From: Escherichia phage 121Q
Direction: 5' to 3' (one strand)
Sequence record: NC_025447.1
Length of the DNA: 64,000 nucleotides
Part shown: in pieces, positions 1 to 64,000 of the stretch
Layout of the letters: the number at the start of each line of letters is the position of its first letter
How positions within the stretch are numbered: the first letter of the stretch is position 1
Made by a program: the position numbers and the translations under genes
The notes under the pieces: model-generated
Told to the model about the DNA's origin: nothing
What the model saw: only the letters and a program-made list of their open reading frames with translations
The model's database searches: none

Positions 1-3000
1 AGCACTATTAAGTGTTGAGCTACCAGAAATATTAGCACTAGAAGCAGTAATAGTTCCAGAATCAACTTGTATACCACCAGCAACAACCTGAATTCCACCA
101 GCATTAACTGTTAGTTTACCAGCAGTATTCAATGTATTTGAAACTGTTGTTGCACCAGTTAAAGTTGTAGTGCCAGTTACACCTAAGTTACCAGAAATAG
201 ATGGACTACCTGTAATGTTACCAGTAGTTAGTATCAAATCAGTACCTACGGTAGTGGAGCCAGTACTTTCTAGTGTTACACCGACGATGTTTGCAGAACT
301 TAGGTTAATAGTACCATCAACAGTTAAGTTACCTTGAACGGTTGCATCACCTAGAGAAGTTAATGTCTTCACAGACACATCAGTTGTGCTAAGATCAATA
401 ACACCCGCAGTTAGTGTTCCAGATACTGCTAAATTACCAGTAATCGCGGTATTTTTAGTAATGGATACATTTTCTGCCGCTGAAGTAATAGAACCAACAG
501 TAAGTACACCACCAACAGTTGCGTTATTAGTTACATTTAGAGCAGTTCCAACACCAGATAGTGTTGCTGACCCACCAGTAATTGCACCTGAGATTGAAGC
601 TGTTGCTGCTGAAACATCACCAGAAACTACTGCATTTGTTGCATTTAGAGCAGACACTGTAACTTCAGTACTTTGAACTTTAGGTAGAACGTTGATACCT
701 TCTGCACTACTAACTGTAATAATACCAGTACTTGTTAGAGATTTAACAGATACATCAGCACCACTTAAATCAACTGTACCAGAAACAACAAGATCTCCAC
801 CAATATTTGCTCCAGCGGTAGTAGTAATGGATTTTGCACTTACATCAGTTGTGCTCAAATCAATTGCACCTGGTGTTACTGTACCAGAAACTGTTAGGTC
901 ACCAGTAATAGATGTATTATTGGAAATAGATACACCATCAACGTTACTAATTGTTGGGGTTTCTACAGAAACTGCTTTAACTTTACCTGAAGAAGTTACG
1001 TCAGCTACGGTAGATGCACCAGTAACATTCAAATTAGTAATATTTGCAGTTGTTGAACCAAGGGTTGCAATAGTTGCATCAGTACTTTGAAGTTTAGGTA
1101 GAACACTACTAATTGTGGATTCATTACTAACAATTGCACCAGTACTAGTTAAAGATTTGACAGTAACATCAGCCGTAGTAAGATCTACTGTACCATTAAC
1201 AGTTAGGTTACCACCAATAGTTGCACCAGCAGTAGTAGTAATGGATTTAGCATTAACATCAGTTGTTGCTAGATCGATAGAGCCTGGAATAACTGCACCA
1301 GTAACAGTTAGGTCACCAGTTACATTTGTATTATTGGAAATAGTGACACCACTTGCATTTGAAATGGTTGGGGTAACCAACGATGCAGTTGTAGTTTCAC
1401 CAGTTACAGTTAAAGTTGACCCAACTAGAACAGATGAGCTTGAGTAAATTGTACCCAAATTAGCAGATCCGGTAACAGTTATATCATCAGCATTAACAGT
1501 AGTTGCCGTTATGGTAGTACTATTAAGTACTGGAAGTACGTTAGCATTAACAAGATCATTACTTTTAACAATACCAGAAGTAGTTAATGATTTAACATTA
1601 AGGTCGGCTGCTGATAAATCAAAAGAGCCTTGAACTACTAAATCACCACCAATAGTTGCACCAGCAGTAGTAGTGATTGATTTAGCATTAATATCGGTAG
1701 TGCTCAAGTCTAGAGAACCAACAGTTAAGCTACCAGTAATATCAACATTTTCTGTAAAGTTAGTATTACCACTAATAGTTGGTGCAGTCAGAGTTGTTGC
1801 ACTAATATTAGTACCGTTAATTGTTTGCCCACTTACAGTTCCACTCGCAGTGATAGTAGGGGCCGTTACTTCAGTAGATGCACTAATTGTTGGTGCAGAT
1901 ACAGAAGTTGTACCAGTAATAGAACCAGAACTTACTGAACCAGCGGATAATGCACCAGAAAGAGTTGCAGTTGTACCAGCAATATCACCAGTAACAGTTA
2001 GTTTAGCACCCACGGTAGTGTTACCAGTACTTTCAAGTGTTGCACCTTTAATATTTGCTGCCGCGACAACAGAATTAGGTGTTAGATCCTGCCCACTAAC
2101 ATCAACAGTTAGTCCAGTTACTGTTCCAGTAAATTCAACATCATTAAGAATTGCTTTACCACCAACTTGTAGGAATGGTGTACCTGGAGCTTGTGTTTCG
2201 TTACCAGTAATAGTTAGGTAATCTAGTTTGTTTAGACCGTTACCAGTAATACCATAAGTGGAAAGAGAAGCGTTACCGAAAGTTGCTGTTTTAAGAACGT
2301 TCAATGTAGAAGGAGAAACGACTTCTGATTGAACTTCGTTAGGTAGAATAACTGTTGGGCGTTGACCTGGTGCAGTATATCCAAAACCTAGTTTCACTGC
2401 CGCATCTTGACTATTTTGACCTAAGCTGATAGCTTTAAAGGATGCAGTACTGTTATAACCAGTAATATTAGAACCAAGAGTAACACCACCAACTAATGAA
2501 GTTACACCAGTAACGTTCAAAGATACTGCATTAATATCGTCTAGTTGGAACGTTCCACCAAGAAGACCAGAAACATTAATGTTATTAAAATTAGCAGTAC
2601 CAGTACTTTCGATATTTGGAATAGTTGCAGTTCCGGTTACTTCAAAGTCAGCAACTTTAGTTTTTCCTTTTTGAACTTCTAATAGTGGTGTGTCTGGTGA
2701 TTGTGTATTGTTACCAGAAACTGTTAGATAATCTAATTTGTTTAGACCATTACCAGTAATACCATAAGAAGATAATGACGCATTACCAAAAGAAGCAGAG
2801 GTCAATACTGTCAAGTTTGCAGGTGACATTAGCTCGGACTGAATTTCGTTTTGTAGAATAACAGTTGGGCGTTTACCAGGAGCAGTGTAAGGGAAGCTTA
2901 ATCTGAAGGTTTGTGATTCAGAGTTAGAACCAATACGAATGTCTTTAAAAGTAGCAGTACTGTTAATACCAGTTACGTTAGCACCGAAAGTTACTGCACC

Positions 3001-3612
3001 TTGTTGGTTAGATGCACCAGTAACGTTCAATGTTACTGCATTTAAGTCAGATAGATTAAACTCACCACCAAGTGTACCACTAATTGTCACATCGTTAAAT
3101 GTAGCAGTACCAGTACTACTAATATCTGTTGTACTTACATTAGTAATTTCTGCGGTATTAGCAGTAATTTTATCAAATGCAGCAGTAGTCCCAACATCAG
3201 CAGTAATATTACCTTTAAATGCTGTTGTTTCAGCAACTTCTAAGTTTTTAACTTTAGTTGCTTGTAGAGTGGTTGTACCAGCAGTTTGTGTAAAATCAGA
3301 ACCAACTGATACAGTACCGTTAAAGGTAGCGTTTGAATTAATTGTTGCTGTATCAGACCCGACAACTGCACTACCGATTGTAGTATTACCCTCAACACCA
3401 AGACCACCAGAAAGTGTTGCTTTGCCACCTACATCTAAAGTAGATGTAATGTTGGCAGTTGATGATTCAATGGCAGTAAAAGTTGCATTTGCAAAAGTTA
3501 CAGTACCATTTACAGTTAGGTTATTGTTGAAAACAGCATTTCCTTTGACTAAAAGATCCTTACCAACCGTACCAGCACCAGTAATATCTAAGTCAGTTTT
3601 TATTGAGTACAT
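1..3612 (-). CDS. Long tail fiber protein, partial (3' end lies beyond the window start); Gly/Thr/Ser/Asn-rich with internal tandem repeats
   Basis: Minus-strand ATG at 3610-3612 preceded by GGAGG; my translation begins MYSIKTDLDITGAGTVGKDLLVKGNAVFNNNLTVNGTV and stays open as far as I read. Absent from the ORF track, presumably because it has no stop inside the window. The plus-strand ORFs 386-3682 are its antisense frames. Confidence 0.6.
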   Translation of the reverse strand, partial: MYSIKTDLDITGAGTVGKDLLVKGNAVFNNNLTVNGTVTFANATFTAIESSTANITSTLDVGGKATLSGGLGVEGNTTIGSAVVGSDTATINSNATFNGTVSVGSDFTQTAGTTTLQATKVKNLEVAETTAFKGNITADVGTTAAFDKITANTAEITNVSTTDISSTGTATFNDVTISGTLGGEFNLSDLNAVTLNVTGASNQQGAVTFGANVTGINSTATFKDIRIGSNSESQTFRLSFPYTAPGKRPTVILQNEIQSELMSPANLTVLTSASFGNASLSSYGITGNGLNKLDYLTVSGNNTQSPDTPLLEVQKGKTKVADFEVTGTATIPNIESTGTANFNNINVSGLLGGTFQLDDINAVSLNVTGVTSLVGGVTLGSNITGYNSTASFKAISLGQNSQDAAVKLGFGYTAPGQRPTVILPNEVQSEVVSPSTLNVLKTATFGNASLSTYGITGNGLNKLDYLTITGNETQAPGTPFLQVGGKAILNDVEFTGTVTGLTVDVSGQDLTPNSVVAAANIKGATLESTGNTTVGAKLTVTGDIAGTTATLSGALSAGSVSSGSITGTTSVSAPTISASTEVTAPTITASGTVSGQTINGTNISATTLTAPTISGNTNFTENVDITGSLTVGSLDLSTTDINAKSITTTAGATIGGDLVVQGSFDLSAADLNVKSLTTSGIVKSNDLVNANVLPVLNSTTITATTVNADDITVTGSANLGTIYSSSSVLVGSTLTVTGETTTASLVTPTISNASGVTISNNTNVTGDLTVTGAVIPGSIDLATTDVNAKSITTTAGATIGGNLTVNGTVDLTTADVTVKSLTSTGAIVSNESTISSVLPKLQSTDATIATLGSTTANITNLNVTGASTVADVTSSGKVKAVSVETPTISNVDGVSISNNTSITGDLTVSGTVTPGAIDLSTTDVSAKSITTTAGANIGGDLVVSGTVDLSGADVSVKSLTSTGIITVSSAEGINVLPKVQSTEVTVSALNATNAVVSGDVSAATASISGAITGGSATLSGVGTALNVTNNATVGGVLTVGSITSAAENVSITKNTAITGNLAVSGTLTAGVIDLSTTDVSVKTLTSLGDATVQGNLTVDGTINLSSANIVGVTLESTGSTTVGTDLILTTGNITGSPSISGNLGVTGTTTLTGATTVSNTLNTAGKLTVNAGGIQVVAGGIQVDSGTITASSANISGSSTLNSA
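676..1800 (-). repeat. Three tandem copies of a ~400-bp coding repeat inside the long fiber gene
   Basis: Blocks starting near 676, 1088 and 1520 share long near-identical stretches (for example accagcggtagtagtaatggattttgcacttacatcagttgtgctcaaatc versus accagcagtagtagtaatggatttagcattaacatcagttgttgctagatc); boundaries approximate. Confidence 0.5.
2219..3210 (-). repeat. Two tandem copies of a ~480-bp coding repeat inside the long fiber gene
   Basis: Copy 1 about 2219-2700 and copy 2 about 2729-3210, both starting taatcta(g/a)tttgtttagacc...accagtaataccataag; encoded units share ...PGxRPTVILxNExQSExxSP...FGNASLSxYGITGNGLNKLDYLT.... Boundaries approximate. Confidence 0.5.
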
Positions 3613-3706
3613 TTATACCCTCCATTATAACCTTGTTAATATGTATATATTTAGTTTTATTATGCTGTTATCCAACAATTAATATGTTATTTGACAAAAG
3701 CAAATA

Positions 3707-3749
3707 TAATAAAAACCAGACTTATTTAGAACAAGTCTGGTTAATTTTT
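3707..3749. terminator. Bidirectional terminator hairpin between two fiber genes
   Basis: Stem CCAGACTT/AAGTCTGG (3716-3740) flanked by an A-run and a T-run. Confidence 0.55.
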
Positions 3750-4646
3750 TTACTTACCAGAGATGACAATCTTACCACTGAAAGAAATATCAGAAGTGAA
3801 GATTACATCACCAGTACTACTAATTTGTGTATCAGTCACTACCAATTCAAATGGAGATGACGAAACACTCCCAGGTGTTTTATTTGCATAAATTGAAATA
3901 TACAAATTATCTGGTGTTTGATTGTGTTCAGATGCAGGAATAGTGATTGTAAAATCACCATCACTAGAAACCCAATCTGCTTGGTTTACCAATTTACTAT
4001 AAGGTACTGTCATTGTTGTTGCTCCTATAATGTTTACTTTAACACTTGCATAATCTGTGATTTGACCAATCACATCAATTGTTATATCCCCAATACCACT
4101 AACTGTTACTGTGGTTTGGAATACTGATTCCAATGCAACATTACCTGGGTCACCTTGTAGTTGGATCATAATATCAGAACCTCTACCATGAACTGATTCT
4201 GGTAGTGTGTAAGTATAATGATCAGTAGTATCTGGCACTAATGTAAATGCAGAAACAGGAACTATTTCAGTAGTTACATATGAGCTATCAGTCCCAGGTG
4301 AGCTACCTTTAAATGGTTTCCAAATACCAAGATCTTTAATATAAATTTGAAGAACATTAGTACTATCAACCAAAAAGTAAACGTCACCATCTAGACCGAT
4401 CGAATCGGATGGTGCTGTTGTTCCACGTAAGATACCAGAACTACCACCACCACTGTGTGCGTTTAAATATCCCAATGTAACCAAGTGTGTGTTTGCAGTT
4501 GGTTCACCTGCTGAAATTGGAAGAAGTTGTGTTCCTGAGTAGTTTTGAATTTGCACAACACTACCATTTGTGGTAATCTGTGCACCATTCTTCCCAAGAA
4601 TGAAGGACTTCTTCATGGTTCCTTCTAAATTAGAAAAAACTGCCAT
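3750..4646 (-). CDS. Receptor-binding / tail fiber protein with N-terminal module shared with the 4663-6804 gene
   Basis: 298 aa; N-terminus MAVFSNLEGTMKKSFILGKNGAQI nearly identical to the neighbouring gene; GGAG ribosome-binding site upstream; terminator hairpin immediately downstream. Confidence 0.55.
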   Translation of the reverse strand: MAVFSNLEGTMKKSFILGKNGAQITTNGSVVQIQNYSGTQLLPISAGEPTANTHLVTLGYLNAHSGGGSSGILRGTTAPSDSIGLDGDVYFLVDSTNVLQIYIKDLGIWKPFKGSSPGTDSSYVTTEIVPVSAFTLVPDTTDHYTYTLPESVHGRGSDIMIQLQGDPGNVALESVFQTTVTVSGIGDITIDVIGQITDYASVKVNIIGATTMTVPYSKLVNQADWVSSDGDFTITIPASEHNQTPDNLYISIYANKTPGSVSSSPFELVVTDTQISSTGDVIFTSDISFSGKIVISGK

Positions 4647-4662
4647 TTTAATATAATCTCCT

Positions 4663-6804
4663 TTATGGTAGGGTTATGTAAGTTACGGGTTGGGCAGCTT
4701 TTAATGCTGCACCAGCGGCAGTTGCTGTTATGATAGGATCTGCAATATCAATTCTATATACGTTGTTTACAACATACACTGCACGAGTTATATACGTTCT
4801 CAAATCACCACCATTTTCACCAGCACCGGATATAATGATCTCAGTACCAGCAGCTTTTGCATATTGGTTTTCACCCCATGACACACCCAATGCTTCTATG
4901 TATGTTTGTCCTGCTACCGTTTGTCTAATTGTGTCATATTTTCCGAAAAAAGAACCACCAACAGTTACAATATATTTTCCACCCGATTGTTTATGAATAA
5001 TCGTGCCTTCAGAGAAATAGCGTCCCCCAGGAAAAGTATCGTATGGAATATAATATTGCTCAACTACAGGTATCAGTACTGGGCCACGGTGACCTGTACC
5101 ATCGATTGCAGTTGTAACTTTAAAGTTATTAGATGATTGGTCTATTCTGTCTACATACATTTTAGAAAAACTATATTTTGAAACATTACAATCATCTTGA
5201 ACAACACAGTTAGTCCAATTAGTATAAGTATATTTAGAGCGAGTATAGATACCACCACCTTCGCCTTCGGTAGAGAGGTGTTGACCAATTACATCTAATT
5301 CTTTAGTTCTAATATCACTAAATTTAGATGATGATGGCAAACCACGCCAAAGGATTTTAGAACAAGTGATATTGCTCAATTCTGTATTATTTAACCAATT
5401 ATCAGAACCGGAAGTATAAACAAGTATAGAAGACTCTGGAATATAGAGATTAGAAATTTTAAAGTTTCTAGGTGGTCCAGCAAAACGACCAGAAGTTACA
5501 CCCCAGTTTATTGAAACCATTCTATTTGTGATAGAAGGATCATTAAGCAAATGACCAGTCAACCCATCAATAATGAATTCTTTCGAACCATAAGTTATAA
5601 CACCAGCAGTGGTTAATCCAGTACCAACAGAAACTAAAGATGATGGATAAACTTCATTATTAAGTATTTTAAAGTCCATTCCTAATTCAACGTGTATACA
5701 TTGTCTAACATTATATAGTCTGTTATTTTTAATAACAAAGTTTCTGACATATTGTGTATCTGGTGCATCTAAACCATAAGGACCAGAACCAGCAACGCCA
5801 ATACCAATGCCCCAGTTTGAAAGTGGGATTGGAGCGTTAGAACCATCAACGTTTTCAATTACGTTTCCTTCAATCACAAAACCATCAGGATAATGTGAGT
5901 TAATTACGTTTAGTTCAATTGCATCACCATAGATATCATGAATATGGTTATATGAATATCTACCAACCTTCATTTTCTCACCAGTACCTTGTTGAAGAAC
6001 ACCATACTTACATTGGGTCATTTCATTAAAGCAAAAATCTATTGTTCCTGGTTGTGTCATACCTTGCATTAAAAATGCAGCAGTACTTGTGATGTTTATA
6101 AATTTATTAAAATAAAACTTACCATCTCCACCGAAGAATTTTAAATAACATCCAGTAAGTGTTGCAAATTGTATTTGGGAATTAATAACAGATACCATAG
6201 TACCACCGTTACCAGTAATAGTTCCCCCAAACCAAGTTACATCTTCTAGGTATATTGCAGTTTTGATACGGTAATTACCACCAGCCTGAATTTGGATTTT
6301 ATTTTCTTTAGCATAAGCAGCACATAAATTTACAGCAGCAGTGTCATCAGTTTCGCCATCACCTTTAGCACCAAATTCTTCTGGTGTTATATAAAACTGG
6401 GCCTGTTGAACTGTACCTCCAGTAATAAGTCCGATGAAATCACCACCATTTTTACTGGATAGAACTTTTTTATTAATGTATAATGATTTTACCCATGTAC
6501 CATTACTTTTTGCAAAAATATCAACAATACCATCTTCATCAATTTGAAAATACGTATTATTGTTCTTTCCTACATCATCGGTAGGGGGTACAACACCAAA
6601 TAATGCATTAGGGTTATCTTCAAGATATTTTACGTTAACTGCTGAATTAGGGTCAGATGAAGTTCCTACCTTCAGTGGTAGGAACTGTTCTCCTAGATAA
6701 TCTTTTATAGAAACTGAATCATTGATAAAATTTATTGAAGCACCTTTTTTCCCCAATATGAATTTGGGCTGCATAGTTCCTTCAAAATTAGAAAATACTG
6801 CCAT
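4663..6804 (-). CDS. Tailspike-like protein with pectate-lyase-type beta-helix motif (putative polysaccharide depolymerase)
   Basis: 713 aa; shared N-terminus MAVFSNFEGTMQPKFILGKKGASI; GDGETDDTAAV motif (encoded 6340-6363) typical of pectate lyase 3 / tailspike beta-helix domains; GGGAGG ribosome-binding site. Confidence 0.6.
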   Translation of the reverse strand: MAVFSNFEGTMQPKFILGKKGASINFINDSVSIKDYLGEQFLPLKVGTSSDPNSAVNVKYLEDNPNALFGVVPPTDDVGKNNNTYFQIDEDGIVDIFAKSNGTWVKSLYINKKVLSSKNGGDFIGLITGGTVQQAQFYITPEEFGAKGDGETDDTAAVNLCAAYAKENKIQIQAGGNYRIKTAIYLEDVTWFGGTITGNGGTMVSVINSQIQFATLTGCYLKFFGGDGKFYFNKFINITSTAAFLMQGMTQPGTIDFCFNEMTQCKYGVLQQGTGEKMKVGRYSYNHIHDIYGDAIELNVINSHYPDGFVIEGNVIENVDGSNAPIPLSNWGIGIGVAGSGPYGLDAPDTQYVRNFVIKNNRLYNVRQCIHVELGMDFKILNNEVYPSSLVSVGTGLTTAGVITYGSKEFIIDGLTGHLLNDPSITNRMVSINWGVTSGRFAGPPRNFKISNLYIPESSILVYTSGSDNWLNNTELSNITCSKILWRGLPSSSKFSDIRTKELDVIGQHLSTEGEGGGIYTRSKYTYTNWTNCVVQDDCNVSKYSFSKMYVDRIDQSSNNFKVTTAIDGTGHRGPVLIPVVEQYYIPYDTFPGGRYFSEGTIIHKQSGGKYIVTVGGSFFGKYDTIRQTVAGQTYIEALGVSWGENQYAKAAGTEIIISGAGENGGDLRTYITRAVYVVNNVYRIDIADPIITATAAGAALKAAQPVTYITLP

Positions 6805-6818
6805 TATGACATCCTCCC

Positions 6819-7970
6819 TTAAATATTATCTTGAATCGGTTGGATAGGAGCTTGCCATGAAAGAGTACAAATAATTTCCATTTTTCCATAAGGACTGTTG
6901 TTAACAGAATCGTTGAATACACATGAAATAATTTCATCAACATCGGATGCTGCATGATTAGTTTCATTAACAATAAAACGCATCTGACGATTGATATCAA
7001 AGTAGGAAGTTGGTGCAATTACCGTCCCGCCAATATCTTCTTGTGCTTCACCACCAAAACGTACAAACATATCAGTTACTGGAAGAGAATAAGGTTGTAT
7101 AACGTTTACATCAATATTAGAAACTACATATCCAGCAGGACATGTACCAATAACTAATAGTGCGTTAGTCCATGAGCTATCTATGGTATTTCTAATAGAA
7201 ATTGTATCTTTACCTGGTGCACCTGGTTCGCCTTGTATACCTTGAATACCTTGCTGGCCTTCTTTACCACGGAATAGAATACCCTCACTCCACTCTTTTG
7301 AAGGAGGGGTAGTTGTAGTTACTTCATCAACATAATATAGTTTTCCATCAGTGTTGTTATAAAAACAATAATCAACTGGAAGATTTTCAATACTTGGAAA
7401 TTGATCACCACTGCTATCAATATGGAAACGACCACGCGGACCTTGTTCACCACGGAAAGGTATACCATCACTCCAAGTAGCAGTTACACTTTGATAGAAA
7501 TAAAGTTTACCATCTTGAGTATTATAAAATGTATAGTTATTAAAAAGACCAGTTGTTGGGAAAGTAGTTCCAGCACTATCAATGTGGAACGGCTTACCCG
7601 CTTCACCCGTATCACCTTTACCAAACTCAACACTAATCCATGTACTTGTCGGATCTTGTGCATCATTTGATTTAAAGTATAGAGTACTGGTATTGTTAGC
7701 CAAGCTTAAGTAGCACCACCCAAGTGGTTCACCAACTTTAAATTGTTCGGAAGGAATTTCAAAACCAATCTCATTAGGATAAAAGTTTTTACCATTCTCG
7801 CCATTCTGTCCTACAACAAGACCTAAATCTTGAATTGTGTTATCTGCATAGGTTACAATTAAATGCCCAGCACCATTAATAACTAGACTTTTGATGCCGG
7901 AGTTATTACATGAACCATTAAATGAAATTGTCATAATATTTCCCTTGTATGAGTTAATGTCATATACCAA
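6819..7970 (-). CDS. Tail fiber protein with collagen-like Gly-X-Y triplets
   Basis: 383 aa; GEQGPRGR and GKEGQQGIQGIQGEPGAPGKD collagen-like runs, each preceded by a duplicated ~60-aa unit (FHIDSAGTTFP... and FHIDSSGDQFP...). Confidence 0.5.
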   Translation of the reverse strand: MVYDINSYKGNIMTISFNGSCNNSGIKSLVINGAGHLIVTYADNTIQDLGLVVGQNGENGKNFYPNEIGFEIPSEQFKVGEPLGWCYLSLANNTSTLYFKSNDAQDPTSTWISVEFGKGDTGEAGKPFHIDSAGTTFPTTGLFNNYTFYNTQDGKLYFYQSVTATWSDGIPFRGEQGPRGRFHIDSSGDQFPSIENLPVDYCFYNNTDGKLYYVDEVTTTTPPSKEWSEGILFRGKEGQQGIQGIQGEPGAPGKDTISIRNTIDSSWTNALLVIGTCPAGYVVSNIDVNVIQPYSLPVTDMFVRFGGEAQEDIGGTVIAPTSYFDINRQMRFIVNETNHAASDVDEIISCVFNDSVNNSPYGKMEIICTLSWQAPIQPIQDNI

Positions 7971-8044
7971 TATTTATCAGTACAAAATACATTTCGTTAT
8001 CATTAATAAATAAATGAAAGTTCACTACTAAAAGGGCTTAAACA

Positions 8045-8542
8045 ATGGCATTAAGATCAAAAGACTTTCTCTTCAGAAGAAAAACAAAAGATGGTTCATG
8101 GCAAGATTTTCCTGAATCTGATAGCTGGTATCCAGCTAACTTGGATTATCACTGGAATGAACAAACGTTACCACTAGCAAGTGGTGGCTACTATGGCTGT
8201 ACTACAGGTTTACATACGATTTCATTTACACTACGTAATTTTATTGGTAGAATTTATGTGTTAGCTACATTAGCTAGTAATCCTACTGATGATGATTGGT
8301 TTCCAATTAAATTCACTGAAAGTTGTAATTATTATCTTGAATTTACTGATATGGTTATTTTAAATCCAAATGGTGGGGATTTAATTAGACAACAAGGAAC
8401 TACCGGAACATTTGCTGAAACAGTAACTGGTAATTTTACTTACCTTAAAGTTGGTATAGACCGTGATTATATTAGTAAGTATCCATCAGATGTCCAAAAA
8501 AGTTTAGCTGGGAAGTTAGAACAAATTTTAATTAACTACTAA
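8045..8542 (+). CDS. Hypothetical protein (first gene of plus-strand island)
   Basis: 165-aa ORF with AAGGG ribosome-binding site; no recognisable motif. Confidence 0.4.
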   Translation: MALRSKDFLFRRKTKDGSWQDFPESDSWYPANLDYHWNEQTLPLASGGYYGCTTGLHTISFTLRNFIGRIYVLATLASNPTDDDWFPIKFTESCNYYLEFTDMVILNPNGGDLIRQQGTTGTFAETVTGNFTYLKVGIDRDYISKYPSDVQKSLAGKLEQILINY

Positions 8543-8551
8543 GGATTAGAA

Positions 8552-9160
8552 ATGAAATTAGAAACAGAACAACCAAAACTATTTGTTAAAGGTCATGTCC
8601 TAATTACTGACGTTACTGATCCATCAAATCAAAAAATCGTTTTAGATAAATCTAACGCTATTCACCCTGAAAATATGAGTACTGCCATTGCTAATGCGTT
8701 AGCATATAATCAAGACAGTACTGGTATTCCTATTGGTTCTATTAGCGAGATGCGTTTTGGTAATGGTGGTACAGTAGTTTTAAGTACTGGGCGTGTTACT
8801 TATAAAAAACCACGTGTTACATCATTTGGTGGTTTGTATTCACAAACATATTTGAAAAAAATCAACCCAAGAATTACGGCTGGTATCGATTCACAATATA
8901 ATAATATTACGACTGTTCATATACCAGGTCAGTCCTATACTGATATTGTATGTATTTGTACTTTAGGCTTAGGTGAACCATCAGATCAAGGTGTGAGTTC
9001 AGGGACAAGCATGGACGGAACATATGTGTTTGATGAATTGGGATTATACACCGATGGTGATAGTGGTATTCCTTTAACACATATTATTTTCCACCCAGTT
9101 GAAAAAAGTGCAAACCGTGTTTTGCAAATTAAATACACTGTGCGTGTACAACTACAATAA
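8552..9160 (+). CDS. Hypothetical protein
   Basis: 202-aa ORF tightly packed after the previous gene; GGA ribosome-binding site. Confidence 0.4.
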   Translation: MKLETEQPKLFVKGHVLITDVTDPSNQKIVLDKSNAIHPENMSTAIANALAYNQDSTGIPIGSISEMRFGNGGTVVLSTGRVTYKKPRVTSFGGLYSQTYLKKINPRITAGIDSQYNNITTVHIPGQSYTDIVCICTLGLGEPSDQGVSSGTSMDGTYVFDELGLYTDGDSGIPLTHIIFHPVEKSANRVLQIKYTVRVQLQ

Positions 9161-9172
9161 TGGGGTCATATA

Positions 9173-10273
9173 ATGAGTGTTAACTATACAATTTATCGAA
9201 GTAATGGTAGTGTTTATGCTACCATTCCAAATAACGTTATTTTAGGTCCAAATCAGCCAGGTAGTAACCCAGTTCCATTAAATTTAGTTGGTAGAAACAA
9301 AGTAAGTTATGGTCAAGCATGGAATGAAAACTTTTTACATTTAGTTGAAAACTTCAGTTCAGCTTCAGCACCACGTGGTAACGTAAATGGTCAACTTTGG
9401 TATCGAAATACTGGAAGTACTGGTGAGTTATTAATATCATTAGTGGATAATGCTAGACAACCAGCAGATATGGTAAGTGAAGCGGAATGGGCTTCTATTC
9501 CAATGATAACCGTATTCAACACTGTACCAGATGGTGAAAACAGTGTTATGGGTCGTATGGTATTAACCAGCAATGGTGATTCACTTCGTGTTTTGATGAA
9601 AAACAAAGAATGGCGTGAAATTCAAACATCTCGACCAGAAAACAAAGAATATACATCATTATTAGATATTAACTATGATAATGGAAAAAAATACATAGAG
9701 TTTACACAAAGTAACAGTACTAAACCAATTGCGTATTTTAACTTAGGCGGTACTTCACAAGTAGATACAAATAACTGGACAACATTAACTAATGGTACTG
9801 GTGTATTTGAATTTGGTAGCAACTATTTCTATGAATTAAAAATTATGATTAGAGAAGTAAATGATTCTTCTGGTGAGATAGTTTCTCTTCCATATAATTC
9901 AAAAACCTTTTTTATAAAAGGGCAATTCTATGTAGATAATCAAGGAACTTTTGTTCCTGGTTCGGTTGGGGCAAGTCAAATGCCAGACCCACGTAGGATT
10001 ACACAATTAGAATCCATAAAAGATGTTATTACCAGTAGTCGCCCAAACTGGGACGTAAATATTGTTATTAATGGTGTAGATCCATCTATCCCAAATCCTA
10101 ATGGAACATCTAAAGCTGATTATGAAAATTGGGTTATCAATTCTCTAAACTCAAATAAAAATTTAGGTTTTCGAGTTGATGGTAGCATTAGTAATCTAAC
10201 TGCTGGTGAATCCGTTAAACTACAAGCATCCGTGTTGTTAAATATTACAGGTATTCCGATTATTGGAGTATAA
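9173..10273 (+). CDS. Hypothetical protein, possibly fiber or baseplate associated
   Basis: 366-aa ORF, Asn/Ser/Thr/Gly-rich like the neighbouring fiber proteins; followed by a terminator hairpin. Confidence 0.4.
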   Translation: MSVNYTIYRSNGSVYATIPNNVILGPNQPGSNPVPLNLVGRNKVSYGQAWNENFLHLVENFSSASAPRGNVNGQLWYRNTGSTGELLISLVDNARQPADMVSEAEWASIPMITVFNTVPDGENSVMGRMVLTSNGDSLRVLMKNKEWREIQTSRPENKEYTSLLDINYDNGKKYIEFTQSNSTKPIAYFNLGGTSQVDTNNWTTLTNGTGVFEFGSNYFYELKIMIREVNDSSGEIVSLPYNSKTFFIKGQFYVDNQGTFVPGSVGASQMPDPRRITQLESIKDVITSSRPNWDVNIVINGVDPSIPNPNGTSKADYENWVINSLNSNKNLGFRVDGSISNLTAGESVKLQASVLLNITGIPIIGV

Positions 10274-10304
10274 AAAAAGGAGCCATGTGGCTCCTTTTTG
10301 TTTT
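10272..10304. terminator. Bidirectional rho-independent terminator
   Basis: A-run, stem GGAGCC/GGCTCC (10279-10294), T-run; sits between convergent genes. Confidence 0.6.
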
Positions 10305-10767
10305 AATATCTATATGGTAAACTGTTGACAAACTGTGTACCTTCACGTATACTTTCCCATAGTGAGTAAAAATCTTTCATTAAGTTTGTGTTAAGTAAAG
10401 TATTTTTAGCACCAGGGTGTAATGGTTTAGGCCAAGAACCAATTCTAACCCAAGCATAACCAGAGCTTTCATGATTTAAAGTTGGTACAAATTCATTCTC
10501 AACTACAATAACAAATGAATAATATTTAAATTTACCATTTTTTGTACAAAATACATCAAACGGTATAATATCAATAATGTTAGGTATTGAGTTGCCCAAC
10601 TCTTCTTTAATTTCTCGCATCAGACCTTGTAGTGGTGTTTCGTTATGTTCAAGCTTTCCACCAACAAATGCCCAGTTGTTAGAATAGGTACTTCTTTCAG
10701 AACGCAAGTTTAACATCATATGTCCAGTACTTTTTGATAAAAATATAGCACCAACCGCTTCATTCAT
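10303..10767 (-). CDS. Nudix hydrolase
   Basis: 154 aa; perfect Nudix box GGKLEHNETPLQGLMREIKEELG (G-x5-E-x7-REUxEExGU). Confidence 0.8.
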   Translation of the reverse strand: MNEAVGAIFLSKSTGHMMLNLRSERSTYSNNWAFVGGKLEHNETPLQGLMREIKEELGNSIPNIIDIIPFDVFCTKNGKFKYYSFVIVVENEFVPTLNHESSGYAWVRIGSWPKPLHPGAKNTLLNTNLMKDFYSLWESIREGTQFVNSLPYRY

Positions 10768-10780
10768 AACAACACCTCCT

Positions 10781-12124
10781 TTATTTGTCAGTGAAAGTTA
10801 TTTTCCAATATCCCTGACGATACACAGGCATGATACTTTTATGCCATTTAAATTTGTCATTATATCTATAATAACCATTGTCTTCTTTATTATAAATGTA
10901 ATTTCGTACAGTAGATGGATCAATTAATTGTGCACCATCATTTGTAATTTTAAACAAATAATTTGATGGGATTTCGGTTTCTTTATAAATGATGTTATGT
11001 ATACTGTTATTTACATAATATTGTTCAGGTAATGCACTTGAAAGTACTGAATCTTTCTGCACAAACCCATGTATAGTGTAATCAACAGTATAATTGGTAT
11101 TATCAAGCTGTACTATAATTTTGTTGGCATCTTCATTTTCACCATACGACGCTATATGACCTTTTAGTGGGTTGTCTTCTTCAATAGATTGTTGAAATTT
11201 AATCCCTACTTTTTTGTCATCAAAATTTGGTTCTAGATATTTAAGATATTTTTCCCATGAATATATTCCACCGTTGGGAGAAACCGCAGATAGCGATTGG
11301 CTAACCAAGGTAAGTTGGTATGTATCAGGTAAATTATACTTGGAATTAGTAATTTCTTCAACTTTAATGCATAAATTCTTGGGTGTAAAAACATCTGTTA
11401 TTATATCTGAATAATTTCCCATTTCAAAATCAAATTCGTCACGAGCACCTTTAATATTTGTAGTAATCTGTTGGATTAATTTTGGTTTTTCAACAATAGC
11501 TGGTAAAGAAAACCATATTGTCGTTTCAAATGTTAAAACCATTATATCCAAATCTGGGTCAGTTCCTTGTGGAAAACCACGAGTAGAAAACTGACAATCT
11601 ATTAGTTCAACATCACTAAGCGATGTCCAATCTAACGGGTTATCAGATAATTGAAGTTGTATACTAGGTGCAAACAAAGTTGAGATTTGTTCGAATAATT
11701 CCATTTTAGTTTGAGTTTGAGTTACCCAAATATTCAAATCAAACGTAAAAGTCCAAGGTACTGGGTTATGTCTTACAATTTTGTATTGTGTGTCAAGATC
11801 TTTTGTGTACTCATTAATAGCAGGGGACTTGTTAGACCCCATTACTATAGTTTCGTTGGCATTAGAACGAATATTTTTACGATCCAACTTTAGTTGATTA
11901 ACACTTATGGTCATTATAGGTGCTGATGGGAGAACATTTTCACTATTCCCATTTATAATTGCTGCTGCCATTCTTGAAATATCGGCATAGCGACATGGAA
12001 CCTTTTTGTATTTTGGGTTTCCATTAGCATCAATACCATTTTGTACTTGAAATTCACCAAAAACTCTGATAAGATGTTTCAGTACTCTGCGAAATTGACC
12101 GTCATAATAATAATCTATTTTCAT
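10781..12124 (-). CDS. Hypothetical protein, likely structural
   Basis: 447-aa ORF; 4-nt overlap with the upstream gene suggests translational coupling. Confidence 0.4.
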   Translation of the reverse strand: MKIDYYYDGQFRRVLKHLIRVFGEFQVQNGIDANGNPKYKKVPCRYADISRMAAAIINGNSENVLPSAPIMTISVNQLKLDRKNIRSNANETIVMGSNKSPAINEYTKDLDTQYKIVRHNPVPWTFTFDLNIWVTQTQTKMELFEQISTLFAPSIQLQLSDNPLDWTSLSDVELIDCQFSTRGFPQGTDPDLDIMVLTFETTIWFSLPAIVEKPKLIQQITTNIKGARDEFDFEMGNYSDIITDVFTPKNLCIKVEEITNSKYNLPDTYQLTLVSQSLSAVSPNGGIYSWEKYLKYLEPNFDDKKVGIKFQQSIEEDNPLKGHIASYGENEDANKIIVQLDNTNYTVDYTIHGFVQKDSVLSSALPEQYYVNNSIHNIIYKETEIPSNYLFKITNDGAQLIDPSTVRNYIYNKEDNGYYRYNDKFKWHKSIMPVYRQGYWKITFTDK

Positions 12125-13614
12125 TCTGTGTCCTTATGTATGCGATAAACAGTATTAGGTTTAACTGCGTCATGTAATGGAACTTTGTTATCACTATTTA
12201 CAAACTGTGTAAGTGCTAAGTCTGCACCTTCCCACGGTTTTCTTCCACCATAATCAAAAATAACCCATGAATTCTTAGTTGCATTGAATTCCCATAACGT
12301 AACTGGAGTATAATCGGTGCGATAGAAATAGTCACCATCTACTGCATCAGTTGGGAACATATTTCCTTCAGGGACTGTACCTCGTGCTGGTGGAATTTTA
12401 GGACGATAATCTTGTTGCGAATCAATATTACCATATACACAATTGGACGTGAATGGTTCATTGACATAAGTTACCTTTGGTTCCCCCCACTTGTCATCAT
12501 TATACTGATAAATGTGTGGTTCTTTATAAAAAATACAAAAATCTTCCACATCTTCTGGTGGAACATCACTGGTAGTATATTCTACATCACAATTTAACCA
12601 TTTTTTAGCACTTTTATCATATTGATACAACGTATAACCTGTCACATCTGCGTCATTTTCTTTAAAGAAGAAGTCACCATCCATTGGTTTTCTGGGAAAG
12701 ATGGTTCCACGCTTGACTTCCACAGAAATCCATGTATCATTAACAAACTCTTTGAGTACTGGGTATGTTTTTTTCAAAAAATACATTCCATCGGCAGGTT
12801 CTTCTGGAAAATCATAACCGTTAAGCATATATTTTGATAAATCTACTGTATCAGGTCGATCATCATACAAATGTTCATTTGTATAATGAATATAGGGTAC
12901 TTCATCATCAGCTTGCATGATGATACGGTTCATGATATCCATTTCATTGCCATAGTTACTGTTTTCCGACGAACCATCATCGGTATTTCCATTACCATTA
13001 TTAGGGTCATCTGGATTATCAGGATAATTATTGTTACCGAGTAAATCGGAGTACTCAGGTGAGTCGGTTAGCGGTTTAACTCTAAGTTTATAAATGTGAT
13101 GTTGCCACGTAACCGAGTATCCCTCAGATGTACGAAATGCATCTTGGACGACATAGAAGCGGTTTAGACCTGTATCTTTACCCAATACATCAAAATCACG
13201 TAAATTTGGTAGTTCTATCACATCCCCTGGCATGATTTTTCTACCTAAACGCTGCATCATTGTATTATAATGGATTGTGATGTCCATAGTGTTGAAATTA
13301 AAGAACAATCCTGGGATTTTCAAGTCTGGAGTTGCTTCTTGAACTTGATAGACACAACTAAGTGTGATAGCTTCAAGGTTGTAGTTTCTGTTTGGTGTGT
13401 CACCAAAAATTAAATCGCCAATACTTGACACAACTGATCCTGAAGATGTATAATCACCTCCATAGGATAAGTCAGTGTTGTCAGCAACTTGTTTTGGACC
13501 GACATATGCATAAAGCCACATGTCAACTCCACCAATGTTGTATTGTTCAGCAATGGCAGAATCAATGAACTTGTAATCATTGGTTCTACCTTTTTTCCAC
13601 ATTCTATATGTCAT
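12121..13614 (-). CDS. Hypothetical protein with low-complexity Asn/Asp/Gly/Pro segment
   Basis: ORF track starts at a TTG (13626); I prefer the ATG at 13612-13614, which has GGAGA 5 nt upstream. Contains PDNPDDPNNGNGNTDDGSSENSNYGN. Confidence 0.4.
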   Translation of the reverse strand: MTYRMWKKGRTNDYKFIDSAIAEQYNIGGVDMWLYAYVGPKQVADNTDLSYGGDYTSSGSVVSSIGDLIFGDTPNRNYNLEAITLSCVYQVQEATPDLKIPGLFFNFNTMDITIHYNTMMQRLGRKIMPGDVIELPNLRDFDVLGKDTGLNRFYVVQDAFRTSEGYSVTWQHHIYKLRVKPLTDSPEYSDLLGNNNYPDNPDDPNNGNGNTDDGSSENSNYGNEMDIMNRIIMQADDEVPYIHYTNEHLYDDRPDTVDLSKYMLNGYDFPEEPADGMYFLKKTYPVLKEFVNDTWISVEVKRGTIFPRKPMDGDFFFKENDADVTGYTLYQYDKSAKKWLNCDVEYTTSDVPPEDVEDFCIFYKEPHIYQYNDDKWGEPKVTYVNEPFTSNCVYGNIDSQQDYRPKIPPARGTVPEGNMFPTDAVDGDYFYRTDYTPVTLWEFNATKNSWVIFDYGGRKPWEGADLALTQFVNSDNKVPLHDAVKPNTVYRIHKDTE

Positions 13615-13654
13615 GATTGTCTCCAAAATAAATCGGGTATATCTTTATTTACCT

Positions 13655-13684
13655 TGTAGACAAACCGTAAGAATGTGATATAAT
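13655..13684 (+). promoter_or_regulatory. Sigma70-type promoter candidate for the ClpA-like gene
   Basis: TTGTAGAC -35-like element, 17-nt spacer, TGATATAAT with TATAAT at 13679-13684. Confidence 0.4.
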
Positions 13685-13724
13685 GTTTATTAATTAGAGT
13701 GACGTGAATCACATAGGAGAATAC

Positions 13725-16013
13725 ATGAATCTTACTCAATTGTTCAAAAAAAGCGACGAACTGGCAACATCTCTAGGTCATACATTCTTGACTATTGACC
13801 ACGTAAGTGCCACAGTACTGACTATTGATAGCATCAAGAACGTATTTGAAGATATGAACATTGATGCAGACAAACTGCACAACCGCCTGATGAACTATCT
13901 TAAAAATACAACAGTTCCACATGCACCAAAAAGTGTTAAAGATGAAGACGCGAATCGAACTTCACTTCTAGTGAATCGCGTTGTACATGAGCTTTCTAAA
14001 AAATCAGTCATTGAACAACTAAAAAGTGATGATTTTTCGATTGATGCATATTTTGTTCTATTCGAATGTCTGTCTTTCCCTAACACAGCACTAGAAGCTG
14101 CGTTAAAAGAAGAAGGTGTTAGCTGTACTGAAGCTGCACGTGCATTACAGAAACACGTTGAGTCACTTGATAAGGGTATCAACTTACAAAGTATTAATGA
14201 CGAACCGATTGGAGATAAAAAAGTGGCCCAACAGCAGCAATCATCTAAACAAAAAGGTTTGGAAGACTATACAACGAATCTAACTGCTCTTGCAAAAGAA
14301 GGCAAACTAGATCCTATGATTGGTCGCCAGAAAGAATTGTCTGCATTGATTGAGACTCTTGCTCGCAAAACCAAAAAGAATGCTATTCTCACTGGTGAAG
14401 CTGGTGTAGGTAAAACACAAATCATCGACGGGCTTGCACAAGCTATTGCTGATGGTAACGTACCTGAACACCTGAAAGACGTTGAAATTCTTTCACTAAA
14501 TGTTGGTGCATTGACTGCTGGTACTAAGTATCGTGGTGAATTTGAAGAACGCATCGACAATTTGCTAAAAGAACTAAAGAAACGTGAAAATACTATTGTT
14601 TTCATTGATGAAATTCATATTATGGTTGGGGCTGGTTCCGCAAGTAATGGTTCTATGGACATGAGCAATATGCTTAAGCCAGCACTTTCACGTGGTGAGA
14701 TTCGTGTAATTGGTGCAACAACATATGATGAATATCGTAAAAATATCGAGAAAGATAGTGCATTAACTCGTCGTTTTATGAAAATTGACGTAGTTGAGCC
14801 GACAATTGATGAAACTCGTGCAATTGTTAATGGTTTGAAACCAACGTATGAAAAATTCCATAATGTTGAGTTCACATCTGATGCAATGGATGCTGTAATT
14901 TCTCTCAGTGATAAATTCCTGAAGAATAAGCACTTCCCAGATAAAGCAATTGATCTAATGGATGCTGCTGCGGCTAAAGTTCGTTCACGTGACAACAATA
15001 GTAAGCTAATTACTGCCAATTTGATTCAAGAAGTTGTTGCTGGTATTGCCAATTTGGATATCAACGTGGTTGCATGTACTGAAAGTGATCGTATGCGTAA
15101 TCTACCAGATGCACTACGCTCACGTGTATACGGTCAAGAGGAAGCTATTCAAAAATTAGTTGATAACGTGATGGTAGCTCGTGCAGGACTGCGTGACAAA
15201 TCTAGTGTTCAGGGTGCATTTATGTTTGTTGGACCATCTGGTACTGGTAAAACAGAAATTACCAAAGCATTAGCAGACGCAACTGGTGCGGAACTCATTC
15301 GCTTTGATATGTCAGAATTTTCTCAAGAACATACTGTTTCTAAACTAATTGGTTCACCTCCAGGTTATGTTGGTCATGATTCTGGTAACGGTTTACTGTT
15401 GGATAAAATTGAGCAGTTCCCTAATGCAGTACTGTTACTTGATGAAATTGAAAAAGCAGATCGTAAAGTACTACTAACCTTCCTACAGGTTTTGGATGAA
15501 GGTCGTCTGACTGGTTCTCAAGGTAAAACTGTATATTTTAATAACGTAACTGTTATTATGACTACAAACCTTGGTGCGGCTGATTCAACAAAGCGTAGCA
15601 TTGGTATGAGCGGTAGTGACACTGCACAGGACAAGGCAATTAAAGCATTCTTGCCACCAGAGTTTATTAACCGTATTGATAGTATCGTTACGTTTAAAGA
15701 CCTAAGCAGTGAAGCTATTGACAGCATCATTGATAAGTTCATGGGTGGTTTGAATGAACAAGTCAAAGACCGTAATGTTAAAGTTACATTAACAAAAGCT
15801 GCACGTGAATGGCTTGCGAAAAATGGGGTAAAAGTTGGTATGGGTGCACGTCCAATGAAACGTACCATTGAACAAAACATTCGTGTGCCACTAGCTAAAG
15901 AAATGTTGTGTGGTTCACTTGTGAATGGTGGTAACATTACATTTGATGTTATTGATGGTAAAATCGGTATTAAGCCGAAACGTACCAAAGCTGTAGATAA
16001 AGCACTAGTATAA
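13725..16013 (+). CDS. ClpA-like AAA+ unfoldase (two nucleotide-binding domains, ClpP-docking-type IGM loop)
   Basis: Walker [10 protein letters not shown] (domain 1) and GPSGTGKTE (domain 2); Walker B FIDEIH and LLLDEIEKA; segment [10 protein letters not shown]...[20 protein letters not shown] resembles the E. coli ClpA IGL-loop region. Start moved to the ATG at 13725 (AGGAGA 5 nt upstream); the ORF-track start is a GTG. Confidence 0.85.
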
Positions 16014-16049
16014 AAAAAGAAAAGGAGAGCATAATGCTCTCCTTTTTTT
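16012..16049. terminator. Bidirectional rho-independent terminator
   Basis: Stem GGAGAGC/GCTCTCC (16024-16042) flanked by A-run and T-run, between the convergent ClpA-like and giant genes. Confidence 0.65.
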
Positions 16050-16050
16050 A

Positions 16051-19000
16051 TTACTTAACTAATAATATATTTTTAATATCATTACCACTAACTTGTAGAC
16101 TATCAGTGTATACTGAAAGATCTATAGTGTAACTATTTTGTGTGTAACGTTTTAACATATCATAATTACCTAAATTAATTCCATTGAAAGAATATGTAGT
16201 ATTAAGTTTAAAATCATGTTCTGCACTATACATTACACCACGGAGTAAATTATTTGCATTTCTAACTTCAACTTTTTCATATCCAATCGATATAATATCA
16301 TTCATGTTTGCGGCTGAACCGGATAAAACATTATTTCTAATACTATAAGGACTTATTGATTTAGGTTGAGAAACATAGGTTGTATTTTCTTCACTAATGG
16401 TTGTGATGTTAGTAACAGTACCACCAACAACACCGATATACATACCGTCAACCATTGGGAATCCATAAACCCATATCCCTTCATTATTTCTAAACGGTTG
16501 AATAACACTTGAATCATATTCGATAACGTTGATTTCTAAACTATCAGTCATTTTAGTTCTTGCCAATTCACTAAGAACTCCCGCACCCGTAATTGGTAAG
16601 TTATAACCGTTATCGATAGTAATTCCATCAACATCAAATATTTCATTAGAGATTATCCAAACGTCAACGTCATCTGGTGTTATTCCGTCATTGTACTTAC
16701 CACCATTTAAAGTAGTATCGTAGAAAACATCATAATTAATTACATCAATGGTGTAATTTCTATTTTGTTCATACAATTTAATACCATTCTTGACAAATTC
16801 AGGGTCAGCAAATGTTCTAACACGAACAATGTTCAATGCTAGAGGCTGTACTGGCTCATTTTGTTGTGCAAGAGTGATGTTATCATAACGGAGAACTGCA
16901 CCAGTACTCTCATCAATCAATTCAATCGTTTCCTTACCTGTATTTCTTACAGTGAATAGGATCGGAGTTGTATTGTTTTTGATGTTAGATACACGCAAGA
17001 TTGTTTCCCATGTGTGATTTTGATATCTCACAAAATCTTCACCATCAGGAGTGAAAATCATCACCTTATCACCATCAGATAGGTCATTGTCAACTATTTC
17101 TGCTTCAGTTAAGCTATTAATAGATCTCACACGATAGAAATATTTTTCATCAAACTTCGATGTTGTTTTATTAATATCATTTTCAATCTTAGCATATGAA
17201 GGAATACTTACAATTGCTTCTGTATGTTTATATGGATTGATAATTGCCATACCTTCAGTTTGATATCTGCTGTTATCACGTAATTGTACAAGAGATACAT
17301 TGTCAAACCCATATCCATCAACTGTAAATCTAATTTGACCTACATCACGCCCAGAAGGGTTTATGTCAGATATATCCACAATATAAGGATCAACTTCATC
17401 ATCTTTAACTTCCCATTTTATTGAAGAAGTTTGAGATTCCAATGCTAGGTTATCAAATGCATTCATATCATTGAAGTACTTAGCTTCAGTAATACTATCA
17501 AGTATATATTGATAATCAGAATACATTGGATTATTTTGATCTAGTGGTAAATCATCAAGATTTATTTCAGCTAGTTCAACCATTTCACCATTTGTGATAA
17601 AATAATCTTCCATGAAATCATCAATACTTTGTTCATCAGGTATACTTTGATATACACCGTTAACATTTAAGTAAACATATTTTCGTGGAATCATTGTAAT
17701 TGCATAGATATCAATTGGGGTCTTACTAAGAATCTCTTCAGCTTTTTCGTACTTATCAGTAGCGTCTTTGTCGAATAACCCTCTCATACCTGCTAATACG
17801 TGAATAGCATCAGTATAGAAACGGGTATCACCACCTACTTCATCATAACGATAAACATATACACCATACTCAACTTCAAGTTTAACTTTTACTTCATAGT
17901 CTGATGCGTCAGGATTTTTATCTTTAATTAATGAAATGTATTTTTGATACAATTCACTGCTTATTTCAAAATATCCATAGTTATAATCATTACTAGAAGA
18001 AAAGCCTAATGGAAGTCTAGTACTAGGATTGTCATTATAAGTAAGTCCACTAAATCCACATCCAACTTCATCGTGAATTTTCTCATCACTTATATCTTTA
18101 TAAAGTTTCAAACGGTTTGCCAATGTGTTATACTGAACATATTGTCTAAGGTCAGTAAACATATCGTTATGCGTTGATTCTTTATAAACACGTTCCAATG
18201 TAGCAGTGAATTCATCAGTTGCTTCTAAATCTTCCGCATGGTCTTTATACCACTGGTTAACGCCATATGCTGTTCCTAGTGTTACATCCAATTCTGGATA
18301 GTAGATTTGCATTTGATAAGCAATAAGAAGATCGAAAGTTTCTTCACTATATTCTGGGAAAGAATATATATAACGTTGTAATTCATAGTTACTAACAGCA
18401 TCCTTTTCATTGGATTGATATTTGTTATTAACACTTACTAATTCATTTATGCTTGCCAAATCTTCATTTGGTTTACACTGAATATTATCATAATGCATAA
18501 TAATATCAATTTCTTGGAATCTTCTATTTGGTGTAACGAAATCACTTGGTAGTGAACCTACCTGTTCCCATTTTTGGGTAATTTCATTAAATTGAGCGTA
18601 CTCATAATCCCAAATATCTTTTTCAGTTTTGATCCAAGAACCGTCAACGAAAATATATCCATTAGGATCTAAATCATTACATAGACCTTTTATTAAATCA
18701 TCATCAGATGTCTTTTGCTCTATTTGTGAACGAATTTTAGTTCTATAAGGTTTAACTTCTTCAAAATATTCAACAATTTGATTAATCAAATTATCGTTTG
18801 AATAGTTTTGAACTAATGATTGTTCCAAACCAACAATATAGATATATGATGTTTTAAATACCCAATCCACAACACTTTGTTCAACATGTACATATTTGAC
18901 CATATCAAAAACAATTTCGCTTTGATGTAAATCGAAAGAATTTTTGAGTAAAGCTAGTGCTTTACGAACGTTGATTTCACGATTGCTTAGTGATCCATTA

Positions 19001-22000
19001 TCATTATGAACACTATAATCTGCGTAAAGCATATCATTGAGTTCAACTGTACTGTTTTCACGACCAATCGCTTTCCAATAAATTGAATCGCGTGATTGTG
19101 ATTTAATATACAATGTCCAAATGTTTTCACTATCGGTAACTCTGATAATATCGCCAACTTGGTAGTTTTTAGTATTAGCATCTTCTAAGCTTGACTCTTG
19201 TGTATAAGTCGTGTTACTATCATACCCAACATCATACCAATCAGCATATGACCAGTACTGAGTCATGTCCAATGAAGTTCCCAGTGATTCAACATAATCA
19301 GATTGTTTAATCATTTTATGTTGACCCTCACCTTTGTTCTCTAACGTTATAGTAACAACACTACCCGCGTTTGCTGGACTATTCATTAACTGAATATATC
19401 CATTTTCGTCGAAGTGAATAAAATAAACAGCACTAGAAGTTAATGGATTTGGTAGATATCCACTAGTACTTAAAATAACAGCGTCATTTTCTTTAAATTT
19501 ATCACTTTCAACTGCAATAACTAATTCATTATTGTAAGACAATACACGGAAAGAAACTTCATTCGGATTAACTTCAGTGGTTTTAACATTAAACACATCT
19601 TCCATAACAACACTATTAGTGGTTATGTTTTGTGACCTATAATAATTATTAGCACTTTCTACAAAGTTTCTACGAGCTTCTATAACATTTTGGAACCAAG
19701 TTTTGTTTGAACCTAAACCGTTATCAACATCTGGATATAATAAATTAATCACAGAACCTGATTCAGTTGTTTCTTGACCAATTAGTGAGTTCCACATTGA
19801 ATCCCAAATTAGTGGGTTAAAGTTATAGCTGTCACCTTCTTTACATAGTTGATACTGGTCATGTTTAACAACTTCAGTACTATCCATGTAATAAGAAACA
19901 GTTAAAATACTGGTATCATCATTCACTTTAAATTGCATATTACTAAGAATAAACGAGTTTTCATTGATTGGAGCGAACCAAGGAATGTTTAGCTGTGTTG
20001 GATCTTTAATAATACGAGCAATGTCAGTACATGATTTTGTTCTGGTATGTAGTGGTGGTACATAAATTGTATCACGTACCCAGAAATAGTATTTTGTCAC
20101 ATAACTATCAGTTGAACTATCATATTCCAAAAATGTACTATAATTATCTTCAAGTGCAGTTCCACTTGGTAGATACATAGTATTATTTTTGTTTTTCTTA
20201 GCAACATCTTTACAGTATTTGTCCCAGTTATATGGCTCAACTGGTGAACAAACCCACTCTAACACATCAATTGTACTATGTGGTAATAAACGACCCCAGT
20301 TGTAACGTTTGTATTCATTGGTTGCATCAATATCAACATTACCGTCTGCGTCATAAATTGCACGAGTATAATCCAAATAAAATGCAGTGCTAGTGTTCCA
20401 CCATACTTGACCAACTTTATCAGCACCCCAAGCCTGGATTAACTCTCCATTACTATTATACTGTGCAGGATCAACTGGTGAAGTATATGTTACGTTTTGC
20501 ATAGCCGCACCTGGAATAACACCATTAATTGGGTCATAAACGTTTAGATATAGCTCAGTAATGTTAGTACGTTCATCATATGTCGTTGGACGATCAAATA
20601 AAGTACTTTGTGGTGCTTTAAAACTATATTTCTTGTCAATGTAAGCTTGACGTTCATCAGTACTGGCAAAACGTGATACATAACGATACAAACGTGGACG
20701 TGTATCTGGATCAGTAAATTCAATATCAATAGAAGTGTCAAATGGAACTACCATAACTTTAGGATCAGAACCAGCAGTATAATATTGACTTTCTACTGTT
20801 AAAGTATCTGGCATAAAGTTAGTTTCATCAACAAAATAATAATAATCACCATCTTCAAGTGGTACATTATCAGTTAAAGTTACTTTACAAAATTGTTCAG
20901 CATACACATCGGTATTTTCAATAGGTGTTATAGAAACCATTTGCACATTAGTATCAACCAATTCAAAAATGTTCCACAAACCATTACCGTCTTTAAACAT
21001 CCACACAGATTCAGGATTTTCACCTTTACCATTAGTATAAGTTATGCGGTCATTATATGCAGTACTGAAATCTTTTGTTGTGTACGATACTTCATCCAAT
21101 GTTACTGGACCAATATCTGGAAGTTGGATGTTTTCACTTCTTCCACTACGCATTGGGAATGAGAACTTACCATTTGGACGTGTAATCCAACGAGGATCTT
21201 TACCCTGCTCACCGAAGTATACAATATGATTACCATTACCATTTGAAGTTGCATTTACATCAAAAGAAACCATTTGAGGTTGTTGTTTAAATTGGTCATT
21301 GATTAGTTTAAATTGAAGGTTTTTCTTACCATCAATATTACCATATGTACCAATTTTAAATGCCCATTCTTGTAATGCTTTATATTCATCAGTGTCATAT
21401 GATTTAGAAACACGAAGTACACGTTCTAAAACTTGGTTAGTACCTTTATCGTGAATGAATCCTTTATAGAAATCAACACGACTAACATCACTGCTAATCA
21501 TACGCTGTAGATAATCACGAGATTGATAACCAATCAAATGGTTTGACAACTCTTGTAATTGTACATCACTTACTGGAGTTTCACTATCATAATAATGTTG
21601 GAAATCCGACACTAATTTTTCAAATGATGGTAGTGTTCCAGCTTCCAAGATAATAAATCCAGGAGCTTGTAGGCGACCAGTCCATGAACCAGTAATATAT
21701 CCATACATTTTAATTAGTTCTTGAATAGAACCATATGTTGGCTGATAAATGTAATCACCAAAAATAGTTTTATCATCAAAAATAACAGCATGTTCATATG
21801 AACACAAACTTAAACGAATCAATGCAATGCGTTTATTAGATTCTAAAGTTCTAACAGTGAAGATATTTCCAATACGAGAAGTTTCAATTTCATATTGGCG
21901 AATACCTTGGTTATTATCATCAAGTAATGACCATACACCACCATTATTTTGCGTAATAGATTGTACTGAACCAAAGTCTGCCCCAAATTTAGCGTTTGCA

Positions 22001-25000
22001 GCACTTGGGGTACAAGAAATAAATTCACCAGTTACTAGAGAATTCTGACTCCAGATCACGAAATCTTTAGCAATAGTGTTCCAATCTTGTTGAGCACCAC
22101 TATCATTTACATCTTCAAAAATCCAACCATGTTCTTTAAGATATTCACCATATCCACAAATAAAAGTATAAACTTCTTGGTAACTATTGAAAACTTTACC
22201 ATATTCAATTGAAGCTTCAGACTTCCATTCATTATAATGAACAACATTACGGTTTTCCAATTTAAGAGTTACTTTTCTACCATTTTTTACGGGAAGTTTA
22301 TATTTAAATTTAGCACCAACTAGATCATATCCATCAATCTGATATGCACTACCATTCCAAGTAATTTTGATCGCACTCATTTGCTCATCACGGATATTAT
22401 TAGAACGAACAAGACCAATGGTTTGGTTTTCTTGTGAAATAAGACCGAAAGATTTAGCATTGAATGTTAGCTGATCTGCTTTAGTAAATCCTCCAATTTT
22501 ATGACCAACATTTATATAAGAAGAACGAACTACATCCCCATACTTGGTGGTAATATTTTTATTTTGATACATCAAATGGTCACTTACAAACATTTGATAA
22601 CCAATTGTTCTTGTGCTATTTTCACCATGAACTACTGTATTTTTATCAAAATTAATACGCTTACGTGTATCACCATAAAGGAATTGTGAACCATCAGTGA
22701 ATACTTCTTTTAAGTTATCATTGCGGGTATCCCAGAAATAGTTAGCAAATTGTGCTGGTTTAGCTTTATACAAAAGCATCATTTGGTCATATGCAAACAA
22801 TGTAGTGTTCATGTATGTAAATTCCATGTCACCCATATCACCATATGTCCAAGGTTCTGCTCTATGATTTAAAGATCCAGACACTAAACCTAAAATTTCA
22901 GGTGCAATATATTCAACCACACAAATATCAATACCAGAAGATGTTTTATTTCCAGTTTTTGTAATTTTGAATGGCTGTACACCAAATCTTTTATATTTGT
23001 CATATTGACCACGACGATCACCAAATAAAATAGTTCCAGTACTGCTATCGCCAATAGTTCCGTCAATATCCCAAAGACCACTAGGAACTAAATCACCTTG
23101 CTCATTCATAACAAGTGCTTCATATACATATACAACATCACTATCACGTTCACCAACTTGAACAGCCGTTGGTTCGTATTCTTGGTTCCACCAAGTTGGA
23201 CGTTGTGTAAAGCCAAACATTTCCCACGGATGGGTAGCTGGGCGATATGTACCATATTGGTCAGTGTAAATGGCACGCCATGAACCACGTGCAGGAATTT
23301 CAGTACTTTGACCATTAACTACATAATAAGTGCCAGTATAGTTCCAAGTTCTCCAATTGTTAGGATCATAATCATGTGTACTATTACTGATACCATTAGT
23401 TGCGGTGAAGTTAATGTATCCACGTAGTAATAATGTTTGTTTCTCTTCAGCACTATATTCAGTTTTAGTGAAATATGGTGTAGGGAAAAGGTCATCACTA
23501 TTCAATACTGGTACGTAATCAACATCTTTGAATTTATTATCAATACTATTAAAAATTCTATTTTCTAATTCATATACAACATCATCCATTTTATCAACAC
23601 CATTGATAACACGGTATGCTTTGGAAATAATACCAGTATGACTGATGTTATAACAGCTTGGTTTACTACCAGCAGTGAGGAATGTCGCTTTTTCTGGTAC
23701 ATATGCTTGAAGAATACCTAAGAACTGTGGTGTTGGTGGTATAAATGCACGAATGAATCCAGAAGTACTTCCAACATTATCATAATAGAATGGGAATGAA
23801 CTATCACGTCCCATATTAATAGTAGTTAAAATTGCATCAACAATGTTTGCAGCACTATTTTGTAAAAAGTCTGATGGATTTTCATCATACATACGAAGCA
23901 TTTGTGTATTAAATTTATTAATGAATCTAAAATATTCAGATTGCATAAACATAGTTGCTTCAAATAAATCAATATCTTCATTTGCAGTATGTGCCATCAA
24001 TGGAAGCATAGATGCTTCATTTTGGATAATTTTAGTACCTACGCCATTATTAACCAATCCTTTAGCCAAACGTTCTTCATAGTCATTGAAATCATCAGAA
24101 GAACCACGTGTAATGTTCTTTTGAATAATATCCTGAAAATGTAAAGTGTAGTCACCTTGGTTAATGTATATAATATTGGAATTGTATGGGTTATTTTGTA
24201 AGTTAATTGGAACTTCATATGCACCTAATTCTTTATTAGGAGTTACAGTACTGCTATAAGTTCTAATTTGAATAACTGAATCTTCATCCAAATCTACAGT
24301 GCTATCTAAGGTGATACTTTGAACTTGACCTTTTGATACATTTTTGGTATATTTTGATACATCAACACCATCAACAACAACTTCAATTATGTCAGAATCA
24401 TTATCTAAAACTTTTTGTGCTAATTCGAATGTGTGGTCATATTTTACAATCTGAACACCATCACCAGTGATTGGATGCCAGTCTAGATAAGTTTCGCGGT
24501 CTGCTTTATAGTACTGATAGGTTCTATCAACTTCAATAACATATGCATACATACCATCAACTGGTTCTTTAAAAACTTCCATATCATAAACAGTACTGAA
24601 TACACGATACATATCAGTACGTTTGACTTGTGGAGTTTGTTTTACAAATTGTTTAGAGTACTCTTCTGAACGAACCCAATCGGTTTGAAGATTCATTTCA
24701 TTATTTTCATCAATAATGTTATAATAGTATAAACCATCAATTTCAACTTCTTTTCCAAGATGGTCATAGGTATAACGTTGGGATTGTAAAAAGTTTTCAT
24801 AAATGTAATAATTATAATCACCAAGTTCAATGTTATATCCATATACACTATCAGTTGCATAGTTGTAATTTATTTTAAAACCAAACAACTCTGAACCTTT
24901 AAAGTTACTGGATGGATATGTAGTACTGTTGTCAAGTTTGATACCATTACGATCATAAAGTTGGAATTTAGGGAATATGTTAACACTAGTTTTTGATTGT

Positions 25001-26052
25001 GCACGAACCCACAAAGAACCATTCCAGTACATAGAACTGTTACCATACTCATTACCTTTGGTGATTAGAACAACATCACCATCTTGAGGTTCACCACTTG
25101 GGCGTGATTCGGTTTCTTCTTCTGGATCTAATGCCAAACCATAAACACGAGTACCATCCTGCATTTTTTTGACATATACATTATAAATTCTATTATTTTC
25201 ACCATTGTTACCAATACTGGTGAATAGAATACGCATACCATCTTGTGGAATAATACCATCAATACGGATGCCACTATTAATATCTTTTTGTACGATATCT
25301 TCAGGTTTGATTATATCTGAGAATAGATCGACAGTTCCACGGAATTTTGTACCGTAGTTAATTAGTTCAATATTTTTATTATATTCGATAATTGGAGCAC
25401 GGGCACGAATAAAGCGAGAATCTTGCATTAATTCTTCAGTTAAAATTGAACCATCTTCTAAAGTTTCACCTAAAGTATACCAAAAGTTTTGTAGTGACCA
25501 TGTATTACCATTAAGTGCACCACGTTCCATTACAATGTAATCAGGTGAAGTAATATTATAAGAGTTTTTAGTATCCCAAAGATATGAGCTAAAATTGTTC
25601 ATTTTATTTGGGTTAATAGCTGGAGTCCATGCATAAAACTTACCGTTGAACAAACGGCTTTCATTATCGGTTAGTGCTCCATAATGATTCATGTATCCAA
25701 CTAGATCATCATAAAATTGAATTGAACGAATTGTCGAATCATCATTTTTTGAGACGTAAGCAGTGGACAACTGATAAAGTTGACGTGCTACAGTACTTTC
25801 ATGTAAGAAGATATTACCAGCAGCGGCAGGAGAACCCATATCACCAATATAGCCGTCAACTAATTCGTTTTCAGCCGGATTAAACCATTGTTGAATAACA
25901 TCATCACTGACTTTTTGAATATCTTCTAAGCCTTGCATCCACTCAGGCAATCTTTTAATAAAAAGCTTCTTCTGTACTGCTTCAGCCATCTGTGTAGGTT
26001 GAAACTTAAAATTATTAGTCATTTTTGGACTCCATATAATTCGTTCATTCAT
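16051..26052 (-). CDS. Giant virion structural protein (3333 aa), probably baseplate or fiber associated
   Basis: Uninterrupted 10-kb ORF directly downstream of the gpJ/gp6-like gene in the same operon; no enzymatic motif recognised. Start is ambiguous: ATG at 26052 has no Shine-Dalgarno, the in-frame ATG at 26022 has GGAG upstream. Confidence 0.6.
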   Translation of the reverse strand: MNERIIWSPKMTNNFKFQPTQMAEAVQKKLFIKRLPEWMQGLEDIQKVSDDVIQQWFNPAENELVDGYIGDMGSPAAAGNIFLHESTVARQLYQLSTAYVSKNDDSTIRSIQFYDDLVGYMNHYGALTDNESRLFNGKFYAWTPAINPNKMNNFSSYLWDTKNSYNITSPDYIVMERGALNGNTWSLQNFWYTLGETLEDGSILTEELMQDSRFIRARAPIIEYNKNIELINYGTKFRGTVDLFSDIIKPEDIVQKDINSGIRIDGIIPQDGMRILFTSIGNNGENNRIYNVYVKKMQDGTRVYGLALDPEEETESRPSGEPQDGDVVLITKGNEYGNSSMYWNGSLWVRAQSKTSVNIFPKFQLYDRNGIKLDNSTTYPSSNFKGSELFGFKINYNYATDSVYGYNIELGDYNYYIYENFLQSQRYTYDHLGKEVEIDGLYYYNIIDENNEMNLQTDWVRSEEYSKQFVKQTPQVKRTDMYRVFSTVYDMEVFKEPVDGMYAYVIEVDRTYQYYKADRETYLDWHPITGDGVQIVKYDHTFELAQKVLDNDSDIIEVVVDGVDVSKYTKNVSKGQVQSITLDSTVDLDEDSVIQIRTYSSTVTPNKELGAYEVPINLQNNPYNSNIIYINQGDYTLHFQDIIQKNITRGSSDDFNDYEERLAKGLVNNGVGTKIIQNEASMLPLMAHTANEDIDLFEATMFMQSEYFRFINKFNTQMLRMYDENPSDFLQNSAANIVDAILTTINMGRDSSFPFYYDNVGSTSGFIRAFIPPTPQFLGILQAYVPEKATFLTAGSKPSCYNISHTGIISKAYRVINGVDKMDDVVYELENRIFNSIDNKFKDVDYVPVLNSDDLFPTPYFTKTEYSAEEKQTLLLRGYINFTATNGISNSTHDYDPNNWRTWNYTGTYYVVNGQSTEIPARGSWRAIYTDQYGTYRPATHPWEMFGFTQRPTWWNQEYEPTAVQVGERDSDVVYVYEALVMNEQGDLVPSGLWDIDGTIGDSSTGTILFGDRRGQYDKYKRFGVQPFKITKTGNKTSSGIDICVVEYIAPEILGLVSGSLNHRAEPWTYGDMGDMEFTYMNTTLFAYDQMMLLYKAKPAQFANYFWDTRNDNLKEVFTDGSQFLYGDTRKRINFDKNTVVHGENSTRTIGYQMFVSDHLMYQNKNITTKYGDVVRSSYINVGHKIGGFTKADQLTFNAKSFGLISQENQTIGLVRSNNIRDEQMSAIKITWNGSAYQIDGYDLVGAKFKYKLPVKNGRKVTLKLENRNVVHYNEWKSEASIEYGKVFNSYQEVYTFICGYGEYLKEHGWIFEDVNDSGAQQDWNTIAKDFVIWSQNSLVTGEFISCTPSAANAKFGADFGSVQSITQNNGGVWSLLDDNNQGIRQYEIETSRIGNIFTVRTLESNKRIALIRLSLCSYEHAVIFDDKTIFGDYIYQPTYGSIQELIKMYGYITGSWTGRLQAPGFIILEAGTLPSFEKLVSDFQHYYDSETPVSDVQLQELSNHLIGYQSRDYLQRMISSDVSRVDFYKGFIHDKGTNQVLERVLRVSKSYDTDEYKALQEWAFKIGTYGNIDGKKNLQFKLINDQFKQQPQMVSFDVNATSNGNGNHIVYFGEQGKDPRWITRPNGKFSFPMRSGRSENIQLPDIGPVTLDEVSYTTKDFSTAYNDRITYTNGKGENPESVWMFKDGNGLWNIFELVDTNVQMVSITPIENTDVYAEQFCKVTLTDNVPLEDGDYYYFVDETNFMPDTLTVESQYYTAGSDPKVMVVPFDTSIDIEFTDPDTRPRLYRYVSRFASTDERQAYIDKKYSFKAPQSTLFDRPTTYDERTNITELYLNVYDPINGVIPGAAMQNVTYTSPVDPAQYNSNGELIQAWGADKVGQVWWNTSTAFYLDYTRAIYDADGNVDIDATNEYKRYNWGRLLPHSTIDVLEWVCSPVEPYNWDKYCKDVAKKNKNNTMYLPSGTALEDNYSTFLEYDSSTDSYVTKYYFWVRDTIYVPPLHTRTKSCTDIARIIKDPTQLNIPWFAPINENSFILSNMQFKVNDDTSILTVSYYMDSTEVVKHDQYQLCKEGDSYNFNPLIWDSMWNSLIGQETTESGSVINLLYPDVDNGLGSNKTWFQNVIEARRNFVESANNYYRSQNITTNSVVMEDVFNVKTTEVNPNEVSFRVLSYNNELVIAVESDKFKENDAVILSTSGYLPNPLTSSAVYFIHFDENGYIQLMNSPANAGSVVTITLENKGEGQHKMIKQSDYVESLGTSLDMTQYWSYADWYDVGYDSNTTYTQESSLEDANTKNYQVGDIIRVTDSENIWTLYIKSQSRDSIYWKAIGRENSTVELNDMLYADYSVHNDNGSLSNREINVRKALALLKNSFDLHQSEIVFDMVKYVHVEQSVVDWVFKTSYIYIVGLEQSLVQNYSNDNLINQIVEYFEEVKPYRTKIRSQIEQKTSDDDLIKGLCNDLDPNGYIFVDGSWIKTEKDIWDYEYAQFNEITQKWEQVGSLPSDFVTPNRRFQEIDIIMHYDNIQCKPNEDLASINELVSVNNKYQSNEKDAVSNYELQRYIYSFPEYSEETFDLLIAYQMQIYYPELDVTLGTAYGVNQWYKDHAEDLEATDEFTATLERVYKESTHNDMFTDLRQYVQYNTLANRLKLYKDISDEKIHDEVGCGFSGLTYNDNPSTRLPLGFSSSNDYNYGYFEISSELYQKYISLIKDKNPDASDYEVKVKLEVEYGVYVYRYDEVGGDTRFYTDAIHVLAGMRGLFDKDATDKYEKAEEILSKTPIDIYAITMIPRKYVYLNVNGVYQSIPDEQSIDDFMEDYFITNGEMVELAEINLDDLPLDQNNPMYSDYQYILDSITEAKYFNDMNAFDNLALESQTSSIKWEVKDDEVDPYIVDISDINPSGRDVGQIRFTVDGYGFDNVSLVQLRDNSRYQTEGMAIINPYKHTEAIVSIPSYAKIENDINKTTSKFDEKYFYRVRSINSLTEAEIVDNDLSDGDKVMIFTPDGEDFVRYQNHTWETILRVSNIKNNTTPILFTVRNTGKETIELIDESTGAVLRYDNITLAQQNEPVQPLALNIVRVRTFADPEFVKNGIKLYEQNRNYTIDVINYDVFYDTTLNGGKYNDGITPDDVDVWIISNEIFDVDGITIDNGYNLPITGAGVLSELARTKMTDSLEINVIEYDSSVIQPFRNNEGIWVYGFPMVDGMYIGVVGGTVTNITTISEENTTYVSQPKSISPYSIRNNVLSGSAANMNDIISIGYEKVEVRNANNLLRGVMYSAEHDFKLNTTYSFNGINLGNYDMLKRYTQNSYTIDLSVYTDSLQVSGNDIKNILLVK

Positions 26053-26070
26053 TTGATTTATTTATGATAT

Positions 26071-26094
26071 AAAAAAGGCGTTCCGAAGAACGCC
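26071..26094 (-). terminator. Intra-operon terminator or attenuator hairpin
   Basis: Minus strand reads GGCGTTC-TTCG-GAACGCC followed by TTTTTT, between the stop of the 1153-aa gene and the giant gene start. Confidence 0.5.
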
Positions 26095-26101
26095 CGTTAT
26101 A

Positions 26102-29100
26102 TTAAGAACCGATATTAATATTACTTTTAGCTAGTGAGTTAACAATTTGAACATTTTCAACAGATGCAGTACTCAAAAATATTTGGTCTGAACGTGAAGG
26201 GATTTCAAATAGAGAACCAAATTTTGAATTTGGATTTTGTGCAACTATAACAATAGTACTAATATGTCTACCTAACTGTGAGTGTATGTAAGTACACAAA
26301 TCAGTATAATAGAAACTTTCACCGAAATCCCAGTTATCAACATTGAAGTATTCATTAGTTAATGCTATGACATTTTGACGAATTTCATCATCACTCATTG
26401 TGCTGTTTGGTAATTTCACTACTTTAAAATCAGCTTTGTAATCTTCAGCAGCACTGTTTCCAAATAAAGGTAAGTACTCAGCACTATGCCAAATGATACT
26501 ATCACTAATGACTATTTTTTGTTCAACATCTTTGAACATATCTTTTAATTCAACCGATGTTGGTGGTTTAGGAATACTACCAACAGCATTATTTTTCAAC
26601 CAAACGTCAACTTCAGTTTTATATGAATTGGTTAATACATACATATCAATTAAGTTTGTTCTACTAGGATCAATGCGATTGTCGTCAGGTGCATAGTGTT
26701 TCCAATGGAAGTCTATACTAGTACGTGCATTAGTTTTAACAGTGTACTGTGAAGTAACATCTTTGTATCCATAATAATCTAGCTTCTGATTCTCGTCAGC
26801 ATTAGTTCCCATGTTATTAATTGCACGATAAAAAGCCAATTCAGGACTAACAGTGCCAGTATCATCGGAATAAGTTAAATTACTAATTAGTTGTCCCAAA
26901 CGATCATTGTTATTGCCAACTGTTTGTTCAATAAAATAATATTTACCATCATAGTTAAAACCAACTAAAAATCCAGAACCTTTACTATATAATCCACTCA
27001 ATGTGGTTGAACGAATTGCGTTATTTCTAACAAATTCAGTTCTTTTATATGCATTCGGCTCTGCCAAAGCTTGTTCCATTGTATAAGACCACGATGAATC
27101 AAGAAGTGTGAAGGTATCATTTGGTAACGACAGTACTGATATAGTGAAATCACTATTTTCCTGAAATACCAAAATACCACCATATTTTAATGCATCGGTT
27201 CCAGTCCAAGTAGGAACAATTTCTTTAAATTGGTTTGGTTCCAATGGTATACCATTACTATCTACTTTCCTAGATGTAACAATAACACGAGAACCATCTA
27301 GATAGCCATTCTCTTGTTGAATTGTGTCATAAATTTGAAAATCTATATTACTTGTCAATCCTGAATTACTACTACTAGTAGTGTTAGATGATAAAATTTC
27401 AATCTTATCACTTTGAACTGTACCAGTACTTATATCAGTAATTTTTTTAGATGATACAAAGTAAAATCTTACTTTTTCTCCACCCACAAAAATATATTCA
27501 ATACCGTTAGCATCAAATTCCCAAGTTTCTGCTGTATATTTTACATTTATTATAATTAAAACTTCATTACCATTATACACAATAGTATCGTCATTAGTAC
27601 TTGCTTCGATTGGAACCCATGAAGTTGTTTCTTTATCATGTACAATTACAAAATCGGTTTTTTTATCCAACATAGCAGAAATAGACTGAACTTCAACTGT
27701 GTTAAATCTAGTTCTATATGGTAATATGTACTCTATTGCTTGCATTCCACTAGGAACAGATGTGCTTAGTACATAAAAACCATTATCTAACACACTTACA
27801 ACACTTGCCCATATCGTAGTACCAGAATTAGAAAATTTAATAAGAGTACCTACCTGATACGAACCATACACTGTTCCAGACGAACCCAAAATTCTGCCAT
27901 ATGTATTGGTTGTGTAATTTGAATTGTACACTGGAGTCCATGCTTGTTGTATTTCAATACCAATTGTATTGGATGGATACGCTTGGTAACGTTGTATTAC
28001 TGCATTTTCCCCAATCAATGGTTGAATATTGTCAATAACAATACTAGCATTTGTTTTTGTAGTTGGGAGCAATAACGATCTATTAAATTGCGTGTTTTCT
28101 TGATATAATGCACCATCATCACTAAAAACGTCGGTATTCTGATACTTACCAGTAGGATCATTGATATCAATGAACCTTGATTGACCACTATAAATTCTAT
28201 TAATAGCTTTAGATTTAAGTACTGTATTTCCTAAACTAAGTGGTGCTATATTATAATCTTCACCATTGACAAAACGGTTTTGGGTATAGTACATTTGTGG
28301 TGCACGTGCTTTAATCTGCTCAATAGTTTCAGCACTTTGTGCACGGTCGGATTCATATTGTAATGAAAAACGTATATCCAATGTACTAGATTCATAACTT
28401 GACTGTGTTTTTGTACGATATGTATATTTTACGCTTTTGTTTTGAATTTCAGAAGTTTTAATGTTATATGTTTTACCATTACTAACACGATACCATACAC
28501 GGAACGTCCCACGGGGAACAACACCACTTCTTGAGTCTGGGTACTTAATTGTTATTTGGTCTTTATCACGAGTAGTAACAGCAAAAATTGTTTTTAATTG
28601 ACGATTAACAGTGTTATATGCAATACTTTCCATTGATGGAACTTTTGTCCATTTGGTACGAACAATACCATCTTCATTTATTTCTTGAACCCATACATCA
28701 GTTTCGTTGATATTATCAACGTTAATATCTTGTATACGGTTCTCTTCACGGATAGCATATTGATAATCTTGATATGTTAATGTACCTTGTACGAAATATA
28801 CAAAAAACCCAGTATTTGGTGAGCTAAATCCATTACCATCATTTTGATAAACAATATATTTTTGCTCTTGTGGTTCTGGATGTCGTTCTTCAACACCAAC
28901 AGACGTAATATCAGGATTCACTACTTCAAATGTCATAGATTCACCATTGACAGTTGCAATAAATGGAATACTGGGTGCTGTCATTGGGATGGTGTTCATT
29001 CGATATAGTTGACGGGAGACACCATTAACATCAATACGCTTGACTGGATTACCAAATTGGTTAGTACTGACAAATGAACTGTTCATTACTAGAATAAAGT

Positions 29101-29563
29101 TTTCATACCAGTTAGCATCCATCGGGTCATTCCAACGAATAATTTTATCTTTTAATGATTCATTAAAACTATTACGAACATCTTGGTTTGTTTTAATTTC
29201 GGTTAATTTAGCAACTGCACGACCTGGATATGAGCGGCGTGGTGAGTAAGAAATCATTTTAGCTAGTTTTAGTACTGACGCACGACGAGTTGCAGTATCT
29301 AAAAAGTTTTCACGCGTGTTCAAATCCATACGAAATGCCAAGTTTTGTCCTAGCATAGAAATCGTATCTAAAATAAAAATAAACTGGTCGTTTTCGATCC
29401 AGTCGTTAAATGAATCTGGGTAAGTTGCACGTAGATAATCAATCATACTCTGACGGATAGTGTCGAAGTCATAAGCTGTTAGATTGATTTTATAAAAACT
29501 TTCATATACTTGAGTCCAATCCTCACCACTATATAAATTAGACTGTCTTTTTTGTTGTGACAT
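26102..29563 (-). CDS. Baseplate wedge protein, gpJ/gp6-like N-terminus
   Basis: 1153 aa; N-terminal region (DFDTIRQSMIDYLRATYPDSF...ATRRASVLKLAKMISYSPRRSYPGRA) resembles the baseplate J family as I recall it; position after the gp25-like gene matches the usual spike-W-J order. Confidence 0.5.
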   Translation of the reverse strand: MSQQKRQSNLYSGEDWTQVYESFYKINLTAYDFDTIRQSMIDYLRATYPDSFNDWIENDQFIFILDTISMLGQNLAFRMDLNTRENFLDTATRRASVLKLAKMISYSPRRSYPGRAVAKLTEIKTNQDVRNSFNESLKDKIIRWNDPMDANWYENFILVMNSSFVSTNQFGNPVKRIDVNGVSRQLYRMNTIPMTAPSIPFIATVNGESMTFEVVNPDITSVGVEERHPEPQEQKYIVYQNDGNGFSSPNTGFFVYFVQGTLTYQDYQYAIREENRIQDINVDNINETDVWVQEINEDGIVRTKWTKVPSMESIAYNTVNRQLKTIFAVTTRDKDQITIKYPDSRSGVVPRGTFRVWYRVSNGKTYNIKTSEIQNKSVKYTYRTKTQSSYESSTLDIRFSLQYESDRAQSAETIEQIKARAPQMYYTQNRFVNGEDYNIAPLSLGNTVLKSKAINRIYSGQSRFIDINDPTGKYQNTDVFSDDGALYQENTQFNRSLLLPTTKTNASIVIDNIQPLIGENAVIQRYQAYPSNTIGIEIQQAWTPVYNSNYTTNTYGRILGSSGTVYGSYQVGTLIKFSNSGTTIWASVVSVLDNGFYVLSTSVPSGMQAIEYILPYRTRFNTVEVQSISAMLDKKTDFVIVHDKETTSWVPIEASTNDDTIVYNGNEVLIIINVKYTAETWEFDANGIEYIFVGGEKVRFYFVSSKKITDISTGTVQSDKIEILSSNTTSSSNSGLTSNIDFQIYDTIQQENGYLDGSRVIVTSRKVDSNGIPLEPNQFKEIVPTWTGTDALKYGGILVFQENSDFTISVLSLPNDTFTLLDSSWSYTMEQALAEPNAYKRTEFVRNNAIRSTTLSGLYSKGSGFLVGFNYDGKYYFIEQTVGNNNDRLGQLISNLTYSDDTGTVSPELAFYRAINNMGTNADENQKLDYYGYKDVTSQYTVKTNARTSIDFHWKHYAPDDNRIDPSRTNLIDMYVLTNSYKTEVDVWLKNNAVGSIPKPPTSVELKDMFKDVEQKIVISDSIIWHSAEYLPLFGNSAAEDYKADFKVVKLPNSTMSDDEIRQNVIALTNEYFNVDNWDFGESFYYTDLCTYIHSQLGRHISTIVIVAQNPNSKFGSLFEIPSRSDQIFLSTASVENVQIVNSLAKSNINIGS

Positions 29564-29567
29564 TATT

Positions 29568-30332
29568 TTAATCCTTTAATAATATGTTAAAATTATCATA
29601 AAAGTACTTTTTTAGTACCGAAATATAGTCTTCATTATACTTCAATCGAAGTAAATTTATTCCATTCTCGGTGCAGTACGTGTTTTTAATTTTATCATTG
29701 TGTTGAGTTTGTTTTAGTGATTTTGTTCCACCCCAATGCTCTGAACATTGAAAATGTTGTTCACCATCATATTCGATACACAAGTTTAAATCTTCAATAT
29801 AAAAATCAAATGGCAATGTTAAAATATTCTTACAATTATCAAATCTCTTTTCTCTAACATATTTAAATGAAGATAATATATTTTCTATATCTGATACTGC
29901 CTTGGATTGAGTACTATCTCTCATACATTTTTCACACCCGTATCTACTATTCAAGTGATTATCAGGTCGCTGGTAGAATATACCATGTATTGGACAAATT
30001 ATTGATATATGTGTTTTATTATTAACATAATTAGCCATACTATAATCAAATTTATTTTTAAATTTAAAATTGGCTTTTTTCTTGAAATTTAAAAAATTAT
30101 GTGGACTTTTTTGCCTATTTGTATTATATTCAATAGAACATTTCATGCATCCTTTGCCACATGTATGGTCATTTGGTGTTTGTAGAAAAAATCCATGTTT
30201 TGCACAGCCAATCCATACTTTTGTTTTAGCATTATGATATTTAACCATACTATAGTCATATCGTATACCATGAACTTTTATCGCATTGGTTACAAATTTA
30301 TATTTTGTCGATCTAGTGGTTGCATATTTCAT
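29568..30332 (-). CDS. Homing-endonuclease-like protein: two zinc-ribbon repeats plus C-terminal PD-(D/E)XK-like motif
   Basis: 254 aa; repeats KVWIGCAKHGFFLQTPNDHTCGKGCMKC and HISIICPIHGIFYQRPDNHLNSRYGCEKC; C-terminal FDFYIEDLNLCIEYDGEQH. Inserted between baseplate genes. Confidence 0.5.
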   Translation of the reverse strand: MKYATTRSTKYKFVTNAIKVHGIRYDYSMVKYHNAKTKVWIGCAKHGFFLQTPNDHTCGKGCMKCSIEYNTNRQKSPHNFLNFKKKANFKFKNKFDYSMANYVNNKTHISIICPIHGIFYQRPDNHLNSRYGCEKCMRDSTQSKAVSDIENILSSFKYVREKRFDNCKNILTLPFDFYIEDLNLCIEYDGEQHFQCSEHWGGTKSLKQTQHNDKIKNTYCTENGINLLRLKYNEDYISVLKKYFYDNFNILLKD

Positions 30333-30367
30333 ACATCACTCCATGATTTATATAGAAATATTTATTC

Positions 30368-30394
30368 AAAAAGAAAAGCACTCCGAAGAGTGCT
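30368..30394 (-). terminator. Rho-independent terminator
   Basis: Stem AGCACTC/GAGTGCT (30377-30394) followed on the minus strand by a T-run. Confidence 0.5.
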
Positions 30395-30401
30395 TTTGTA
30401 A

Positions 30402-30797
30402 TTATAAAGACGATACTGAATATGTTGCCATTCTGTTATTACTTCTTGCATCGAATACAATAGTAAGTTCTTCTAATGTATCCAATACTACGTACTGTAA
30501 TACAATATTCATTTGGTATCCATATTCTATTCTTGAAATTTGTAATTTTTTAAGATTTAAACGTGGGTCTAAGCTAATTATTCTACGGGCATCTGCTTCT
30601 AAAAGGTTGATAGTATTATAACCTTCCAATTCAAATAGCAAATCCCATGCAATAAACCCATAGTCAGCATCAAATGCTCGTTCACCTTTTTTTGTATTGA
30701 AATGATTCATTAAATCTTGGCGAACCAATTCACTATCATACAATGTTTCAGTTCTACCAACTACAGGGGTAGAAAACCCTTTAAAAACAACTGCCAT
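30402..30797 (-). CDS. Baseplate wedge protein, gp25/gpW-like
   Basis: 131 aa; TKKGERAFDADYGFIAWDLLFE matches my recollection of T4 gp25 TRKGSRPFDPEFGCDLSDQLFE. Confidence 0.6.
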   Translation of the reverse strand: MAVVFKGFSTPVVGRTETLYDSELVRQDLMNHFNTKKGERAFDADYGFIAWDLLFELEGYNTINLLEADARRIISLDPRLNLKKLQISRIEYGYQMNIVLQYVVLDTLEELTIVFDARSNNRMATYSVSSL

Positions 30798-30812
30798 TGT
30801 CTATTTCCTTTA

Positions 30813-31301
30813 TTATACGGATTCAACGATACGTGCCATCTTTTCCGCTCGTGAAGTGGTTTGTTTATACCATGTACTATCACGCAATTCTTTACCAGCA
30901 GTTTTGTAATCAGCTTTACCTAATGCGGTCATTGCTTTTTTAAATTTCAAAACTTTGGTTTTTCCCATTTGGAATACCATTAACCATAATACACGTTGTA
31001 CCTGTACTGGTGCGGTCATACCGAATTGTTCATAAATTGATTTTGCATCATTGTACGCAGTTTGAGCATCTTTGAGAAGAAGTTGGTCAGCTTGAGCTTC
31101 GGTCAAACCATTCTTGAAATTTTCACCAGGAAGAACTAGATGACCATAACCAATAGTATCAAGACCTAAACTGTCTTTATATACCCAAAACTTATCATTT
31201 TTAAAATAACCAAGTTTTTTCTGATAAGCAATAGTTCCTTCAAATTCTTTAATTTCCTTAAAAAATTGCTCATCTGTATTTTTAATTTCCCATTTACTCA
31301 T
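30813..31301 (-). CDS. Endolysin, T4-lysozyme-like (GH24)
   Basis: 162 aa; FEGTIAY...LDTIGYGHL and VLWLMVFQMGKTKVLKFKKAM...WYKQTTSRAEKMARIV parallel T4 lysozyme (MVFQMG, WYNQTPNRAKRV). Confidence 0.85.
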   Translation of the reverse strand: MSKWEIKNTDEQFFKEIKEFEGTIAYQKKLGYFKNDKFWVYKDSLGLDTIGYGHLVLPGENFKNGLTEAQADQLLLKDAQTAYNDAKSIYEQFGMTAPVQVQRVLWLMVFQMGKTKVLKFKKAMTALGKADYKTAGKELRDSTWYKQTTSRAEKMARIVESV

Positions 31302-31337
31302 AAAGATATCCTCGTTTTATTTATAGTGCTAAAATAT

Positions 31338-34001
31338 TTATTGACATGCCTCCAAACGACGAGCCATTAACTCCGCACGGCGTGTGGTTTGGCGATACCA
31401 AGCAGAATTGCGGATTTGTGCCGCTGCTTGTTTATAATTACCTTTTGCCATTTCTGATAACATAGTTTTAAATTTCAATACACCACCTTTACCCATCTGA
31501 AATACCATTTGGCATAGTACTTGTTGAGCAAGATAAGGAGTTTTCATGTTATATGAAGCATAAATTGATTTGGCATCATAAATTGCTTTACTACTATCAC
31601 GAACTAACATATCATTTGCTTGTTGTTCAGTTATTCCATCAGAGAAGTTTTCACCGCTAACAATTAAGTGACCGTAACCAATAGTTGGATATCCACGACT
31701 ATCTAAATAACGCCAGAACTTACCATTACGATAATATCCCTTTGCTTGTTGATATTGTAATGTACCCTCATATTCTTTTAATTCAGAAATAAACTGAGCA
31801 TCACCTGGAACAACTTTCCAATCTATGGCTGTTTTATCAACATTACCTATATTATAAGTTGGTTGCTCAACTGGCGTAGTTGAAACACCACTTCTTTGTG
31901 TTCTTCTTCGACGAGGAACATGTCGTGAACCACGTTGTGAATAACCTGTACCAATTGTTTTAATTTTTGTAGTAACTACTAATTCATCACTATCAACAGA
32001 AGGTTGCACTACTGCTTGAGGTGCAGATTGATTGGTTGCTTTTCCTGCAATTAATGTTTTATTGGCTGCGTCAGAACCAGTACCAGTTTGAGATGCATAA
32101 AATAGACCCGGATCAACTGAACCGCTAAAACCAAGCACGTTAGCTGATGTAACACGTATTTCAAACTGTATAACACCATTTGCTTTACCAACAACTTGGC
32201 CTTTTTGAACAACATCTTTGTTTAATAAATCAGATTGAATATTATAAAATACAGATTTATATCCTGACTTATGTTGTATTAACAGTGCACCATTAGTAAT
32301 TACTATTACACCACCATCGGGTGCAACTATGTCACCTTTACATTGTATTTCCCATCCAGAACGATCTGACTTCCCACCACTTTGTGTTGGAACACCTTTC
32401 CCCCAATAACCATATTGGCGAATAGTACCACTACATGGCATGAACATATGTAAACCTTCATATGTAATACTATATCCAGTCATCCCAGGGTCAGATGTCA
32501 TTAAATCTTGAGATTGCACTTGTTCAGTTTCTGATGTATAGTTAACAAACTGAACAGCTTCAGTGTCTTGTGCTACGGGTAATTCTGGTGATACATCATT
32601 TGCTGGTTGTGGTTGTACTGGTGATTCACTAGAACCACTTCCACCACCTTGTCTTGGTGGTTCAACATAACTACCATGATTTTCAGCGTTAACCCATGCA
32701 GCAATATCATGAATGTGTTCATTAAGACCAGCAGATGGTGTTCTAAAGTTTGGTGCAGTAAATTCAGCAGTACCGCTATTACCACCACTATTAACTGTTA
32801 ATGTTTGTCCACCACCACTAATAATTGCTGATGATGATCCAATTAGGTTTGCAGATGTTGCGGCAGAAATAGAAGCATTTGAACCAGCCGTAATATCAGT
32901 ACTGCTACCACTTTGCATACGTAATGATGCAGCAGTAACTAAACGAAGGTCTGCCCCAGAATTAACAACAACTTGTCCACCAACTTTTGCATCAAGAGCA
33001 CCAATTAGATCTAATTTAGTATTTGCACCAACTCGTGCATTGAAATCTTGTCCGGTTTCAATATTATATGAACGTCCAGCAGTAATATTAATATCTTGAC
33101 CAGCACGAATATTAATATTCTTATCACAGTGCATGTCAATATCACCTTCACCAGTGAATTTTATACGTGCAGTGCCATCACGGTTAATTAAAAGAACATC
33201 ACCAGTAGCTTCTGATAAAAGAAGTTGTGCACCACTACGTGTTTTTATTACGACACCTTCATTTTTACGAGAACCAACACGTGTATCGTTTACTGGGTTA
33301 TTAAATTGTGTATCTTGATATCCATCTGGGTCTTGATCCCACGTTGGTGCTGTTAATTCCTCTTCAGTATATCCATCATCAATAATAAAACTATTACCAC
33401 GTGGCGAAGACATACCATATACAGTACTGGTGGTTTGTCGAGTACTACTACGATTCGCCAACCCAGCTTCTTCGTCATATAAAAGGTTTTGCTTTTTAAG
33501 ACCTGCGATAATTGGAACGTTAGCATATTTGTCTTGCATATCGGTAGTGATAGTGTTACGATCATAGTCAGTAACAGGAAGTGGCATATCAGTTCCACCA
33601 TAATTACTTACTTCAGTTGCCATGCCTGGAACCATAGTATTCATACGCTGGTCATATACACAACCAATCCAATATGCTTGGAATGTACGGGCTTGTGCAA
33701 AAATTACAACAACTGTACACCCTACATCTGGTGGTACTGCCCAAAAACCGTATCCTTTTGGATATTGACCATATGCATCAGCACTTGGAATACCTGGTGT
33801 TTTACCAGCAAAAGGAGACATGTAAGATGCTTCTATCCATGATTCTTTTGAGTTTTTATCACTTTGAGAACCTTGTATCCAAACTTTCAGTTTTCCTGAT
33901 TTAGTTGGATCTCTGTTATCCATAACAGTTGCTAACTGCGGATAAGATGGGTCAAAACGACCCAACTGCTGTTGTGCATACTTTTTACTTGTATCTGCCA
34001 T
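31338..34001 (-). CDS. Baseplate central spike: gp5-like N-terminus, beta-helical repeats, degenerate M23/LytM-like domain, C-terminal T4-lysozyme-like domain
   Basis: 887 aa; repeat region INIRAGQDINITAGRSYNIETGQDFNARVGANTKLDLIG...; M23-like GDIVAPDGGVIVITNGALLIQHKSGYKSVFYNI...VQKGQVVGKANGVIQFEIRV with the HxH motif replaced by QFE; C-terminal EYEGTLQY...PTIGYGHL...MVFQMGKGGVLKF lysozyme domain (about 31338-31829). Confidence 0.7.
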   Translation of the reverse strand: MADTSKKYAQQQLGRFDPSYPQLATVMDNRDPTKSGKLKVWIQGSQSDKNSKESWIEASYMSPFAGKTPGIPSADAYGQYPKGYGFWAVPPDVGCTVVVIFAQARTFQAYWIGCVYDQRMNTMVPGMATEVSNYGGTDMPLPVTDYDRNTITTDMQDKYANVPIIAGLKKQNLLYDEEAGLANRSSTRQTTSTVYGMSSPRGNSFIIDDGYTEEELTAPTWDQDPDGYQDTQFNNPVNDTRVGSRKNEGVVIKTRSGAQLLLSEATGDVLLINRDGTARIKFTGEGDIDMHCDKNINIRAGQDINITAGRSYNIETGQDFNARVGANTKLDLIGALDAKVGGQVVVNSGADLRLVTAASLRMQSGSSTDITAGSNASISAATSANLIGSSSAIISGGGQTLTVNSGGNSGTAEFTAPNFRTPSAGLNEHIHDIAAWVNAENHGSYVEPPRQGGGSGSSESPVQPQPANDVSPELPVAQDTEAVQFVNYTSETEQVQSQDLMTSDPGMTGYSITYEGLHMFMPCSGTIRQYGYWGKGVPTQSGGKSDRSGWEIQCKGDIVAPDGGVIVITNGALLIQHKSGYKSVFYNIQSDLLNKDVVQKGQVVGKANGVIQFEIRVTSANVLGFSGSVDPGLFYASQTGTGSDAANKTLIAGKATNQSAPQAVVQPSVDSDELVVTTKIKTIGTGYSQRGSRHVPRRRRTQRSGVSTTPVEQPTYNIGNVDKTAIDWKVVPGDAQFISELKEYEGTLQYQQAKGYYRNGKFWRYLDSRGYPTIGYGHLIVSGENFSDGITEQQANDMLVRDSSKAIYDAKSIYASYNMKTPYLAQQVLCQMVFQMGKGGVLKFKTMLSEMAKGNYKQAAAQIRNSAWYRQTTRRAELMARRLEACQ

Positions 34002-34014
34002 AATATTTTATTCC

Positions 34015-36264
34015 TTAATCAACTATACTATCGTGACGTTTGAGTGCACGAATTACAATTGCAGCTTGAATTTGTTGTGTAAAAGAACCACCTGCACCAA
34101 AATCATGAACAATTTTATTAACACGATAAATTGTTTGGTTAAATGTGGTTGGTGTATTAATATCCAAAACACCAGTGTTATCATTTATTGATATTACTGG
34201 TTGTAATTTTAGTAATAGATACGCTTCAGATGTTATATAATTTGCTACATGATAATCATCTGGGTTAATTTCCATATCTTCACCATTAATTACTTGTTCT
34301 AGATATTGTAAGTAAGAGTAATCACTCCACCCTAACCAGTACGGGTCGCCTACTACACGCATATCGAGTTTACACAAAAAAGGTCTATTGTAATAGTTGT
34401 CACGTATTTTACGTCTATCCATTTCATATGTGCTGCTGTTATCGTTTAACGAAGCGGATAAAGTTGTTTCATTGTTAGTTGCTTCGGTTGGCATTGTGAA
34501 CACTTCACCATAACGGTGACCAACACCATCAGTACCGCCATCGTTTTCTTCATAAGTGGTTACATAATCTTCAATATATTGAGGTAAAACATTGACTTGA
34601 TAGTTATTATAACGGTCTTGTTCTTCTGCGTTACCAACCTGCATTTGATTTTTTGCTAAAGTTTCAACTTCAGTTAACAATTGTTGTTGGGCTTGTGTTA
34701 ACATCCCTCCTAAATCACGAGTTACACGTAAATCACTTGTTTTTGCCCATGCGTCTGGTATACTATTGTATTGTACACCTTGAATATTGAGTTCTTGGGA
34801 TGTATGTGTACCTGCATGGTTCGCTACATCTTGTATCGGACCAGGGTTACGTGTAGTGGCTACGAAAAATTGCTGATCAAATTTCAAATCCAAATCAAGT
34901 ATCTCACTATTAAGCCCACTAAATTGATAATTATAAGTTTTCATGTTTATTTTTGGTTTTTGATCATTAGGATCTACGTATTTTTCTGCGTTCTCAAAAA
35001 AGTACTCAAATGTGAAATTTTCAGGTTGTAAATCCGATTCATGAACAATATCACCTATTTTAAATCTAACAATATAAAAAATTACTTTATAAACAGAAGT
35101 ATTACGATAATTATCAAAACCAACGTATTGTTTAACTGGTATAATGTTTACAAATTGACGCACACTAGTACTATCATCGGCTTGTACAGTACATGTATCA
35201 ATAACGTCATCAATAATTCGAGATATAGGAGTACTTGGGTTCCATGAAAAGTTTTTAGAACCTTGTGCACCACTTTTAGTTGTTCCGGCCTCTGCCATTT
35301 GTTTAGAATCATAGTTTATAAACAAATCTTGCAAATCAGGTGCTACTTTAAATTCGAAAAATTTACCTTCGGATAATTCACCAAATTTATATCTAAGATA
35401 ACCATATTGTTGGTCAGCCATCTGATTTAATTTATCTTCTAAATCAAAGCAGAAGTCACCAAAGTTTTCAGCAGTACAATTGAATGGTTCTTTTAAGGTC
35501 CATTCAATGTTATCAACTAAAGCTGCTCTATTATGAACTAAGTTCATAGTATACATCATAGTACTACCACTTTGTGAAGCACTTGCAGTAACACTATTAA
35601 TTTTAACTGACCAGCGTCTTGTTGTTTCTGGGATAATTTCAGGTATTCCATTTTTATTAAAGCCAATAAACTTTAATTCCAAGATCAATGGCAAGTCCAT
35701 AAATTTATGATATCTAAGTTTGTTACTTAACGAAATTAATTCATCATATAGACTCATACTATTATTTTCAGACATATTAAGTACTGCTGTATTAAAACAA
35801 TAGTTTGTTGTCATTCCTGGTGTTGAAGGTCCAGCTTGTGTCATTTGTACACTAGTGATATTATATTTGCCAGTAACACCACTTTCTGATATCACATGTC
35901 GTTGCACTTCTGCATCTGGGTAAAGCCAAAAGTTTTTAAAATCATCTTTATCTAAGGCAAATAAACAAAAGTGCCAAGTTGGGTTATCATATTTCAATAA
36001 TTTATTGTCATACGGTATTACAAACTGACTTAAATCGAGATCTTCATAAACTTGATCAACACTAGCACTTTGTTTTGGTAATGATACTACATTACTTACA
36101 TTTGCTTTGTAATTATTTTTTGTAATAGTTTTTACATCATTTTGTAATGTATTTGCTGTAGCTTTCAAACTATCAAGTGCATTAGATGTGGTGGTTTTAG
36201 CCTTACCAGTAATACTTGTAATATCATTTTGAAAATTATCAACTGTACTTCGTAAATCTGCCAT
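34015..36264 (-). CDS. Hypothetical baseplate or tail protein (749 aa)
   Basis: ORF immediately upstream of the spike gene in the same operon; coiled-coil-like N-terminus; function not determinable from sequence. Confidence 0.4.
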   Translation of the reverse strand: MADLRSTVDNFQNDITSITGKAKTTTSNALDSLKATANTLQNDVKTITKNNYKANVSNVVSLPKQSASVDQVYEDLDLSQFVIPYDNKLLKYDNPTWHFCLFALDKDDFKNFWLYPDAEVQRHVISESGVTGKYNITSVQMTQAGPSTPGMTTNYCFNTAVLNMSENNSMSLYDELISLSNKLRYHKFMDLPLILELKFIGFNKNGIPEIIPETTRRWSVKINSVTASASQSGSTMMYTMNLVHNRAALVDNIEWTLKEPFNCTAENFGDFCFDLEDKLNQMADQQYGYLRYKFGELSEGKFFEFKVAPDLQDLFINYDSKQMAEAGTTKSGAQGSKNFSWNPSTPISRIIDDVIDTCTVQADDSTSVRQFVNIIPVKQYVGFDNYRNTSVYKVIFYIVRFKIGDIVHESDLQPENFTFEYFFENAEKYVDPNDQKPKINMKTYNYQFSGLNSEILDLDLKFDQQFFVATTRNPGPIQDVANHAGTHTSQELNIQGVQYNSIPDAWAKTSDLRVTRDLGGMLTQAQQQLLTEVETLAKNQMQVGNAEEQDRYNNYQVNVLPQYIEDYVTTYEENDGGTDGVGHRYGEVFTMPTEATNNETTLSASLNDNSSTYEMDRRKIRDNYYNRPFLCKLDMRVVGDPYWLGWSDYSYLQYLEQVINGEDMEINPDDYHVANYITSEAYLLLKLQPVISINDNTGVLDINTPTTFNQTIYRVNKIVHDFGAGGSFTQQIQAAIVIRALKRHDSIVD

Positions 36265-36275
36265 ACGTTACTCCA

Positions 36276-36590
36276 TTAGCCTATGTTTCGAGTACCATTA
36301 AGATAATTCTGTACTCTTTGATTTGCTGGTATTCTAATTGTTACTCCACTTTTAAAATTATATATAGGATCTTCTCCTAGTATGTCTGGATTTAACAATG
36401 CGAAAATATAATATAAGCGTTCATTACCATACATTTCGTATGCTAAACGCCAAGGTTGATATTCATATTTCAATGGGATCTCATAAAAATCATCAGTATC
36501 AGCCGGAACAATATCACGTGGTAAATTATACCCAAGATACCATGTTTGTTTCACCTTAGCGTAAGGTGAGTATTGACTATAGTTGGACAT
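36276..36590 (-). CDS. Small tail protein with possible LysM-like segment
   Basis: 104 aa; LYYIFALLNPDILGEDPIYNFKSGVTIRIP loosely resembles a LysM motif; 1-nt overlap with the upstream gene. Confidence 0.35.
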   Translation of the reverse strand: MSNYSQYSPYAKVKQTWYLGYNLPRDIVPADTDDFYEIPLKYEYQPWRLAYEMYGNERLYYIFALLNPDILGEDPIYNFKSGVTIRIPANQRVQNYLNGTRNIG

Positions 36591-37321
36591 TAAATGAATC
36601 CTCCTTTACGTAATAGTTCACCACGTTTGAATGCATTGAGGTTGAACGTTTTAGTCATATAATCCGATGTTGGTTGTTCTTCAAGTTGTAACATAACTGA
36701 GATTTTTTGTGGAACCCAAACTTCATCTTGTGGGTTCATATATCCAGTACTTCTAAGTTGTTCGAAGAATTTTCTACTATCCATGTCGGATAAATTAAAA
36801 GTACTATCGCTACTATTCAACGGAACTTGAATATAAGAAACATCATTTGGGTAAGTAAAATTATAAGATTTTAAAATAACAGGAATATCATTATATGTAT
36901 AACGACCATATCCACTTAGAAGTAAGATTGGTGGTGGTGCACCTGCAATTGCGAGTTCGGGGTTATTAGCCGAAGCAGCTTGTCTACCAAAATCCATCAA
37001 TGAAACAGAACGTATAAAATGAACACATGCCAACGCATACATAGCTTCTGCTGCTGTATTTGCATAAAATTCACCCTGAATAGTGAAAACTGTATTAGTA
37101 GTGTTCTTATAGTTGTTATAGTTACTGTTGGTATGTATAGGAGACTGTGTTTCATACTGAATTGACCTTTGTTCAGTAATTGTTGGTGTTACAGTCCAAA
37201 CCAACCCATTAGTTGGACGCAGAAACGAAAGTAGTGTTGGTTCGGAGCTATCCCCGAAATCACCATATACATAGTTAGCACCTGCGGCTTTAGGTCGTAA
37301 TCGAATTCTACGATCAATCAT
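36590..37321 (-). CDS. Hypothetical tail or baseplate protein
   Basis: Start moved to the ATG at 37319-37321 (GGAGAA 8 nt upstream, downstream of a TATAAATA late promoter); the ORF-track start at 37411 has no ribosome-binding site. Confidence 0.4.
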   Translation of the reverse strand: MIDRRIRLRPKAAGANYVYGDFGDSSEPTLLSFLRPTNGLVWTVTPTITEQRSIQYETQSPIHTNSNYNNYKNTTNTVFTIQGEFYANTAAEAMYALACVHFIRSVSLMDFGRQAASANNPELAIAGAPPPILLLSGYGRYTYNDIPVILKSYNFTYPNDVSYIQVPLNSSDSTFNLSDMDSRKFFEQLRSTGYMNPQDEVWVPQKISVMLQLEEQPTSDYMTKTFNLNAFKRGELLRKGGFI

Positions 37322-37356
37322 CTTTTTGATTCTCCATAATAAGGGAACATTTGATG

Positions 37357-37364
37357 TATTTATA
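37357..37364 (-). promoter_or_regulatory. T4-type late promoter TATAAATA
   Basis: Minus strand reads TATAAATA about 36 nt upstream of the ATG at 37321. Confidence 0.45.
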
Positions 37365-37366
37365 CG

Positions 37367-37395
37367 TGGGACAAAATGCTTTTTGGTGCTATAAT
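37367..37395 (+). promoter_or_regulatory. Sigma70-type promoter (TGGGAC-N17-TATAAT) for the sigma-like gene
   Basis: TGGGAC 37367-37372, 17-nt spacer, GGTGCTATAAT with TATAAT at 37390-37395; same motif as at 42068 and 63957. Confidence 0.5.
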
Positions 37396-37452
37396 AACAT
37401 TGATGGTACAAGGATTGTACCTATTGGATTTAAACATGGAGAGTAAAATACA

Positions 37453-38292
37453 ATGACAAATAGACCAAAGCGTAAAAAGTATCTCAATAATGCTGATTTA
37501 CTTCGTGAAATACAAAAAAGTAAGATTTCATACTGCTGGTTATTAGACAAATCATATAGTATGTATGATTATATTGTTTTTCATGAGTCAGAAATTACTG
37601 CTGAGTTACTTGAAAAAGCCAAAGCAGCACGAATCAAACGACTAAACAATGAAATGCTTGATAGTATTCGTGAAAAGGAAAGTATGAGTGCTAAAAAAGC
37701 TAAAGAATATGCAGATGAAAATAATTTAGTTATCACTGATGTTCCAATCGATGAAGTTGTTATTCGTGTTATCACTGATGAACATATTCCACCCGACACT
37801 AGAGTTAACTTTGAACCATTCAAGCATTACATTGTAGATAATGAAGGAATTCTCTATGAAGTATGTCGTTCTCATTGGAAAGGAGATCTTGAAACTGGTG
37901 AATTCAGTACTGTTCATGGTAAAATTACAAATGAACTAGGGAAGATGTTCATTAAACTTGCTGAGGAAATCTCTCATAAATCTAATTACAGAAACTATAC
38001 ATACTTAGATGAAATGATGGGTGATGCAAGAATACAATTAGTTAAAAACGCACTTCTCTTTAAAGAGAGCATTCTTTATAAAAAAGATAAACCAGCAGTT
38101 CAGCTAAATCCTTTCTCTTACTATACATCATTCGTAAACAATAGTTTTCGTTCTATATTGAATAGTGAGAAAAATGTTCGAAATATACGTGATGATTTAC
38201 TTGAAATGCATGGCTTTACGCCATCACATACACGTCAAATTGAAATTGAATTGAACATGATTGAAAGGAAAAATGAAGATGGCTCTGTTTGA
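37453..38292 (+). CDS. Putative late-transcription sigma factor, gp55-like
   Basis: N-terminus PKRKKYLNNADLLREIQKSK resembles my recollection of T4 gp55 (PKYNYVNNKELLQAII); adjacent to the gp47/gp46 homologs as in T4; TATAAATA motifs occur upstream of structural genes. Longer than T4 gp55, so tentative. Confidence 0.45.
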   Translation: MTNRPKRKKYLNNADLLREIQKSKISYCWLLDKSYSMYDYIVFHESEITAELLEKAKAARIKRLNNEMLDSIREKESMSAKKAKEYADENNLVITDVPIDEVVIRVITDEHIPPDTRVNFEPFKHYIVDNEGILYEVCRSHWKGDLETGEFSTVHGKITNELGKMFIKLAEEISHKSNYRNYTYLDEMMGDARIQLVKNALLFKESILYKKDKPAVQLNPFSYYTSFVNNSFRSILNSEKNVRNIRDDLLEMHGFTPSHTRQIEIELNMIERKNEDGSV

Positions 38293-39310
38293 TAAAGCAA
38301 TTACATTCACTGATATTCACTTAGGTTTAAAGAATAACAGCAAGCAACACAATGAAGATTGTTTAAACTTCATTAAATTCATGATTGATGTAGCTAAAAA
38401 AAATAATATCAAAGTTTGTGTTTTTATGGGAGATTATTTTCATAATAGAAGTAATATCAATATTCAAACACTAAACTATGGTTTACAAATTCTTCAATTA
38501 TTAAATGATAATTTTGAAAAAGTATATTTTTTAGTAGGCAACCATGATATGTATCATAAAAACAAACGTGATATAACAAGTATCAATATGGCTCAAGTTT
38601 ATGAAAATATAGAATTCATTAATGAAATTACAACCTTTGATGATTGTACTTTCATTCCATTTATGATTGAAGATGAATATAAGTTGTTACCTCAACTAAA
38701 AAGTAAGTATGTTTTTGGTCACTTAGAGTTACCAGGTTACTTGCTTAACAAGATGGTAGAAATGCCTGATCATGGAAAAGAAACAGAAGGTTCTTTTGGT
38801 GGATGTGAGTATGTTTTTAGTGGACATTTTCATAAACGACAGTCAAAAACAACTTCAAAAGGAACTCGTGTAGTTTATACTGGTAATTGTTTTCCACATA
38901 ATTTTTCCGATACATGGGATGATGCAAGAGGTGTGATGATTCTTGAACATGGCAAAGAACCTATTTTCAAGTCATGGGATAATGCACCAAAATATAGAAC
39001 ATTCACACTTTCTGAATTGTTGACTGATCCAAGCTATTATCTACAAGATAACACAATATCAAAAGTTCAAGTTGATATATCAATAACAACTGATGAGATT
39101 AGTTTTATTCGTGATACATTTACTAAACTTTATAACATTAGGGAGTTTAATGTTGTAACTAGCAAGCAAAGTATTTCAGAATTAATCGAAGATGGTGTTA
39201 GTTTTGAAAGTACTGAATCAGTTGATGAGATAGTTTTACAGCAAATTATGGAAATTGATTCACCAATGTTTGATAAAAATCTTCTAATCCAAATTTACAG
39301 ATCGTTATAA
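38279..39310 (+). CDS. Mre11/SbcD-like recombination nuclease (T4 gp47-like)
   Basis: Calcineurin-like phosphoesterase motifs TDIHLG, GDYFH, GNHD, GHLE and GHFH. Start set to the ATG at 38279 (AAAGGA 9 nt upstream); the ORF-track start is a TTG. Confidence 0.8.
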   Translation: MALFDKAITFTDIHLGLKNNSKQHNEDCLNFIKFMIDVAKKNNIKVCVFMGDYFHNRSNINIQTLNYGLQILQLLNDNFEKVYFLVGNHDMYHKNKRDITSINMAQVYENIEFINEITTFDDCTFIPFMIEDEYKLLPQLKSKYVFGHLELPGYLLNKMVEMPDHGKETEGSFGGCEYVFSGHFHKRQSKTTSKGTRVVYTGNCFPHNFSDTWDDARGVMILEHGKEPIFKSWDNAPKYRTFTLSELLTDPSYYLQDNTISKVQVDISITTDEISFIRDTFTKLYNIREFNVVTSKQSISELIEDGVSFESTESVDEIVLQQIMEIDSPMFDKNLLIQIYRSL

Positions 39311-39318
39311 GGGACTAT

Positions 39319-41466
39319 ATGCTAAACATTACACGTATATCTATGAGGAACTTCTTTTCATTTGGTAATGCACCACAATCAATTGATTTGAATGGTTCCG
39401 ACATTTCATTAGTACTGGGTCAAAATAATGATGCAGTTATTGAAGGTGGTGACAGTACCGGACGTCGAAATGGTGTAGGGAAAAGTGCTATTATTCAAGG
39501 ATTAGTTTTTGGATTATTTGGTAAAAGTATTGGTAATGATATTAAAATTCCGAACCTAGTCAATAAAACTAATGGCAAAAATTGTGAAGTAGTTGTAGAG
39601 TTTGAAAAAGATGGTGTACAATATCTGGTTGAACGTGGGAGAAGTCCCACGTATTTCAATTTTGTTACTTTAGGGAAAGATAATAAAATTGAAGATGAAT
39701 CAAGGGGAGAAAAGAAAGACACACAAGAAGATTTGAATGAAATTCTTGGTATATCTCAATTATTATTTGAACATATTGTAGTACTGAATGCTAACGTTGA
39801 ACCTTTCTTAGCTTTATCCACACAAAAACAACGTGATATGATAGAAGAACTTCTTGGAATAACACAGTTGACGGAAAAAGCTGAAATGCTAAAGGAGATG
39901 TATAAGGATACTAAACGTTTAGCCGAACAAGAAAAGTTCAAAAATGAAACTGTAGCTGCAAGTAATGAACGTATTCAAAAAAGTATTGAGGCACTACAAG
40001 AACAGGCAAACCAGTTTGAAATTGATAAAAATAATAGAGTATCTAAGTTAAATGAAGAGTTGAATATATATAAAACTTTAGACTTTAATGACCTCTATGA
40101 AGCTGCTGACATAAAAGAGAAAGCTCTTATTCATAACGCAAAGCGTGGTGAAATCGAACGCCGTGTACAAGAGTTGGCTTTAAAATTTGATGCATATGAC
40201 CGTGAACTTGAAAGATCTAAAAGAGCATTAAATCTAAGCATTGATAAGCTAAAAACTATTGATATTAGTGCAGAATTGGAAAATCATAATGAGTTGGAGA
40301 TATGGAAACAGTTAGAGGGTATTCTAAAAGAGAATAATAACCAAAAACGTTTCAAAGAACAAAAACTAAACTCACTAAAAATAGCTTTAAAAGGATATGA
40401 ATGTTCAATTAATGCTGAAATTGACAAATTATCAACAGTTGAAAACAGCAAATGTCCACTTTGTATGTCTGAATTGGAACATAACGAACATACTTCTTCA
40501 ATTAAAGACAAAATCCAAAGTACTATTAATGATCTTCGAGCTAAAATTGATAGTTCTTCTTCTGAAATTGAAACATTACTTCAAGAAATTGATAGTATTG
40601 AGATTTTTGATATGCCACCTAAACCTGTGACATATTATAATACACTTTCGGAAGCACAAATGCATGAACATAAGCTTCAAGAATTGGTCAGAAAGAGTGA
40701 AGAAGAACCAATAAACATCTATGCAAATGAACTTATGTCATCATATGATGAACTTAACTCATATGAACTAATGGAAGTTCCAGATACATTAAACAAATAT
40801 GAAGTTAAAGAGTTAGAAATGACTGTAAATTCATTATCACAGCAATTAGATCGTGAATTGAAGACTACTAACACATTTATTAGCCAAATTAATACTCTGA
40901 AGACTGATTCTTTAGTACCAATCGATTATAGCGACTATAATAATCTTGATAAAATGTCAAATCACCAAGATTTCTTGGTTAAATTACTTTTAAACAAGGA
41001 TTCTTATGTCCGTAAACGTATTATTGAGCAAAATATCTCATATTTGAATACACGTCTCCAGTACTATATCGATATGTGCGGTTCTGAGCATAATGTTGTG
41101 TTTTTGAATGATTTGAGTGTTGAAATTGAGAAGAGTGGACAGTACTTTGACTATAAACAGCTTAGTAGAGGTGAGCGTACAAGGGTAAACATCGCATTAT
41201 CTTGTGCTTTCCGTGATACATATGAGTCATTATACCAAAGTATTAATATTCTTATCATTGATGAGATGATTGACCAAGGTCTTGACTCAAGTGGTGTTCT
41301 ACGTGTGTGGTCTATCTTCCAAGATATGGCTGCTGTACGTGGTAAGAACGTTTATGCTATTTCCCACAGAGAAGAGTTACTATCTAAGACTGAAAAAATC
41401 CTCAAAGTTGTTAAAGAGGACGGTTTCAGTACTGTTGAATATGCAACCCTTGACGATGTTTTCTAA
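39319..41466 (+). CDS. Rad50/SbcC-like ATPase (T4 gp46-like)
   Basis: 715 aa; P-loop GRRNGVGKSA, long coiled-coil middle with CxxC zinc hook (NSKCPLC), signature LSRGERTRVNIALSCA, Walker B ILIIDE. Confidence 0.8.
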   Translation: MLNITRISMRNFFSFGNAPQSIDLNGSDISLVLGQNNDAVIEGGDSTGRRNGVGKSAIIQGLVFGLFGKSIGNDIKIPNLVNKTNGKNCEVVVEFEKDGVQYLVERGRSPTYFNFVTLGKDNKIEDESRGEKKDTQEDLNEILGISQLLFEHIVVLNANVEPFLALSTQKQRDMIEELLGITQLTEKAEMLKEMYKDTKRLAEQEKFKNETVAASNERIQKSIEALQEQANQFEIDKNNRVSKLNEELNIYKTLDFNDLYEAADIKEKALIHNAKRGEIERRVQELALKFDAYDRELERSKRALNLSIDKLKTIDISAELENHNELEIWKQLEGILKENNNQKRFKEQKLNSLKIALKGYECSINAEIDKLSTVENSKCPLCMSELEHNEHTSSIKDKIQSTINDLRAKIDSSSSEIETLLQEIDSIEIFDMPPKPVTYYNTLSEAQMHEHKLQELVRKSEEEPINIYANELMSSYDELNSYELMEVPDTLNKYEVKELEMTVNSLSQQLDRELKTTNTFISQINTLKTDSLVPIDYSDYNNLDKMSNHQDFLVKLLLNKDSYVRKRIIEQNISYLNTRLQYYIDMCGSEHNVVFLNDLSVEIEKSGQYFDYKQLSRGERTRVNIALSCAFRDTYESLYQSINILIIDEMIDQGLDSSGVLRVWSIFQDMAAVRGKNVYAISHREELLSKTEKILKVVKEDGFSTVEYATLDDVF

Positions 41467-41477
41467 TTAAAGATAAA

Positions 41478-41500
41478 GGGAGCCTTAGCTCCCTTTTTTT
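41478..41500 (+). terminator. Rho-independent terminator (between convergent genes)
   Basis: Stem GGGAGC/GCTCCC with CTTA loop (41478-41493) then a T-run; overlaps the stop of the minus-strand gene. Confidence 0.6.
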
Positions 41501-41976
41501 ATATCAACCATATTTAATTTACCGTCCTTAATCAGCTTTCTAGCTTGCTTTACACGAGCAGTAGTGTTACTACCAGGGACAACTCCTAACCCTTCCAGAA
41601 TCGCGTTTTGCTGTGTTGCTGGAAGCCTTTTAAACTTATTAACATCCACAGTTAGTGCAGTGTGATGTATAACTTGTTCATCGTCAGGAATGCTGTTATT
41701 ACGCTCTAAGTAATCAGCAAGATTTCTGAGTACCTCATATAATGGTTTATCAGTTAAGTGCTTCATATATCGATTGAAGCTGTTTTGTACCTTTCCTTCC
41801 CAAGCATTGACTTCATTTTGAAGAACTTGTCTACAATGTTGGTTTCCATAGTGGTAGTGATCCAGTACTGGTTTAGTTATTGGTTCTTTAATTATAGGAT
41901 CTATTCCATTTTGTTTCTTTAGTAATTCGTTTCGATAGTTTGCAGCATCCTTACTATCTTTTAATCTTTTTTTCAT
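41485..41976 (-). CDS. Endonuclease VII-like protein (junction resolvase or homing-endonuclease-like)
   Basis: 163 aa; VLDHYHYGNQHCRQVLQNEVNAWEGKVQNSFNRY resembles the T4 endonuclease VII core (HLDHDHELNG...AAEGQMKHKFNR) as I recall it; minus-strand TATAAATA at 42007-42014 upstream. Confidence 0.5.
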   Translation of the reverse strand: MKKRLKDSKDAANYRNELLKKQNGIDPIIKEPITKPVLDHYHYGNQHCRQVLQNEVNAWEGKVQNSFNRYMKHLTDKPLYEVLRNLADYLERNNSIPDDEQVIHHTALTVDVNKFKRLPATQQNAILEGLGVVPGSNTTARVKQARKLIKDGKLNMVDIKKGS

Positions 41977-42006
41977 AATTCCTCACCAAACTATTTGTTA
42001 TCAAAA

Positions 42007-42014
42007 TATTTATA
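42007..42014 (-). promoter_or_regulatory. T4-type late promoter TATAAATA
   Basis: Minus strand reads TATAAATA about 30 nt upstream of the ATG at 41976. Confidence 0.45.
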
Positions 42015-42067
42015 GATTAGTTATTTGCAATATTTTAAGTACTTAATGAATATTTTTATAAAAATAG

Positions 42068-42096
42068 TGAGACAACTTTAAAGTTTGTGCTATAAT
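42068..42096 (+). promoter_or_regulatory. Sigma70-type promoter (TGAGAC-N17-TATAAT) with no downstream ORF
   Basis: TGAGAC 42068-42073, 17-nt spacer, TGTGCTATAAT with TATAAT at 42091-42096. Confidence 0.5.
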
Positions 42097-42102
42097 GTTT
42101 GT

Positions 42103-42557
42103 TGTAGTAATGACAATCCTGTTGAATGCAGAAATGCATATAAATTAGAACCTGATCCTATCGAAAATGTAGATGGCAGATGAGCAGTTCAACAGTGCGA
42201 TGAGCAAAAGAAACCCGTTAGATGTGGGCATAGTTTGAACCCCTCACGGCAATGCGGCTCAATAAAGAACTCCGATAAGCATACAGAGAGTTCCTCGATA
42301 GACATATAAGGATCGCACCTTACCAGATTTGCTAAGGGAGTTTATTAAGTGATTTTAATAAACAGCCTGAAGTTTGATTGTATAGACTTTCAGGTGAGTG
42401 TCAGGATGATTAAGACTGACGACCGTTGCACATGACTGCGATAGAGAGAAACAGAGCAACCCGCTTTCGTTCTTAATATATTTTTAAGAAATTCGCAATA
42501 CAATAAATGCTGAAACCATCAGCGTCAAGAAATAGAGACTTCATTGTCTCTTTTTTA
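42103..42557 (+). ncRNA. Candidate structured non-coding RNA (~450 nt), function unknown
   Basis: Bracketed by the promoter at 42068-42096 and the terminator at 42534-42557; no ORF of 60 aa or more on either strand; visibly more GC-rich than its surroundings; several local hairpins (CCTGAA/TTCAGG, GTCAG/CTGAC, GTTGC/GCAAC, CCTTA/TAAGG). No tRNA T-loop signature found. Confidence 0.4.
42534..42557 (+). terminator. Rho-independent terminator
   Basis: AGAGAC-TTCATT-GTCTCT followed by TTTTTT. Confidence 0.6.
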
Positions 42558-42773
42558 TTGTCTTCATTCCCCTGCGGGGGGATGAAAATGTCCTCAACAA
42601 ATCCCGTCAAGTATTAAATCTTTTAAAGTTCTTTATAATTAATTTAATTAAATGAATATGAGTTACGTAGTAACGAATATTCTTCAGCTAACGAATGAAA
42701 TGAGTTAGATGAATCCAATAATATTAAAATTAATCCTTTCATAATTCAATTCAAATAATTCTGTAGTTTAAAA

Positions 42774-42801
42774 CCAAAAAAAACCAGCAACAATGTGCTG
42801 G
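42774..42801 (-). terminator. Rho-independent terminator of the minus-strand operon ending at 42813
   Basis: Stem CCAGCA/TGCTGG (42784-42801); the plus-strand A-run 42774-42783 is a T-run on the minus strand. Confidence 0.55.
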
Positions 42802-42812
42802 CTATATGAAAA

Positions 42813-43022
42813 TTAGTGCTTCTCGTTTTGTTTTTTAATTTTTTTATTAAAAGACTTAACTAATAAGTCTCTATCTATTAATGGCATATTAAGGAGTGTT
42901 CCATAGTCAATGTTATCCATATATACAGAACATTCCATTAGTGCATTTTTGATTTCTGACTTATTCAGTTCTATCTCCTTCAGTACTTCTTGTATTTCTT
43001 CAGGAGATGACTGGAGAAGCAT
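42813..43022 (-). CDS. Hypothetical small protein
   Basis: 69-aa ORF with 1-nt overlap to the upstream gene; charged, coiled-coil-like. Confidence 0.35.
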   Translation of the reverse strand: MLLQSSPEEIQEVLKEIELNKSEIKNALMECSVYMDNIDYGTLLNMPLIDRDLLVKSFNKKIKKQNEKH

Positions 43023-43858
43023 TACTCGAAAAAATGACTAGGATCATATTTTAGTCCATCAATTTCCCATTGATGATTACATCCATCACATTCTACTTCC
43101 ATACTATGTGATACTCCAATTTCAAGTACTTCATCCATTTTTTCACGAATTAGTTTAAGTACTCCCTTCGATTGTTGTCCAAGCCATTCATTAATAAATT
43201 CTTTTTCAACTACTTCATCACCATCTGGTGTTATAATTTTTGCAATAACTCCACCGATCATGTCGAAGTTAAGTTGAGCCATGTTTTCAAATACTTCAGA
43301 AAATATTTTTACTTTTTCATCTTTATCAATATCAGCAGTTTCAAGAAACTTAGTCTTCTGTTGCTCACTGAACATGCGTTCAGCAAACGATGAATATTCT
43401 TTCCATGTCAGTGGTCTAAATTCTAAACGGAGTCCATTATCTAAATCAATTGATGGGATTTCTTCAAATGCTTGTGCAGTTTCAAGAAGATATGATAGAT
43501 TACGCTCAAATCGACCTTCTTTTTCACATTCAGGACATACAACGTTAATATCATATGTTTCTTCTTTAGAAGCAACTTTAATAGCAATAAGAAGCATTTC
43601 AACGTCATTTACATACAACTCATCAGCGTCAATTACATTAGGAACACAGTTTTCAATAACACGGGATACTGCATCTCCGTTTAGTAACATATCGGGGGTA
43701 TTAAGTGTCATTTCATCACGTGCACTACGTGCACAAACTCCACATTTGACACCTTTTGGACCTAGAACTCCTTCTTTATAAGGAATAACGCCGTTTGTAA
43801 CTAACTTAGTACTGATCTCTTCAATTTTAGTGTACTTAGCAAGTGGATTCATAGCCAT
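43022..43858 (-). CDS. Hypothetical Cys-rich, probably zinc-binding protein
   Basis: 278 aa with three CxxC pairs (CGVC, CPEC, CDGC); function not assigned. Confidence 0.45.
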   Translation of the reverse strand: MAMNPLAKYTKIEEISTKLVTNGVIPYKEGVLGPKGVKCGVCARSARDEMTLNTPDMLLNGDAVSRVIENCVPNVIDADELYVNDVEMLLIAIKVASKEETYDINVVCPECEKEGRFERNLSYLLETAQAFEEIPSIDLDNGLRLEFRPLTWKEYSSFAERMFSEQQKTKFLETADIDKDEKVKIFSEVFENMAQLNFDMIGGVIAKIITPDGDEVVEKEFINEWLGQQSKGVLKLIREKMDEVLEIGVSHSMEVECDGCNHQWEIDGLKYDPSHFFE

Positions 43859-43988
43859 TTTATTAAATCTCCATGTAATAAATGTGTTTTAGTATTTATA
43901 AGACCAAAAAAGATTAAATTAAACTAATTTTTATATTCTCTATAGTTTCATAAATATTTCTATAATACATCTATTAAAAGGGAATGTT

Positions 43989-46193
43989 ATGGCTGGAAAT
44001 ACAAGTGATTACCTACTCCAGCAGTTGGTTAATCAAACTAAAGATAACAACGATAGTTTGAGTGCTATACGTGAGTTATTGGCTGAAAATATAAAAAATG
44101 ATAGAAAGAAATCCGGTTCTAAAAGTGGAAAACGTAATGGAAGTAATTCATCAAGTACTGGAAACCGTGGCTCTCGAACAAATAACAAAGCTGATGATGG
44201 TAAAGAATTTGGAAAAATATTTAAATCATTATCATCTGAAGTATCGAATGTCGGCAAAACTATGATGAGTACGTCTGCAAACGTTAGCAATGTTGTAAAC
44301 TCACTAGGAATGAGTGCATCTTCATTTGCTGGTTCATTAGCAATGATCCCAGGTCCAGTTGGTGCAGCAGCATCTGCCTTCAAATTGGTTGCTGACGCTG
44401 GTTTAGCAGTTTATAATGTGTTAAATGCACAGCTTGAAGTTTATAATAGAATAAACAGTGCTGGTGTCGCTCTATCTGAAGGTTACGGCTCCATATTAAA
44501 AGGTGCTGGTGCATCAATGATGAGTATTGATGCATTTGGTGAAGCATTACAAACTCATAGTGCCGTTGTTGCACAATTAGATGGTGCATATGGTGATGGT
44601 GTTTCTACATTTGGTAAATTATTGGGTACTGTGCAACAAGCACAAAATCAATTAGGTTTATATGGTGTTTCTCAAAAAACATTAACTGATTTAACTGCAC
44701 GTAATATTAAATTCCAAAAGCAATTTGGTGGAAGAGAAATGTTACGTAGTATGGATCAAGCAAAAAGTACTGAACAGTTTATCATGAGCATGACTAAGTT
44801 CAGTAAAAGCATGGGTGAGTCAGTTGATGCACTATTAAATAAAACACAAAACTTAGATAAATCATTAGACACACGTTCAATGCAAATCGCATTACAAAAC
44901 TATTCTGGATTATCTAGTAAAGCAGCAGTTGCAACATCAAAAGCATTTAACGAAGCGGCTGCCAGTATGGGTGATGCTGGTGCAGATTTTCTACGTTTAA
45001 TTTCACATCGTTTAACTATTGGTGGAGTACCAGATGATTTATTGACTCCAGTACTGAACCAATTTGCTGATTTAGGTGAGAACTTGGTACGTAGTGGTGT
45101 TACTGATTCACAAGAAATTCGCCGTCAACAATTGGAATTTGTTAAAAAGAACAAAGAACTAATAAAGCAAGATTTATTAAATCAGATACAATTAGGAAAC
45201 ACTACGGCAGCAACCTTCAACCAACAACTACTTGATATGGAAGCTGCGATTAATGATCCTAAGAGTCAACCAGCAGATAAACTAACACAATTCACTGATA
45301 GATTCAATAGATGGATTAGTAAAGAATTTACTGAACCATTTAATAAAATGTATGCAGATACACAAAATTCTATTGCGGATTACCTTACTGATATTGCAGA
45401 CCGTACTGATGGTGCATGGGAATTTATCGGAGAGTTAGCACTTGATGGTTTTGGTTTGGTTCCTATTGCGAAAGATGCAGTTGCGTATTTGGATAGGATT
45501 GGTGGTGAGTTTGAGCAGTGGTTAGAAGGGTTAGGTACTGAAATTTTTGGTAGTGGATATAATAAAGTTTCAGAAGCATTTGATAGCTTTATGAATAACC
45601 TAATGGATCTTCCTGGTAAACTTTGGGATTCTGTTAAAGGTTGGTTTGGTGGTTCAGACGACAAAGTAAAAGTAGAAAACAATTCTGTTACCGATGGTGC
45701 AGAAAAAGTTAATAATTATTTTGAAGAAAAAATGAATTCATTTGGTGATTATATTTCTAGTTCATTTGATGGTTTTTTAAAATGGAATTCAAGTAGAAAC
45801 TTTAAACAACCAAAACCCCTTGATGAATCAGTTGCTGAAAAACTTATTAGTAGTGGTCTTGAAAATAAGCCAAGAGCAACTGCGAGAATCGAAAAATCTG
45901 AACATGTTGCACCATATGTTACCATAACTCCAAAAACTTTTGATAAATCAGCATGGGGTCCAAATGAACCACCAATTCAAGCTGAACCGGACGATTATGA
46001 GGCCATGAAAGCGATGATAAATAGTGGTAGTAGTATGGCAAATGCTAATAATAATGCCACAATATCAGAAGACATGAAAGAGTTACTTAAAAAACTTGCT
46101 GATGTTAATGAGCAATCTCTATCTGCTGTGCAACAGACAAATAACTATCTAAGAACTATCTCTGAAAACACTCAAGGTGAGAGAAACAGTTAA
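43989..46193 (+). CDS. Hypothetical virion protein with Gly/Ala/Ser-rich hydrophobic segments
   Basis: 734 aa; basic Ser/Gly-rich N-terminal region, hydrophobic stretch LAMIPGPVGAAASAFKLVADAGLAVYNVL; sits directly upstream of the portal gene. Confidence 0.4.
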   Translation: MAGNTSDYLLQQLVNQTKDNNDSLSAIRELLAENIKNDRKKSGSKSGKRNGSNSSSTGNRGSRTNNKADDGKEFGKIFKSLSSEVSNVGKTMMSTSANVSNVVNSLGMSASSFAGSLAMIPGPVGAAASAFKLVADAGLAVYNVLNAQLEVYNRINSAGVALSEGYGSILKGAGASMMSIDAFGEALQTHSAVVAQLDGAYGDGVSTFGKLLGTVQQAQNQLGLYGVSQKTLTDLTARNIKFQKQFGGREMLRSMDQAKSTEQFIMSMTKFSKSMGESVDALLNKTQNLDKSLDTRSMQIALQNYSGLSSKAAVATSKAFNEAAASMGDAGADFLRLISHRLTIGGVPDDLLTPVLNQFADLGENLVRSGVTDSQEIRRQQLEFVKKNKELIKQDLLNQIQLGNTTAATFNQQLLDMEAAINDPKSQPADKLTQFTDRFNRWISKEFTEPFNKMYADTQNSIADYLTDIADRTDGAWEFIGELALDGFGLVPIAKDAVAYLDRIGGEFEQWLEGLGTEIFGSGYNKVSEAFDSFMNNLMDLPGKLWDSVKGWFGGSDDKVKVENNSVTDGAEKVNNYFEEKMNSFGDYISSSFDGFLKWNSSRNFKQPKPLDESVAEKLISSGLENKPRATARIEKSEHVAPYVTITPKTFDKSAWGPNEPPIQAEPDDYEAMKAMINSGSSMANANNNATISEDMKELLKKLADVNEQSLSAVQQTNNYLRTISENTQGERNS

Positions 46194-46204
46194 GGACGAA
46201 AATA

Positions 46205-47944
46205 ATGAGTTGGAAACGACATATGACAGTGGGAAGGTCTAAACTATCGACCATCCCAAATCAGTCCAGTAATAGCAATAAATCAACAGGAACGAAAACA
46301 AATTTCGCTTCCTATCTTCCTGTTGTATATAATGGATTGGCAAACCGTACTGAGCGTTATAGTCAGTATGAGCAAATGGACCAAGATCCTGAAATTAGAA
46401 CTGCATTGAATATAATTGCTGACTTTTGTACCCAAAGTACTGAAGATTTTGGTTTACCATATAAAATCAAATATAAAGATGATATTGGTGATACTGAAGT
46501 AACGACTATTGAAGATCGTTTAGATGCATGGACTGAACAAAATGATTTTAAAACACGAATGTATGAAATTATGCGTGGTCTTCTGAAATATGGTGATCAA
46601 TTTTTCATTCGAGATCCAGAAACATTCGATTGGTATTGGGTAAGTCCCAAAAATGTTGAGCAAGTATTTGTTAACGAAGCCACTGGTAAAACACCAGTAA
46701 TTTATTATATACGTGACGTATCATTAAATTTGAAAGATAAAGTTTTTAGTAACCTTCAAGTAGGATTTGATAAAACCGCTTATCCAGGAGCTATTCCGAC
46801 AACAATGGGTGGTGGTGGTTCAGTAGCTGCGGGTGGTGCATCTGGTTTTACAAGTCAAGGAAATACTGCTGATCCATTCAGTACTAACGGTCAATTAGAC
46901 GTTATTCCTGTTGGTGCAGAACACGTAATTCATCTAACGCTAAATACAGGACAAGATGGGGTATGGCCTTTTGGTACTAGTATACTTGAGGACGTATTTA
47001 AAGTCTATAAGCAAAAAGAACTTCTGGAAGATAGTATCATAATTTATCGTGTACAACGTGCACCTGAGCGTCGTGTATTTAAAATTGATGTTGGTGATAT
47101 GCAAGCACACCAAGCAATGGCTTATGTTGAAAGATTTAAAAATGAAATCCACCAGCGTAGAATACCTTCAAACAAAGGTGGAAGTACTTCATTAATGGAT
47201 GCAGCATATAATCCATTAAGCATTTTAGAAGACTACTTTTTCCCACAAACTTCTGAAGGTCGTGGTTCAGATGTTCAAACATTACCAGGCGGTGATAACT
47301 TAGGACAAATTGATGACTTACGTTATTTCAATAATAAATTGATTCGTGGTCTTCAAATACCAGCTTCTTATCTACCACAAGGTCCAGATGATGGTGGTGT
47401 TTCATTATTTGGTGATGGTGCTACACAAGCTATGGCAAGTGAATTGCGATTCAATAATCAATGTATGCGTTATCAACGTTTAGTTGCAAAACATTTTGAT
47501 GCTGAATTCAAAAGATTTATGGTTAAAAATGGATATAACATTAGTACTTCATCTTTTGAAGTTATTATGAATCCACCTATTAACTTAGCTTCTTATCGTA
47601 AAGCTGAACTAGATGCTAAACTAATTAATACATATCTTCCTCTTAATGACTTGCCTTATATGGCGAAACAAACAATTCTTGAAAAAATGGGCTTTTCTAA
47701 AGCTGATATTGTTAAGAATGAACAAATGTGGTTACAAGAGAATCCACAAGATGGTTCCCAACCTTCTGGTGGTGAAGAAGATTCCGCAGGATTACAGTCT
47801 GTTGGTATTGATGCTCCAAATGATCCTGGAATGGATCTTGGTATTGATGGAGAAGGTAATTTGGAAAGTGCTGATGCCGAATACCAAGAGCAACAGAGTG
47901 GAAGTGGTGGTTTCAACCCTAATAATTTAGGCAATTCTTTTTAA
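46205..47944 (+). CDS. Portal protein (T4 gp20-like)
   Basis: LEDSIIIYRVQRAPERRVFKIDVGDM...TLPGGDNLGQIDDLRYFNNKLIRGLQIP aligns with T4 gp20 [26 protein letters not shown]...[28 protein letters not shown] as recalled. Confidence 0.85.
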   Translation: MSWKRHMTVGRSKLSTIPNQSSNSNKSTGTKTNFASYLPVVYNGLANRTERYSQYEQMDQDPEIRTALNIIADFCTQSTEDFGLPYKIKYKDDIGDTEVTTIEDRLDAWTEQNDFKTRMYEIMRGLLKYGDQFFIRDPETFDWYWVSPKNVEQVFVNEATGKTPVIYYIRDVSLNLKDKVFSNLQVGFDKTAYPGAIPTTMGGGGSVAAGGASGFTSQGNTADPFSTNGQLDVIPVGAEHVIHLTLNTGQDGVWPFGTSILEDVFKVYKQKELLEDSIIIYRVQRAPERRVFKIDVGDMQAHQAMAYVERFKNEIHQRRIPSNKGGSTSLMDAAYNPLSILEDYFFPQTSEGRGSDVQTLPGGDNLGQIDDLRYFNNKLIRGLQIPASYLPQGPDDGGVSLFGDGATQAMASELRFNNQCMRYQRLVAKHFDAEFKRFMVKNGYNISTSSFEVIMNPPINLASYRKAELDAKLINTYLPLNDLPYMAKQTILEKMGFSKADIVKNEQMWLQENPQDGSQPSGGEEDSAGLQSVGIDAPNDPGMDLGIDGEGNLESADAEYQEQQSGSGGFNPNNLGNSF

Positions 47945-47965
47945 ACATAAATAACAGTGTATAAG

Positions 47966-47991
47966 AATGAGGGTTTATTTTTACCCTCATT
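47966..47991 (+). other. Perfect 9-bp stem-loop after the portal gene
   Basis: AATGAGGGT-TTATTTTT-ACCCTCATT, followed by TATAAT. Confidence 0.4.
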
Positions 47992-48017
47992 TATAATGCA
48001 TATTTCAAGGAGATCAA

Positions 48018-48245
48018 ATGTTAAAGGACATCTTTGAATCTAGCAGTGATTCAATGTACGACCCTGAAGATGATCAGAACGTATATAAAATTACTGATTC
48101 CAGAAAACCGAAACTAACATTACAAGTATTAAACAACTTAAGAAAGTACCGTGAATTTAAAGCACATGAAGAACAACGCCGCAAAAATGTGGTTGCAGTT
48201 GTTTATGCCGCTGCACCAACTGGTGACGGTTCTGGGTTAATGTAA
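48018..48245 (+). CDS. Small head-module protein (hypothetical)
   Basis: 75-aa ORF with AAGGAG ribosome-binding site between portal and core genes. Confidence 0.35.
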   Translation: MLKDIFESSSDSMYDPEDDQNVYKITDSRKPKLTLQVLNNLRKYREFKAHEEQRRKNVVAVVYAAAPTGDGSGLM

Positions 48246-48334
48246 ATCAAAAATCGCACTTTTTAAAGCTTTTAAAAAAGGCGATTTTATTCAGTACTAA
48301 ATAATATCATACTTTATACGAATGTAATATATCT

Positions 48335-49195
48335 ATGGAGGATATAATGGCGAATTTAAAACTACTACAAGAAGCAATTGCGGCGTTTGCAAATGGCGAA
48401 CAAGATATTGCTGATAAAAAAATGCGTAAGTATTTCGTTGAGCAAGCTCAAGAAATTAACAAACAACTAGAAGAAAGCATGGAAGATGAAGACGACGATG
48501 AAGATTGTGAAGTCGAAGTTAAAGTCAAAGATGAAGAAAAGCTTGACGAAGATTTTGATGTACAACCAGACGAAGGTCTAAATGCTGAAATCGAATACAC
48601 CCTTGGTGAAGAAGATGAAAGTGCAGAAGAAGAAGTTGAATTCTCTGCTGATGCAGATGGTGACGGTGAAGACGATGTTGACGTTGAAGTGAAAGCTGAT
48701 GCTGATGTTCCTTCCGAAGACCAATGGGAATCAATCCAAGATGCTTTCCGTGGCCTACAACAAATGTTTGATGAAATCGGTGACGGTGAAGTTGATCTAG
48801 ATTCTGAAGAAGAAGTAGAAGATAGCGAAGAAGAAGTTGGCGTTGACGGTGACGACGAATTTGCTGATGTTGAATTCGGTGATGAAAAATTCGGTGAATC
48901 CTTCAAACTAGAAAAAGTTGCTCCAGTTGATAAGAAAGAAAAAGCTGGCACTCATTCCAAATCTCCAGTAGCACCAGAAGCTAAATCTCCAGTAGCAGGA
49001 GCAGAGCCAGTTAAATTCGCTAAGAAAACTGACCAAGCACCACTACTAGACCTAGATGATAAATCTGTTCTACCAAAAGATAGTCTAGATCTTGGTAAAA
49101 ATGCTCGCGGTGAAATGAAAGATGTTAAAGCACCAAAAACTACTGCATCTAATTCTAAATCACCACTAAGCAAAGCACAACCTAAACTAAAATAA
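48335..49195 (+). CDS. Highly acidic prohead core or scaffold-like protein
   Basis: 286 aa with long Asp/Glu-rich runs (EDEDDDEDCEVEVKVKDEEKLDEDFD...); GGAGGA ribosome-binding site; located between portal and protease genes. Confidence 0.5.
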   Translation: MEDIMANLKLLQEAIAAFANGEQDIADKKMRKYFVEQAQEINKQLEESMEDEDDDEDCEVEVKVKDEEKLDEDFDVQPDEGLNAEIEYTLGEEDESAEEEVEFSADADGDGEDDVDVEVKADADVPSEDQWESIQDAFRGLQQMFDEIGDGEVDLDSEEEVEDSEEEVGVDGDDEFADVEFGDEKFGESFKLEKVAPVDKKEKAGTHSKSPVAPEAKSPVAGAEPVKFAKKTDQAPLLDLDDKSVLPKDSLDLGKNARGEMKDVKAPKTTASNSKSPLSKAQPKLK

Positions 49196-49215
49196 ATATC
49201 TGAAAGGAGATCATT

Positions 49216-49839
49216 ATGAGTAGTATGATTCGTGAATGGTCTTCATTCAATGATTCTAAAGTTGTTTTGGAACATCGTGATAATGGATTTGGTGGGCGTG
49301 ACTGCTATCTTCGTGGTATTGCTATTCAAGCCGACCAACGAAATTTGAACGAGAGAATTTACCCTTTATCTGAAATTACAAGGGCAGTAAATAACATGAA
49401 CCAGCGTTTAGCTAAAGGTGAAAGCATTCTTGTTGAATGTGACCATCCAGAAACACTAACTATTAACCTAGACCGAGTAGCAGCAATGATTACTAAGGTT
49501 TGGATGGAAGGTGCTAATGGTATGGCAGAAATCAAACTACTTGATACTGCACATGGTCAAAATATCCGTAAAATGCTAGAGGCTGGTGTAAAACTTGGTG
49601 TAAGTTCTCGCGGTTCCGGTAACGTTGATTATAATGGAATAGTTTCTGATTTTGAAATTATCACTATTGATATTGTTGCTCAACCTAGTGCTCCAGAAGC
49701 ATACCCAACAGCGGTATTTGAATCTCTGATGAGTAAGTACGGATCACCTTGTAATAGTTCTAAAAAAATCACTGAATCTAAAAAAGTAAATAATTTAGAT
49801 TCTGAAATATACGATTTTTTCAAGAAATTAAAAGGTTAA
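49216..49839 (+). CDS. Prohead protease (T4 gp21-like)
   Basis: 207 aa; VECDHPE and GVSSRGSGNV segments consistent with the prohead serine protease family; position upstream of the scaffold and major capsid genes. Confidence 0.7.
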   Translation: MSSMIREWSSFNDSKVVLEHRDNGFGGRDCYLRGIAIQADQRNLNERIYPLSEITRAVNNMNQRLAKGESILVECDHPETLTINLDRVAAMITKVWMEGANGMAEIKLLDTAHGQNIRKMLEAGVKLGVSSRGSGNVDYNGIVSDFEIITIDIVAQPSAPEAYPTAVFESLMSKYGSPCNSSKKITESKKVNNLDSEIYDFFKKLKG

Positions 49840-49850
49840 CATTTTAAAAA

Positions 49851-49858
49851 TATAAATA
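49851..49858 (+). promoter_or_regulatory. T4-type late promoter TATAAATA upstream of the scaffold gene
   Basis: TATAAATA at 49851-49858, about 48 nt upstream of the ATG at 49906; overlapped by an inverted repeat at 49856-49881. Confidence 0.45.
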
Positions 49859-49905
49859 TCTGTATGTTGAAGTACAGATATTTCAGTACTTAAAGGAGAG
49901 AACGA

Positions 49906-51021
49906 ATGTCTAAATTAGAAAAGCTTCTAAAAGAATCATCTCTTTCTGATGAGGCAAAACAGCTAATTCAGGAAGCATGGAATGAAGAAAAGAATACACT
50001 AGCCGCAGAGATGCGTGAAGAAATGAAAGGCCGTTATCAGCAAGATTTGGCTGAACTAACCGAAGGTTTGAACACTATGGTTACTCAAGTCATTGCTGAA
50101 GAAATGGGTGCTGTATATGAAGAGAAAAAACGTCTCGTTGAAGATCGTGTAACTCTACGTAAAACACTAAGCAATTTCTCTGCGTTTTCAAACTCTGTTT
50201 TGGCTGAAGAAGTTAAACAAATGCGTAAAGAACGTAAGCATCTTCATGAATGCATGGGTAAATTCGTTAATTTTTCTAACGGTATCCTAGCAGAAGAGCT
50301 AAAAGAATTCCACACTGAAAAACGCCAACTAGTAGAAACTCGCGTTAAACTACTTGCTGAAGGTTCACGTCAAATTGCTGAAGCTCGTAATAACTTCATC
50401 AAACGTACATCTGAAAGTGCTGCTAAATATATTGCAGAAACCACTCAGAAGAATCTATATGCGTTGAAACAAGATCTAGTGGAAGCAAAACAAAATATGT
50501 TTGGTCGTAAAATCTTTGAAGCATTTGCTCAAGAGTTTAATGTCAAACAATTTAATGAAAACTCATTGCTACGTTCCCTAACTGAATCAATTAAATCTAA
50601 AGAAGATGAAATTGCTCAAGTTAAGCAAGAACTACATGAAACTGCTAATGCCGTTAAAGCTGCTAAAACCAAACTACGTATTATGGAAGATGCACAAGCA
50701 CGTAATGCGATTATGTCTGAACTAGTAAAACCACTAACTGCACAGCAAAAACAAATTATGGAATCCCTTCTAGCTACTTCACCTACTGAAAAGCTTAAAG
50801 AAGATTTCAGCAAGTACCATAAGTCAGTACTTAACGGTACTAAAGTAAATGAATCTGCTACCACTCGTCAAGCAGTTCAGTCTTCCGCTAAGAAAACTCT
50901 TGCAGAAGGTAAAGTAATCACTGGCAACCGTCAGGCTATTGTTGAAAGCGAAGAAATGACCGCTGACGATATGGCATTCCTAAAAGAACTAGATGTTCTT
51001 TCAGGTATCAATAAAAAATAA
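49906..51021 (+). CDS. Prohead scaffold protein (T4 gp22-like)
   Basis: 371 aa, Glu/Lys/Ala/Leu-rich and predicted alpha-helical; sits between the protease and major capsid genes. Confidence 0.6.
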   Translation: MSKLEKLLKESSLSDEAKQLIQEAWNEEKNTLAAEMREEMKGRYQQDLAELTEGLNTMVTQVIAEEMGAVYEEKKRLVEDRVTLRKTLSNFSAFSNSVLAEEVKQMRKERKHLHECMGKFVNFSNGILAEELKEFHTEKRQLVETRVKLLAEGSRQIAEARNNFIKRTSESAAKYIAETTQKNLYALKQDLVEAKQNMFGRKIFEAFAQEFNVKQFNENSLLRSLTESIKSKEDEIAQVKQELHETANAVKAAKTKLRIMEDAQARNAIMSELVKPLTAQQKQIMESLLATSPTEKLKEDFSKYHKSVLNGTKVNESATTRQAVQSSAKKTLAEGKVITGNRQAIVESEEMTADDMAFLKELDVLSGINKK

Positions 51022-51059
51022 ACATTTTAAAGCATTTTAATAATCAAATTTTTCAGTTC

Positions 51060-51067
51060 TATAAATA
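51060..51067 (+). promoter_or_regulatory. T4-type late promoter TATAAATA upstream of the major capsid gene
   Basis: TATAAATA at 51060-51067, 45 nt upstream of the ATG at 51113; the extended motif TAAATAATATCATACT recurs upstream of 48335. Confidence 0.5.
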
Positions 51068-51112
51068 ATATCATACTGAAAAACGAATATAACATCTTTA
51101 AGGAGATATATA

Positions 51113-52288
51113 ATGTCACAACTACTAAATGAATCCAAATGGGTAGCAGTAAAAGAGAAACTAGTTGAAGGTCTACAGGGTACTCGTAAGTCTGTAATGG
51201 AAACTGTTCTTGATAACCATCGTAAAGTTATGCTAACTGAATCCGCAACTTCTGGTGCAACTACCGCTGGTAACATCGCTACTCTAAACAAAGTGATTCT
51301 ACCAATTATGCGTCGTGTAATGCCAACCGTTATTGCTAACGAAATCATCGGTGTTCAACCTATGACTGGTCCAGTTGGTCAGATCCACACCCTACGTGTA
51401 CAATATGCTGATAACGCACCTGGTGTAATCGCTGGTGAAGAAATGCTTTCTCCATACAAAATCGCTAAATCTTACTCTGGTGATCTAAATGCGGATAATA
51501 GCAACCCACAAGCTGCTCCTACTAGCCAACTAGAAGGTACTATGGGTCGTCGCGTTAACATCCGTATTCTACGTGAAACTGTTGAAGCGAAATCTCGTCG
51601 TCTATCTGCACGTTGGACTGTTGAATCTGCACAAGATGCTCAATCCCAACATGGTGTTGACGTTGAAGCAGAACTAATGGCTGCAATCGCTCAAGAAGTT
51701 ACTGTAGAAATCGACCAAGAGCTACTAAGCCGTCTACGTGCACTACCTGGTGCTGCTGCTGTAACTTATGACCAATCTAAAGTTACTGGTGTTGCAACCT
51801 TCGTTGGTGATGAGCACGCTGCTCTAGCTACTCTAATTAACCGTCAAGCAAACGAAGTTGCTCGTCGTACTAAGCGTGGTGCTGCAAACTGGGCTGTTGT
51901 TTCCCCAACTGCACTAACCATTCTACAATCTGCTACTACTTCTAGCTTTGCACGTACCACTGAAGGTACTTTTGAAGCACCAACTAACGTTAAGTTTGTA
52001 GGTACTCTAAACAGCACTATGCGTATTTTCGTTGATACCTATGCTAGTGATGCAGAAGATATTCTAATTGGTTATAAAGGAAATGCGGAAACTGATGCTG
52101 GTGTATTCTATTGCCCATACATCCCACTAATGGCTTCCGGTACTGTAATGGACCCTAACACTGGGGAACTCGTTACAACTTTCTTAACCAGATACGGGTA
52201 TGTTCAGTTGACCGATAGCACCAGTTCACTAGGTAACGCTGCGGACTACTACAGCAAAATCGCTATCAAAAACGTTACTTTCATGTAA
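51113..52288 (+). CDS. Major capsid protein (T4 gp23-like)
   Basis: RVMPTVIANEIIGVQPMTGPVGQIHTLRVQY and RILRETVEAKSRRLSARWTVESAQDAQSQHGVDVEAEL align with T4 gp23 (RRAIPNLIAFDICGVQPMNSPTGQVFALRAVY; RIDKQVIEAKSRQLKAAYSIELAQDLRAVHGMDADAEL) as recalled. Confidence 0.9.
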   Translation: MSQLLNESKWVAVKEKLVEGLQGTRKSVMETVLDNHRKVMLTESATSGATTAGNIATLNKVILPIMRRVMPTVIANEIIGVQPMTGPVGQIHTLRVQYADNAPGVIAGEEMLSPYKIAKSYSGDLNADNSNPQAAPTSQLEGTMGRRVNIRILRETVEAKSRRLSARWTVESAQDAQSQHGVDVEAELMAAIAQEVTVEIDQELLSRLRALPGAAAVTYDQSKVTGVATFVGDEHAALATLINRQANEVARRTKRGAANWAVVSPTALTILQSATTSSFARTTEGTFEAPTNVKFVGTLNSTMRIFVDTYASDAEDILIGYKGNAETDAGVFYCPYIPLMASGTVMDPNTGELVTTFLTRYGYVQLTDSTSSLGNAADYYSKIAIKNVTFM

Positions 52289-52333
52289 TTGTAATAGATT
52301 TAAAAGATTTAATCAAAAAAAATAAAAACAAAA

Positions 52334-52360
52334 GGGACTCTTCGGAGTCCCTTTTCTTTT
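52334..52360 (+). terminator. Rho-independent terminator after the major capsid gene
   Basis: GGGACTC-TTCG-GAGTCCC followed by a T-run. Confidence 0.7.
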
Positions 52361-52434
52361 TATTAAAAAACCCTTTACACAATGTTCTGGAATGTATATA
52401 ATACGCACATACACGAAAATAAAGAGACAAAATT

Positions 52435-53532
52435 ATGCCAAACGTAAGTATCAACAAAGAAGAGTTTATCAGCAAAATGACTGCTAAGTATGGTGAATTT
52501 GATTTCAGTACTTTAGTATTCAAAGCAAGTAAAACAACTGTGAAATGTAACAAGTGTGGAAAAGAAAACATAAAATCTGCACTTCGTCACATTGCATGTA
52601 CATGTGCATCATGTTATTCAAACATGTCGCAACGTTCAAACAACGACACATTCATCAGCACGGTAGAAAATAAATTTGGTAAAGATAAATTCAAATTTGA
52701 TAAACTAAATTACACTAACGCTATAACAAAAGTAACACTCTTTTGCACTGATGAAGAGCACAACGATTACTTTGAAATAACACCAAACAAATTTCTTTCT
52801 GGTAAGGGATGTCCTGTGTGTAATAAAAATGAAGCATACAGTACTGAATCATTCACTGCAAAAGTAAAAGAAAACTATGGTGATGCATTGGATTTGACAA
52901 ATACTGTTTATGTCAATCAGAAAACTAAAGTAACGGTTCATTGCACAAAAGGACATCACGACTGGACAGTAGATCCAAAAACTTTAATCGTCGGTAAAAC
53001 TGGCTGTGGTACATGCTCTGGTAAAGGTGGACGAAGTACTGAGCGTTTCATTGAACTAGTATCACCAATTCATAACCATAAGTATGATTATAGCTTGGTG
53101 GATTATACAACAAGTGAGAAGTATGTGGATATTGTGTGTCCGACGCATGGTGTTTTTTCCCAACAACCAAAAGCACATATGGCGGGTAAAGGATGTCCAT
53201 CATGTGGTGAATATGGATATCAACCATCAAAACCTGGATATTTCTATGTTCAAAAACTAACTAACAATGACAAGACGGTGTACAAATATGGAATCACTGG
53301 TGATATGAAACGCCGTGTAAACGAACAAAGTCGTAATTCTGGGTTCGAACATGAAGTACTAGTAGAACGCTACTTTGAAGATGGAAATCAACCATTACTG
53401 TTGGAAAAGTTCATAAAGAAATACATTGAAAGTGGAGTAGTAAGTACTGAAGAGTTGCCGTCAGGATTTACTGAAACGTTTGATGAAAAGTATCTAAAAT
53501 CTGTACTGGAAATTGTAAATAACTTTAAGTAA
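52435..53532 (+). CDS. Homing-endonuclease-like protein: three zinc-ribbon repeats plus C-terminal GIY-YIG/T5orf172-like domain
   Basis: 365 aa; repeats ...CTDEEHNDYFEITPNKFLSGKGCPVC, ...CTKGHHDWTVDPKTLIVGKTGCGTC, ...CPTHGVFSQQPKAHMAGKGCPSC; C-terminal GYFYVQKLTNNDKTVYKYGITGDMKRRVNEQ. Confidence 0.5.
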   Translation: MPNVSINKEEFISKMTAKYGEFDFSTLVFKASKTTVKCNKCGKENIKSALRHIACTCASCYSNMSQRSNNDTFISTVENKFGKDKFKFDKLNYTNAITKVTLFCTDEEHNDYFEITPNKFLSGKGCPVCNKNEAYSTESFTAKVKENYGDALDLTNTVYVNQKTKVTVHCTKGHHDWTVDPKTLIVGKTGCGTCSGKGGRSTERFIELVSPIHNHKYDYSLVDYTTSEKYVDIVCPTHGVFSQQPKAHMAGKGCPSCGEYGYQPSKPGYFYVQKLTNNDKTVYKYGITGDMKRRVNEQSRNSGFEHEVLVERYFEDGNQPLLLEKFIKKYIESGVVSTEELPSGFTETFDEKYLKSVLEIVNNFK

Positions 53533-53546
53533 ACAATCTAAAGGAG

Positions 53547-53906
53547 TTGACACGGATGTTAACTGTATACAAATTTAATAGAGAAGAGTACTTAAAGAGT
53601 CAGTACTCAAACATAGAAATAAATGTTCCTTATGGGACATTAGTTGGTTATGATGAATCCACCGAAACTTTATATTATAATGATGATAGATTGGATTATA
53701 GTTTAGATTCTTTTATAGAAGATATACTAAACACACATACTGAAGATATGTTATATGAAGAATACATAGATCATTATAGGGAACGTATGTCACAATTACA
53801 CTCGGACGCTCCAGTACTAAACATTACACAAGAACCTTCTGAATTTCAGCCCCATAATCCTTTTCAACGTTTAATAGATATTGGTTTGAAATTCACTATT
53901 AGTTGA
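53547..53906 (+). CDS. Hypothetical protein
   Basis: 119-aa ORF with GGAG ribosome-binding site inside the endonuclease island. Confidence 0.35.
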   Translation: MTRMLTVYKFNREEYLKSQYSNIEINVPYGTLVGYDESTETLYYNDDRLDYSLDSFIEDILNTHTEDMLYEEYIDHYRERMSQLHSDAPVLNITQEPSEFQPHNPFQRLIDIGLKFTIS

Positions 53907-53927
53907 TAGATAAATATCTCCATATTA

Positions 53928-54254
53928 ATGATGGAGATTGAATCTATGTCACAGATATGTTATGTTATAATAAATTCTGCATGGCCTGAGTATGTTAAAA
54001 TTGGTTTTACTTCAAAATCAGAAATGACAGAACGTCTAAGAACGTATCAGACTGCTACACCATTTCGTGACTTTGAAGTATATCATGAAGTTCATTTTGA
54101 TGACGCACGTTTAGCTGAAAAAGAGATACATAAAAGGCTTAAACAAATGAATGCAACTAGACAACCAAACACGGAGTGGTTTAAAATGTCTAAAAAGATA
54201 GCAGCAAACATCATTGATTCTGTGTGGGATGATATGGATAACGACTTGCTATAG
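53928..54254 (+). CDS. GIY-YIG/T5orf172-like domain protein
   Basis: 108 aa; CYVIINSAWPEYVKIGFTSKSEMTERLRTYQT fits the pattern of a hydrophobic strand, then KIG-T, then a conserved Arg. Confidence 0.45.
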   Translation: MMEIESMSQICYVIINSAWPEYVKIGFTSKSEMTERLRTYQTATPFRDFEVYHEVHFDDARLAEKEIHKRLKQMNATRQPNTEWFKMSKKIAANIIDSVWDDMDNDLL

Positions 54255-54294
54255 GAATAAATATAGTATATATTAATCATAAAGGGATTTATAC

Positions 54295-55905
54295 ATGAGC
54301 ATAAGTTTTAATAACCCATTGGATACAATGACCAGTACTGGTGCTAATGGATCTTTAGAACTAATAGTGCTTGGTGGTACACCAACTAACCCAAGACCTA
54401 TTCGTTTTAATTCGTCATCAGTTATTATACCAGTACAAACGTTACCTACTGGTGAACAAGGTGCAATGGTTTTTGATCGAAACGAATTAGTTTTGAAGTA
54501 TCATAACGGTACAAGTTGGATTGCAGTATACGATACTGATACTATTTTGGAACCAATTAGAATTTCATTAGATGAAGTAAACAGAAAATTAAATTTAAAA
54601 GTAGAAAGTGTAACATACAGTAGTAGTACTGTTCCTAGTGCAAGTATTAGTGGAACAAACTTAAACATTGTATTCCCTACTGCTTCTAGTGGTGGTTCTG
54701 GTCCAACTGGTCTTTACACTTCACTTAAACCAGGTGCTATTACACAATATTCATTGACTTCTGGTCAATCTGTTGCTAGTATACGTGAACAAATGTCAGG
54801 ACAATCGAATGGACAAAGTGGGAGAAACGGTTCACAAGGTGCTCCGTGGAAAACGTCTGACGGTTGGTGTTTTGCTGATGGTATGTGGTGGCAATGGGAG
54901 GGGGAAAATGGTACAATTACCAAACAAGTACCAAACCTTAACCAAAACGCGTACTTAAAAGGGATATCCACATCAGGTGTAACTAAAACTGATAGTGTTA
55001 TTGGTAGTAGCGGTAATATTAGCGGCACAGTATTAAGTGTTGCCCAATTACCATCACACTCATTTAGTTTTAGTGGGACCACAGGGGCTGCTGGTCGTCA
55101 TGGTCATAGTCAAGCACTAAAAGGTATGGACCGTAGTGGTCTAAATGCGTTAACTTCAAGTAATGATAACGGTATACCAACTGTAATCAATAACATTAAC
55201 GAAGCACCAGACCACATTCACTCATTTAGTGGAAACACTAACACACTTGGTGGAAACCAACCACACTATCATGGTATTAGTAACATTGATGTGGAACACT
55301 TTAACGTTGCATATCTATATAACATTGCTGAATCTAACGTCGCATTGAGTGAAAAAGTTGCAAACACTCGTTATGTACTAAAAACTGGTGATACAATGAC
55401 TGGTTCATTGACTATTGCAAACAGTGCGTCAATTAAGTCAAATGATACATCATTAGTTCTATATTTCCGTAACGCAAGCGGTGGTGAGCGTGCGGCAGTG
55501 TATCATAACTCTTCAAATAATACATTGAGATTACGTTCCGGTGGAGCAGAAGTTACTGTAAACTCTTCTGGTACTTTAGCTGCTCCATCATTAACTGTTT
55601 CTAACAACTCAGCTACTGTTGGTGGTAAAAATATTGTTCGTTCAATTAACGGTACTGCTGCTGATGCTAGTGGCAACGTTACTTTGCAAATTAGTACTAA
55701 TAACGTACAAAGTATTCGTTTGAGTGCACGTATTGAAACAAGTAAAATACCTGATTCTTCATGGACATATACACCAGAAGGTGCATTTATGGATGGCGTA
55801 TGGATTTCTGTTAATGGTAGTTCAGGCACTCACTTAGAACGAATTAGTTATCGCTATGTTCAAATGCAAATAAATGGTAACTGGGAAACAGTACGTCAAC
55901 AATAA
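54295..55905 (+). CDS. Tail-fiber-like protein with His-rich (HxH) motifs
   Basis: 536 aa, Ser/Thr/Gly/Asn-rich; SHSFSFSGTTGAAGRHGHS and DHIHSFSGNTNTLGGNQPHYHGIS resemble metal-binding HxH motifs of T4 fiber tips. Confidence 0.45.
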   Translation: MSISFNNPLDTMTSTGANGSLELIVLGGTPTNPRPIRFNSSSVIIPVQTLPTGEQGAMVFDRNELVLKYHNGTSWIAVYDTDTILEPIRISLDEVNRKLNLKVESVTYSSSTVPSASISGTNLNIVFPTASSGGSGPTGLYTSLKPGAITQYSLTSGQSVASIREQMSGQSNGQSGRNGSQGAPWKTSDGWCFADGMWWQWEGENGTITKQVPNLNQNAYLKGISTSGVTKTDSVIGSSGNISGTVLSVAQLPSHSFSFSGTTGAAGRHGHSQALKGMDRSGLNALTSSNDNGIPTVINNINEAPDHIHSFSGNTNTLGGNQPHYHGISNIDVEHFNVAYLYNIAESNVALSEKVANTRYVLKTGDTMTGSLTIANSASIKSNDTSLVLYFRNASGGERAAVYHNSSNNTLRLRSGGAEVTVNSSGTLAAPSLTVSNNSATVGGKNIVRSINGTAADASGNVTLQISTNNVQSIRLSARIETSKIPDSSWTYTPEGAFMDGVWISVNGSSGTHLERISYRYVQMQINGNWETVRQQ

Positions 55906-55915
55906 GGAATGTGTA

Positions 55916-56431
55916 ATGCAACTAACAAATTTTAAGATGTATGAAAAAGAAGGTGGTAATCCTAATTCTTTGTATATGATGTCCGATGAAGGTATGGATT
56001 GGTATGAATCTCGTGAATTGTTTGACATTAATAAAGCAAAATTTATGTATGATACTAATGGTTTAATTGTTTCAGCATCATATAACATTTATGATCTAGT
56101 ACCTTTAGGTTTTAGTGTTTCTGAAATTGAATATGATGGTGATATTAACAAACTTTATGGTATGGTTTACGATGGAAATACTATTCATGACTATATTGAA
56201 ACTAAAGAAGAAAAAATTGAACGCCTAAAAAATGAATTATCTAATTTGAAATACATTGCAATTCAAGAACTTGGACACTTAAAAACTGCTATGGATCTTG
56301 AGTTAGCAACTGATGAAGAAGCTGTATTGTTTGTAAAATTGAAAGATTATGTAACGCAATTGAATTCAATCAAACCAGCAGACATGATCAAGAAAACATT
56401 TTCATTTCCAGTTAAACCGGAAAAAAAATGA
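55916..56431 (+). CDS. Putative tail fiber assembly chaperone
   Basis: Immediately downstream of the fiber-like gene; start set to the ATG at 55916 (AAGGA 7 nt upstream). Assignment is by position and size only. Confidence 0.35.
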   Translation: MQLTNFKMYEKEGGNPNSLYMMSDEGMDWYESRELFDINKAKFMYDTNGLIVSASYNIYDLVPLGFSVSEIEYDGDINKLYGMVYDGNTIHDYIETKEEKIERLKNELSNLKYIAIQELGHLKTAMDLELATDEEAVLFVKLKDYVTQLNSIKPADMIKKTFSFPVKPEKK

Positions 56432-56464
56432 GACAACACGTAAAGACGTGATACAATTAAGTCA

Positions 56465-56497
56465 TCTCACCGATTGTGGTGAGGTGGCATTTTTTTT
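56465..56497 (+). terminator. Rho-independent terminator candidate
   Basis: CTCACC-GATTGT-GGTGAG hairpin followed within a few bases by an 8-nt T-run. Confidence 0.45.
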
Positions 56498-56522
56498 GAA
56501 AACACACATGGAGAAATACAAA

Positions 56523-56825
56523 ATGGCTAAATCTAAAAAAGAAGTTAAAGTTGAAATTCGTGATCTAAACGATGAACAACGTAAACGTCTCGGTGATGCA
56601 CTGAACAACATTGTCGTACAACTAACTTTCATTGATGATACCAAAGCATCCTTATCTGATTTTGTTTCTAGTGTTTCTGATGAACTTGGTATCGATGCAT
56701 CTGATATCAAGCAAGCTGCACAACGTATGTACAAAGGTGATTACTTTGACAAACAAAATAAACTCGATAATATCGAAACTATTCTTAGTGTTACTAATAA
56801 TCTTCCACAAGCAGATGATTACTAA
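56523..56825 (+). CDS. Hypothetical protein
   Basis: Start set to the ATG at 56523 (GGAGAA 7 nt upstream); the ORF-track start runs through the terminator hairpin. Confidence 0.4.
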   Translation: MAKSKKEVKVEIRDLNDEQRKRLGDALNNIVVQLTFIDDTKASLSDFVSSVSDELGIDASDIKQAAQRMYKGDYFDKQNKLDNIETILSVTNNLPQADDY

Positions 56826-56847
56826 TTAGTACTAAAATATATTAAAT

Positions 56848-56876
56848 AGCCTCCAATGACGGAGGCTTTCTTTTTA
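56848..56876 (+). terminator. Rho-independent terminator
   Basis: AGCCTCC-AATGAC-GGAGGCT followed by a T-rich run. Confidence 0.6.
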
Positions 56877-56904
56877 ACTTAATAAACGTAAGGGAATACA
56901 AACG

Positions 56905-59900
56905 ATGTATATCGATGCTTATATGGAACGTAAACGTACTGGTGATATTCTTCATGTAGTTGAACGTAAGAATGGTAAACGTATTCTACGCGAATTAGAT
57001 CCAGTATATGAATATTATGTTGAATCCCCACAAGGAACACATAAAACTGTTTATGGTACAATGGCTAAACATTTTGAGTTTCAAACTCAAGCTCAAATGA
57101 ATAAAAGTGTAGAGCAACACAAAAGTGAAGGTCTACGTATTTTTGAAAGTGATTGTAACATTACATTTAAAACATTAGCTAAAGAATATATGGGAAAAGG
57201 TTCACCCGATTTGAACATCGTGTTCTTCGATATCGAGACTGATTTCCATAAGAAATTTGGTTATGCTCCACCATCAGACCCGTTTAACCGAGTAACCGCT
57301 ATTTCTCTATATCAATCATGGACTGGAAAGGATTATGTACTTACTTTACCACCTGCTGATATGGAAATTTATGAAGCACAAGATATTGTTCGCCAACTAA
57401 ATGAAGAAACAAACGATCCTAACAGTACTGTAATTTTATATACAGACGAAAAGGAAATGTTTATGGAATTCTTTAGTTTAATTGATGATTCTGATGTTAT
57501 TTCAGGATGGAATAGTGAATTCTTTGATATTCCATATATGATCAATCGAACTAAAAAAATCTTCAATGAAGCAACAACTGCTCGTTGGTGTTTATGGAAT
57601 AAAAAACCAAATTCACGTGAAGCAGACAACTTTGGTAAAACTGTTCAAACATATGATCTGGTAGGTCGCGTCCATCTTGATTATTTGGCTTTGTATAAGA
57701 AACATGCTGGTCAAGTTGAACAATCTTATAAACTAGATTATATTGCTGAAAAAGTAACTAAAGAAAATAAAGTATCATATGAAGGTTCATTGGATAAACT
57801 TTACAGAGAGGATTACATTACTTTCTTGCGTTATTCTAAACAGGATAGTATTCTTCTTAAAAAGATTGATGCTAAATGTGACTATATCAACCTACACAAT
57901 CGACTTGCACACAAAGAATGTGTACTTATCAGTACAACAATGGGTTCAGTAGCACTAATCGACACTGCTATTATCAACTTAGCACATACTCGTGGTGAAG
58001 TTGTTTTCAACAAAGCACCGAAAGATGATCTTGAGTTTGATCCAGAAATGGAATATTATGGTGAAGATGGTGAAGATGAAGATGAGAAAATTAGTGCAAA
58101 AGCAGCAGGTGCATGGGTACAAGATCCAGTACTAGGACTTGTAAGTGACCTTGGGTGTACTGACTTTAACTCTCTTTACCCTACTGTTCTACGTACTTTG
58201 GGTATGAGTACTGAATGTATTCTTGGTCAATTACGTCAAGATTACACCGATGCGTATCTTGCAGCTAAAATCCAAGAACAGAAGAACAAATCTAAATCTA
58301 AATCATTTGAACCAGATTGGACTGCGGCATGGCATGGTTTATTTGCTGCTGTTGAATTTACAATGGTTCATGAAAAGTCAGAAGAAACATTGATTGTTGA
58401 TTTAGAAGATGGGAGTTCTTTTAAAGCAACGGGCAAAGAGCTATATGATATTATTTTTGCAGAAGATAGTACTATTGTACTTAGTGCAAACGGAACACTT
58501 TTTGATAAGTCTAAGTCTGGTGTAATTCCTGACATTCTAACTCAATGGTATTCTGAACGTAAAGCACAGCAAAAAATGGTCATTGACTACAAACATATGT
58601 ATACTGATGGTTGGGAGTTTAATGGCTATGAAAAAGTCGAACCACTACTATCAAACTATACCCCTGGTACAATGTTTAGAACTAATATTCATGATAATGA
58701 TCCTGTATACTTACTTCGTAAAGAAATTGGTAAAGGACAGTGGGATGAAGTTGCTAAGTTGATTGTAGAAAACGGATTAGTACTAAAAGATGGTCGTATT
58801 TTCTGTCCTAAAGAAGAAAAAGATTACTTCAAACAACGTAGTGCTTTCTGGAAACAGAACCAACAGATTCGTAAGATTCTTCTAAACAGTCTATATGGTG
58901 CACTATTGAACAAAGGTTCTCGTTTTTTTGACAAACGTTTAGGTCAATCCGTAACATTAACTGGACGTTCTATGACCAAACATATGGCAAGTCGTATCAA
59001 TGAAATTACTACTGGTGTATATAACCACCAAGGTGGTTCAGTAATTTATGGTGATACTGACTCAGTTTACTTTAGTGTAACTCATTATCTGAAAGAACAA
59101 GGTATTCCATATAATCTATCTAAAGAAGAGATTGTTGATATGTATATTAAAATTGGTGAAGAAGTTGGTGAATCTTTCCCATCATTTATGCATGAGATGT
59201 TCAACACTGGTATTGAAAAAGGTAAGATTGTTGGTGCAGACCTTGAGATGGTTGGTTCGCGTGGCCTATTCTTGAAGAAAAAACGTTATGCAATTCTGAA
59301 GTACTGGGAAGATGGGTTCCGTAAAGATATTGATGGTAAACCAGGTGAAATCAAAGCGATGGGTCTTGAAATTAAACGCTCAGACACGCCAAAATACATC
59401 CAGAACTTCCTAGAAGAGACTCTAATCGCATTACTGGTAGGTGAGAGTGAACAACAGCTAAAACAGCGTGTACGTGAGTTTAAGGACGTATTTAAGGATA
59501 TGCCTGTACATGAAAAAGGTTCACCAAAAACTGTAAAAAACTACACTAATTTAGAGGCTGAATATCAGCTAACTGGTAAGTGTAAAGTTGGTCACGTTCT
59601 TGCTGGTATCCAATGGAACCGTCTACGTGAAGTTTATGATGATAAATCTGTTCCAGAAGTAACAGATGGAACAAAAGTAATTGTCTGTAACTTAAAAGAT
59701 AATCCTATGGGAATTAAAGCAGTTGGTTATCCAATTGACTGTGTTGAGTATCTTCCAGAATGGTTCTTGGAACTACCATTTGATACTGAAAAAATGGAAG
59801 AGATTGTTCTAACTAAAAAATTAGAGAATATTTTTGGTATTTTGGATATGGATATTGGTATTCATGAAAAAAGTACTGCGTCAGTAAACAATGGATTCTT

Positions 59901-59910
59901 CACTTGGTAA
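56905..59910 (+). CDS. Family B DNA polymerase (T4 gp43-like)
   Basis: 1001 aa; exonuclease motif VFFDIETDF; polymerase motif A DFNSLYPTVL; motif C YGDTDSVYF. Confidence 0.9.
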   Translation: MYIDAYMERKRTGDILHVVERKNGKRILRELDPVYEYYVESPQGTHKTVYGTMAKHFEFQTQAQMNKSVEQHKSEGLRIFESDCNITFKTLAKEYMGKGSPDLNIVFFDIETDFHKKFGYAPPSDPFNRVTAISLYQSWTGKDYVLTLPPADMEIYEAQDIVRQLNEETNDPNSTVILYTDEKEMFMEFFSLIDDSDVISGWNSEFFDIPYMINRTKKIFNEATTARWCLWNKKPNSREADNFGKTVQTYDLVGRVHLDYLALYKKHAGQVEQSYKLDYIAEKVTKENKVSYEGSLDKLYREDYITFLRYSKQDSILLKKIDAKCDYINLHNRLAHKECVLISTTMGSVALIDTAIINLAHTRGEVVFNKAPKDDLEFDPEMEYYGEDGEDEDEKISAKAAGAWVQDPVLGLVSDLGCTDFNSLYPTVLRTLGMSTECILGQLRQDYTDAYLAAKIQEQKNKSKSKSFEPDWTAAWHGLFAAVEFTMVHEKSEETLIVDLEDGSSFKATGKELYDIIFAEDSTIVLSANGTLFDKSKSGVIPDILTQWYSERKAQQKMVIDYKHMYTDGWEFNGYEKVEPLLSNYTPGTMFRTNIHDNDPVYLLRKEIGKGQWDEVAKLIVENGLVLKDGRIFCPKEEKDYFKQRSAFWKQNQQIRKILLNSLYGALLNKGSRFFDKRLGQSVTLTGRSMTKHMASRINEITTGVYNHQGGSVIYGDTDSVYFSVTHYLKEQGIPYNLSKEEIVDMYIKIGEEVGESFPSFMHEMFNTGIEKGKIVGADLEMVGSRGLFLKKKRYAILKYWEDGFRKDIDGKPGEIKAMGLEIKRSDTPKYIQNFLEETLIALLVGESEQQLKQRVREFKDVFKDMPVHEKGSPKTVKNYTNLEAEYQLTGKCKVGHVLAGIQWNRLREVYDDKSVPEVTDGTKVIVCNLKDNPMGIKAVGYPIDCVEYLPEWFLELPFDTEKMEEIVLTKKLENIFGILDMDIGIHEKSTASVNNGFFTW

Positions 59911-59921
59911 GGAGTAATAAT

Positions 59922-60071
59922 ATGGTTATTGTAAATGAAATTGAACTAAACTATGACGAAGTAAACGATACTTTCACTAATGAGATGTTGAATCTTACTG
60001 AAGAAAGTGTAAATGAGGCATGGGAAAAATATGTAGAATGGACTTCATTACAAGGTAAAAATGATGAGTAA
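59922..60071 (+). CDS. Small ORF (49 aa) translationally coupled to the next gene
   Basis: ATG at 59922 preceded by AAGGAG; my translation is MVIVNEIELNYDEVNDTFTNEMLNLTEESVNEAWEKYVEWTSLQGKNDE; its end overlaps the start of the 60061 gene. Below the 60-aa cutoff of the ORF track. Confidence 0.35.
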   Translation: MVIVNEIELNYDEVNDTFTNEMLNLTEESVNEAWEKYVEWTSLQGKNDE

Positions 60072-60360
60072 TATATATAAGCGTATTGGTGAAGTATTAG
60101 AAGGTAATGGTATCATTAATTCTGTACTAGCGTATGATAATGATGAAGAAGTAGTTCTAATTGGTGCGGGTTTTACTCGCACTGGTTCCGTGGAAGTTGA
60201 CGGAGAGATTGCTGATGTTTACACTCTTGTGAAAAAGCGTAAAGTTGTTTTTGTCGATGATGTACATACATTAAAAGACTTGAAAAAATTACGCGATAAA
60301 ATTGGCATGAGTTCTACAATTGATAAGCCTTATCTTCAACGTTGGAATACAAAATACTGA
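60061..60360 (+). CDS. Hypothetical protein
   Basis: 99-aa ORF. Confidence 0.4.
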   Translation: MMSNIYKRIGEVLEGNGIINSVLAYDNDEEVVLIGAGFTRTGSVEVDGEIADVYTLVKKRKVVFVDDVHTLKDLKKLRDKIGMSSTIDKPYLQRWNTKY

Positions 60361-60462
60361 TAAAAAATTGAGACAAGCATCATTTTTGAGATATAATGGT
60401 GCTTGTAGTAATCTTACATAAAAAAACATTTTTGATTAACAAATAAAACGGAGAATTATATA

Positions 60463-61194
60463 ATGGATCTACGCAACGTACTACGTGACCTCGTAAACAC
60501 AACCAGCGGTATTGACTTCTCTTGTATTGCAGTAAGCAGTGAAGACCGTGGTGAAGGACAACGTGTATATCTAGAAGCGTACACGGATGACCGAACTCTT
60601 GTAATGCGAGCATATACTAAAGAAGATGTTCCTGAAGTTCAGGGTCGTTTTGGTTTAGGTAATCTAGGTCTTCTTCAGGGTCTAATGTCTCTAAAAACAT
60701 ACAGTACTGAAGGAACCACAATCACATCAAATGTTAAAGATGGTTCAGTTAAAAGTCTGGCATTTAAATCTGAAGATGCAAGCACTACATTTATGGTACA
60801 AGCTGAAAAACTTATTCCAGTTCAACCACGTTTCCATGAACAACCATATGACGTACAGGTTATTCCTAGTGCAGCAAAAGTTCAGGAACTAAAGAGTTTT
60901 TCTGGCGTATTTAAATCTTTTAGTTCTCTTGTAACTCCATATACTGAAGGTGACACCCTATACTTTCACGTTGGTGAGAAAAACAAAAGCAACCACGTTG
61001 GTTCTCTAGCTTTTTCTAAAACTGAAGGTGAATTAGGTCTTGGTTTTGGTTATAATATTGATCGCGTACTTCAAGCATTATCTCGCGTATCCAATGCCGA
61101 ATCAGTATCACTTGGTATTACTAAAACTGGTATGCTAAATGTAACACTAGATACTGGAATTGCAGTATACAAATTTTACGTAACAGGCTGCTAA
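60463..61194 (+). CDS. Putative sliding clamp (T4 gp45-like)
   Basis: 243 aa (T4 gp45 is 228 aa); LRDLVNTTSGIDF and GLGNLGLLQGLMSL loosely match recalled gp45 segments (LKNFATINSGIML; YDLNGFLGILSLV); downstream of the polymerase. Confidence 0.4.
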   Translation: MDLRNVLRDLVNTTSGIDFSCIAVSSEDRGEGQRVYLEAYTDDRTLVMRAYTKEDVPEVQGRFGLGNLGLLQGLMSLKTYSTEGTTITSNVKDGSVKSLAFKSEDASTTFMVQAEKLIPVQPRFHEQPYDVQVIPSAAKVQELKSFSGVFKSFSSLVTPYTEGDTLYFHVGEKNKSNHVGSLAFSKTEGELGLGFGYNIDRVLQALSRVSNAESVSLGITKTGMLNVTLDTGIAVYKFYVTGC

Positions 61195-61258
61195 TATAAA
61201 TAACGGGGAACATAGTGTTCCCCAAATTGGTTTGATTTAAAAAGTAAAGGAATACAAA

Positions 61259-61465
61259 ATGCCATTATATACATATCGTTGTGAAAAAGAAGAATGCAAA
61301 CATAGCATGGAAAAAATTGTTAAAATTGCAAACCGTGATGAACCTCATGATTGTCCTAAATGTAATGGTGAAAAAACTATGAAGTTGGAAGTATTCACTC
61401 CAGGTGATAAGGGTGCTAATCTTTATTTCCGTGGAAAATGGTTTGCAAATACTGGAGGTTACTAA
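61259..61465 (+). CDS. Zinc-ribbon protein (FmdB-like)
   Basis: 68 aa; MPLYTYRCEKEEC ... CPKCNG gives two CxxC pairs. Confidence 0.5.
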   Translation: MPLYTYRCEKEECKHSMEKIVKIANRDEPHDCPKCNGEKTMKLEVFTPGDKGANLYFRGKWFANTGGY

Positions 61466-61466
61466 T

Positions 61467-61766
61467 ATGAAAATTAAAATGATTAATGATTACGTTCTTG
61501 TTCGACAAATTGAAGCACAGAATAAAAGTACTGGTGGTATTATTCTAGGTAATGTTGAACCACCATGTATTGGGATGGTAATTTCCGTTGGTCCAGGTAA
61601 AATTCTTCCGAACGGACAACTTGCAGAACATAATATTAAAGAAGGTGATATGGTTGTGTTTGGTCGTTCATCTTTGAACACACCTCTGACTGAAGATCTT
61701 GGTGGTGGTGAAGATACATATTATGTAATGAAAATCGAAGAGATTTTTGGTAAGAAAAATGGCTAA
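61467..61766 (+). CDS. GroES-like co-chaperonin (Cpn10)
   Basis: MKIKMINDYVLVRQIEAQNKSTGGIILGN...GMVISVGPGKILPNGQ...IKEGDMVVF parallels E. coli GroES ([25 protein letters not shown]...GEVLAVGNGRILENGE...VKVGDIVIF). Start set to the ATG at 61467 (GGAGG upstream). Confidence 0.75.
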   Translation: MKIKMINDYVLVRQIEAQNKSTGGIILGNVEPPCIGMVISVGPGKILPNGQLAEHNIKEGDMVVFGRSSLNTPLTEDLGGGEDTYYVMKIEEIFGKKNG

Positions 61767-62484
61767 AAAGAAATTTATTCCATTTTGGATGGTCCCTGCT
61801 CACTGGGGACTTTCTGGAAAGGCAAAAGAGATAGCTAAAGCATACTACTACAATGATGATTATGAAGCTGATATGAAAGTTGCTGAATTGACATATCTAA
61901 CTCCATATGAAGTTGAACTGGCCCAATTGGATATTAAAAAGAAATATAGCGTAATTGGAGATTTGGAATATCTAATTACAGTACTTGATGTTGAACTAAA
62001 ATATTCTAAAATTACTCGTGAACAGTATAATGTTAAAGTTCTTGATGCAAAACTAAGTACTGGTTCTATTACTGAAAAAGAATATGATATGGAAATCATT
62101 GAGTTAATGCCAGACGGTGATGAAAAAAGGCTTAAGGCTATAGAATTTGCATATCGTTATGAAGAAATCACTCAAAGTGAATATTCAAAGGAGATATATA
62201 CACTTCGAAAAGAGCCTTGGATTGATTTGGATGTGGTTCTTGATCCTGAAACAAATGAAGTTGAGTTTGTTTTTGACTATAACGAATATTTCTGGAAAAA
62301 GTTGAAAGCCGAAGGTCATCCAGGTAATGATGAAGAAGAAATCATAGATAACTTTGTTAGAGACTTGGGGCGTAAACTTGCTACGGATGATTTCAGTGAT
62401 GATTACGACACAAAGCTAGTGAGTGCGAACGAAGGATTAGACAAGCTACCTGGTTTACCTGAAGGATTTCGTTCATATAGATAA
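61747..62484 (+). CDS. Hypothetical protein
   Basis: 245-aa ORF overlapping the end of the GroES-like gene; Glu/Lys/Tyr-rich. Confidence 0.4.
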   Translation: MVRKMAKKKFIPFWMVPAHWGLSGKAKEIAKAYYYNDDYEADMKVAELTYLTPYEVELAQLDIKKKYSVIGDLEYLITVLDVELKYSKITREQYNVKVLDAKLSTGSITEKEYDMEIIELMPDGDEKRLKAIEFAYRYEEITQSEYSKEIYTLRKEPWIDLDVVLDPETNEVEFVFDYNEYFWKKLKAEGHPGNDEEEIIDNFVRDLGRKLATDDFSDDYDTKLVSANEGLDKLPGLPEGFRSYR

Positions 62485-62494
62485 AAATAAAAAA

Positions 62495-62520
62495 GGAGAG
62501 CATTTGCTCTCCTTTTCTTT
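62495..62520. terminator. Bidirectional rho-independent terminator
   Basis: Stem GGAGAGC/GCTCTCC with ATTT loop, flanked by A-run and T-run; the stem is nearly identical to the one at 16024-16042. Confidence 0.65.
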
Positions 62521-62529
62521 TGTAAAATA

Positions 62530-63219
62530 TTAAACCAATGCTGGGATGTATTGGAAAAGTTTAACACCGAAATCCCCTGCTGCATCAGCAGACTGGGAAC
62601 GTAGATAAACTTCAGTAACACCATCTTTAGCAAGTAGCGGAACACCAGTTAGATCATCAATTAGTAGACGGCCTTCTTCGGATTCAGTACTTGGTACACC
62701 TTGTGGTGATTTAAGATCTTTGTTAAAGACACCAGCACGTTCAACTAGGAAGGTTACAACGGAAGCATCAGCAATACTAACTGAACCTGCACTCAATACA
62801 CCATCAGGTGCGTTGGTGAAACCAGTAACTGGAAATACTTCAAGACCATTACCTGCGATGTTAGAGGTAGCGATGATAACCGCACGTTGTTGAACAACAT
62901 CGACAATACGTTTAACGTTAGTTTGTGCTGCATAAGATGCATTGTAATCAGCTTCTAGTGTGCCAAGAACAAATGCAGTTCCATCAATACGTTTGATACC
63001 TTTATCATTTAGATATGCTAGAATTTCTTCTGGAATATCAGTGTTTAGAAAACGTTGTAGACCAGCATAAGAAGAAACTGCACCAGTAACTAGAACGTTT
63101 ACGTTTCCTAGCTTACTGATAGCAATGGATGCTAGGGCGTTAGTGCCACAAAAGTAACCTAGAATACGTTCAAAGGAATAACCATTGATACGTTCAAAAG
63201 AAGTATTAGTATATGACAT
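62530..63219 (-). CDS. Hypothetical protein, paralog of the 63234-63833 gene
   Basis: 229 aa; shares a central block (QQRAV..., FL/FICER..VFNKD/Q) with the neighbouring gene. Confidence 0.45.
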   Translation of the reverse strand: MSYTNTSFERINGYSFERILGYFCGTNALASIAISKLGNVNVLVTGAVSSYAGLQRFLNTDIPEEILAYLNDKGIKRIDGTAFVLGTLEADYNASYAAQTNVKRIVDVVQQRAVIIATSNIAGNGLEVFPVTGFTNAPDGVLSAGSVSIADASVVTFLVERAGVFNKDLKSPQGVPSTESEEGRLLIDDLTGVPLLAKDGVTEVYLRSQSADAAGDFGVKLFQYIPALV

Positions 63220-63233
63220 AATCTATCCTCCTA

Positions 63234-63833
63234 TTATAGTTGAACAGGAAGAGCAGCACGTACTTTAATTGCTACAGCAGTAGATGCACCTGCATCACCA
63301 ACACCATCAGTACCTTGACTTACGAAAGTTTTGGTACGGAAAACTTTAGCTTGAGCGATAGACTTAGCTAGGTCAACAGTTGGATCAACTGGAGCAGGAC
63401 ATGCTGAACCAGGACGAACTTCTTGCTTGTTAAATACGTCTTGACGTTCACAGATGAAAGTCAATGCAACAGAATTAGCACCACCTGCTACATCAGCACC
63501 ACTAGTACCGAACGCAACTACGTTTGGATTAGCATTTTTGAAATCAGCAGGAATAACAACTTCTGAATCAAGAGCTAGTAGAGAGGTAGTAACTAGAACT
63601 GCACGTTGTTGTAGTAGTTGGGTAACCATGAATAGGTTATATTGAGCATTACTTAGAGCAGTTTGATACGCTTCAGCTTGAACATCAGAACCGTCAGAAG
63701 TAACTTTGGTAGTACCTAGTTCAACATCAGTTGGTAGATCGATTACGATGGTAACGAAACCGTTATTACCACCCCACCATTCGCGAGCAACGCTAGACAT
63801 ACCATAGTTACGGTTAAAAGAATTAAGACTCAT
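63234..63833 (-). CDS. Hypothetical protein, paralog of the 62530-63219 gene
   Basis: 199 aa; shared QQRAVLVTTS...TFICERQDVFNKQ block; Ala/Val/Gly-rich. Confidence 0.45.
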   Translation of the reverse strand: MSLNSFNRNYGMSSVAREWWGGNNGFVTIVIDLPTDVELGTTKVTSDGSDVQAEAYQTALSNAQYNLFMVTQLLQQRAVLVTTSLLALDSEVVIPADFKNANPNVVAFGTSGADVAGGANSVALTFICERQDVFNKQEVRPGSACPAPVDPTVDLAKSIAQAKVFRTKTFVSQGTDGVGDAGASTAVAIKVRAALPVQL

Positions 63834-63956
63834 GAAAATCTCCTTGTCAAATTTTGTGCAGGTATATCCTGCTTAAAGTTATTTATCAAAAAATATCACT
63901 AGCATTTAAATTTACTGAGATATTTAATGAATTTCTATGATATTATTTATCAAATC

Positions 63957-63985
63957 TGGGAAAGTGATTCAAGATGTGCTATAAT
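63957..63985 (+). promoter_or_regulatory. Sigma70-type promoter (TGGGAA-N17-TATAAT) reading out of the window
   Basis: TGGGAA 63957-63962, 17-nt spacer, TGTGCTATAAT with TATAAT at 63980-63985. Confidence 0.45.
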
Positions 63986-64000
63986 TATCAATGAAAATCA

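What the first reader, a model, noticed from the sequence alone, without database searches (positions are those of the whole stretch)
676..3210. Large in-frame tandem duplications inside the long tail fiber gene
Two repeat families, about 400 bp in three copies and about 480 bp in two copies, each 70-85 percent identical at DNA level by eye, build the fiber shaft. Such repeats can change fiber length by recombination and may cause assembly errors in short-read data.
Basis: seen in the sequence. Interest (0 to 1): 0.45.

Follow-up and report, generated by a model that had tools for sequence, protein, structure and literature searches.

The report
Repeated modules in jumbo-phage tail fibre
A giant E. 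coli phage's 180-kDa tail-fibre gene is built partly from old, in-frame, head-to-tail copies of two protein modules, and relatives show the copy number has changed by unequal recombination; this is real but an ordinary way for phage fibres to evolve.

Summary
The window's first 3,612 bases are the N-terminal 1,204 codons of a minus-strand gene that runs off the left edge. It is 100% identical to Asteriusvirus jumbo phages (SHEFM2K, G17), where the full gene encodes 1,841 aa. This is phAPEC6 gp256, a 180.38-kDa protein found in virions by mass spectrometry.

It holds two unrelated tandem, in-frame repeat families:
- Unit B: 2 x 510 bp (window 2098-3117).
- Unit A: 435, 414 and 465 bp (427-1740), plus a degenerate fourth copy (from 426 leftward) and more beyond the window.

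Off-diagonal DNA alignments score 211 and 176 bits, against at most 37 in 100 codon-shuffled controls.

Corrections: the copies are old (dS about 1) and 57-67% identical over whole units, not 70-85%. The longest shared exact run is 30 nt, so short-read misassembly is unlikely.

The recombination idea is supported. JP4 and CRJP21 carry a third B unit that is a B2/B1 hybrid, with the switch at the longest B1/B2 identity. Turkey5 gained a B unit independently. UB and JP4 have a 92%-identical 112-aa duplication. More distant genera have one B unit.

The "T4 gp34-like proximal subunit" label fails: there is no similarity. This is an ordinary member of a known kind, of low to moderate interest.

The parts
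1..3612 (-). N-terminal 1,204 codons of the 1,841-aa tail-fibre gene (ortholog of phAPEC6 gp256 and SHEFM2K M2K_0545). The gene runs off the left edge of the window.
   Evidence: Single open frame 1-3612 on the minus strand. 100% identical to L001:9001-12612, where the full CDS is 7087-12612. Calculated mass is 180.38 kDa, equal to gp256 in the phAPEC6 virion proteome.
3610..3623 (-). Start codon ATG (3612-3610) preceded by a GGAGGG Shine-Dalgarno sequence (3623-3618).
   Evidence: Sequence read.
3714..3742 (-). Terminator-like hairpin (13-bp stem plus T run) after the upstream gene and about 100 nt before the fibre gene start.
   Evidence: This is a consensus scan only.
3118..3612 (-). N-terminal region, aa 1-165, preceding the repeats.
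   Evidence: Not homologous to the phiTE_241 N-terminal anchor (hhalign probability 0.1%). In most family members with a full B unit, the first B module begins at about residue 160-200.
2608..3117 (-). Repeat unit B1 (aa 166-335, 510 bp).
   Evidence: HMM domain E 3e-104. B1 versus B2: 60.9% aa, 67.3% nt, dS 0.96, dN/dS 0.32.
2098..2607 (-). Repeat unit B2 (aa 336-505, 510 bp).
   Evidence: HMM domain E 5e-101. Homologous to phiTE_241 residues 182-333 (profile E 2e-11).
1741..2097 (-). Linker region between the two arrays (aa 506-624), with short 5- and 11-aa periodicity.
1306..1740 (-). Repeat unit A1 (aa 625-769, 435 bp).
   Evidence: HMM E 2e-70. 47-55% aa and 57-62% nt identity to A2 and A3.
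892..1305 (-). Repeat unit A2 (aa 770-907, 414 bp).
   Evidence: HMM E 6e-58. Shares a 30-nt exact run with A1.
427..891 (-). Repeat unit A3 (aa 908-1062, 465 bp).
   Evidence: HMM E 3e-64.
1..426 (-). Degenerate unit A4. Its first 60 aa (aa 1063-1122, window 247-426) are clearly A-like. The rest is weakly A-like and is cut by the window edge.
   Evidence: HMM E 4e-13 for aa 1063-1122. Full-length A4 is detected in the orthologs ph0011, UE-S1, UB and JP4.

Best explanation
The region is the N-terminal two-thirds of a 1,841-aa virion fibre protein of an Asteriusvirus (Rak2/121Q-like) E. coli jumbo phage. Much of the protein consists of two unrelated modules that were duplicated in tandem and in frame long ago.

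- Module B is 170 aa and present twice.
- Module A is 138-155 aa. It is present as three good copies followed by increasingly degenerate ones.

Each copy is kept under purifying selection. The most likely role of each copy is one structural segment of an extended, probably trimeric and beta-helix-rich fibre. Under that reading, the number of units sets the fibre's length and reach.

Copy number changes occasionally by unequal homologous recombination between neighbouring units. The crossover happens at the short stretches where the units remain nearly identical. The result is alleles that differ by whole units.

Shown here: the repeats, their age, the selection on them, the copy-number differences among relatives and the hybrid junction unit. 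Inferred: the fold, the trimeric state and the effect on fibre length or function.
For: Repeats well above chance:
- 211 and 176 bits against at most 37 bits in codon-shuffled controls.
- Protein diagonal scores of 133-172 against at most 60 in shuffles.

Old duplications under constraint:
- dS is 0.8-1.1 and dN/dS is 0.32-0.48 for B1/B2 and A1-A3.
- A1 through A5 group by position across the Asteriusvirus species, so these duplications predate their divergence.

The protein is in the virion:
- The calculated mass of 180.38 kDa equals phAPEC6 gp256, detected by virion mass spectrometry.
- The syntenic orthologs CBB_226 and fENko-Kae01 ENKO_255c were also detected by mass spectrometry.
- The gene sits among baseplate, sheath and other virion genes.

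Whole-unit copy-number variation:
- B occurs once in Yen9-04 and Serratia BF, twice in most relatives, and three times in JP4, CRJP21 and Turkey5_b. Within Asteriusvirus each step is exactly 170 aa. JP4 equals UB plus 170 aa.
- JP4's middle unit matches UB_B2 at 83-100% over its first ~330 nt (98-100% over nt 1-180). It matches B1 at 90-95% over its last ~180 nt.
- The switch lies at about nt 330-350. That is where B1 and B2 share their longest exact run, 19 nt at unit position 349.
- CRJP21, an independent isolate differing from JP4 by 35 nt in this gene, has the same allele.
- UB and JP4 carry a 112-aa insertion that is 92% identical to the adjacent 112 aa.

Family-wide pattern:
- Members of 479-1,175 aa have one B unit. 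Among full-length members, two or three B units occur only in those of about 1,400-2,120 aa.

Fibre character:
- PHROG 4549 'tail fiber' matches at E 9e-227.
- The C-terminus (E 5e-13) and the B module (E 2e-11) are homologous to phiTE_241. phiTE_241 is the only chain of PDB entry 9CUY matched here.
- If phiTE_241 is the long tail fibre of that paper, which I assumed, it is a trimer predicted by its authors to form a highly extended beta-helix (PMC11972413).
Against: - No reliable 3D model was obtained. The AF2 monomer of unit B has pLDDT 55. The model of unit A has pLDDT 72, and only residues 1-60 are confident.
- The trimeric state and the link between unit number and fibre length are untested.
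- Total protein length correlates only moderately with the counted units (r = 0.58), because the degenerate A-like units are counted imprecisely.
- At 57-67% identity, recombination between the present-day copies must be rare. Ten near-identical isolates show no variation in the window portion.
Confidence: 0.8

Rival explanations
1. The repeated units, especially B, are not passive shaft spacers. They would be ligand-binding or enzymatic domains, duplicated to raise avidity or to widen receptor specificity, as in the T4 gp37 adhesin duplications.
For: - Unit B has a well-conserved core with invariant residues (F75, Y77, R83-P84, D129-Y130, G135-N136). This looks more like a small globular domain than a simple beta-helix turn.
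- dN/dS of 0.32 shows constraint.
- The module is kept in most family members with a full copy at about the same position, residues ~160-200.
- The neighbouring gene is a colanic-acid-degradation (depolymerase-like) protein, so the locus is concerned with host-surface recognition.
Against: - No Pfam or NCBIfam domain of binding or catalytic type was found.
- The B module lies near the N-terminus, whereas receptor-binding tips are usually C-terminal.
- The C-terminal ~100 aa is the part shared with many other fibres, which would suit a tip or assembly domain.
- The unit B structure model is unusable.
Confidence: 0.15
2. The apparent repeats are compositional. The protein is rich in T, G, S, V and A, and generic beta-helix motifs could mimic repeats without any true duplication.
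For: - The protein is 19% Thr, 12% Gly, 11% Ser and 10% Val.
- Many short, weak matches are scattered over the whole gene (families D4-D18).
Against: - Codon-shuffled controls that keep the composition give at most 37 bits and 63 bp, against 211 bits and 632 bp observed.
- The alignments keep register over 138-170 aa at 47-61% identity.
- Units are conserved position by position across phages.
Confidence: 0.02
3. The copy number in this window or in relatives is an assembly artefact caused by collapse or expansion of repeats in short-read assemblies.
For: - Repeats of 400-500 bp can in principle mislead assemblers.
- The PBECO4 record shows three odd small CDSs over this gene.
Against: - The longest exact run shared by any two copies is 30 nt, and whole-unit identity is 57-67%. 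Reads of 100 nt or more are therefore unambiguous.
- Ten independent records match at 99% identity or more in one colinear piece.
- The PBECO4 oddity comes from antisense ORF calls in a record that was linearised inside the gene. It is not misassembly.
- JP4 and CRJP21, independent isolates, share the three-unit allele. Its middle unit carries its own substitutions.
Confidence: 0.02

Closest known systems
phAPEC6 gp256, SHEFM2K M2K_0545 and SP27 EO157G_5450 (Asteriusvirus 'tail fiber protein')
   Same: This is the same gene: 100% or 99.6% DNA identity over the 3,612 bases. The calculated mass is the same, 180.38 kDa. The synteny is the same: virion protein, fibre, two virion or hypothetical genes, then thymidylate synthase.
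   Different: Nothing differs in sequence. The internal repeat architecture is not mentioned in the papers I read.
Pectobacterium phage phiTE_241, the 793-aa 'putative tail fiber protein' of PDB 9CUY/9MJN
   Same: The C-terminal ~180 aa are homologous (E 5e-13). One B-type module is homologous (profile E 2e-11). Both belong to a small family of 39 cluster representatives among 1.84 billion proteins. The phiTE paper describes its long tail fibre as a trimer predicted to form a highly extended beta-helix. I assumed that fibre is this chain.
   Different: phiTE has one B module and no clear A array. Its N-terminal baseplate anchor, the only part resolved by cryo-EM, is not homologous to aa 1-165 here (hhalign probability 0.1%). 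The jumbo-phage protein is 2.3 times longer.
T4 gene 37 adhesin duplications (Tetart et al. 1996, J Mol Biol; title found in the text of 45 library papers), and repeated motifs in T-even fibre genes in general
   Same: In-frame tandem duplication of a fibre segment arises by recombination between short homologies and yields heritable length variants of a tail fibre.
   Different: There is no sequence relationship (gp37 E 0.14, gp34 E 1.8). The T4 duplications are small, recent, laboratory-selected and located at the receptor-binding tip. Those here are 138-170 aa, mostly ancient, and lie in the N-terminal and middle parts. No phenotype is known.
Beta-solenoid proteins: bactofilin (PF04519) and autotransporter passenger domains

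Membership tests
Tail-fibre gene with in-frame tandem module duplications evolving by unequal crossing-over | Head-to-tail copies with periods that are multiples of three, inside one ORF | tested here: met
   Periods are 510, 435, 414 and 465 bp within a single 1,204-codon open frame.
Tail-fibre gene with in-frame tandem module duplications evolving by unequal crossing-over | Similarity between copies beyond what composition alone gives | tested here: met
   211 and 176 bits against at most 37 bits in 100 codon shuffles. Protein diagonal scores of 133-172 against at most 60.
Tail-fibre gene with in-frame tandem module duplications evolving by unequal crossing-over | Relatives differ by whole units | tested here: met
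   B occurs once, twice or three times; within Asteriusvirus each unit is exactly 170 aa. JP4 equals UB plus 170 aa. UB and JP4 carry an extra 112-aa tandem copy.
Tail-fibre gene with in-frame tandem module duplications evolving by unequal crossing-over | A hybrid junction unit with the crossover in a stretch of high identity | tested here: met
   JP4's middle unit is B2-like at the 5' end and B1-like at the 3' end. The switch is at about nt 330-350, where the longest B1/B2 exact run (19 nt at position 349) lies.
Tail-fibre gene with in-frame tandem module duplications evolving by unequal crossing-over | Copy number alters fibre length or host range | not testable with these tools
   This needs electron microscopy measurements or host-range assays of alleles with two and three units.
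T4 gp34 'long tail fiber proximal subunit' (the label used in the SP27, UB, ph0011 and CBB records) | Sequence homology to T4 gp34 | tested here: not met
   BLASTP best E is 1.8 against gp34 and 0.14 against gp37. No NCBIfam or Pfam fibre family matches.
T4 gp34 'long tail fiber proximal subunit' (the label used in the SP27, UB, ph0011 and CBB records) | Adjacent hinge and distal half-fibre genes (gp35, gp36, gp37 equivalents) | not tested
   The neighbours are annotated only as virion structural or hypothetical proteins. I did not compare them with gp35-37.
phiTE_241 / PHROG 4549 fibre family | Match to the family profile | tested here: met
   phrog_4549 'tail fiber protein' matches at E 8.9e-227.
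phiTE_241 / PHROG 4549 fibre family | Shared C-terminal domain and B-type module | tested here: met
   C-terminus E 4.7e-13. B module profile E 2e-11.
phiTE_241 / PHROG 4549 fibre family | Homologous N-terminal baseplate anchor (the 'rip-cord' helical bundle plus globular domain) | tested here: not met
   hhalign of N-terminal profiles gives probability 0.1% and E 0.59.
phiTE_241 / PHROG 4549 fibre family | Trimeric extended beta-helix | tested here: inconclusive
Virion structural protein | Detected in purified particles | tested here: met
   Literature and record annotations, not my own experiment. phAPEC6 gp256 was seen with 15 peptides. CBB_226 was seen with 10 peptides. ENKO_255c is marked 'identified with LC-MS/MS'.
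Bactofilin (PF04519) | Score above the Pfam gathering threshold | tested here: not met
   15.2 bits against a cutoff of 27.9.

The most novel reading that the evidence does not exclude
This gene may encode not the six short baseplate fibres but the long 'hairy' whisker filaments seen on the tails and capsids of phAPEC6 and CBB. No gene has been assigned to those filaments. The repeat copy number would then set the hair length.

Basis:
- In CBB the baseplate fibres measure 28.6 nm and the whiskers 119 +/- 10 nm (PMC5259590).
- An extended trimeric fibre rises roughly 0.55-0.68 A per residue. That range is my own estimate from T4 gp34/gp37 dimensions and from the 512 A predicted for the phiTE fibre, assuming that fibre is the 793-aa chain.
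- At that rise, the fibre would be about 85-105 nm for CBB_226 (1,553 aa) and about 100-125 nm for this 1,841-aa protein. That is far longer than 28.6 nm.
- The N-terminus is not homologous to a known baseplate anchor.
Probability: 0.15. Interest if true: 0.55.

Novelty: new member of a known kind. Interest (0 to 1): 0.22.

Why it matters
Mostly it matters for annotation and for phage engineering.

- It gives exact module boundaries for a 180-kDa fibre of therapeutic-candidate jumbo coliphages.
- It shows that the 'gp34-like proximal subunit' label is unfounded.
- It documents natural alleles with one, two or three B modules, and maps a crossover junction. These alleles are ready-made material for testing how fibre length affects adsorption.
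- It removes the worry that the repeats compromise short-read assemblies.
- If the protein turns out to be the unassigned 'hair' filament of these phages, the unit-number alleles would offer a direct handle on that structure.

Tried and rejected
- Tandem Repeats Finder found neither array, because the copies are too diverged.
- A whole-protein BLASTP self-search returned only the identity hit. I replaced it with a diagonal scan and HMMs.
- The search for homologous proteins with unit B returned only two fragments, a limit of its word index. The exhaustive profile search was used instead.
- Pfam and NCBIfam gave no meaningful domain.
- Families A and B are not related to each other (hhalign probability 5%).
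- T4 gp34 and gp37 homology was rejected.
- Homology of the N-terminus to the phiTE baseplate anchor was rejected.
- The 'second place' reported per record in the megablast output is not explained by a second gene. tblastn finds a single place in SHEFM2K, and no other open frame in the window matches either unit HMM. I read it as copies matching one another.
- The fragmented PBECO4 annotation is not misassembly. It consists of antisense ORF calls in a record linearised within the gene.
Full report
**What is at the coordinates**

ORF listing on the plus strand gives only short fragments. The minus strand is open from 3612 down to base 1. It has an ATG at 3612-3610 and a GGAGGG ribosome-binding site just upstream. 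The gene therefore lies on the minus strand and is cut by the left edge of the window.

The 3,612 bases are 100% identical to Escherichia phages SHEFM2K, vB_EcoM_G17, Sharanji and E9.1, and show only a few mismatches to phAPEC6. These are Asteriusvirus jumbo myophages of about 350 kb, in the Rak2/121Q group. In SHEFM2K the complete CDS is 5,526 bp, encoding 1,841 aa (L001:7087-12612). The window holds the N-terminal 1,204 codons.

The calculated mass is 180.38 kDa. This equals the mass listed for phAPEC6 gp256 'tail fiber protein', which was detected by mass spectrometry in purified virions. That gene lies three genes before thymidylate synthase gp259c, matching the synteny here (PMC7247149).

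**The observation**

Two tandem repeat families are present.
- A BLOSUM62 diagonal scan of the full protein gives 40-aa window scores of 172 (offset 170 aa), 165 (138 aa), 152 (145 aa) and 133 (155 aa). Ten shuffles reach at most 60.
- At the DNA level the best off-diagonal alignments are 632 bp at 68.7% identity (211 bits) and 448 bp at 69.0% (176 bits).
- 100 codon-shuffled genes, which keep composition and codon usage, give at most 37 bits and 63 bp.

Iterated HMMs define the units in protein coordinates:

| Unit | aa | Window |
|---|---|---|
| B1 | 166-335 | 2608-3117 |
| B2 | 336-505 | 2098-2607 |
| A1 | 625-769 | 1306-1740 |
| A2 | 770-907 | 892-1305 |
| A3 | 908-1062 | 427-891 |
| A4, clear part | 1063-1122 | 247-426 |

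More diverged A-like copies lie at aa 1214-1345 and 1354-1400, outside the window. All periods are multiples of three. Families A and B are unrelated to each other (hhalign probability 5%). Unit A also contains an internal sub-repeat of 30-35 aa.

The unit sizes (414-465 and 510 bp), the extent (247-3117) and above all the identity need correction. Whole-unit identity is 57-64% nt for A and 67% nt for B. Only the conserved cores reach 73-77%.

**Age and constraint**

- Between copies dS is 0.8-1.1, close to saturation. dN/dS is 0.32 for B1/B2 and 0.42-0.48 for A1-A3.
- In neighbour-joining trees of units from 11-12 fibre proteins, A1, A2, A3, A4 and A5 each group with their positional counterparts across the Asteriusvirus species. 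B1 and B2 do the same.
- These duplications therefore predate the divergence of those phages and have been inherited stably.

**Copy number does change**

Syntenic orthologs range from 1,490 to 2,129 aa.

- **Unit B counts.** It occurs once in Yersinia phage fHe-Yen9-04 and Serratia phage BF. It occurs twice in most phages. It occurs three times in JP4, CRJP21 and Turkey5_b. Within Asteriusvirus each step is exactly 170 aa. A global alignment shows that JP4 equals UB plus 170 aa.
- **The JP4 hybrid unit.**
  - Its first ~330 nt are B2-type: 98-100% identical to UB_B2 over nt 1-180 and 83-95% further on.
  - Its last ~180 nt are B1-type, at 90-95% identity.
  - At sites that distinguish B1 from B2, the pattern switches once, at about nt 330-350.
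  - That is where B1 and B2 share their longest exact run: 19 nt at unit position 349, encoding the conserved YGITGN motif.
  - This is the expected product of unequal crossing-over between B2 of one genome and B1 of another.
  - CRJP21, an independent isolate differing from JP4 by 35 nt in this gene, has the same allele. The allele is therefore real and inherited.
- **Turkey5_b.** Its extra unit is an 84%-identical copy of B1, which marks a separate and older event.
- **UB and JP4.** Both carry a 112-aa insertion that is 92% identical, in aa and nt, to the following 112 aa. This is a recent tandem duplication in the C-terminal A-like region, outside the window.
- **Family-wide pattern.** An exhaustive profile search found only 39 cluster representatives carrying a B module among 1.84 billion proteins. 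Members of 479-1,175 aa have one B unit. Among full-length members, two or three occur only in those of about 1,400-2,120 aa. In most members with a full unit, the first B unit starts at about residue 160-200.

**Recombination and assembly claims**

The recombination idea is supported by these natural alleles. Such events must be rare now, however. No two copies share more than 30 identical nucleotides in a row. Ten independent records match the 3,612 bases at 99% identity or more in a single colinear piece.

For the same reasons short reads map unambiguously, so the assembly concern is not supported. The three odd CDSs in the PBECO4 record are antisense ORFs called in a record that was linearised inside the real gene. 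They are the same spurious plus-strand ORFs that appear in the window.

**What the protein is**

- PHROG 4549 'tail fiber protein' matches at E 9e-227. Pfam gives only a sub-threshold bactofilin hit in unit A1 (15.2 bits against 27.9). NCBIfam gives nothing.
- The only PDB relative by sequence is chain g of 9CUY/9MJN, the 793-aa phiTE_241 protein.
  - It shares the C-terminal ~180 aa (E 5e-13) and one B-type module (profile E 2e-11).
  - The phiTE authors describe their long tail fibre as a trimer predicted to continue as a highly extended beta-helix (PMC11972413). I assumed that fibre is this chain; the paper text I read did not state the chain length.
- tblastn shows that the C-terminal ~100 aa also occur in fibres of rV5-like, PVP-SE1-like, GAP31-like and Phapecoctavirus phages. 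The protein is therefore a mosaic of exchangeable modules.
- The N-terminal 165 aa are not homologous to the baseplate-binding N-terminus of phiTE_241 (hhalign probability 0.1%).
- There is no similarity to T4 gp34 (E 1.8) or gp37 (E 0.14). The 'long tail fiber proximal subunit' label in several records is unsupported, and the point of attachment on the virion is unknown.

**Structure**

AF2 monomer predictions used the unit alignments as the MSA.
- Unit B gave pLDDT 55, which is unusable.
- Unit A gave pLDDT 72, with residues 1-60 at 83-95.

This is a hint consistent with a beta-helical fibre. It is not proof. A trimer prediction or cryo-EM is needed.

**Mechanism proposed**

Each A or B unit most likely forms one segment of an extended, probably trimeric fibre. 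Adding or losing a unit would change the length by roughly 8-12 nm. That figure is my own estimate, from about 0.55-0.68 A per residue in T4 and phiTE fibres. Units are gained or lost by unequal homologous recombination at the residual identity islands. Most copies are ancient and individually constrained.

The main rival reading is that unit B is a conserved small binding domain rather than a spacer. Its invariant core allows this. No known binding or catalytic domain was detected.

**Comparison with what is known, and novelty**

In-frame duplications in tail-fibre genes are a classic phenomenon. The standard example is the T4 gene 37 duplications that expand host range (Tetart et al. 1996, whose title appears in the text of 45 library papers). 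The phAPEC6 paper relays Hua et al.'s proposal that jumbo phage genomes expanded by tandem duplication of pre-existing genes. The gene itself is annotated and its product proteomically verified.

The papers I read on phAPEC6, JP4, fEgEco12 and CBB do not describe its internal repeat architecture or the unit-number alleles. That is new detail of a known kind. It is not a new kind.

**A speculative reading not excluded**

In CBB the six baseplate fibres are only 28.6 nm long, while the unexplained tail 'whiskers' are 119 +/- 10 nm. The syntenic ortholog CBB_226 is 1,553 aa. Proteins of this size, if extended, would be about 85-125 nm long.

This fibre could therefore be the unassigned hair filament rather than a baseplate fibre. 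Against this reading, the gene sits in the baseplate and tail gene cluster. GAP32, which was not reported to have whiskers, also has a homolog. I put this reading at about 15%.

**Verdict**

The feature is ordinary, and interest is low to moderate (0.22).

Noticed in passing
window 1634-2218 and 2891-3679, plus strand: Long stop-free antisense frames (195 and 263 codons) run opposite the fibre gene. They are probably a by-product of its T/G/V/S-rich codon usage. The equivalent ORFs are annotated as 'hypothetical proteins' in the PBECO4 record, which never calls the real gene because the record is linearised inside it.
   Followed up: yes
L009 1076-11880 (WPEC5); L010 3501-14888 (Turkey5): Some Asteriusvirus relatives carry two adjacent paralogous fibre genes (1,644 + 1,906 aa; 1,628 + 2,120 aa) where this phage has one. 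This is a whole-gene tandem duplication on top of the internal ones. Both paralogs contain both B and A arrays.
   Followed up: partly
L001 7087-7400 (C-terminal ~100 aa of the gene, outside the window): The C-terminal ~100 aa are shared at 35-44% identity with tail fibres of many unrelated myophage groups: rV5-like, phiTE, PVP-SE1, GAP31, Phapecoctavirus and Cronobacter phages. This suggests a mobile tip or assembly module.
   Followed up: partly
window 3714-3742, minus strand: A terminator-like hairpin (13-bp stem plus T run) lies between the upstream virion-protein gene and the fibre gene. This suggests the fibre gene has its own promoter in the ~100-nt gap.
   Followed up: no
window 4663-6804, minus strand; L013 8691-9296 (JP4): The neighbouring 713-aa 'colanic acid degradation' (depolymerase-like) gene is annotated as only 606 bp in JP4. 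JP4 is the same phage that gained a third B unit, so the locus seems to be generally plastic.
   Followed up: no
window about 16062-26033, minus strand (SHEFM2K M2K_0532): A 9,972-bp gene for a ~3,323-aa 'virion structural protein' sits next to the baseplate wedge genes (phAPEC6 gp245, 382 kDa, seen by mass spectrometry). Its function is unknown.
   Followed up: no
window 1231-1260 and 1666-1695 (units A2 and A1): A1 and A2 share a 30-nt exact run (ACTACTACTGCTGGTGCAACTATTGGTGGT, encoding TTTAGATIGG) in a background of about 62% identity. It could be a small gene-conversion tract or a site of very strong constraint.
   Followed up: no
L019 8274-12935 (CBB_226); literature PMC5259590: CBB's baseplate fibres are 28.6 nm and its unassigned tail 'whiskers' are 119 nm. 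The ortholog of this gene is 1,553 aa, which seems too long for the short fibres if extended. It is a possible candidate for the whiskers.
   Followed up: partly

What the first reader, a model, noticed from the sequence alone, without database searches (positions are those of the whole stretch)
3750..6804. Two adjacent receptor-binding proteins share the same N-terminal ~25 aa but have different C-terminal domains
Both genes begin MAVFSN(L/F)EGTM..FILGK.GA.I (encoded 4572-4646 and 6730-6804) and then diverge completely: one is a 298-aa protein, the other a 713-aa beta-helix protein. A conserved anchor with swapped distal domains is the hallmark of modular receptor-binding proteins, implying two alternative or co-displayed receptor specificities.
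Basis: seen in the sequence. Interest (0 to 1): 0.6.

Follow-up and report, generated by a model that had tools for sequence, protein, structure and literature searches.

The report
Shared anchor on two phage tail proteins
Two neighbouring tail genes of a giant E. coli phage begin with the same ~105-residue attachment module; one gene is a colanic-acid-degrading spike that carries this module in place of its usual front end, an ordinary but clear case of how phages mix and match host-recognition parts.

Summary
The window comes from a Rak2-like jumbo myophage of the Asteriusvirus group (99.6% identical to G17, Sharanji and PBECO4).

- **Similarity.** Gene A (3750-4646, minus strand, 298 aa) and gene B (4663-6804, minus strand, 713 aa) share about 105 N-terminal residues, not 25. 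Identity is 38% (BLASTP E=1e-19), and 18 of the first 25 residues are identical.
- **Module structure.** The shared region has two parts. N1 (aa 1-66) sits at the exact N-terminus in 26 of 26 cluster representatives that have it, in proteins of 99-1366 aa with beta-helix, sialidase-like or fibre bodies. N2 (aa ~68-112) is one copy of a widespread fibre repeat.
- **Gene B is a chimera.** From about aa 106 it is 57% identical to Justusliebigvirus colanidase tailspikes and matches the solved phi92 gp150 structure (PDB 6E0V), which carry a different front end. B is an extra gene found in PBECO4-type phages.
- **Gene A is a conserved core protein.** Its orthologues are virion proteins (found by mass spectrometry in CBB and fENko-Kae01), it has two Ig-like domains, and it always sits next to the giant fibre gene. 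A receptor-binding role is unproven.
- **Expression.** Both genes have ribosome-binding sites and are under purifying selection.

This is a new member of a known kind. The docking partner and virion incorporation of B remain untested.

The parts
3750..4646 (-). Gene A: 298-aa conserved virion protein (phrog_10468). Layout: N1 + N2 + two Ig-like beta-sandwich domains.
   Evidence: ORF. phrog_10468 match at E=1.5e-100. 73 full-length homologues of 284-309 aa. AF2 model with mean pLDDT 81. Orthologues found in virions by MS: CBB_227 and ENKO_256c.
4449..4646 (-). A, N1 sub-module (aa 1-66): invariant N-terminal arm MAVFSNLEGTM, a three-strand meander, and an 'EPxxxxHxVTxxYL' neck-like motif.
   Evidence: Residues 1-20 are about 90-95% conserved across 51 orthologues. 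N1 is at the exact N-terminus in 26 of 26 representatives that have it. The neck motif weakly matches trimeric fibre junctions in PDB chains, E=0.05-2.
4311..4445 (-). A, N2 sub-module (aa 68-112): one unit of a widespread fibre repeat (G..P....G..GD.Y......Y.K..G.W).
   Evidence: Profile positions 65-112 hit 2-19 repeats per protein in long fibre proteins. 492 instances in 122 of 147 representatives. pLDDT about 85.
3753..4289 (-). A, C-terminal half (aa 120-298): two Ig-like beta-sandwich domains. The last 8 residues are about 92% conserved.
4663..6804 (-). Gene B: 713-aa chimeric colanidase tailspike homologue (N1 + N2 + colanidase body).
6487..6804 (-). B, anchor (aa 1-106; N1 = 1-66, N2 = 66-106). 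It is a paralogue of the A anchor and lacks the 5-residue Gly-rich linker of A.
   Evidence: BLASTP E=1e-19. N1 HMM E=1.6e-26 and N2 HMM E=2.8e-11. B keeps 17 of the 21 residues that are invariant in the A-family anchor. dN/dS is 0.10-0.12 against orthologues.
4666..6486 (-). B, colanidase body (aa 107-713): beta-helix plus C-terminal domains.
   Evidence: 57% identical to the W22 colanidase tailspike aa ~200-801. PDB 6E0V phi92 gp150 at E=1.8e-235 over aa 96-712. phrog_6117 matches aa 90-711.
6819..7934 (-). Upstream 'tail protein' (phrog_13565, about 372 aa from the Met at 7934). It is the first gene of the apparent three-gene unit and the invariable upstream neighbour of A in Rak2-like phages. 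It is a candidate docking partner, by inference only.
   Evidence: Synteny. Abundant in virions: phAPEC6 gp253 at 65.6% coverage and CBB_228.
3714..3742 (-). Terminator-like hairpin (13-bp stem followed by a T-run) 8 nt after the stop codon of A. It closes the tail-protein/B/A unit.
   Evidence: No terminator-like site lies between the three genes.
1..3612 (-). 5' part of the giant fibre gene (1841 aa in SHEFM2K). It has no N1/N2. It is lost together with the Ig-like domains of A in RaK2.

Best explanation
The first ~105 residues of A and B form a portable virion-attachment module, probably trimeric.

**Module layout.** N1 consists of an invariant N-terminal arm, a small beta-meander and a neck motif. 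N2 is one fibre-repeat unit.

**Gene A.** A is the ancestral bearer of the module in Rak2-like jumbo phages. It is a conserved structural protein whose Ig-like C-terminal domains are functionally tied to the adjacent giant fibre.

**Gene B.** B arose when a colanidase tailspike body of the phi92 gp150 type, circulating among E. coli myophages, was joined to a diverged copy of the module. The resulting gene sits between the tail protein and A. The anchor lets the phage mount a colanic-acid depolymerase on its tail, next to or instead of A, at the same or a paralogous socket. This would add capsule or slime penetration to the adsorption apparatus.

**What is shown:** the homology, the module boundaries, the chimeric origin, intactness and purifying selection, co-transcription signals, and virion presence of A orthologues.

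**What is inferred:** trimerisation, docking to the baseplate, the identity of the socket, virion incorporation and enzymatic activity of B, and the link between A and the giant fibre.
For: - A and B are 38% identical over about 105 aa (E=1e-19), then unrelated.
- B keeps 17 of the 21 residues that are invariant in the anchor of 51 A orthologues, despite the low overall identity.
- N1 is at the exact N-terminus in 26 of 26 representatives, in proteins of 99-1366 aa. Their bodies include beta-helix with a Peptidase_S74 chaperone, Beta_helix, and BNR/sialidase with CBM5/12.
- A metagenomic tailspike outside the Rak2 synteny also carries N1 (L023).
- B aa 106-713 matches colanidase tailspikes that have a different 190-200-aa N-terminus and the phi92 gp150 structure 6E0V, which is described as a colanidase tailspike in PMC11126041.
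- B is absent from GAP32, CBB, EJP2, PHA46, fENko-Kae01 and RaK2, where the tail protein is followed directly by A.
- RaK2 keeps only the 115-aa module. It lacks the Ig-like domains of A, the giant fibre and GAP32_219 together.
- A orthologues are in virions by MS.
- Residues 1-7 have pLDDT below 50 in the monomer model although they are about 95% conserved, as expected for an arm that is ordered only in a complex.
- Both genes have ribosome-binding sites, tight spacing and a single terminator after A, and dN/dS is 0.07-0.36.
Against: - There is no direct evidence that B is in the virion. The phAPEC6 proteome (62 proteins) lists gp253 and gp256 but not gp254 or gp255.
- RaK2 gp061 is not mentioned among the MS-detected proteins.
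- No solved structure or significant fold match identifies N1 or its partner.
- The B anchor is as far from its co-resident A anchor (42-50% over N1) as from unrelated spike anchors (39-47%). The origin of the copy, by internal duplication or by import, is therefore unresolved.
- An N1-bearing spike exists without the 'tail protein' neighbour (L023), so that protein need not be the socket.
Confidence: 0.65

Rival explanations
1. Serial rather than parallel attachment. The shared N-terminal module is an oligomerisation or branching element through which B binds A, or forms mixed trimers with it. A alone would contact the baseplate or giant fibre, as in the branched tailspike complexes of CBA120 or G7C.
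Against: In known branched systems the docking partner carries a different (T4 gp10-like) acceptor domain, not a copy of the same domain. No such domain was detected in A. N1 occurs in single-copy contexts such as L023 and in all Rak2-like phages that lack B. Its primary partner therefore cannot be another N1 protein.
Confidence: 0.15
2. B is not a virion component. It would be a soluble colanidase released at lysis, and its N-terminus a functionless leftover of the recombination that created the gene.
For: B is not listed in the phAPEC6 virion proteome. A metagenomic PBECO4-like contig carries a B with an in-frame deletion of the catalytic core, which suggests dispensability.
Against: The anchor of B is under purifying selection as strong as the enzyme body: dN/dS is 0.10-0.12 against 0.07-0.22. 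It retains 17 of 21 family-invariant residues. The closest homologue, phi92 gp150, is a tailspike. A-type orthologues, also missing from the phAPEC6 list, were found by MS in two other phages, so that list is incomplete.
Confidence: 0.12
3. The N-terminal resemblance is due to chance, low complexity, or a nucleotide-level signal such as a shared translation-initiation element, and not to a protein module.
For: The first 33 nt are identical at 30 of 33 positions.
Against: BLASTP gives E=1e-19 over about 105 aa. HMM matches reach E=1e-26. The same module is found in 231 cluster representatives. Third-position identity at conserved residues is not elevated (11 of 18 against 12 of 23). The motif is conserved in distant proteins with unrelated DNA.
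Confidence: 0.02

Closest known systems
Modular phage receptor-binding proteins with a conserved N-terminal particle-binding domain and exchangeable C-terminal bodies (T7 gp17-type fibres; Klebsiella phage anchor/branch RBPs, Latka et al. 2019, PMC6872550; CBA120 TSP1-4; RaK2 gp526-534, PMC10253068)
   Same: A lineage-specific N-terminal module is joined at a sharp boundary to unrelated distal domains. The same enzymatic body occurs with other anchors in unrelated phages. Paralogues are adjacent in the genome.
   Different: The anchor here (N1 + N2) is not the T4 gp10-like, CBA120 D1/D2 or T7 gp17 N-domain by any significant match. It has no Pfam family. One of the two bearers (A) is a conserved core protein rather than a variable RBP.
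Phage phi92 gp150 colanidase tailspike (PDB 6E0V) and Justusliebigvirus/Phapecoctavirus colanidase tailspikes (phrog_6117)
   Same: B aa 96-712 aligns over the whole solved construct at E=1.8e-235. It is 57% identical to the W22 colanidase tailspike.
   Different: Those proteins have an unrelated N-terminus of about 190-200 aa. B replaces it with the Rak2-type N1-N2 module. Activity of B has not been tested.
phrog_10468 'virion structural protein' of Rak2-like jumbo phages (GAP32_221, CBB_227, ENKO_256c, RaK2 ORF061w)
   Same: A is a full-length member (E=1.5e-100). It has the same position between the tail protein and the giant fibre, and its orthologues are confirmed in virions by MS.
   Different: No function has been published for this family. 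RaK2 has only the 115-aa anchor stub.

Membership tests
Modular RBP pair with shared anchor | Paralogues share a significant N-terminal domain and diverge completely afterwards | tested here: met
   BLASTP E=1e-19 over aa 1-109 of A and 1-104 of B, with no similarity beyond
Modular RBP pair with shared anchor | The distal body occurs with other anchors elsewhere, and the anchor occurs with other bodies elsewhere | tested here: met
   The body of B is found in W22 and phi92 with a different N-terminus. N1 is found on beta-helix, BNR/sialidase-like and fibre proteins of 99-1366 aa
Modular RBP pair with shared anchor | Both proteins are incorporated in the virion | tested here: inconclusive
   A orthologues were detected by MS in CBB and fENko-Kae01. 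B has never been reported, and neither A nor B is in the phAPEC6 list
Modular RBP pair with shared anchor | The anchor physically docks to a baseplate or adaptor site | not testable with these tools
   Multimer prediction and structural maps were not available. Supported only by the exclusive N-terminal position and the conserved arm
Modular RBP pair with shared anchor | Both distal domains bind host receptors | tested here: inconclusive
   B is homologous to a colanidase. The Ig-like domains of A are conserved in phages of at least seven listed host genera and give only generic fold matches
Colanidase tailspike (phi92 gp150 / phrog_6117) | Full-length homology of the beta-helix body to the characterised enzyme | tested here: met
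   PDB 6E0V at E=1.8e-235 over aa 96-712. phrog_6117 at E=3e-264
Colanidase tailspike (phi92 gp150 / phrog_6117) | Degrades colanic acid | not testable with these tools
   Requires an enzyme assay
T4 gp10-like / CBA120 TSP head-domain branching adaptors | Recognisable gp10-like, D1/D2 or XD fold | tested here: not met
T7 gp17-type N-terminal tail-fibre adaptor | Homology or fold match to the gp17 N-domain | tested here: not met
phrog_10468 (Rak2-like virion structural protein) | Full-length profile match and conserved synteny | tested here: met
   E=1.5e-100 over aa 1-298. Synteny

The most novel reading that the evidence does not exclude
N1 (MA[VI][FY]SN.xGT[MF]...[IL]GK.G...) is an undescribed, widely used plug for a conserved tail socket in Rak2-like jumbo phages and in other uncultured phages. 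Under this reading, any fibre or depolymerase body fused behind about 66-105 residues gets mounted on the virion. The PBECO4 lineage would show the socket accepting two different occupants at once: A, which holds the giant fibre, and a colanidase. That would give a defined handle for reprogramming the host range of jumbo phages.
Probability: 0.3. Interest if true: 0.5.

Novelty: new member of a known kind. Interest (0 to 1): 0.35.

Why it matters
Adsorption by Asteriusvirus and other Rak2-like jumbo phages is poorly understood. Published work on RaK2 fibres does not cover this locus, and I found no paper noting the shared N-terminus.

A defined anchor with a precise boundary at about aa 105-112 has three uses. 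It says where a foreign depolymerase could be grafted onto these phages. It explains how a colanidase was recruited from unrelated coliphages. It also flags a small N-terminal family, absent from Pfam, that marks tail fibres and spikes in metagenomes.

The principle itself, conserved anchor and swapped body, is textbook phage biology, so the finding is confirmatory rather than surprising.

Tried and rejected
- Single-sequence AF2 of A was useless (pLDDT 32). It was repeated with a 51-sequence alignment.
- The search for homologous proteins with the 116-aa fragment returned only 4 hits. The full-length query worked.
- I thought by eye that the upstream tail protein carries two N2-like repeats. 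Two HMMs, one of them built from 492 repeat instances, did not support this, so it was rejected.
- A profile of N1 against PDB sequences found only a short 'PTxxxHAxTKxYVD'-like neck motif in phage hyaluronidases and fibres at E=0.05-2. This suggests a trimeric fibre junction but does not establish homology.
- Scans of viral and metagenome contigs with N1 peptide patterns returned mostly Rak2-like orthologues and one new architecture (L023). The alignment of 17 diverse N1 sequences was too divergent for pattern design.
- A search for isolated-phage relatives of the long N1-bearing fibres (P0108) found none.
- The literature gave no evidence on virion presence or activity of B.
Full report
**Source and gene map.** The window is from a Rak2-like jumbo myophage of the PBECO4 group of Asteriusvirus. 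Bases 3000-9000 are 99.6% identical to Escherichia phages G17 and Sharanji and 99.5% to PBECO4. The minus strand carries, in order of transcription:
- a 'tail protein' (6819-7934/7970, phrog_13565);
- gene B (4663-6804, 713 aa);
- gene A (3750-4646, 298 aa);
- a terminator-like hairpin (3742-3714);
- a giant fibre gene that starts at 3612 and runs off the window (1841 aa in SHEFM2K).

B and A are preceded by GGGAGG and AGGAG in gaps of 14 and 16 nt. No terminator-like site separates the three genes.

**The observation.** Both proteins begin MAVFSN(L/F)EGTM..FILGK.GA.I, as reported. Formal alignment shows that the similarity covers A 1-109 and B 1-104, at 38% identity and E=1e-19, and then stops. 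The first 25 residues are the most similar part, with 18 of 25 identical and 71% nucleotide identity. The remainder is about 45% identical in DNA. Synonymous positions are not unusually conserved, so the constraint is on the protein. tblastn finds no third copy in the window. PBECO4-type genomes hold exactly two copies and other Rak2-like genomes hold one.

**Neither gene is a remnant.** I compared both genes with their orthologues in WPEC5 and A4. Every segment, including the anchor of B, has pN far below pS, with dN/dS of 0.07-0.36. B keeps 17 of the 21 residues that are invariant in the anchor of 51 A orthologues.

**Anatomy of the shared region.** A profile of the region was searched against 1.84 billion cluster representatives. 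It found 231 proteins at E<=0.001 and split the region in two.
- N1 covers profile positions 1-65. Among the 147 representatives held locally, 26 have N1, and all 26 have it at the exact N-terminus. These proteins range from 99 to 1366 aa. Twelve have N2 directly after N1 and 14 do not.
- The bodies behind N1 include a pectate-lyase-like beta-helix with a Peptidase_S74 chaperone (P0092), a Beta_helix domain (P0095), and BNR/sialidase-like propellers with CBM5/12 in fibres of about 1200-1366 aa (P0108, P0122). The list also includes the colanidase body of B and the Ig-like domains of A.
- A 684-aa tailspike (phrog_19988) with N1 lies on a viral contig next to anaerobic ribonucleotide reductase genes and unrelated fibre genes. 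That context is outside the Rak2 synteny.
- N2 (A aa 68-112) is one unit of a repeat found 492 times in 122 of those representatives. The median is 5 copies per protein and the maximum is 16. The repeat is often interspersed with collagen Gly-X-Y tracts, and no Pfam family matches above its cut-off.
- The AF2 model of A (51-sequence alignment, mean pLDDT 81) shows five regions: a disordered arm (aa 1-7), three short strands (14-35), a low-confidence Gly-rich linker (54-69), a beta-hairpin unit (73-111), and two Ig-like sandwiches (124-297).
- The arm is the most conserved part of the family, at about 95% column identity.
- The end of N1 ('EPtxxxHxVTxxYL') weakly resembles junction motifs of trimeric phage fibres and hyaluronidases in PDB sequences, at E=0.05-2. 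This suggests a trimeric fibre but does not prove it.

**B is a chimera.** tblastn of B against 50,697 phage genomes shows that aa 96-712 are 57% identical to the colanidase tailspikes of E. coli myophages of about 145-150 kb (W22, PaulScherrer, ESCO9, outra). They are 27-37% identical to many other spikes. Aa 1-104 hit only the A orthologues of Rak2-like phages, at 33-40% identity. In pairwise alignment, B ~106-713 corresponds to W22 ~200-801, and the first ~190 residues of W22 are unrelated. The same region matches the solved structure of phi92 gp150 (PDB 6E0V) at E=1.8e-235. PMC11126041 describes that protein as a tailspike colanidase.

B is an extra gene. In GAP32, CBB, EJP2, PHA46, fENko-Kae01 and RaK2 the tail protein is followed directly by the A orthologue.

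The anchor of B forms its own cluster, with 55-77% identity among Asteriusvirus sublineages. It is 42-50% identical to the Asteriusvirus A anchors, 33-45% to the A anchors of other genera, and 39-47% to the metagenomic spike anchors. An old internal duplication with fast divergence and import from another N1-bearing phage are both possible.

**A is a conserved core protein.** A has 73 full-length homologues of 284-309 aa in phages whose listed hosts include Escherichia, Salmonella, Klebsiella, Cronobacter, Erwinia, Yersinia, Serratia, Pectobacterium and Xanthomonas. Its C-terminal half is orthologous throughout, with a median identity of 44%, so it is not swapped. Fold searches return only generic Ig-like matches. 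Orthologues are virion components by mass spectrometry: CBB_227 with 5 peptides and 32% coverage, and ENKO_256c.

In RaK2 and K64-1 the orthologue is a 115-aa ORF that ends directly after N2. The Ig-like domains, the giant fibre and the following small virion protein are all missing together. The next gene is the orthologue of GAP32_218. This joint loss is the basis for inferring that the C-terminal half of A works with the giant fibre. It also shows that N1-N2 can stand alone.

**Most likely mechanism.** Three independent events place a module boundary at aa ~105-115: the divergence of A and B, the B/colanidase junction, and the RaK2 truncation. Two further observations point the same way. 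N1 is found only at N-termini, and its most conserved part is an arm that the monomer model predicts as disordered. The best reading is that N1-N2 is a trimeric attachment module that plugs tail proteins into the virion. B would then be a colanidase recruited onto the tail of PBECO4-type phages through this module.

Whether A and B share one socket or use paralogous ones cannot be decided here, and neither can the identity of the socket. The upstream tail protein is the obvious candidate by synteny and abundance. However, an N1 spike exists without that neighbour.

No data show B in virions. The phAPEC6 proteome lists the flanking gp253 and gp256 but neither gp254 nor gp255. That list is demonstrably incomplete for A-type proteins.

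**Comparison with known systems and verdict.** The system works like the well-known modular receptor-binding proteins described for T7-type fibres, Klebsiella phage RBPs, CBA120 and RaK2 gp526-534. Its anchor matches none of the known anchor folds at a significant level. The papers I could search on Asteriusvirus, RaK2, CBB or phAPEC6 do not mention this locus or the shared N-terminus.

I rate it a new member of a known kind.

Noticed in passing
L028 6575-7984 (metagenome contig OEQX01000005.1): A PBECO4-like contig (98-99% nucleotide identity) carries a 469-aa version of B with an in-frame internal deletion between about aa 158 and 385 (the beta-helix catalytic core). The breakpoints lie at short repeats DDTA(A/G)V. 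The anchor and C-terminus are intact. It could be a natural deletion variant or an assembly artefact.
   Followed up: partly
L002 9001-9348 (RaK2 ORF061w); also K64-1: The RaK2 orthologue of A is only the 115-aa N1-N2 module. The Ig-like domains, the giant fibre and the small DUF4376-type virion protein are deleted together. The next gene is the orthologue of GAP32_218.
   Followed up: yes
window 4311-4445 and 6487-6609; proteins P0085-P0223: N2 belongs to a very widespread fibre repeat of about 45 aa (G..P....G..GD.Y......Y.K..G.W). It is present in up to 16 copies per protein, is often interleaved with collagen Gly-X-Y tracts, occurs also in collagen-like proteins of giant viruses (BFVD hits), and matched no Pfam family above its cut-off.
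   Followed up: partly
L006 (phAPEC6, MK817115) 6751-9805: The GenBank record of phAPEC6 has no CDS annotated over the intact A and B genes. The numbering jumps from gp253 to gp256, and both proteins are absent from the published virion proteome.
   Followed up: partly
L023 1172-9433 (IMGVR_UViG_3300007747_000141): In an uncultured phage contig, an N1-bearing 684-aa tailspike lies directly after nrdD/nrdG-like genes. It is followed by a 193-aa protein and two 918-aa paralogous fibre proteins, all of which end in a shared 'AFPVSTG.PS..GT..W' C-terminal motif.
   Followed up: no
window 16051-26052 (-): A 3333-aa ORF lies downstream in the tail/baseplate block. It is presumably the counterpart of the 381.88-kDa virion protein gp245 of phAPEC6. 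It was not examined.
   Followed up: no
window 6819-7970 (-): The longest ORF of the tail protein starts at a TTG 12 codons upstream of the Met used in related annotations. The phrog_13565 match begins at residue 13, so 7934 is the likely start. The protein has a short collagen-like Gly-X-Y stretch (aa ~235-253).
   Followed up: partly

What the first reader, a model, noticed from the sequence alone, without database searches (positions are those of the whole stretch)
6340..6363. Pectate-lyase-type GDGETDDT motif in the 713-aa tailspike
The motif GDGxTDDTxA is characteristic of right-handed beta-helix polysaccharide-degrading tailspikes (pectate lyase 3 / GH28-like). It predicts that the phage recognises and cleaves a capsule, exopolysaccharide or O-antigen.
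Basis: partly seen in the sequence, partly recalled or inferred. Interest (0 to 1): 0.5.

Follow-up and report, generated by a model that had tools for sequence, protein, structure and literature searches.

The report
Known phage colanic-acid-degrading tailspike
The motif is real and sits in a tailspike enzyme of a giant E. coli phage that digests the bacterial slime layer (colanic acid), but this exact protein is already described in the literature, so the finding is correct and ordinary.

Summary
Window 6340-6363 (minus strand) encodes GDGETDDT, residues 148-155 of a 713-aa ORF (4663-6804, minus). About 7e-6 such motifs are expected by chance in the window.

The window comes from an Asteriusvirus, a PBECO4/121Q-like jumbo coliphage. 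The protein is 100% identical in amino acids to PBECO4 gp547, which is annotated 'colanic acid degradation' and linked to the colanic-acid-degrading enzyme paper of Kim et al. 2015. From residue 96 to the end it is 57% identical to phage phi92 gp150, whose crystal structure (PDB 6E0V) is titled 'colanidase tailspike'. An AlphaFold model matches 6E0V (TM 0.92). All further structural matches are right-handed beta-helix tailspikes.

Three refinements apply:
- **Substrate:** it is colanic acid.
- **Chemistry:** it is most likely hydrolysis, not lyase or GH28 chemistry.
- **Role of the motif:** it is only the N-terminal cap of the beta-helix. It is lost in most family members, including the J8-65 (NST1-like) colanidase. 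The family-invariant signature is LQQ / GD.IE.NV / NWGIGIG / RQ..H.E at residues 269-372, and the host protein WcaM shares it.

Residues 1-104 form a lineage-specific anchor module shared with the adjacent 298-aa gene. Novelty: already known.

The parts
4663..6804 (-). Gene for the 713-aa (77.7 kDa) colanic-acid-degrading tailspike (colanidase), identical in protein sequence to PBECO4 gp547
   Evidence: ORF. 100% aa identity to PBECO4 gp547, SHEFM2K M2K_0543 and an unannotated phAPEC6 ORF. PHROG 6117 'colanic acid degradation' E = 3e-264. PDB 6E0V E = 1.8e-235.
6340..6363 (-). GDGETDDT motif (residues 148-155): short strand and the start of the capping helix at the N-terminal end of the beta-helix
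   Evidence: In the AF2 model DSSP gives strand 148-152 and helix 154-167, with pLDDT above 90 from residue ~141. The motif is kept only in relatives of at least 51% identity.
6493..6804 (-). N-terminal module (residues 1-104), the presumed virion-anchor domain; unrelated to the phi92 gp150 N-terminus
   Evidence: 38% identical (E = 9e-21) to residues 1-104 of the neighbouring 298-aa ORF. tblastn hits to the syntenic genes RaK2 ORF061w and CBB_227 'structural protein'. Homology to phi92-type gp150 starts only at residue 96. Low model confidence (pLDDT below 50 for residues 1-62).
6379..6492 (-). Neck/linker (residues 105-142) with short helices before the beta-helix
   Evidence: DSSP helices at 111-114, 119-123, 131-134 and 140-143, pLDDT 56-74. 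PHROG tail-fibre and tail-spike families align to residues ~91-227.
5245..6378 (-). Right-handed parallel beta-helix body (residues ~143-520)
   Evidence: The AF2 model shows continuous short strands at pLDDT mostly above 90. Foldseek matches 6E0V and other beta-helix tailspikes. PF12708 gives a partial match to residues 143-250.
5689..6000 (-). Family-invariant residues and candidate active face (residues 269-372): L269, Q271, G292-D293-x-I295-E296-x-N298-V299, W330-GIGIG-335, R366-Q367-x-x-H370-x-E372
   Evidence: Invariant in 34 diverse homologues, and in J8-65 colanidase and E. coli K-12 WcaM. The catalytic role is inferred, not tested.
4666..5244 (-). C-terminal domain (residues ~521-713), conserved in phage colanidases and absent from WcaM
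   Evidence: Aligned to the end with phi92 gp150 and J8-65. WcaM ends near the column of residue ~556. Function (trimerisation or substrate binding) is not tested.
6813..6818 (-). Shine-Dalgarno GGGAGG, 8 nt upstream of the ATG, abutting the TAA stop (6819-6821) of the upstream tail-protein gene
   Evidence: Read directly from the sequence.
3750..4646 (-). Adjacent 298-aa virion structural protein gene that carries a paralogous N-terminal module
   Evidence: PHROG 10468 'virion structural protein' E = 1.5e-100.
6819..7970 (-). Upstream tail-protein gene (383-aa ORF; likely true start at M13), first gene of the three-gene cassette
   Evidence: PHROG 13565 'tail protein' E = 2e-220 from residue 13. 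The phAPEC6 homologue gp253 was detected in virions by MS (PMC7247149). It is syntenic with RaK2 ORF062w and CBB_228.
3714..3742 (-). Terminator-like hairpin (13-bp stem followed by a T-rich tail) just after the 298-aa ORF
   Evidence: This is a consensus match only.

Best explanation
The motif lies in the gene for the colanidase tailspike of an Asteriusvirus (PBECO4-like jumbo coliphage).

**Modules of the protein**
- Residues 1-104: an N-terminal anchor specific to this jumbo-phage lineage.
- A short neck.
- Residues ~143-520: a right-handed beta-helix.
- A C-terminal domain.

**Proposed mechanism**
Mounted on the tail, and probably trimeric like other tailspikes, it binds colanic acid. Colanic acid is the Rcs-induced exopolysaccharide that masks the surface receptors of E. 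coli and Salmonella. The enzyme cuts its backbone by hydrolysis into repeat-unit oligosaccharides, so the phage can tunnel to the cell surface. The catalytic groove is most likely formed by the family-invariant residues on successive rungs: D293/E296/N298, W330-G335 and R366/Q367/H370/E372.

**Role of the motif**
The GDGETDDT motif is the strand-to-helix cap that closes the N-terminal end of the beta-helix. It marks the fold, not the chemistry.

**Shown versus inferred**
- Shown here: sequence identity to PBECO4 gp547, homology to phi92 gp150 (6E0V), the fold, and the module boundaries.
- Taken from the literature: colanic-acid degradation by this enzyme and its relatives.
- Inferred: the catalytic residues, the hydrolytic mechanism for this particular protein, trimer formation and virion attachment.
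For: **Identity and close homology**
- 100% aa identity to PBECO4 gp547 'colanic acid degradation'.
- PMC10059673 ties PBECO4 gp547 to Kim et al. [quoted passage not shown]'.
- 57% identity over residues 96-712 to phi92 gp150. Its PDB entry 6E0V is titled 'Apo crystal structure of the colanidase tailspike protein gp150 of Phage Phi92'.

**Fold**
- The AF2 model has pLDDT 81 and TM 0.92 to 6E0V. The other top hits are beta-helix tailspikes.

**Family membership**
- PHROG 6117 'colanic acid degradation', E = 3e-264.
- More distant relatives are annotated colanidase tailspikes in Vequintavirinae-like, phi92-like and phiKMV-like phages.
- J8-65, whose tailspike is 87% identical to NST1 colanidase, makes expanding halos on mucoid E. 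coli (PMC4179555).

**Chemistry**
- The NST1 enzyme yields a ~1148 Da repeat unit and reducing ends (PMC9143390).

**Candidate active site**
- Invariant acidic and polar residues are conserved across 34 homologues, J8-65 and WcaM.

**Genomic context and anchor**
- The gene sits in a tail-gene cassette with a good SD sequence, between virion-protein genes.
- The N-module is shared with the neighbouring structural protein and with CBB_227 'structural protein'.
Against: - The primary papers (Kim 2015; Schwarzer 2012) could not be read here. The experimental claim therefore rests on their titles, database annotations and citing papers.
- The phAPEC6 virion proteome lists the flanking proteins (gp253, gp256, gp250c, gp251c) but no ~78 kDa protein. 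However, the gene is not annotated in that record, so this is not informative.
- PHROG files the family under 'moron/auxiliary metabolic gene', not 'tail'.
- The catalytic residues and the hydrolase mechanism are not demonstrated for this protein.
- Asteriusvirus SHEFM2K is reported to possibly use flagellar structures as receptor (PMC11895373). Colanic acid may therefore be a barrier to remove rather than the essential receptor.
Confidence: 0.9

Rival explanations
1. The enzyme is a polysaccharide lyase (beta-elimination, as in pectate lyases) rather than a hydrolase.
For: The weak Pfam match is to the 'pectate lyase-like' family PF12708. Structural neighbours include an alginate epimerase/lyase (8JA4) and the lyase RbmB (9OZL). 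Colanic acid contains glucuronic acid.
Against: - The PF12708 score is below threshold.
- The NST1 relative is described as a hydrolase that releases a 1148 Da repeat unit with reducing ends.
- From established knowledge of colanic acid structure, the Glc-Fuc-Fuc backbone holds no uronic acid. GlcA is in the side chain, so beta-elimination could not depolymerise the backbone.
- The closest structural neighbours after 6E0V are mostly hydrolytic tailspikes (HK620, Sf6, CBA120).
Confidence: 0.05
2. The protein is a soluble, non-virion enzyme released at lysis (an 'auxiliary' depolymerase), not a tail-mounted spike.
For: The PHROG category is 'moron, auxiliary metabolic gene and host takeover'. 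It is not listed among phAPEC6 virion proteins.
Against: - The gene lies inside a tail-protein cassette.
- It carries an N-terminal module shared with structural proteins of the same locus in this phage, CBB and RaK2.
- Homologues carry other classical anchor domains: P22 head-binding PF09008, T7 tail-fibre N-terminus PF03906 and TSP1/Gp66 N-terminus PF18668.
- phi92 gp150 was predicted to form tail spikes in cryo-EM reconstructions of that phage.
- The phAPEC6 record lacks the CDS altogether, so the absence from the MS table is uninformative.
Confidence: 0.07
3. The beta-helix is only a receptor-binding fibre with no catalytic activity, or it acts on a different glycan (an O-antigen or a Klebsiella-type capsule).
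For: The protein is only 57% identical to phi92 gp150. Beta-helix tailspike specificity often shifts at that distance. DepoCatalog lists 'colanidase-like' depolymerases in its collection of Klebsiella-phage enzymes.
Against: - The protein sequence is identical to PBECO4 gp547, the protein tied to the colanic-acid-degrading enzyme paper.
- Every family-invariant polar residue is retained.
- The hosts (E. coli, Salmonella) all make colanic acid.
Confidence: 0.04

Closest known systems
PBECO4 gp547 (YP_009150861.1), the colanic acid-degrading enzyme of Kim et al. 2015 (AEM 81:900)
   Same: 100% identical amino-acid sequence, the same gene neighbourhood and the same phage genus, Asteriusvirus.
   Different: No difference at the protein level. 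The window's nucleotide sequence differs at about 0.1% of positions.
Phage phi92 gp150 colanidase tailspike (PDB 6E0V/6E0W)
   Same: 57% identity over residues 96-712, covering the neck, GDGxTDDT cap, beta-helix and C-terminal domain. The model superposes with TM 0.92.
   Different: The N-terminal anchor is unrelated. The phi92-type protein has ~188 residues (PF26208) where this protein has a 95-104 aa jumbo-phage module. The phages differ too: ~350 kb Asteriusvirus against the ~146-150 kb phi92-type phages.
NST1 / J8-65 colanidase tailspikes (phiKMV-like podoviruses)
   Same: About 31-34% identity over the beta-helix and C-terminal domain. All invariant residues are retained. Colanic-acid degradation is documented by halos, repeat-unit release and reducing ends.
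   Different: They lack the GDGxTDDT cap motif, reading TNNTGYAS instead. They use a T7-type tail-fibre N-terminus, PF03906.
E. coli WcaM (b2043), last gene of the colanic acid (wca) operon
   Same: The beta-helix core is homologous: BLASTP E = 2e-23, hhalign probability 99.9%, TIGR04004 E = 2e-26. It shares GDAIE.NV, NWGIGIG and RQ.IHVE.
   Different: WcaM is a 464-aa host protein with no phage anchor, no GDGxTDDT cap and no C-terminal domain. The query scores 92.6 bits against the 794.6-bit equivalog cut-off, so it is not a WcaM. WcaM's own function is listed only as 'putative'.
Pfam PF12708 (Pectate_lyase_3 / Pect-lyase_RHGA_epim) and GH28 beta-helix enzymes
   Same: The right-handed beta-helix fold and the FGAxGDGxTDDTxA N-terminal cap typical of PF12708.
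   Different: The score is below the PF12708 gathering cut-off. There is no GH28 (PF00295) match. The substrate and the conserved residues are different.

Membership tests
Colanidase tailspike family (phi92 gp150 / PBECO4 gp547; PHROG 6117; Pfam PF27800 in newer releases) | Full-length homology of the beta-helix plus C-terminal domain to a structurally solved member | tested here: met
   6E0V E = 1.8e-235 over residues 96-712. PHROG 6117 E = 3e-264 over profile positions 98-709 of 711. All homologues carry precomputed PF27800. That model is not in the local Pfam copy, so its name could not be read.
Colanidase tailspike family (phi92 gp150 / PBECO4 gp547; PHROG 6117; Pfam PF27800 in newer releases) | Right-handed parallel beta-helix fold | tested here: met
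   AF2 model pLDDT 81.4. Foldseek gives 6e0v_A E = 5e-62 with TMt 0.92, and further hits are beta-helix tailspikes.
Colanidase tailspike family (phi92 gp150 / PBECO4 gp547; PHROG 6117; Pfam PF27800 in newer releases) | Family-invariant residues (LQQ, GD.IE.NV, NWGIGIG, RQ..H.E) | tested here: met
   All are present at residues 269-372.
Colanidase tailspike family (phi92 gp150 / PBECO4 gp547; PHROG 6117; Pfam PF27800 in newer releases) | Enzymatic degradation of colanic acid | not testable with these tools
   Literature only. The sequence is identical to PBECO4 gp547, which PMC10059673 links to Kim et al. 2015. The primary paper is not held.
Colanidase tailspike family (phi92 gp150 / PBECO4 gp547; PHROG 6117; Pfam PF27800 in newer releases) | Virion (tail) attachment, trimeric spike | not testable with these tools
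   Indirect only: the tail-gene cassette, the shared N-terminal module with structural proteins and the prediction that phi92 gp150 forms tail spikes.
Pfam PF12708 Pectate_lyase_3 / Pect-lyase_RHGA_epim | Score at or above the gathering cut-off (27 bits) | tested here: not met
   24.3 bits, E = 3.2e-5. Only profile positions 6-110 of 213 are matched, by residues 143-250.
GH28 (polygalacturonase-type glycoside hydrolases, PF00295) | Match to the GH28 profile | tested here: not met
   No PF00295 hit at E <= 1.
Polysaccharide lyase mechanism (pectate-lyase type) | Beta-elimination at a 4-linked uronate, giving an unsaturated product | not testable with these tools
   The NST1 relative is reported as a hydrolase. 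From general knowledge, the colanic acid backbone lacks uronic acid.
WcaM (TIGR04004 / NF007517 equivalog) | Score at or above the equivalog cut-off (794.6 / 808 bits) | tested here: not met
   92.6 and 91.4 bits, with only residues 262-459 aligned. It has a homologous core but is not a WcaM.

The most novel reading that the evidence does not exclude
The phage colanidase core and the host's own WcaM are one enzyme family. WcaM is the last gene of the colanic-acid operon and its function is still listed as 'putative'. The two share every invariant residue of the presumed active face. On this reading WcaM would itself be a colanic-acid glycosidase, for example trimming or releasing the polymer, and phage colanidases would be captured or diverged versions of it. 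The Asteriusvirus gene would then be a chimera: a lineage-specific ~100-aa anchor, duplicated in the next gene, fused to a phi92-type colanidase body. The evidence here does not exclude this reading. It does not show activity for WcaM or the direction of transfer, and I could not establish whether the link is already published.
Probability: 0.45. Interest if true: 0.35.

Novelty: already known. Interest (0 to 1): 0.1.

Why it matters
Colanic acid overproduction (mucoidy) is a common, broad route to phage resistance in E. coli (PMC6242692). Phage colanidases remove that barrier and can even rescue other phages (PMC4179555). Correct recognition of this gene therefore matters for phage-cocktail design and for making low-molecular-weight colanic acid.

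For this window the result is confirmatory, because the protein is already known and a homologue has a solved structure. Three practical points follow:
- The GDGxTDDT motif is a useful flag for the fold but a poor marker for the colanidase family.
- The invariant 269-372 signature is the better marker.
- Several public records mis-annotate or omit this gene.

Tried and rejected
- **Primary papers.** I tried to read Kim et al. 2015 (PMC4292498, PMID 25416767) and Schwarzer et al. 2012 (PMC3457257). Neither is held, so I relied on citing papers and record annotations.
- **WcaM literature.** Searches for a published functional or structural link between WcaM and tailspikes gave nothing usable.
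- **Asteriusvirus receptor.** A receptor-screen preprint that includes phage G17 gives no receptor data for it in the main text.
- **Promoters.** The sigma-70-type scan is no better than shuffled sequence (26 found against 27.5 expected), so no promoter is claimed.
- **Opposite-strand ORFs.** ORFs inside the gene on the + strand (4730-4996, 4906-5136) and a minus-strand ORF (6788-7018) overlapping the start of the gene are not annotated in any relative. I treat them as shadow ORFs.
- **Other family assignments.** GH28, the Beta_helix Pfam family and WcaM-equivalog membership were all rejected on score.
- **Geometry of the invariant residues.** I could not measure it because model coordinates are not exposed. 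That they form one face is inferred from their ~36-residue spacing in consecutive strands (295-299, 330-336, 367-372).
Full report
**1. Observation**

The reverse complement of window 6340-6363 encodes G-D-G-E-T-D-D-T. It forms residues 148-155 of a 713-aa ORF at 4663-6804 on the minus strand, in the context FGAKGDGETDDTAAVNLCAAYA. GDGxTDDT occurs once in all six frames of the window. From the window's own residue frequencies, 7e-6 occurrences are expected by chance. The ORF has a GGGAGG ribosome-binding site 8 nt upstream of its ATG, directly after the stop codon of the preceding gene.

**2. What the gene is**

Megablast places the window in the Asteriusvirus group of ~350-kb jumbo coliphages (PBECO4, UB, G17, Sharanji, SHEFM2K, phAPEC6 and others). 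Thirty records hold the full gene, 17 of them at 99% identity or more.

The translated protein is identical, residue for residue, in three places:
- PBECO4 gp547 (YP_009150861.1, 'colanic acid degradation')
- SHEFM2K M2K_0543
- an intact but unannotated ORF in phAPEC6

PMC10059673 links PBECO4 gp547 to Kim et al. [quoted passage not shown] I could not read the primary paper. My recollection that it names ORF547 is memory, not a tool result.

Further sequence and structure evidence:
- PHROG 6117 'colanic acid degradation' matches end to end, E = 3e-264.
- The PDB search finds phi92 gp150 (6E0V/6E0W) at E = 1.8e-235 over residues 96-712, at 57% identity.
- An AlphaFold2 model built on 34 homologues has mean pLDDT 81.4 and is above 90 over most of the beta-helix.
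- Foldseek matches that model to 6e0v_A, 'Apo crystal structure of the colanidase tailspike protein gp150 of Phage Phi92', at E = 5e-62 and TM 0.92.
- The next hits are CBA120 TSP2/TSP3, Acinetobacter capsule depolymerases, HK620 and Sf6 tailspikes and alginate epimerases, all right-handed beta-helices.

**3. Anatomy**

- **Residues 1-104, lineage-specific module.**
  - It is 38% identical (E = 9e-21) to the N-terminus of the next gene downstream, a 298-aa 'virion structural protein' at 3750-4646.
  - It also matches the syntenic genes of related jumbo phages: RaK2 ORF061w, which is only 115 aa and so little more than this module, and CBB_227 'structural protein'.
  - In all of these phages the module-bearing gene follows a ~375-aa tail protein, which here is 6819-7970. 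Its phAPEC6 homologue gp253 was found in virions by MS.
  - Homology to phi92-type gp150 starts only at residue 96, where the phi92-type protein is at residue 189.
  - The Asteriusvirus gene is therefore a chimera of a local anchor and a phi92-type colanidase body.
- **N-termini in other family members.** The same body is attached to P22 head-binding (PF09008), T7 tail-fibre (PF03906), TSP1/Gp66 (PF18668) or other N-termini. This is the usual modular pattern of tailspikes.
- **Residues 105-142, neck.** Helical, moderate confidence.
- **Residues ~143-520, beta-helix.**
- **Residues ~521-713, C-terminal domain.** Conserved in phage colanidases.
- **Transcription unit.** A terminator-like hairpin at 3714-3742 follows the 298-aa gene. 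This suggests a three-gene unit of tail protein, colanidase and 298-aa protein. No promoter can be called.

**4. What the motif does**

In the model, residues 148-152 form a short strand and 154-167 form the helix that precedes the first rung. This is the N-terminal cap of the beta-helix.

The weak Pfam hits cover just this region:
- PF12708, residues 143-250, 24.3 bits against a cut-off of 27
- PF12218 endosialidase N-terminal extension, residues 146-182, E = 0.009

Many PHROG tail-fibre and tail-spike families align only to residues ~91-227.

It is not a signature of this enzyme family:
- In the 34-sequence alignment it is present only in relatives of at least 51% identity (Asteriusvirus and phi92-like).
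- It is replaced by unrelated residues in all others.
- One of those is the J8-65 'tailspike colanidase', which reads TNNTGYAS. That tailspike is 87% identical to the characterised NST1 colanidase, and the phage makes expanding halos on mucoid E. coli (PMC4179555).

The invariant positions are L269, Q271, G292, D293, I295, E296, N298, V299, W330-G335, G338, R366, Q367, H370 and E372. They fall in strands 295-299, 330-336 and 367-372 of the model. These strands are spaced about 36 residues apart, as expected for successive rungs on one face. I infer that this face is the catalytic groove, with D293/E296 and E372 as candidate carboxylates. This is by analogy with the Asp/Glu pairs of the HK620, Sf6 and P22 tailspikes, which is established knowledge. 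It is not tested here.

**5. Mechanism**

Colanic acid capsule induction is a shared resistance route against unrelated phages (PMC6242692). A colanidase-bearing phage clears the layer and even helps T7 (PMC4179555).

The NST1 enzyme is described as a hydrolase that gives a 1148 Da product matching the repeat unit, and it releases reducing sugar (PMC9143390). From general knowledge, the colanic acid backbone (Glc-Fuc-Fuc) has no uronic acid, so a lyase could not depolymerise it. 'Pectate-lyase type' should therefore be read as a description of the fold only. GH28 membership is not supported, because there is no PF00295 hit.

Whether colanic acid is an obligatory receptor or only a barrier for Asteriusvirus is open. 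A citing paper reports that SHEFM2K may use flagellar structures as receptors.

**6. Relation to the host**

The core (residues 262-459) matches the WcaM equivalog models at E = 2e-26. E. coli K-12 WcaM aligns at BLASTP E = 2e-23 and hhalign probability 99.9% over 341 columns. It keeps GDAIE.NV, NWGIGIG and RQ.IHVE.

This explains why several phage records call the gene 'colanic acid biosynthesis protein'. It also suggests that WcaM may itself act on colanic acid. I could not find out whether this is already published.

**7. Verdict**

The object is an already known protein, with experimental work cited for the identical sequence and a solved structure for a 57%-identical homologue.

- Novelty: already known.
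- Interest: low.
- Remaining uncertainty: the catalytic residues, the hydrolase mechanism and virion location for this particular protein, and the WcaM link.

Noticed in passing
window 5689-6000 (-) versus E. coli K-12 wcaM (L006:6503-7897 -): The host colanic-acid operon protein WcaM, whose function is listed as 'putative', is a clear homologue of the phage colanidase beta-helix core. It retains all family-invariant residues (GDAIE.NV, NWGIGIG, RQ.IHVE) but lacks the cap motif and the C-terminal domain.
   Followed up: partly
L003 (phAPEC6 MK817115) 7001-9142 and the adjacent 298-aa ORF slot: The phAPEC6 GenBank record has no CDS over the intact colanidase ORF, which is 100% identical in protein, or over the slot where the 298-aa gene lies in the relatives. 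Locus tags jump from gp253 to gp256. The published virion proteome therefore cannot be used to argue that the protein is absent from virions.
   Followed up: partly
window 1-3612 (-); L002 (PBECO4 NC_027364) 583-4923: The window begins inside a ~1840-aa tail-fibre gene. The first 1204 codons are open and 100% identical to SHEFM2K M2K_0545. The PBECO4 RefSeq record instead annotates small ORFs on the opposite strand (gp549-551) over this region. The window's + strand ORF at 2939-3682 (247 aa, the same length as gp549) is probably such a shadow ORF. The fibre also shows internal self-similarity: a second tblastn alignment at 36% identity is offset along the gene.
   Followed up: partly
relatives listed: The same gene is variously annotated as 'putative MutT/NUDIX hydrolase family protein' (CRJP21), 'colanic acid biosynthesis protein' (Sharanji, slurp01, BF17, UE-S1, fEgEco12), 'hypothetical protein', or is split in two (SD-6_S16, SD-1_S14).
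   Followed up: no
window 3750-4646 (-) and 6493-6804 (-); L004 5001-5348; L005 4001-4861: A ~104-aa N-terminal module is duplicated in two adjacent genes, the colanidase and the 298-aa structural protein. It occupies a conserved slot after the ~375-aa tail protein in RaK2 (where it is a stand-alone 115-aa protein), CBB, GAP32-like and Yersinia/Erwinia jumbo phages. It is probably a docking domain for exchangeable receptor-binding proteins.
   Followed up: partly
window 6819-7970 (-): The 383-aa tail protein contains a short collagen-like G-X-Y run (residues ~235-253; Pfam Collagen E = 0.006, sub-threshold). It also has two internal ~35-aa repeats (…FHIDSAGTTFP…YTFYNTQDGKLYFY… and …FHIDSSGDQFP…YCFYNNTDGKLYYV…). 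The listed TTG start is probably 12 codons too early, because the PHROG match starts at residue 13.
   Followed up: no
window 61608-61763 (+): There is a weak similarity (29% identity over 55 aa, E = 0.024) to residues 52-102 of the colanidase N-terminal module. It could be another protein with the same short G..G..Y…W-type fibre motif, or it could be chance.
   Followed up: no
window 16051-26052 (-): A 3333-aa ORF lies 9 kb from the finding. It may correspond to the 382 kDa hypothetical protein gp245 that was detected in phAPEC6 virions; the correspondence was not checked. Its function is unknown.
   Followed up: no

What the first reader, a model, noticed from the sequence alone, without database searches (positions are those of the whole stretch)
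6819..7970. Collagen-like triplets alternating with a duplicated 60-aa unit in a fiber protein
Two Gly-X-Y runs (GEQGPRGR and GKEGQQGIQGIQGEPGAPGKD) each follow a repeated unit beginning FHIDS(A/S)G..FP. This indicates a segmented trimeric fiber with short collagen-like stalks.
Basis: seen in the sequence. Interest (0 to 1): 0.4.

Follow-up and report, generated by a model that had tools for sequence, protein, structure and literature searches.

The report
Segmented collagen-like fibre of a jumbo phage
The gene encodes a known but uncharacterised virion protein of RaK2-like jumbo phages, built as a probable three-chain fibre in which four short collagen-like connectors alternate with three copies of a small, WW-domain-like beta module and end in a jelly-roll knob; the repeated module turns out to be a widespread, uncatalogued building block of phage fibres.

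Summary
The gene (most likely 6819..7934, minus strand, 371 aa) has four in-phase Gly-X-Y runs, not two (3, 3, 3 and 7 triplets), and three copies of the ~50-aa unit, not two. Units B and C are clearly related (hhalign E 2.5e-21). Unit A is a diverged third copy (92%, E 5e-7 against a broad family profile).

In 63 orthologues every Gly is kept, and all length changes in the first three connectors are multiples of three.

The window is a PBECO4/phAPEC6-like jumbo coliphage. Orthologues were found in virions by mass spectrometry (phAPEC6 gp253, CBB_228).

The unit occurs in at least 63 other protein clusters. It is usually flanked by Gly-X-Y runs and sits in proteins with tail-collar or S74 chaperone domains. 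No Pfam family covers it. Its core resembles WW domains.

The trimer and the position in the virion are inferred. A single-chain pseudo-trimer AlphaFold run was inconclusive.

Verdict: a real, conserved, segmented collagen-like fibre. It is a new variant of a known kind and of moderate interest.

The parts
6819..7934 (-). CDS of the fibre protein (371 aa + stop). The longer TTG-initiated ORF up to 7970 is probably not used.
7941..7946 (-). Shine-Dalgarno-like AAGGGA, 6 nt upstream of the ATG at 7934
   Evidence: read directly
7812..7934 (-). N-terminal module (aa 1-41), the most conserved part (mean pairwise identity 0.70). Aa 13-45 are homologous to a ~30-aa beta module that is tandemly repeated between Gly-X-Y runs in unrelated proteins P0065 and P0066. 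Proposed virion-attachment end.
7785..7811 (-). Gly-X-Y connector 1 (aa 42-50, GQNGENGKN)
7617..7784 (-). Unit A (aa 51-106), a diverged third copy of the repeat unit
7590..7616 (-). Gly-X-Y connector 2 (aa 107-115, GDTGEAGKP)
7452..7589 (-). Unit B (aa 116-161, FHIDSAG...IPFR) with a WW-like core
7425..7451 (-). Gly-X-Y connector 3 (aa 162-170, GEQGPRGRF)
7269..7424 (-). Unit C (aa 171-222, HIDSSG...ILFR) with a WW-like core (LP185-186, Y189, G197, YY200-201, W215)
7206..7268 (-). Gly-X-Y connector 4 (aa 223-243, seven triplets GKEGQQGIQGIQGEPGAPGKD)
6822..7205 (-). C-terminal all-beta jelly-roll domain (aa 244-371). Proposed trimerisation nucleus and distal knob.
4663..6804 (-). Next gene in the same transcription direction, starting 12 nt after the stop: a 713-aa pectate-lyase-type tailspike ('colanic acid degradation')
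3750..4646 (-). Third gene: a 298-aa virion protein (PHROG 10468, orthologue of CBB_227). It shares its first ~105 aa with the tailspike.
3714..3742 (-). Terminator-like hairpin (13 pairs followed by a T-rich tail) closing the three-gene unit

Best explanation
The gene encodes a structural fibre of the virion of a RaK2-like jumbo myophage. Three identical chains are proposed to run in parallel.

The C-terminal jelly-roll domain trimerises. As in other collagen-like proteins with a C-terminal trimeric head, it is proposed to set the register for the Gly-X-Y segments. This step is inferred.

The shaft is a string of beads. It consists of an N-terminal beta module, then three ~50-aa WW-like beta units, each separated by a three-triplet collagen-like connector, then a seven-triplet collagen-like stalk carrying the knob. 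The connectors are too short to be stable alone, so the flanking beta units are proposed to act as trimer nodes that hold them in register. This is also inferred.

The conserved N-terminal module is the likely attachment end, and the knob is distal. The gene sits in the tail-completion and receptor-binding gene neighbourhood and heads a three-gene unit with a tailspike. The fibre is therefore most likely tail- or baseplate-associated. A rough length estimate of ~25-30 nm is close to the 28.6 nm short baseplate fibres with terminal globules seen on phage CBB. That assignment is a guess, not a result.
For: Shown:
- The window is 99% identical to PBECO4, UB and G17.
- Orthologues at 43-100% identity exist across RaK2-like phages of Escherichia, Klebsiella, Salmonella, Erwinia, Serratia, Yersinia, Pectobacterium, Cronobacter and Xanthomonas.
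- phAPEC6 gp253 (98.7% identical) is in the virion, with 14 peptides and 65.6% coverage (PMC7247149). CBB_228 is in the virion, with 13 peptides and 44% coverage (PMC5259590).
- There are four conserved Gly-X-Y runs, and in connectors 1-3 all indels are multiples of 3, 63/63 each.
- There are three copies of the unit.
- At the same locus, P0064 replaces units B and C by ~190 aa of collagen.
- The unit family is Gly-X-Y-flanked in 71 of 105 cases on both sides. It sits in proteins with Collar (PF07484) or Peptidase_S74 domains.
- In the AF2 monomer model, the three units and the C-domain are confident (pLDDT 80-96) and the connectors are not, as expected for a chain modelled without its partners.
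- Synteny with a T4-gp15-like tail completion gene and receptor-binding genes is conserved.

Inferred: the trimer, C-to-N zippering, N-terminal anchoring, and the baseplate location.
Against: - No direct evidence of a trimer. The pseudo-trimer AF2 run gave pTM 0.27, with connectors at pLDDT 25-37.
- The Pfam Collagen score is below threshold (16.8 against 27.2 bits).
- Three-triplet runs are far shorter than known autonomous triple helices (own knowledge).
- RaK2 gp062 was not detected in RaK2 virions (PMC3622015).
- The C-domain is as conserved as the rest (0.59 mean identity) across phages of very different hosts. That is unusual for a host-specific receptor-binding tip.
- Its best structural neighbours are capsid cement proteins, not tail proteins.
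Confidence: 0.72

Rival explanations
1. Branching stem. The fibre is an adaptor whose conserved jelly-roll knob is a docking platform for the downstream proteins rather than a receptor binder. Those proteins are the 298-aa PHROG-10468 protein and, in this phage, the 713-aa tailspike. Both start with the same ~105-aa N-terminal module.
For: - The tailspike and the 298-aa protein share their N-terminal ~105 aa (E 2e-19).
- A PHROG-10468 gene with the MA(V/I)FSNLEGTMKK start directly follows this gene in CBB, RaK2 and L005.
- In L006 the distal half of this gene and the PHROG-10468 gene are missing together.
- The knob is conserved across hosts.
Against: Adjacency and co-loss can result from a single deletion and prove no contact. 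No interaction prediction or experiment was possible. The shared N-module could equally dock on the baseplate.
Confidence: 0.2
2. Capsid or tail 'hair'/decoration fibre. The C-terminal jelly roll binds the capsid or sheath surface like a cement protein, and the N-terminus points outward. This would account for some of the unassigned fibres seen on phAPEC6, 121Q and CBB.
For: - phAPEC6 shows unassigned, apparently trimeric fibres on the capsid and rings of fibres on the tail.
- MS coverage is high, which suggests abundance.
Against: - The N-terminal module is the most conserved part.
- The genomic neighbourhood is tail completion and receptor-binding genes.
- CBB hairs are ~119 nm long, too long for a 371-aa chain.
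- The capsid fibre base in phAPEC6 looked dimeric and sits at hexamer centres.
- The gene is conserved in RaK2, and the CBB paper states that whisker-like tail structures had not been described for any other published Rak2-like phage.
- Jelly-roll similarity at 7-13% identity is generic.
Confidence: 0.12
3. The Gly-X-Y runs are only flexible glycine-rich linkers between independent beta domains and form no triple helix. On this reading the collagen resemblance is superficial.
For: Three of the four runs have only three triplets. Proline is modest, at ~9-10% of X and Y positions. Pfam Collagen is sub-threshold. AF2 gave no confident structure for the runs.
Against: - The phase is strictly conserved: Gly is invariant, and 63/63 indels are multiples of three in each of three connectors.
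- Units B and C are replaced by a bona fide 190-aa collagen repeat in P0064.
- 68% of homologous units in unrelated proteins are flanked on both sides by Gly-X-Y.
- A flexible linker has no reason to keep a three-residue phase.
Confidence: 0.08

Closest known systems
Direct orthologues: phAPEC6 gp253, PBECO4 gp546 ('tail protein'), CBB_228, GAP32 gp222, RaK2 gp062 (PHROG 13565)
   Same: The same gene at the same locus, 57-99.7% identical. Annotated only as hypothetical, structural or tail protein. Two were detected in virions by MS.
   Different: Nothing differs. The papers I read do not describe the domain architecture, and 'collagen' does not occur in the phAPEC6, CBB or RaK2 papers.
EHEC prophage collagen-like side-tail-fibre proteins EPclA-D (Ghosh et al. 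2012, PMC3368898), especially EPclB with two collagen domains separated by a Pf2 repeat
   Same: A phage fibre protein in which collagen triple-helix segments alternate with non-collagen trimer modules and end in a C-terminal trimerisation domain. EPclA was shown experimentally to be trimeric.
   Different: No PfN, Pf2, PfC or PCoil domains are present here. The collagen segments here are 9-21 aa, against 27-322 aa in EPcl. The interposed module is a different, uncatalogued WW-like unit. The head is a jelly roll.
Collagen stalk plus C-terminal trimeric jelly-roll head: C1q/collagen VIII-X family, Bacillus BclA, phage PRD1 spike P5 (own knowledge, not tested against these entries individually)
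   Different: No sequence match to Pfam C1q or TNF. Closer structural neighbours are phage cement proteins. The stalk is interrupted three times by beta units.
Trimeric phage capsid cement/decoration proteins (Ralstonia GP4 8h89_J, H. pylori KHP40 gp16 7dou_4, cyanophage Pam1 7eel_H)
   Different: Only 7-13% identity. Those are stand-alone 124-155-aa proteins without a fibre. Capsid binding of the present domain is untested.
WW domain (Pfam PF00397)
   Same: The core of the unit aligns over the whole WW domain (LP..[WY]....G..YY......W). About 60 of 66 PDB sequence hits of the unit profile are WW domains. hhalign against an independent WW alignment gives 95% (unit C), 87% (unit B) and 83% (broad profile), against controls of 0.4% or less. 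The AF2 model shows three short strands there.
   Different: Below Pfam threshold (best E 0.0035, 6 of 55 units). The first Trp is Tyr and the terminal Pro is Gly. There are extra N- and C-terminal strands. The context is a viral fibre. The fold was not compared in 3D. Homology versus convergence is open.

Membership tests
PHROG 13565 / RaK2-like jumbo-phage 'tail protein' orthologue group | Full-length sequence match to the family profile | tested here: met
   E 2.2e-220, profile 1-375 of 375. There are 62 full-length homologues at 42-91% identity.
PHROG 13565 / RaK2-like jumbo-phage 'tail protein' orthologue group | Conserved genomic position (ClpA, 501 aa, gp15-like, NUDIX, three divergent virion genes, then this gene) | tested here: met
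Collagen triple-helix repeat (PF01391) | Uninterrupted Gly-X-Y repeats with Gly conserved at every third position | tested here: met
   Four runs. Gly is invariant or only deleted at all positions of connectors 1-3.
Collagen triple-helix repeat (PF01391) | Score above the Pfam gathering threshold | tested here: not met
   16.8 bits against a cut-off of 27.2, on aa 235-253 of the long ORF. The runs are too short for the 60-position model.
Collagen triple-helix repeat (PF01391) | Length variation in units of three residues | tested here: met
   63/63 orthologues in each of connectors 1-3. In connector 4, 41/63 are in phase and 21 (one length class) carry a 1-residue interruption.
Collagen triple-helix repeat (PF01391) | Three chains actually forming a triple helix | tested here: inconclusive
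   The single-chain pseudo-trimer AF2 run gave pTM 0.27 and low pLDDT on the runs. No multimer predictor or experiment was available.
C1q / TNF-like head domains | Sequence membership (Pfam C1q PF00386 or TNF) | tested here: not met
   No Pfam family at E up to 10 for aa 244-371.
C1q / TNF-like head domains | Jelly-roll fold C-terminal to a collagen stalk | tested here: met
Phage capsid cement (decoration) jelly-roll trimers | Fold similarity | tested here: met
Phage capsid cement (decoration) jelly-roll trimers | Binding at capsid three-fold sites | not testable with these tools
   No localisation data. phAPEC6 capsid fibres are unassigned.
WW domain (PF00397) | Sequence match at the family threshold | tested here: not met
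   Best E 0.0035, and only 6 of 55 units hit it at all. The score is below the gathering threshold.
WW domain (PF00397) | Profile-level similarity over the whole domain with the conserved aromatic/Gly/Trp pattern | tested here: met
   Poly-WW proteins were recovered by the unit profile.
WW domain (PF00397) | Three-stranded antiparallel sheet superposable on WW structures; binding of proline-rich/PPII ligands | not tested
   Only the DSSP string of the AF2 model was available (strands 134-138, 143-148, 153-154). No unit-only model could be searched.
EPcl-type prophage collagen-like tail fibres | PfN (PF08400), Pf2 (PF03406) and PfC (PF06820) domains | tested here: not met
   None was reported by Pfam at E up to 1.

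The most novel reading that the evidence does not exclude
The ~50-aa unit is a true WW-fold domain. It would be an unrecognised, virus-borne branch of the WW superfamily that is used across many phage fibres as a 'collagen clamp'. Each WW-like sheet would bind the polyproline-II strand of a neighbouring chain, and so hold very short Gly-X-Y segments in register. This would allow beads-on-a-string trimeric fibres whose length is tuned in three-residue steps.
Probability: 0.15. Interest if true: 0.7.

Novelty: new variant of a known kind. Interest (0 to 1): 0.42.

Why it matters
Collagen-like segments in phage fibres are well known. A shaft built from minimal three-triplet connectors alternating with a dedicated small beta module has not been described in the papers I could search.

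The same Gly-X-Y-flanked module appears in at least 63 unrelated protein clusters, without any Pfam or NCBIfam model. Defining it would improve annotation of phage receptor-binding proteins. It would also give a candidate for one of the unassigned fibres of the 'hairy' RaK2-like jumbo phages.

If the WW-like core really is a WW fold that grips PPII strands, it would link a classic eukaryotic peptide-binding domain to viral fibre assembly. It would also offer a compact registration module for engineered collagen-like proteins.

Tried and rejected
1. Self-BLAST of the whole protein returned only the identity hit. The units were then compared as separate segments.

2. Unit A against B or C, by single sequence and by family sub-alignment, was not significant. 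It became significant only against the broad family profile.

3. The search for homologous proteins with the 51-column unit alignment found nothing, not even the orthologues. The query was too short for the word index, and that search was wasted.

4. I ran an AF2 pseudo-trimer: aa 160-371 three times, joined by 48-aa XTEN-type linkers, with a 15-sequence alignment. The result was pLDDT 60 and pTM 0.27, with connectors worse than in the monomer. It is neither support nor refutation.

5. No sequence relative has a solved structure. This holds for the full protein and for P0072.

6. I first read P0063 (N-module plus unit A, then DUF4376) as a swapped receptor-binding tip. Its locus shows instead a deletion that fuses this gene to a CBB_225-like DUF4376 gene and removes the genes in between. 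It is therefore weak evidence for N-terminal anchoring.

7. By eye, the two downstream proteins carry a similar 'GD.YF..D....IY.K..G.W' motif. HMMs of the unit do not detect it (E above 1), so I make no claim.

8. No other ORF in the window contains the unit, the N-module or the C-domain.

9. About half of the top representative-library hits (80 of 149) are partial matches to poly-WW proteins or PQQ-type propellers. They are not fibre proteins, so they were excluded from the family count.

Full report
**What is there.** The finding lies in an ORF on the minus strand, 6819..7970. The likely start is the ATG at 7934. It is preceded by AAGGGA with a 6-nt spacer. PHROG 13565 ('tail protein') aligns its whole 375-position profile to aa 13-383 of the long ORF (E 2e-220), and orthologues mostly begin MTISF. 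I therefore number the protein from that Met, which gives 371 aa.

**Origin.** The region is 99% identical to Escherichia jumbo phages UB, PBECO4, G17 and Sharanji, and 98.6% identical to phAPEC6 (genus Asteriusvirus). By tblastn the protein is full-length in 70 phage records. These include RaK2, K64-1, GAP32, CBB, BF, 7t3, XbC2 and XaC1, at 43-100% identity. The large protein collection adds 62 full-length homologues.

**Check of the observation.**
- Both quoted Gly-X-Y runs and both FHIDS units are present.
- There are in fact four Gly-X-Y runs: aa 42-50, 107-115, 162-170 and 223-243, with 3, 3, 3 and 7 triplets.
- Shuffling the protein 20,000 times gives four or more runs of at least 3 triplets with P=5e-5, and never a 7-triplet run.
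- Units B (116-161) and C (171-222) align with a Smith-Waterman z of 20.4.
- As family sub-alignments, B and C give hhalign 99.4%, E 2.5e-21.
- At DNA level the copies are only ~65-78% alike in patches, and both are present in all orthologues. The duplication is therefore old.

**A third unit.** The stretch between runs 1 and 2 (unit A, 51-106) has the same strand pattern in the AlphaFold model. It is not significant against B or C alone (E 0.37 and 0.011). Against a broad profile that includes 105 units from other proteins, it scores 92%, E 5e-7, over the full length and in register. The N-terminal module used as a control scores 9%. The protein therefore has three units and four connectors.

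**Evidence that the Gly-X-Y phase is functional.**
- Across 63 orthologues, the Gly positions of connectors 1-3 are invariant wherever the column is not deleted.
- Every length difference in connectors 1, 2 and 3 is a multiple of three, 63/63 for each.
- Connector 4 varies from 5 to 7 triplets. One length class (21 sequences) has a one-residue interruption.
- X and Y positions are dominated by D, E, K, Q and N, with about 9-10% Pro. From my own knowledge, this is typical of bacterial and phage collagen-like sequences, which lack hydroxyproline.
- Pfam Collagen matches only the longest run, and below threshold (16.8 against 27.2 bits).

**Natural variants at the same locus.**
- P0064 (416 aa) keeps the N-module, unit A and the C-terminal domain, but replaces units B and C by about 190 aa of uninterrupted collagen repeat. 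Its contig has the same gene order. The units and collagen therefore appear interchangeable as shaft elements.
- P0063 (270 aa) keeps the N-module, connector 1 and unit A, then continues into DUF4376. Its locus shows that this is a deletion fusing the gene to a CBB_225-like gene. I do not use it as strong evidence.

**Structure.**
- AlphaFold2 on the 63-sequence alignment gave mean pLDDT 81. The three units scored 80-91 and the C-terminal domain 84-96. The connectors were below ~50-65.
- In the viral model library, the non-orthologous neighbours are phage proteins annotated as C1q-domain, collagen triple helix, collagen VIII-like, or tail fibre.
- A pseudo-trimer prediction (three copies of aa 160-371 joined by linkers) failed to assemble (pTM 0.27). 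It is uninformative.

**The unit is a widespread, uncatalogued module.**
- A profile of 55 B/C units, searched against 1.84 billion representative proteins, found 293 clusters at E up to 1e-3.
- Of 149 listed hits outside the jumbo-phage orthologue set (one, P0067, is probably a distant orthologue), 63 proteins contain 105 full-length units.
- 71 of these units have at least two Gly-X-Y triplets on both sides, 21 on one side and 13 on neither.
- P0072 has five units alternating with GKGDKGD-type runs, then a Phage Tail Collar domain. P0069 and P0070 end in the S74 intramolecular chaperone. P0077 and P0091 mix units with longer collagen.
- No Pfam or NCBIfam model covers the unit, the N-module or the C-domain.
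- The N-module (aa 13-45) is itself homologous to a ~30-aa element repeated seven or more times between Gly-X-Y runs in P0065 and P0066.

**WW-like core.**
- The other 80 hits were partial matches. The sample of nine that I scanned in Pfam consisted mostly of poly-WW-domain proteins, plus a PQQ-type propeller.
- The unit profile searched against all PDB sequences returns almost only WW domains: SMURF2 8e-7, PRP40 5e-5, YAP1 2e-4, TCERG1 1e-3 and the WW prototype 2e-3. Profile positions 15-46 cover the whole WW domain.
- Six of 55 units hit Pfam WW below threshold, and WW is the top family.
Against it, hhalign gives 95% (unit C), 87% (unit B) and 83% (broad profile), with controls of 0.4% or less.
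- The model has three short strands at the corresponding place.
- I could not superpose structures, so the WW fold and true homology remain open.

**Where in the virion.**
- phAPEC6 gp253 was detected with 14 unique peptides and 65.6% coverage. CBB_228 was detected with 13 peptides and 44% coverage. RaK2 gp062 was predicted to be structural but was not detected.
- The conserved neighbourhood is: a giant 3333-aa virion protein, ClpA, a 501-aa virion protein, a T4-gp15-like tail completion protein, NUDIX, three divergently transcribed virion proteins, this gene, then variable fibre and spike genes.
- In this window the gene heads a three-gene unit: a 713-aa pectate-lyase-type tailspike that starts 12 nt after its stop, then a 298-aa virion protein, closed by a strong terminator-like hairpin at 3714-3742.
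- Conservation along the protein is flat: N-module 0.70, units 0.50-0.57, C-domain 0.59. There is no hypervariable tip.
- My rough length estimate is 25-30 nm. It uses 0.286 nm per residue for 48 collagen residues, plus nominal sizes for the five globular elements. This is close to the 28.6 ± 2.7 nm baseplate fibres with terminal globules measured on CBB, and far from the 119-nm tail hairs. It is a coincidence-level argument.

**Mechanism proposed.** The following steps are inferred.
- Three parallel chains form the fibre.
- The C-terminal jelly roll trimerises and sets the register.
- The seven-triplet stalk and the three minimal connectors form triple-helical segments.
- The WW-like units and the N-module act as trimer nodes that stabilise connectors too short to stand alone.
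- The N-terminus attaches to the tail or baseplate, and the knob is distal.
- The conserved knob binds either a conserved surface structure or, alternatively, the shared N-terminal module of the downstream proteins (branching-stem rival). The tailspike and the 298-aa protein share their first ~105 aa (E 2e-19). A PHROG-10468 gene follows this gene in CBB, RaK2 and L005, and is lost together with the distal half of this gene in L006.

**Comparison with known systems.**
- The general kind is known: a phage fibre mixing collagen triple helix with other trimer modules and a C-terminal trimerisation domain. EPclA-D of EHEC prophages is the experimentally characterised example, and EPclB has two collagen domains separated by a Pf2 repeat.
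- From my own knowledge, PRD1 P5, BclA and C1q also combine a collagen stalk with a jelly-roll head.
- The present protein shares none of the EPcl domains.
- It uses far shorter collagen segments, a different and undescribed interposed module, and a jelly roll that is not a sequence member of C1q or TNF.
- The papers on phAPEC6, CBB and RaK2 do not mention collagen. Full-text searches for collagen-like sequences in jumbo-phage baseplates, and for WW domains in tail fibres, found nothing relevant.

**Verdict.** The gene itself is already in public genomes and proteomes. What is new is the architecture, and the recognition of a widespread Gly-X-Y-flanked, WW-like fibre module. I rate it a new variant of a known kind, with interest about 0.4.

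Noticed in passing
window 4663-6804 (-) and 3750-4646 (-): The 713-aa colanic-acid-type tailspike and the 298-aa virion protein (PHROG 10468) share their first ~105 aa (MAVFSN[FL]EGTM..FILGK.GA...; BLASTP E 2e-19). A gene with this N-terminus directly follows the fibre gene in CBB, RaK2 and the metagenomic locus L005. In this phage a tailspike carrying the same N-terminal module sits between the two. This looks like a shared docking module.
   Followed up: partly
L006 6001-6813 (metagenomic jumbo-phage contig, SRR30543657): P0063 is an in-frame fusion of the first ~110 aa of the fibre (N-module, connector 1, unit A) to a DUF4376 domain. The equivalents of CBB_227, CBB_226 and part of CBB_225 are deleted. 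It is a natural deletion variant of the fibre/receptor-binding cluster.
   Followed up: partly
proteins P0065 (486 aa) and P0066 (631 aa), from the protein collection: A ~30-aa element (G[IV]..[IV].IN..G.L[IV]VTY.DG...DLG.V.G), homologous to aa 13-45 of the fibre, is repeated seven or more times between Gly-X-Y runs. In P0066 it occurs together with BspA-type leucine-rich repeats. It is a second uncatalogued 'collagen-flanked' module.
   Followed up: partly
window 54283-55902 (+): A 540-aa ORF contains two four-triplet Gly-X-Y runs (GQSGRNGSQGAP, GTTGAAGRHGHS). It was not examined further.
   Followed up: no
window 1-3700 versus phAPEC6 locus L001 1-3613: In phAPEC6 the corresponding stretch carries the end of a 180-kDa tail fibre gene (gp256) on the minus strand. 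This window, like PBECO4, has plus-strand ORFs there (e.g. 2939-3682). The fibre and spike complement therefore differs between otherwise 98-99% identical phages.
   Followed up: no
Escherichia phage CMSTMSU MH494197.1 327980-329102; BFVD entries A0A2Z5HHX0 (244 aa) and A0A2Z5HI36 (133 aa): In phage CMSTMSU the match falls in two pieces under two annotated ORFs. Two BFVD entries of 244 and 133 aa, whose source phage I did not check, match the front part and the jelly-roll domain separately. A split or frameshifted orthologue, or a sequencing error, is possible.
   Followed up: no
window 16051-26052 (-): A 3333-aa ORF, the orthologue of the 382-kDa virion protein phAPEC6 gp245 and of CBB_236, lies next to the ClpA-like gene. 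It is conserved in synteny with the fibre locus.
   Followed up: no
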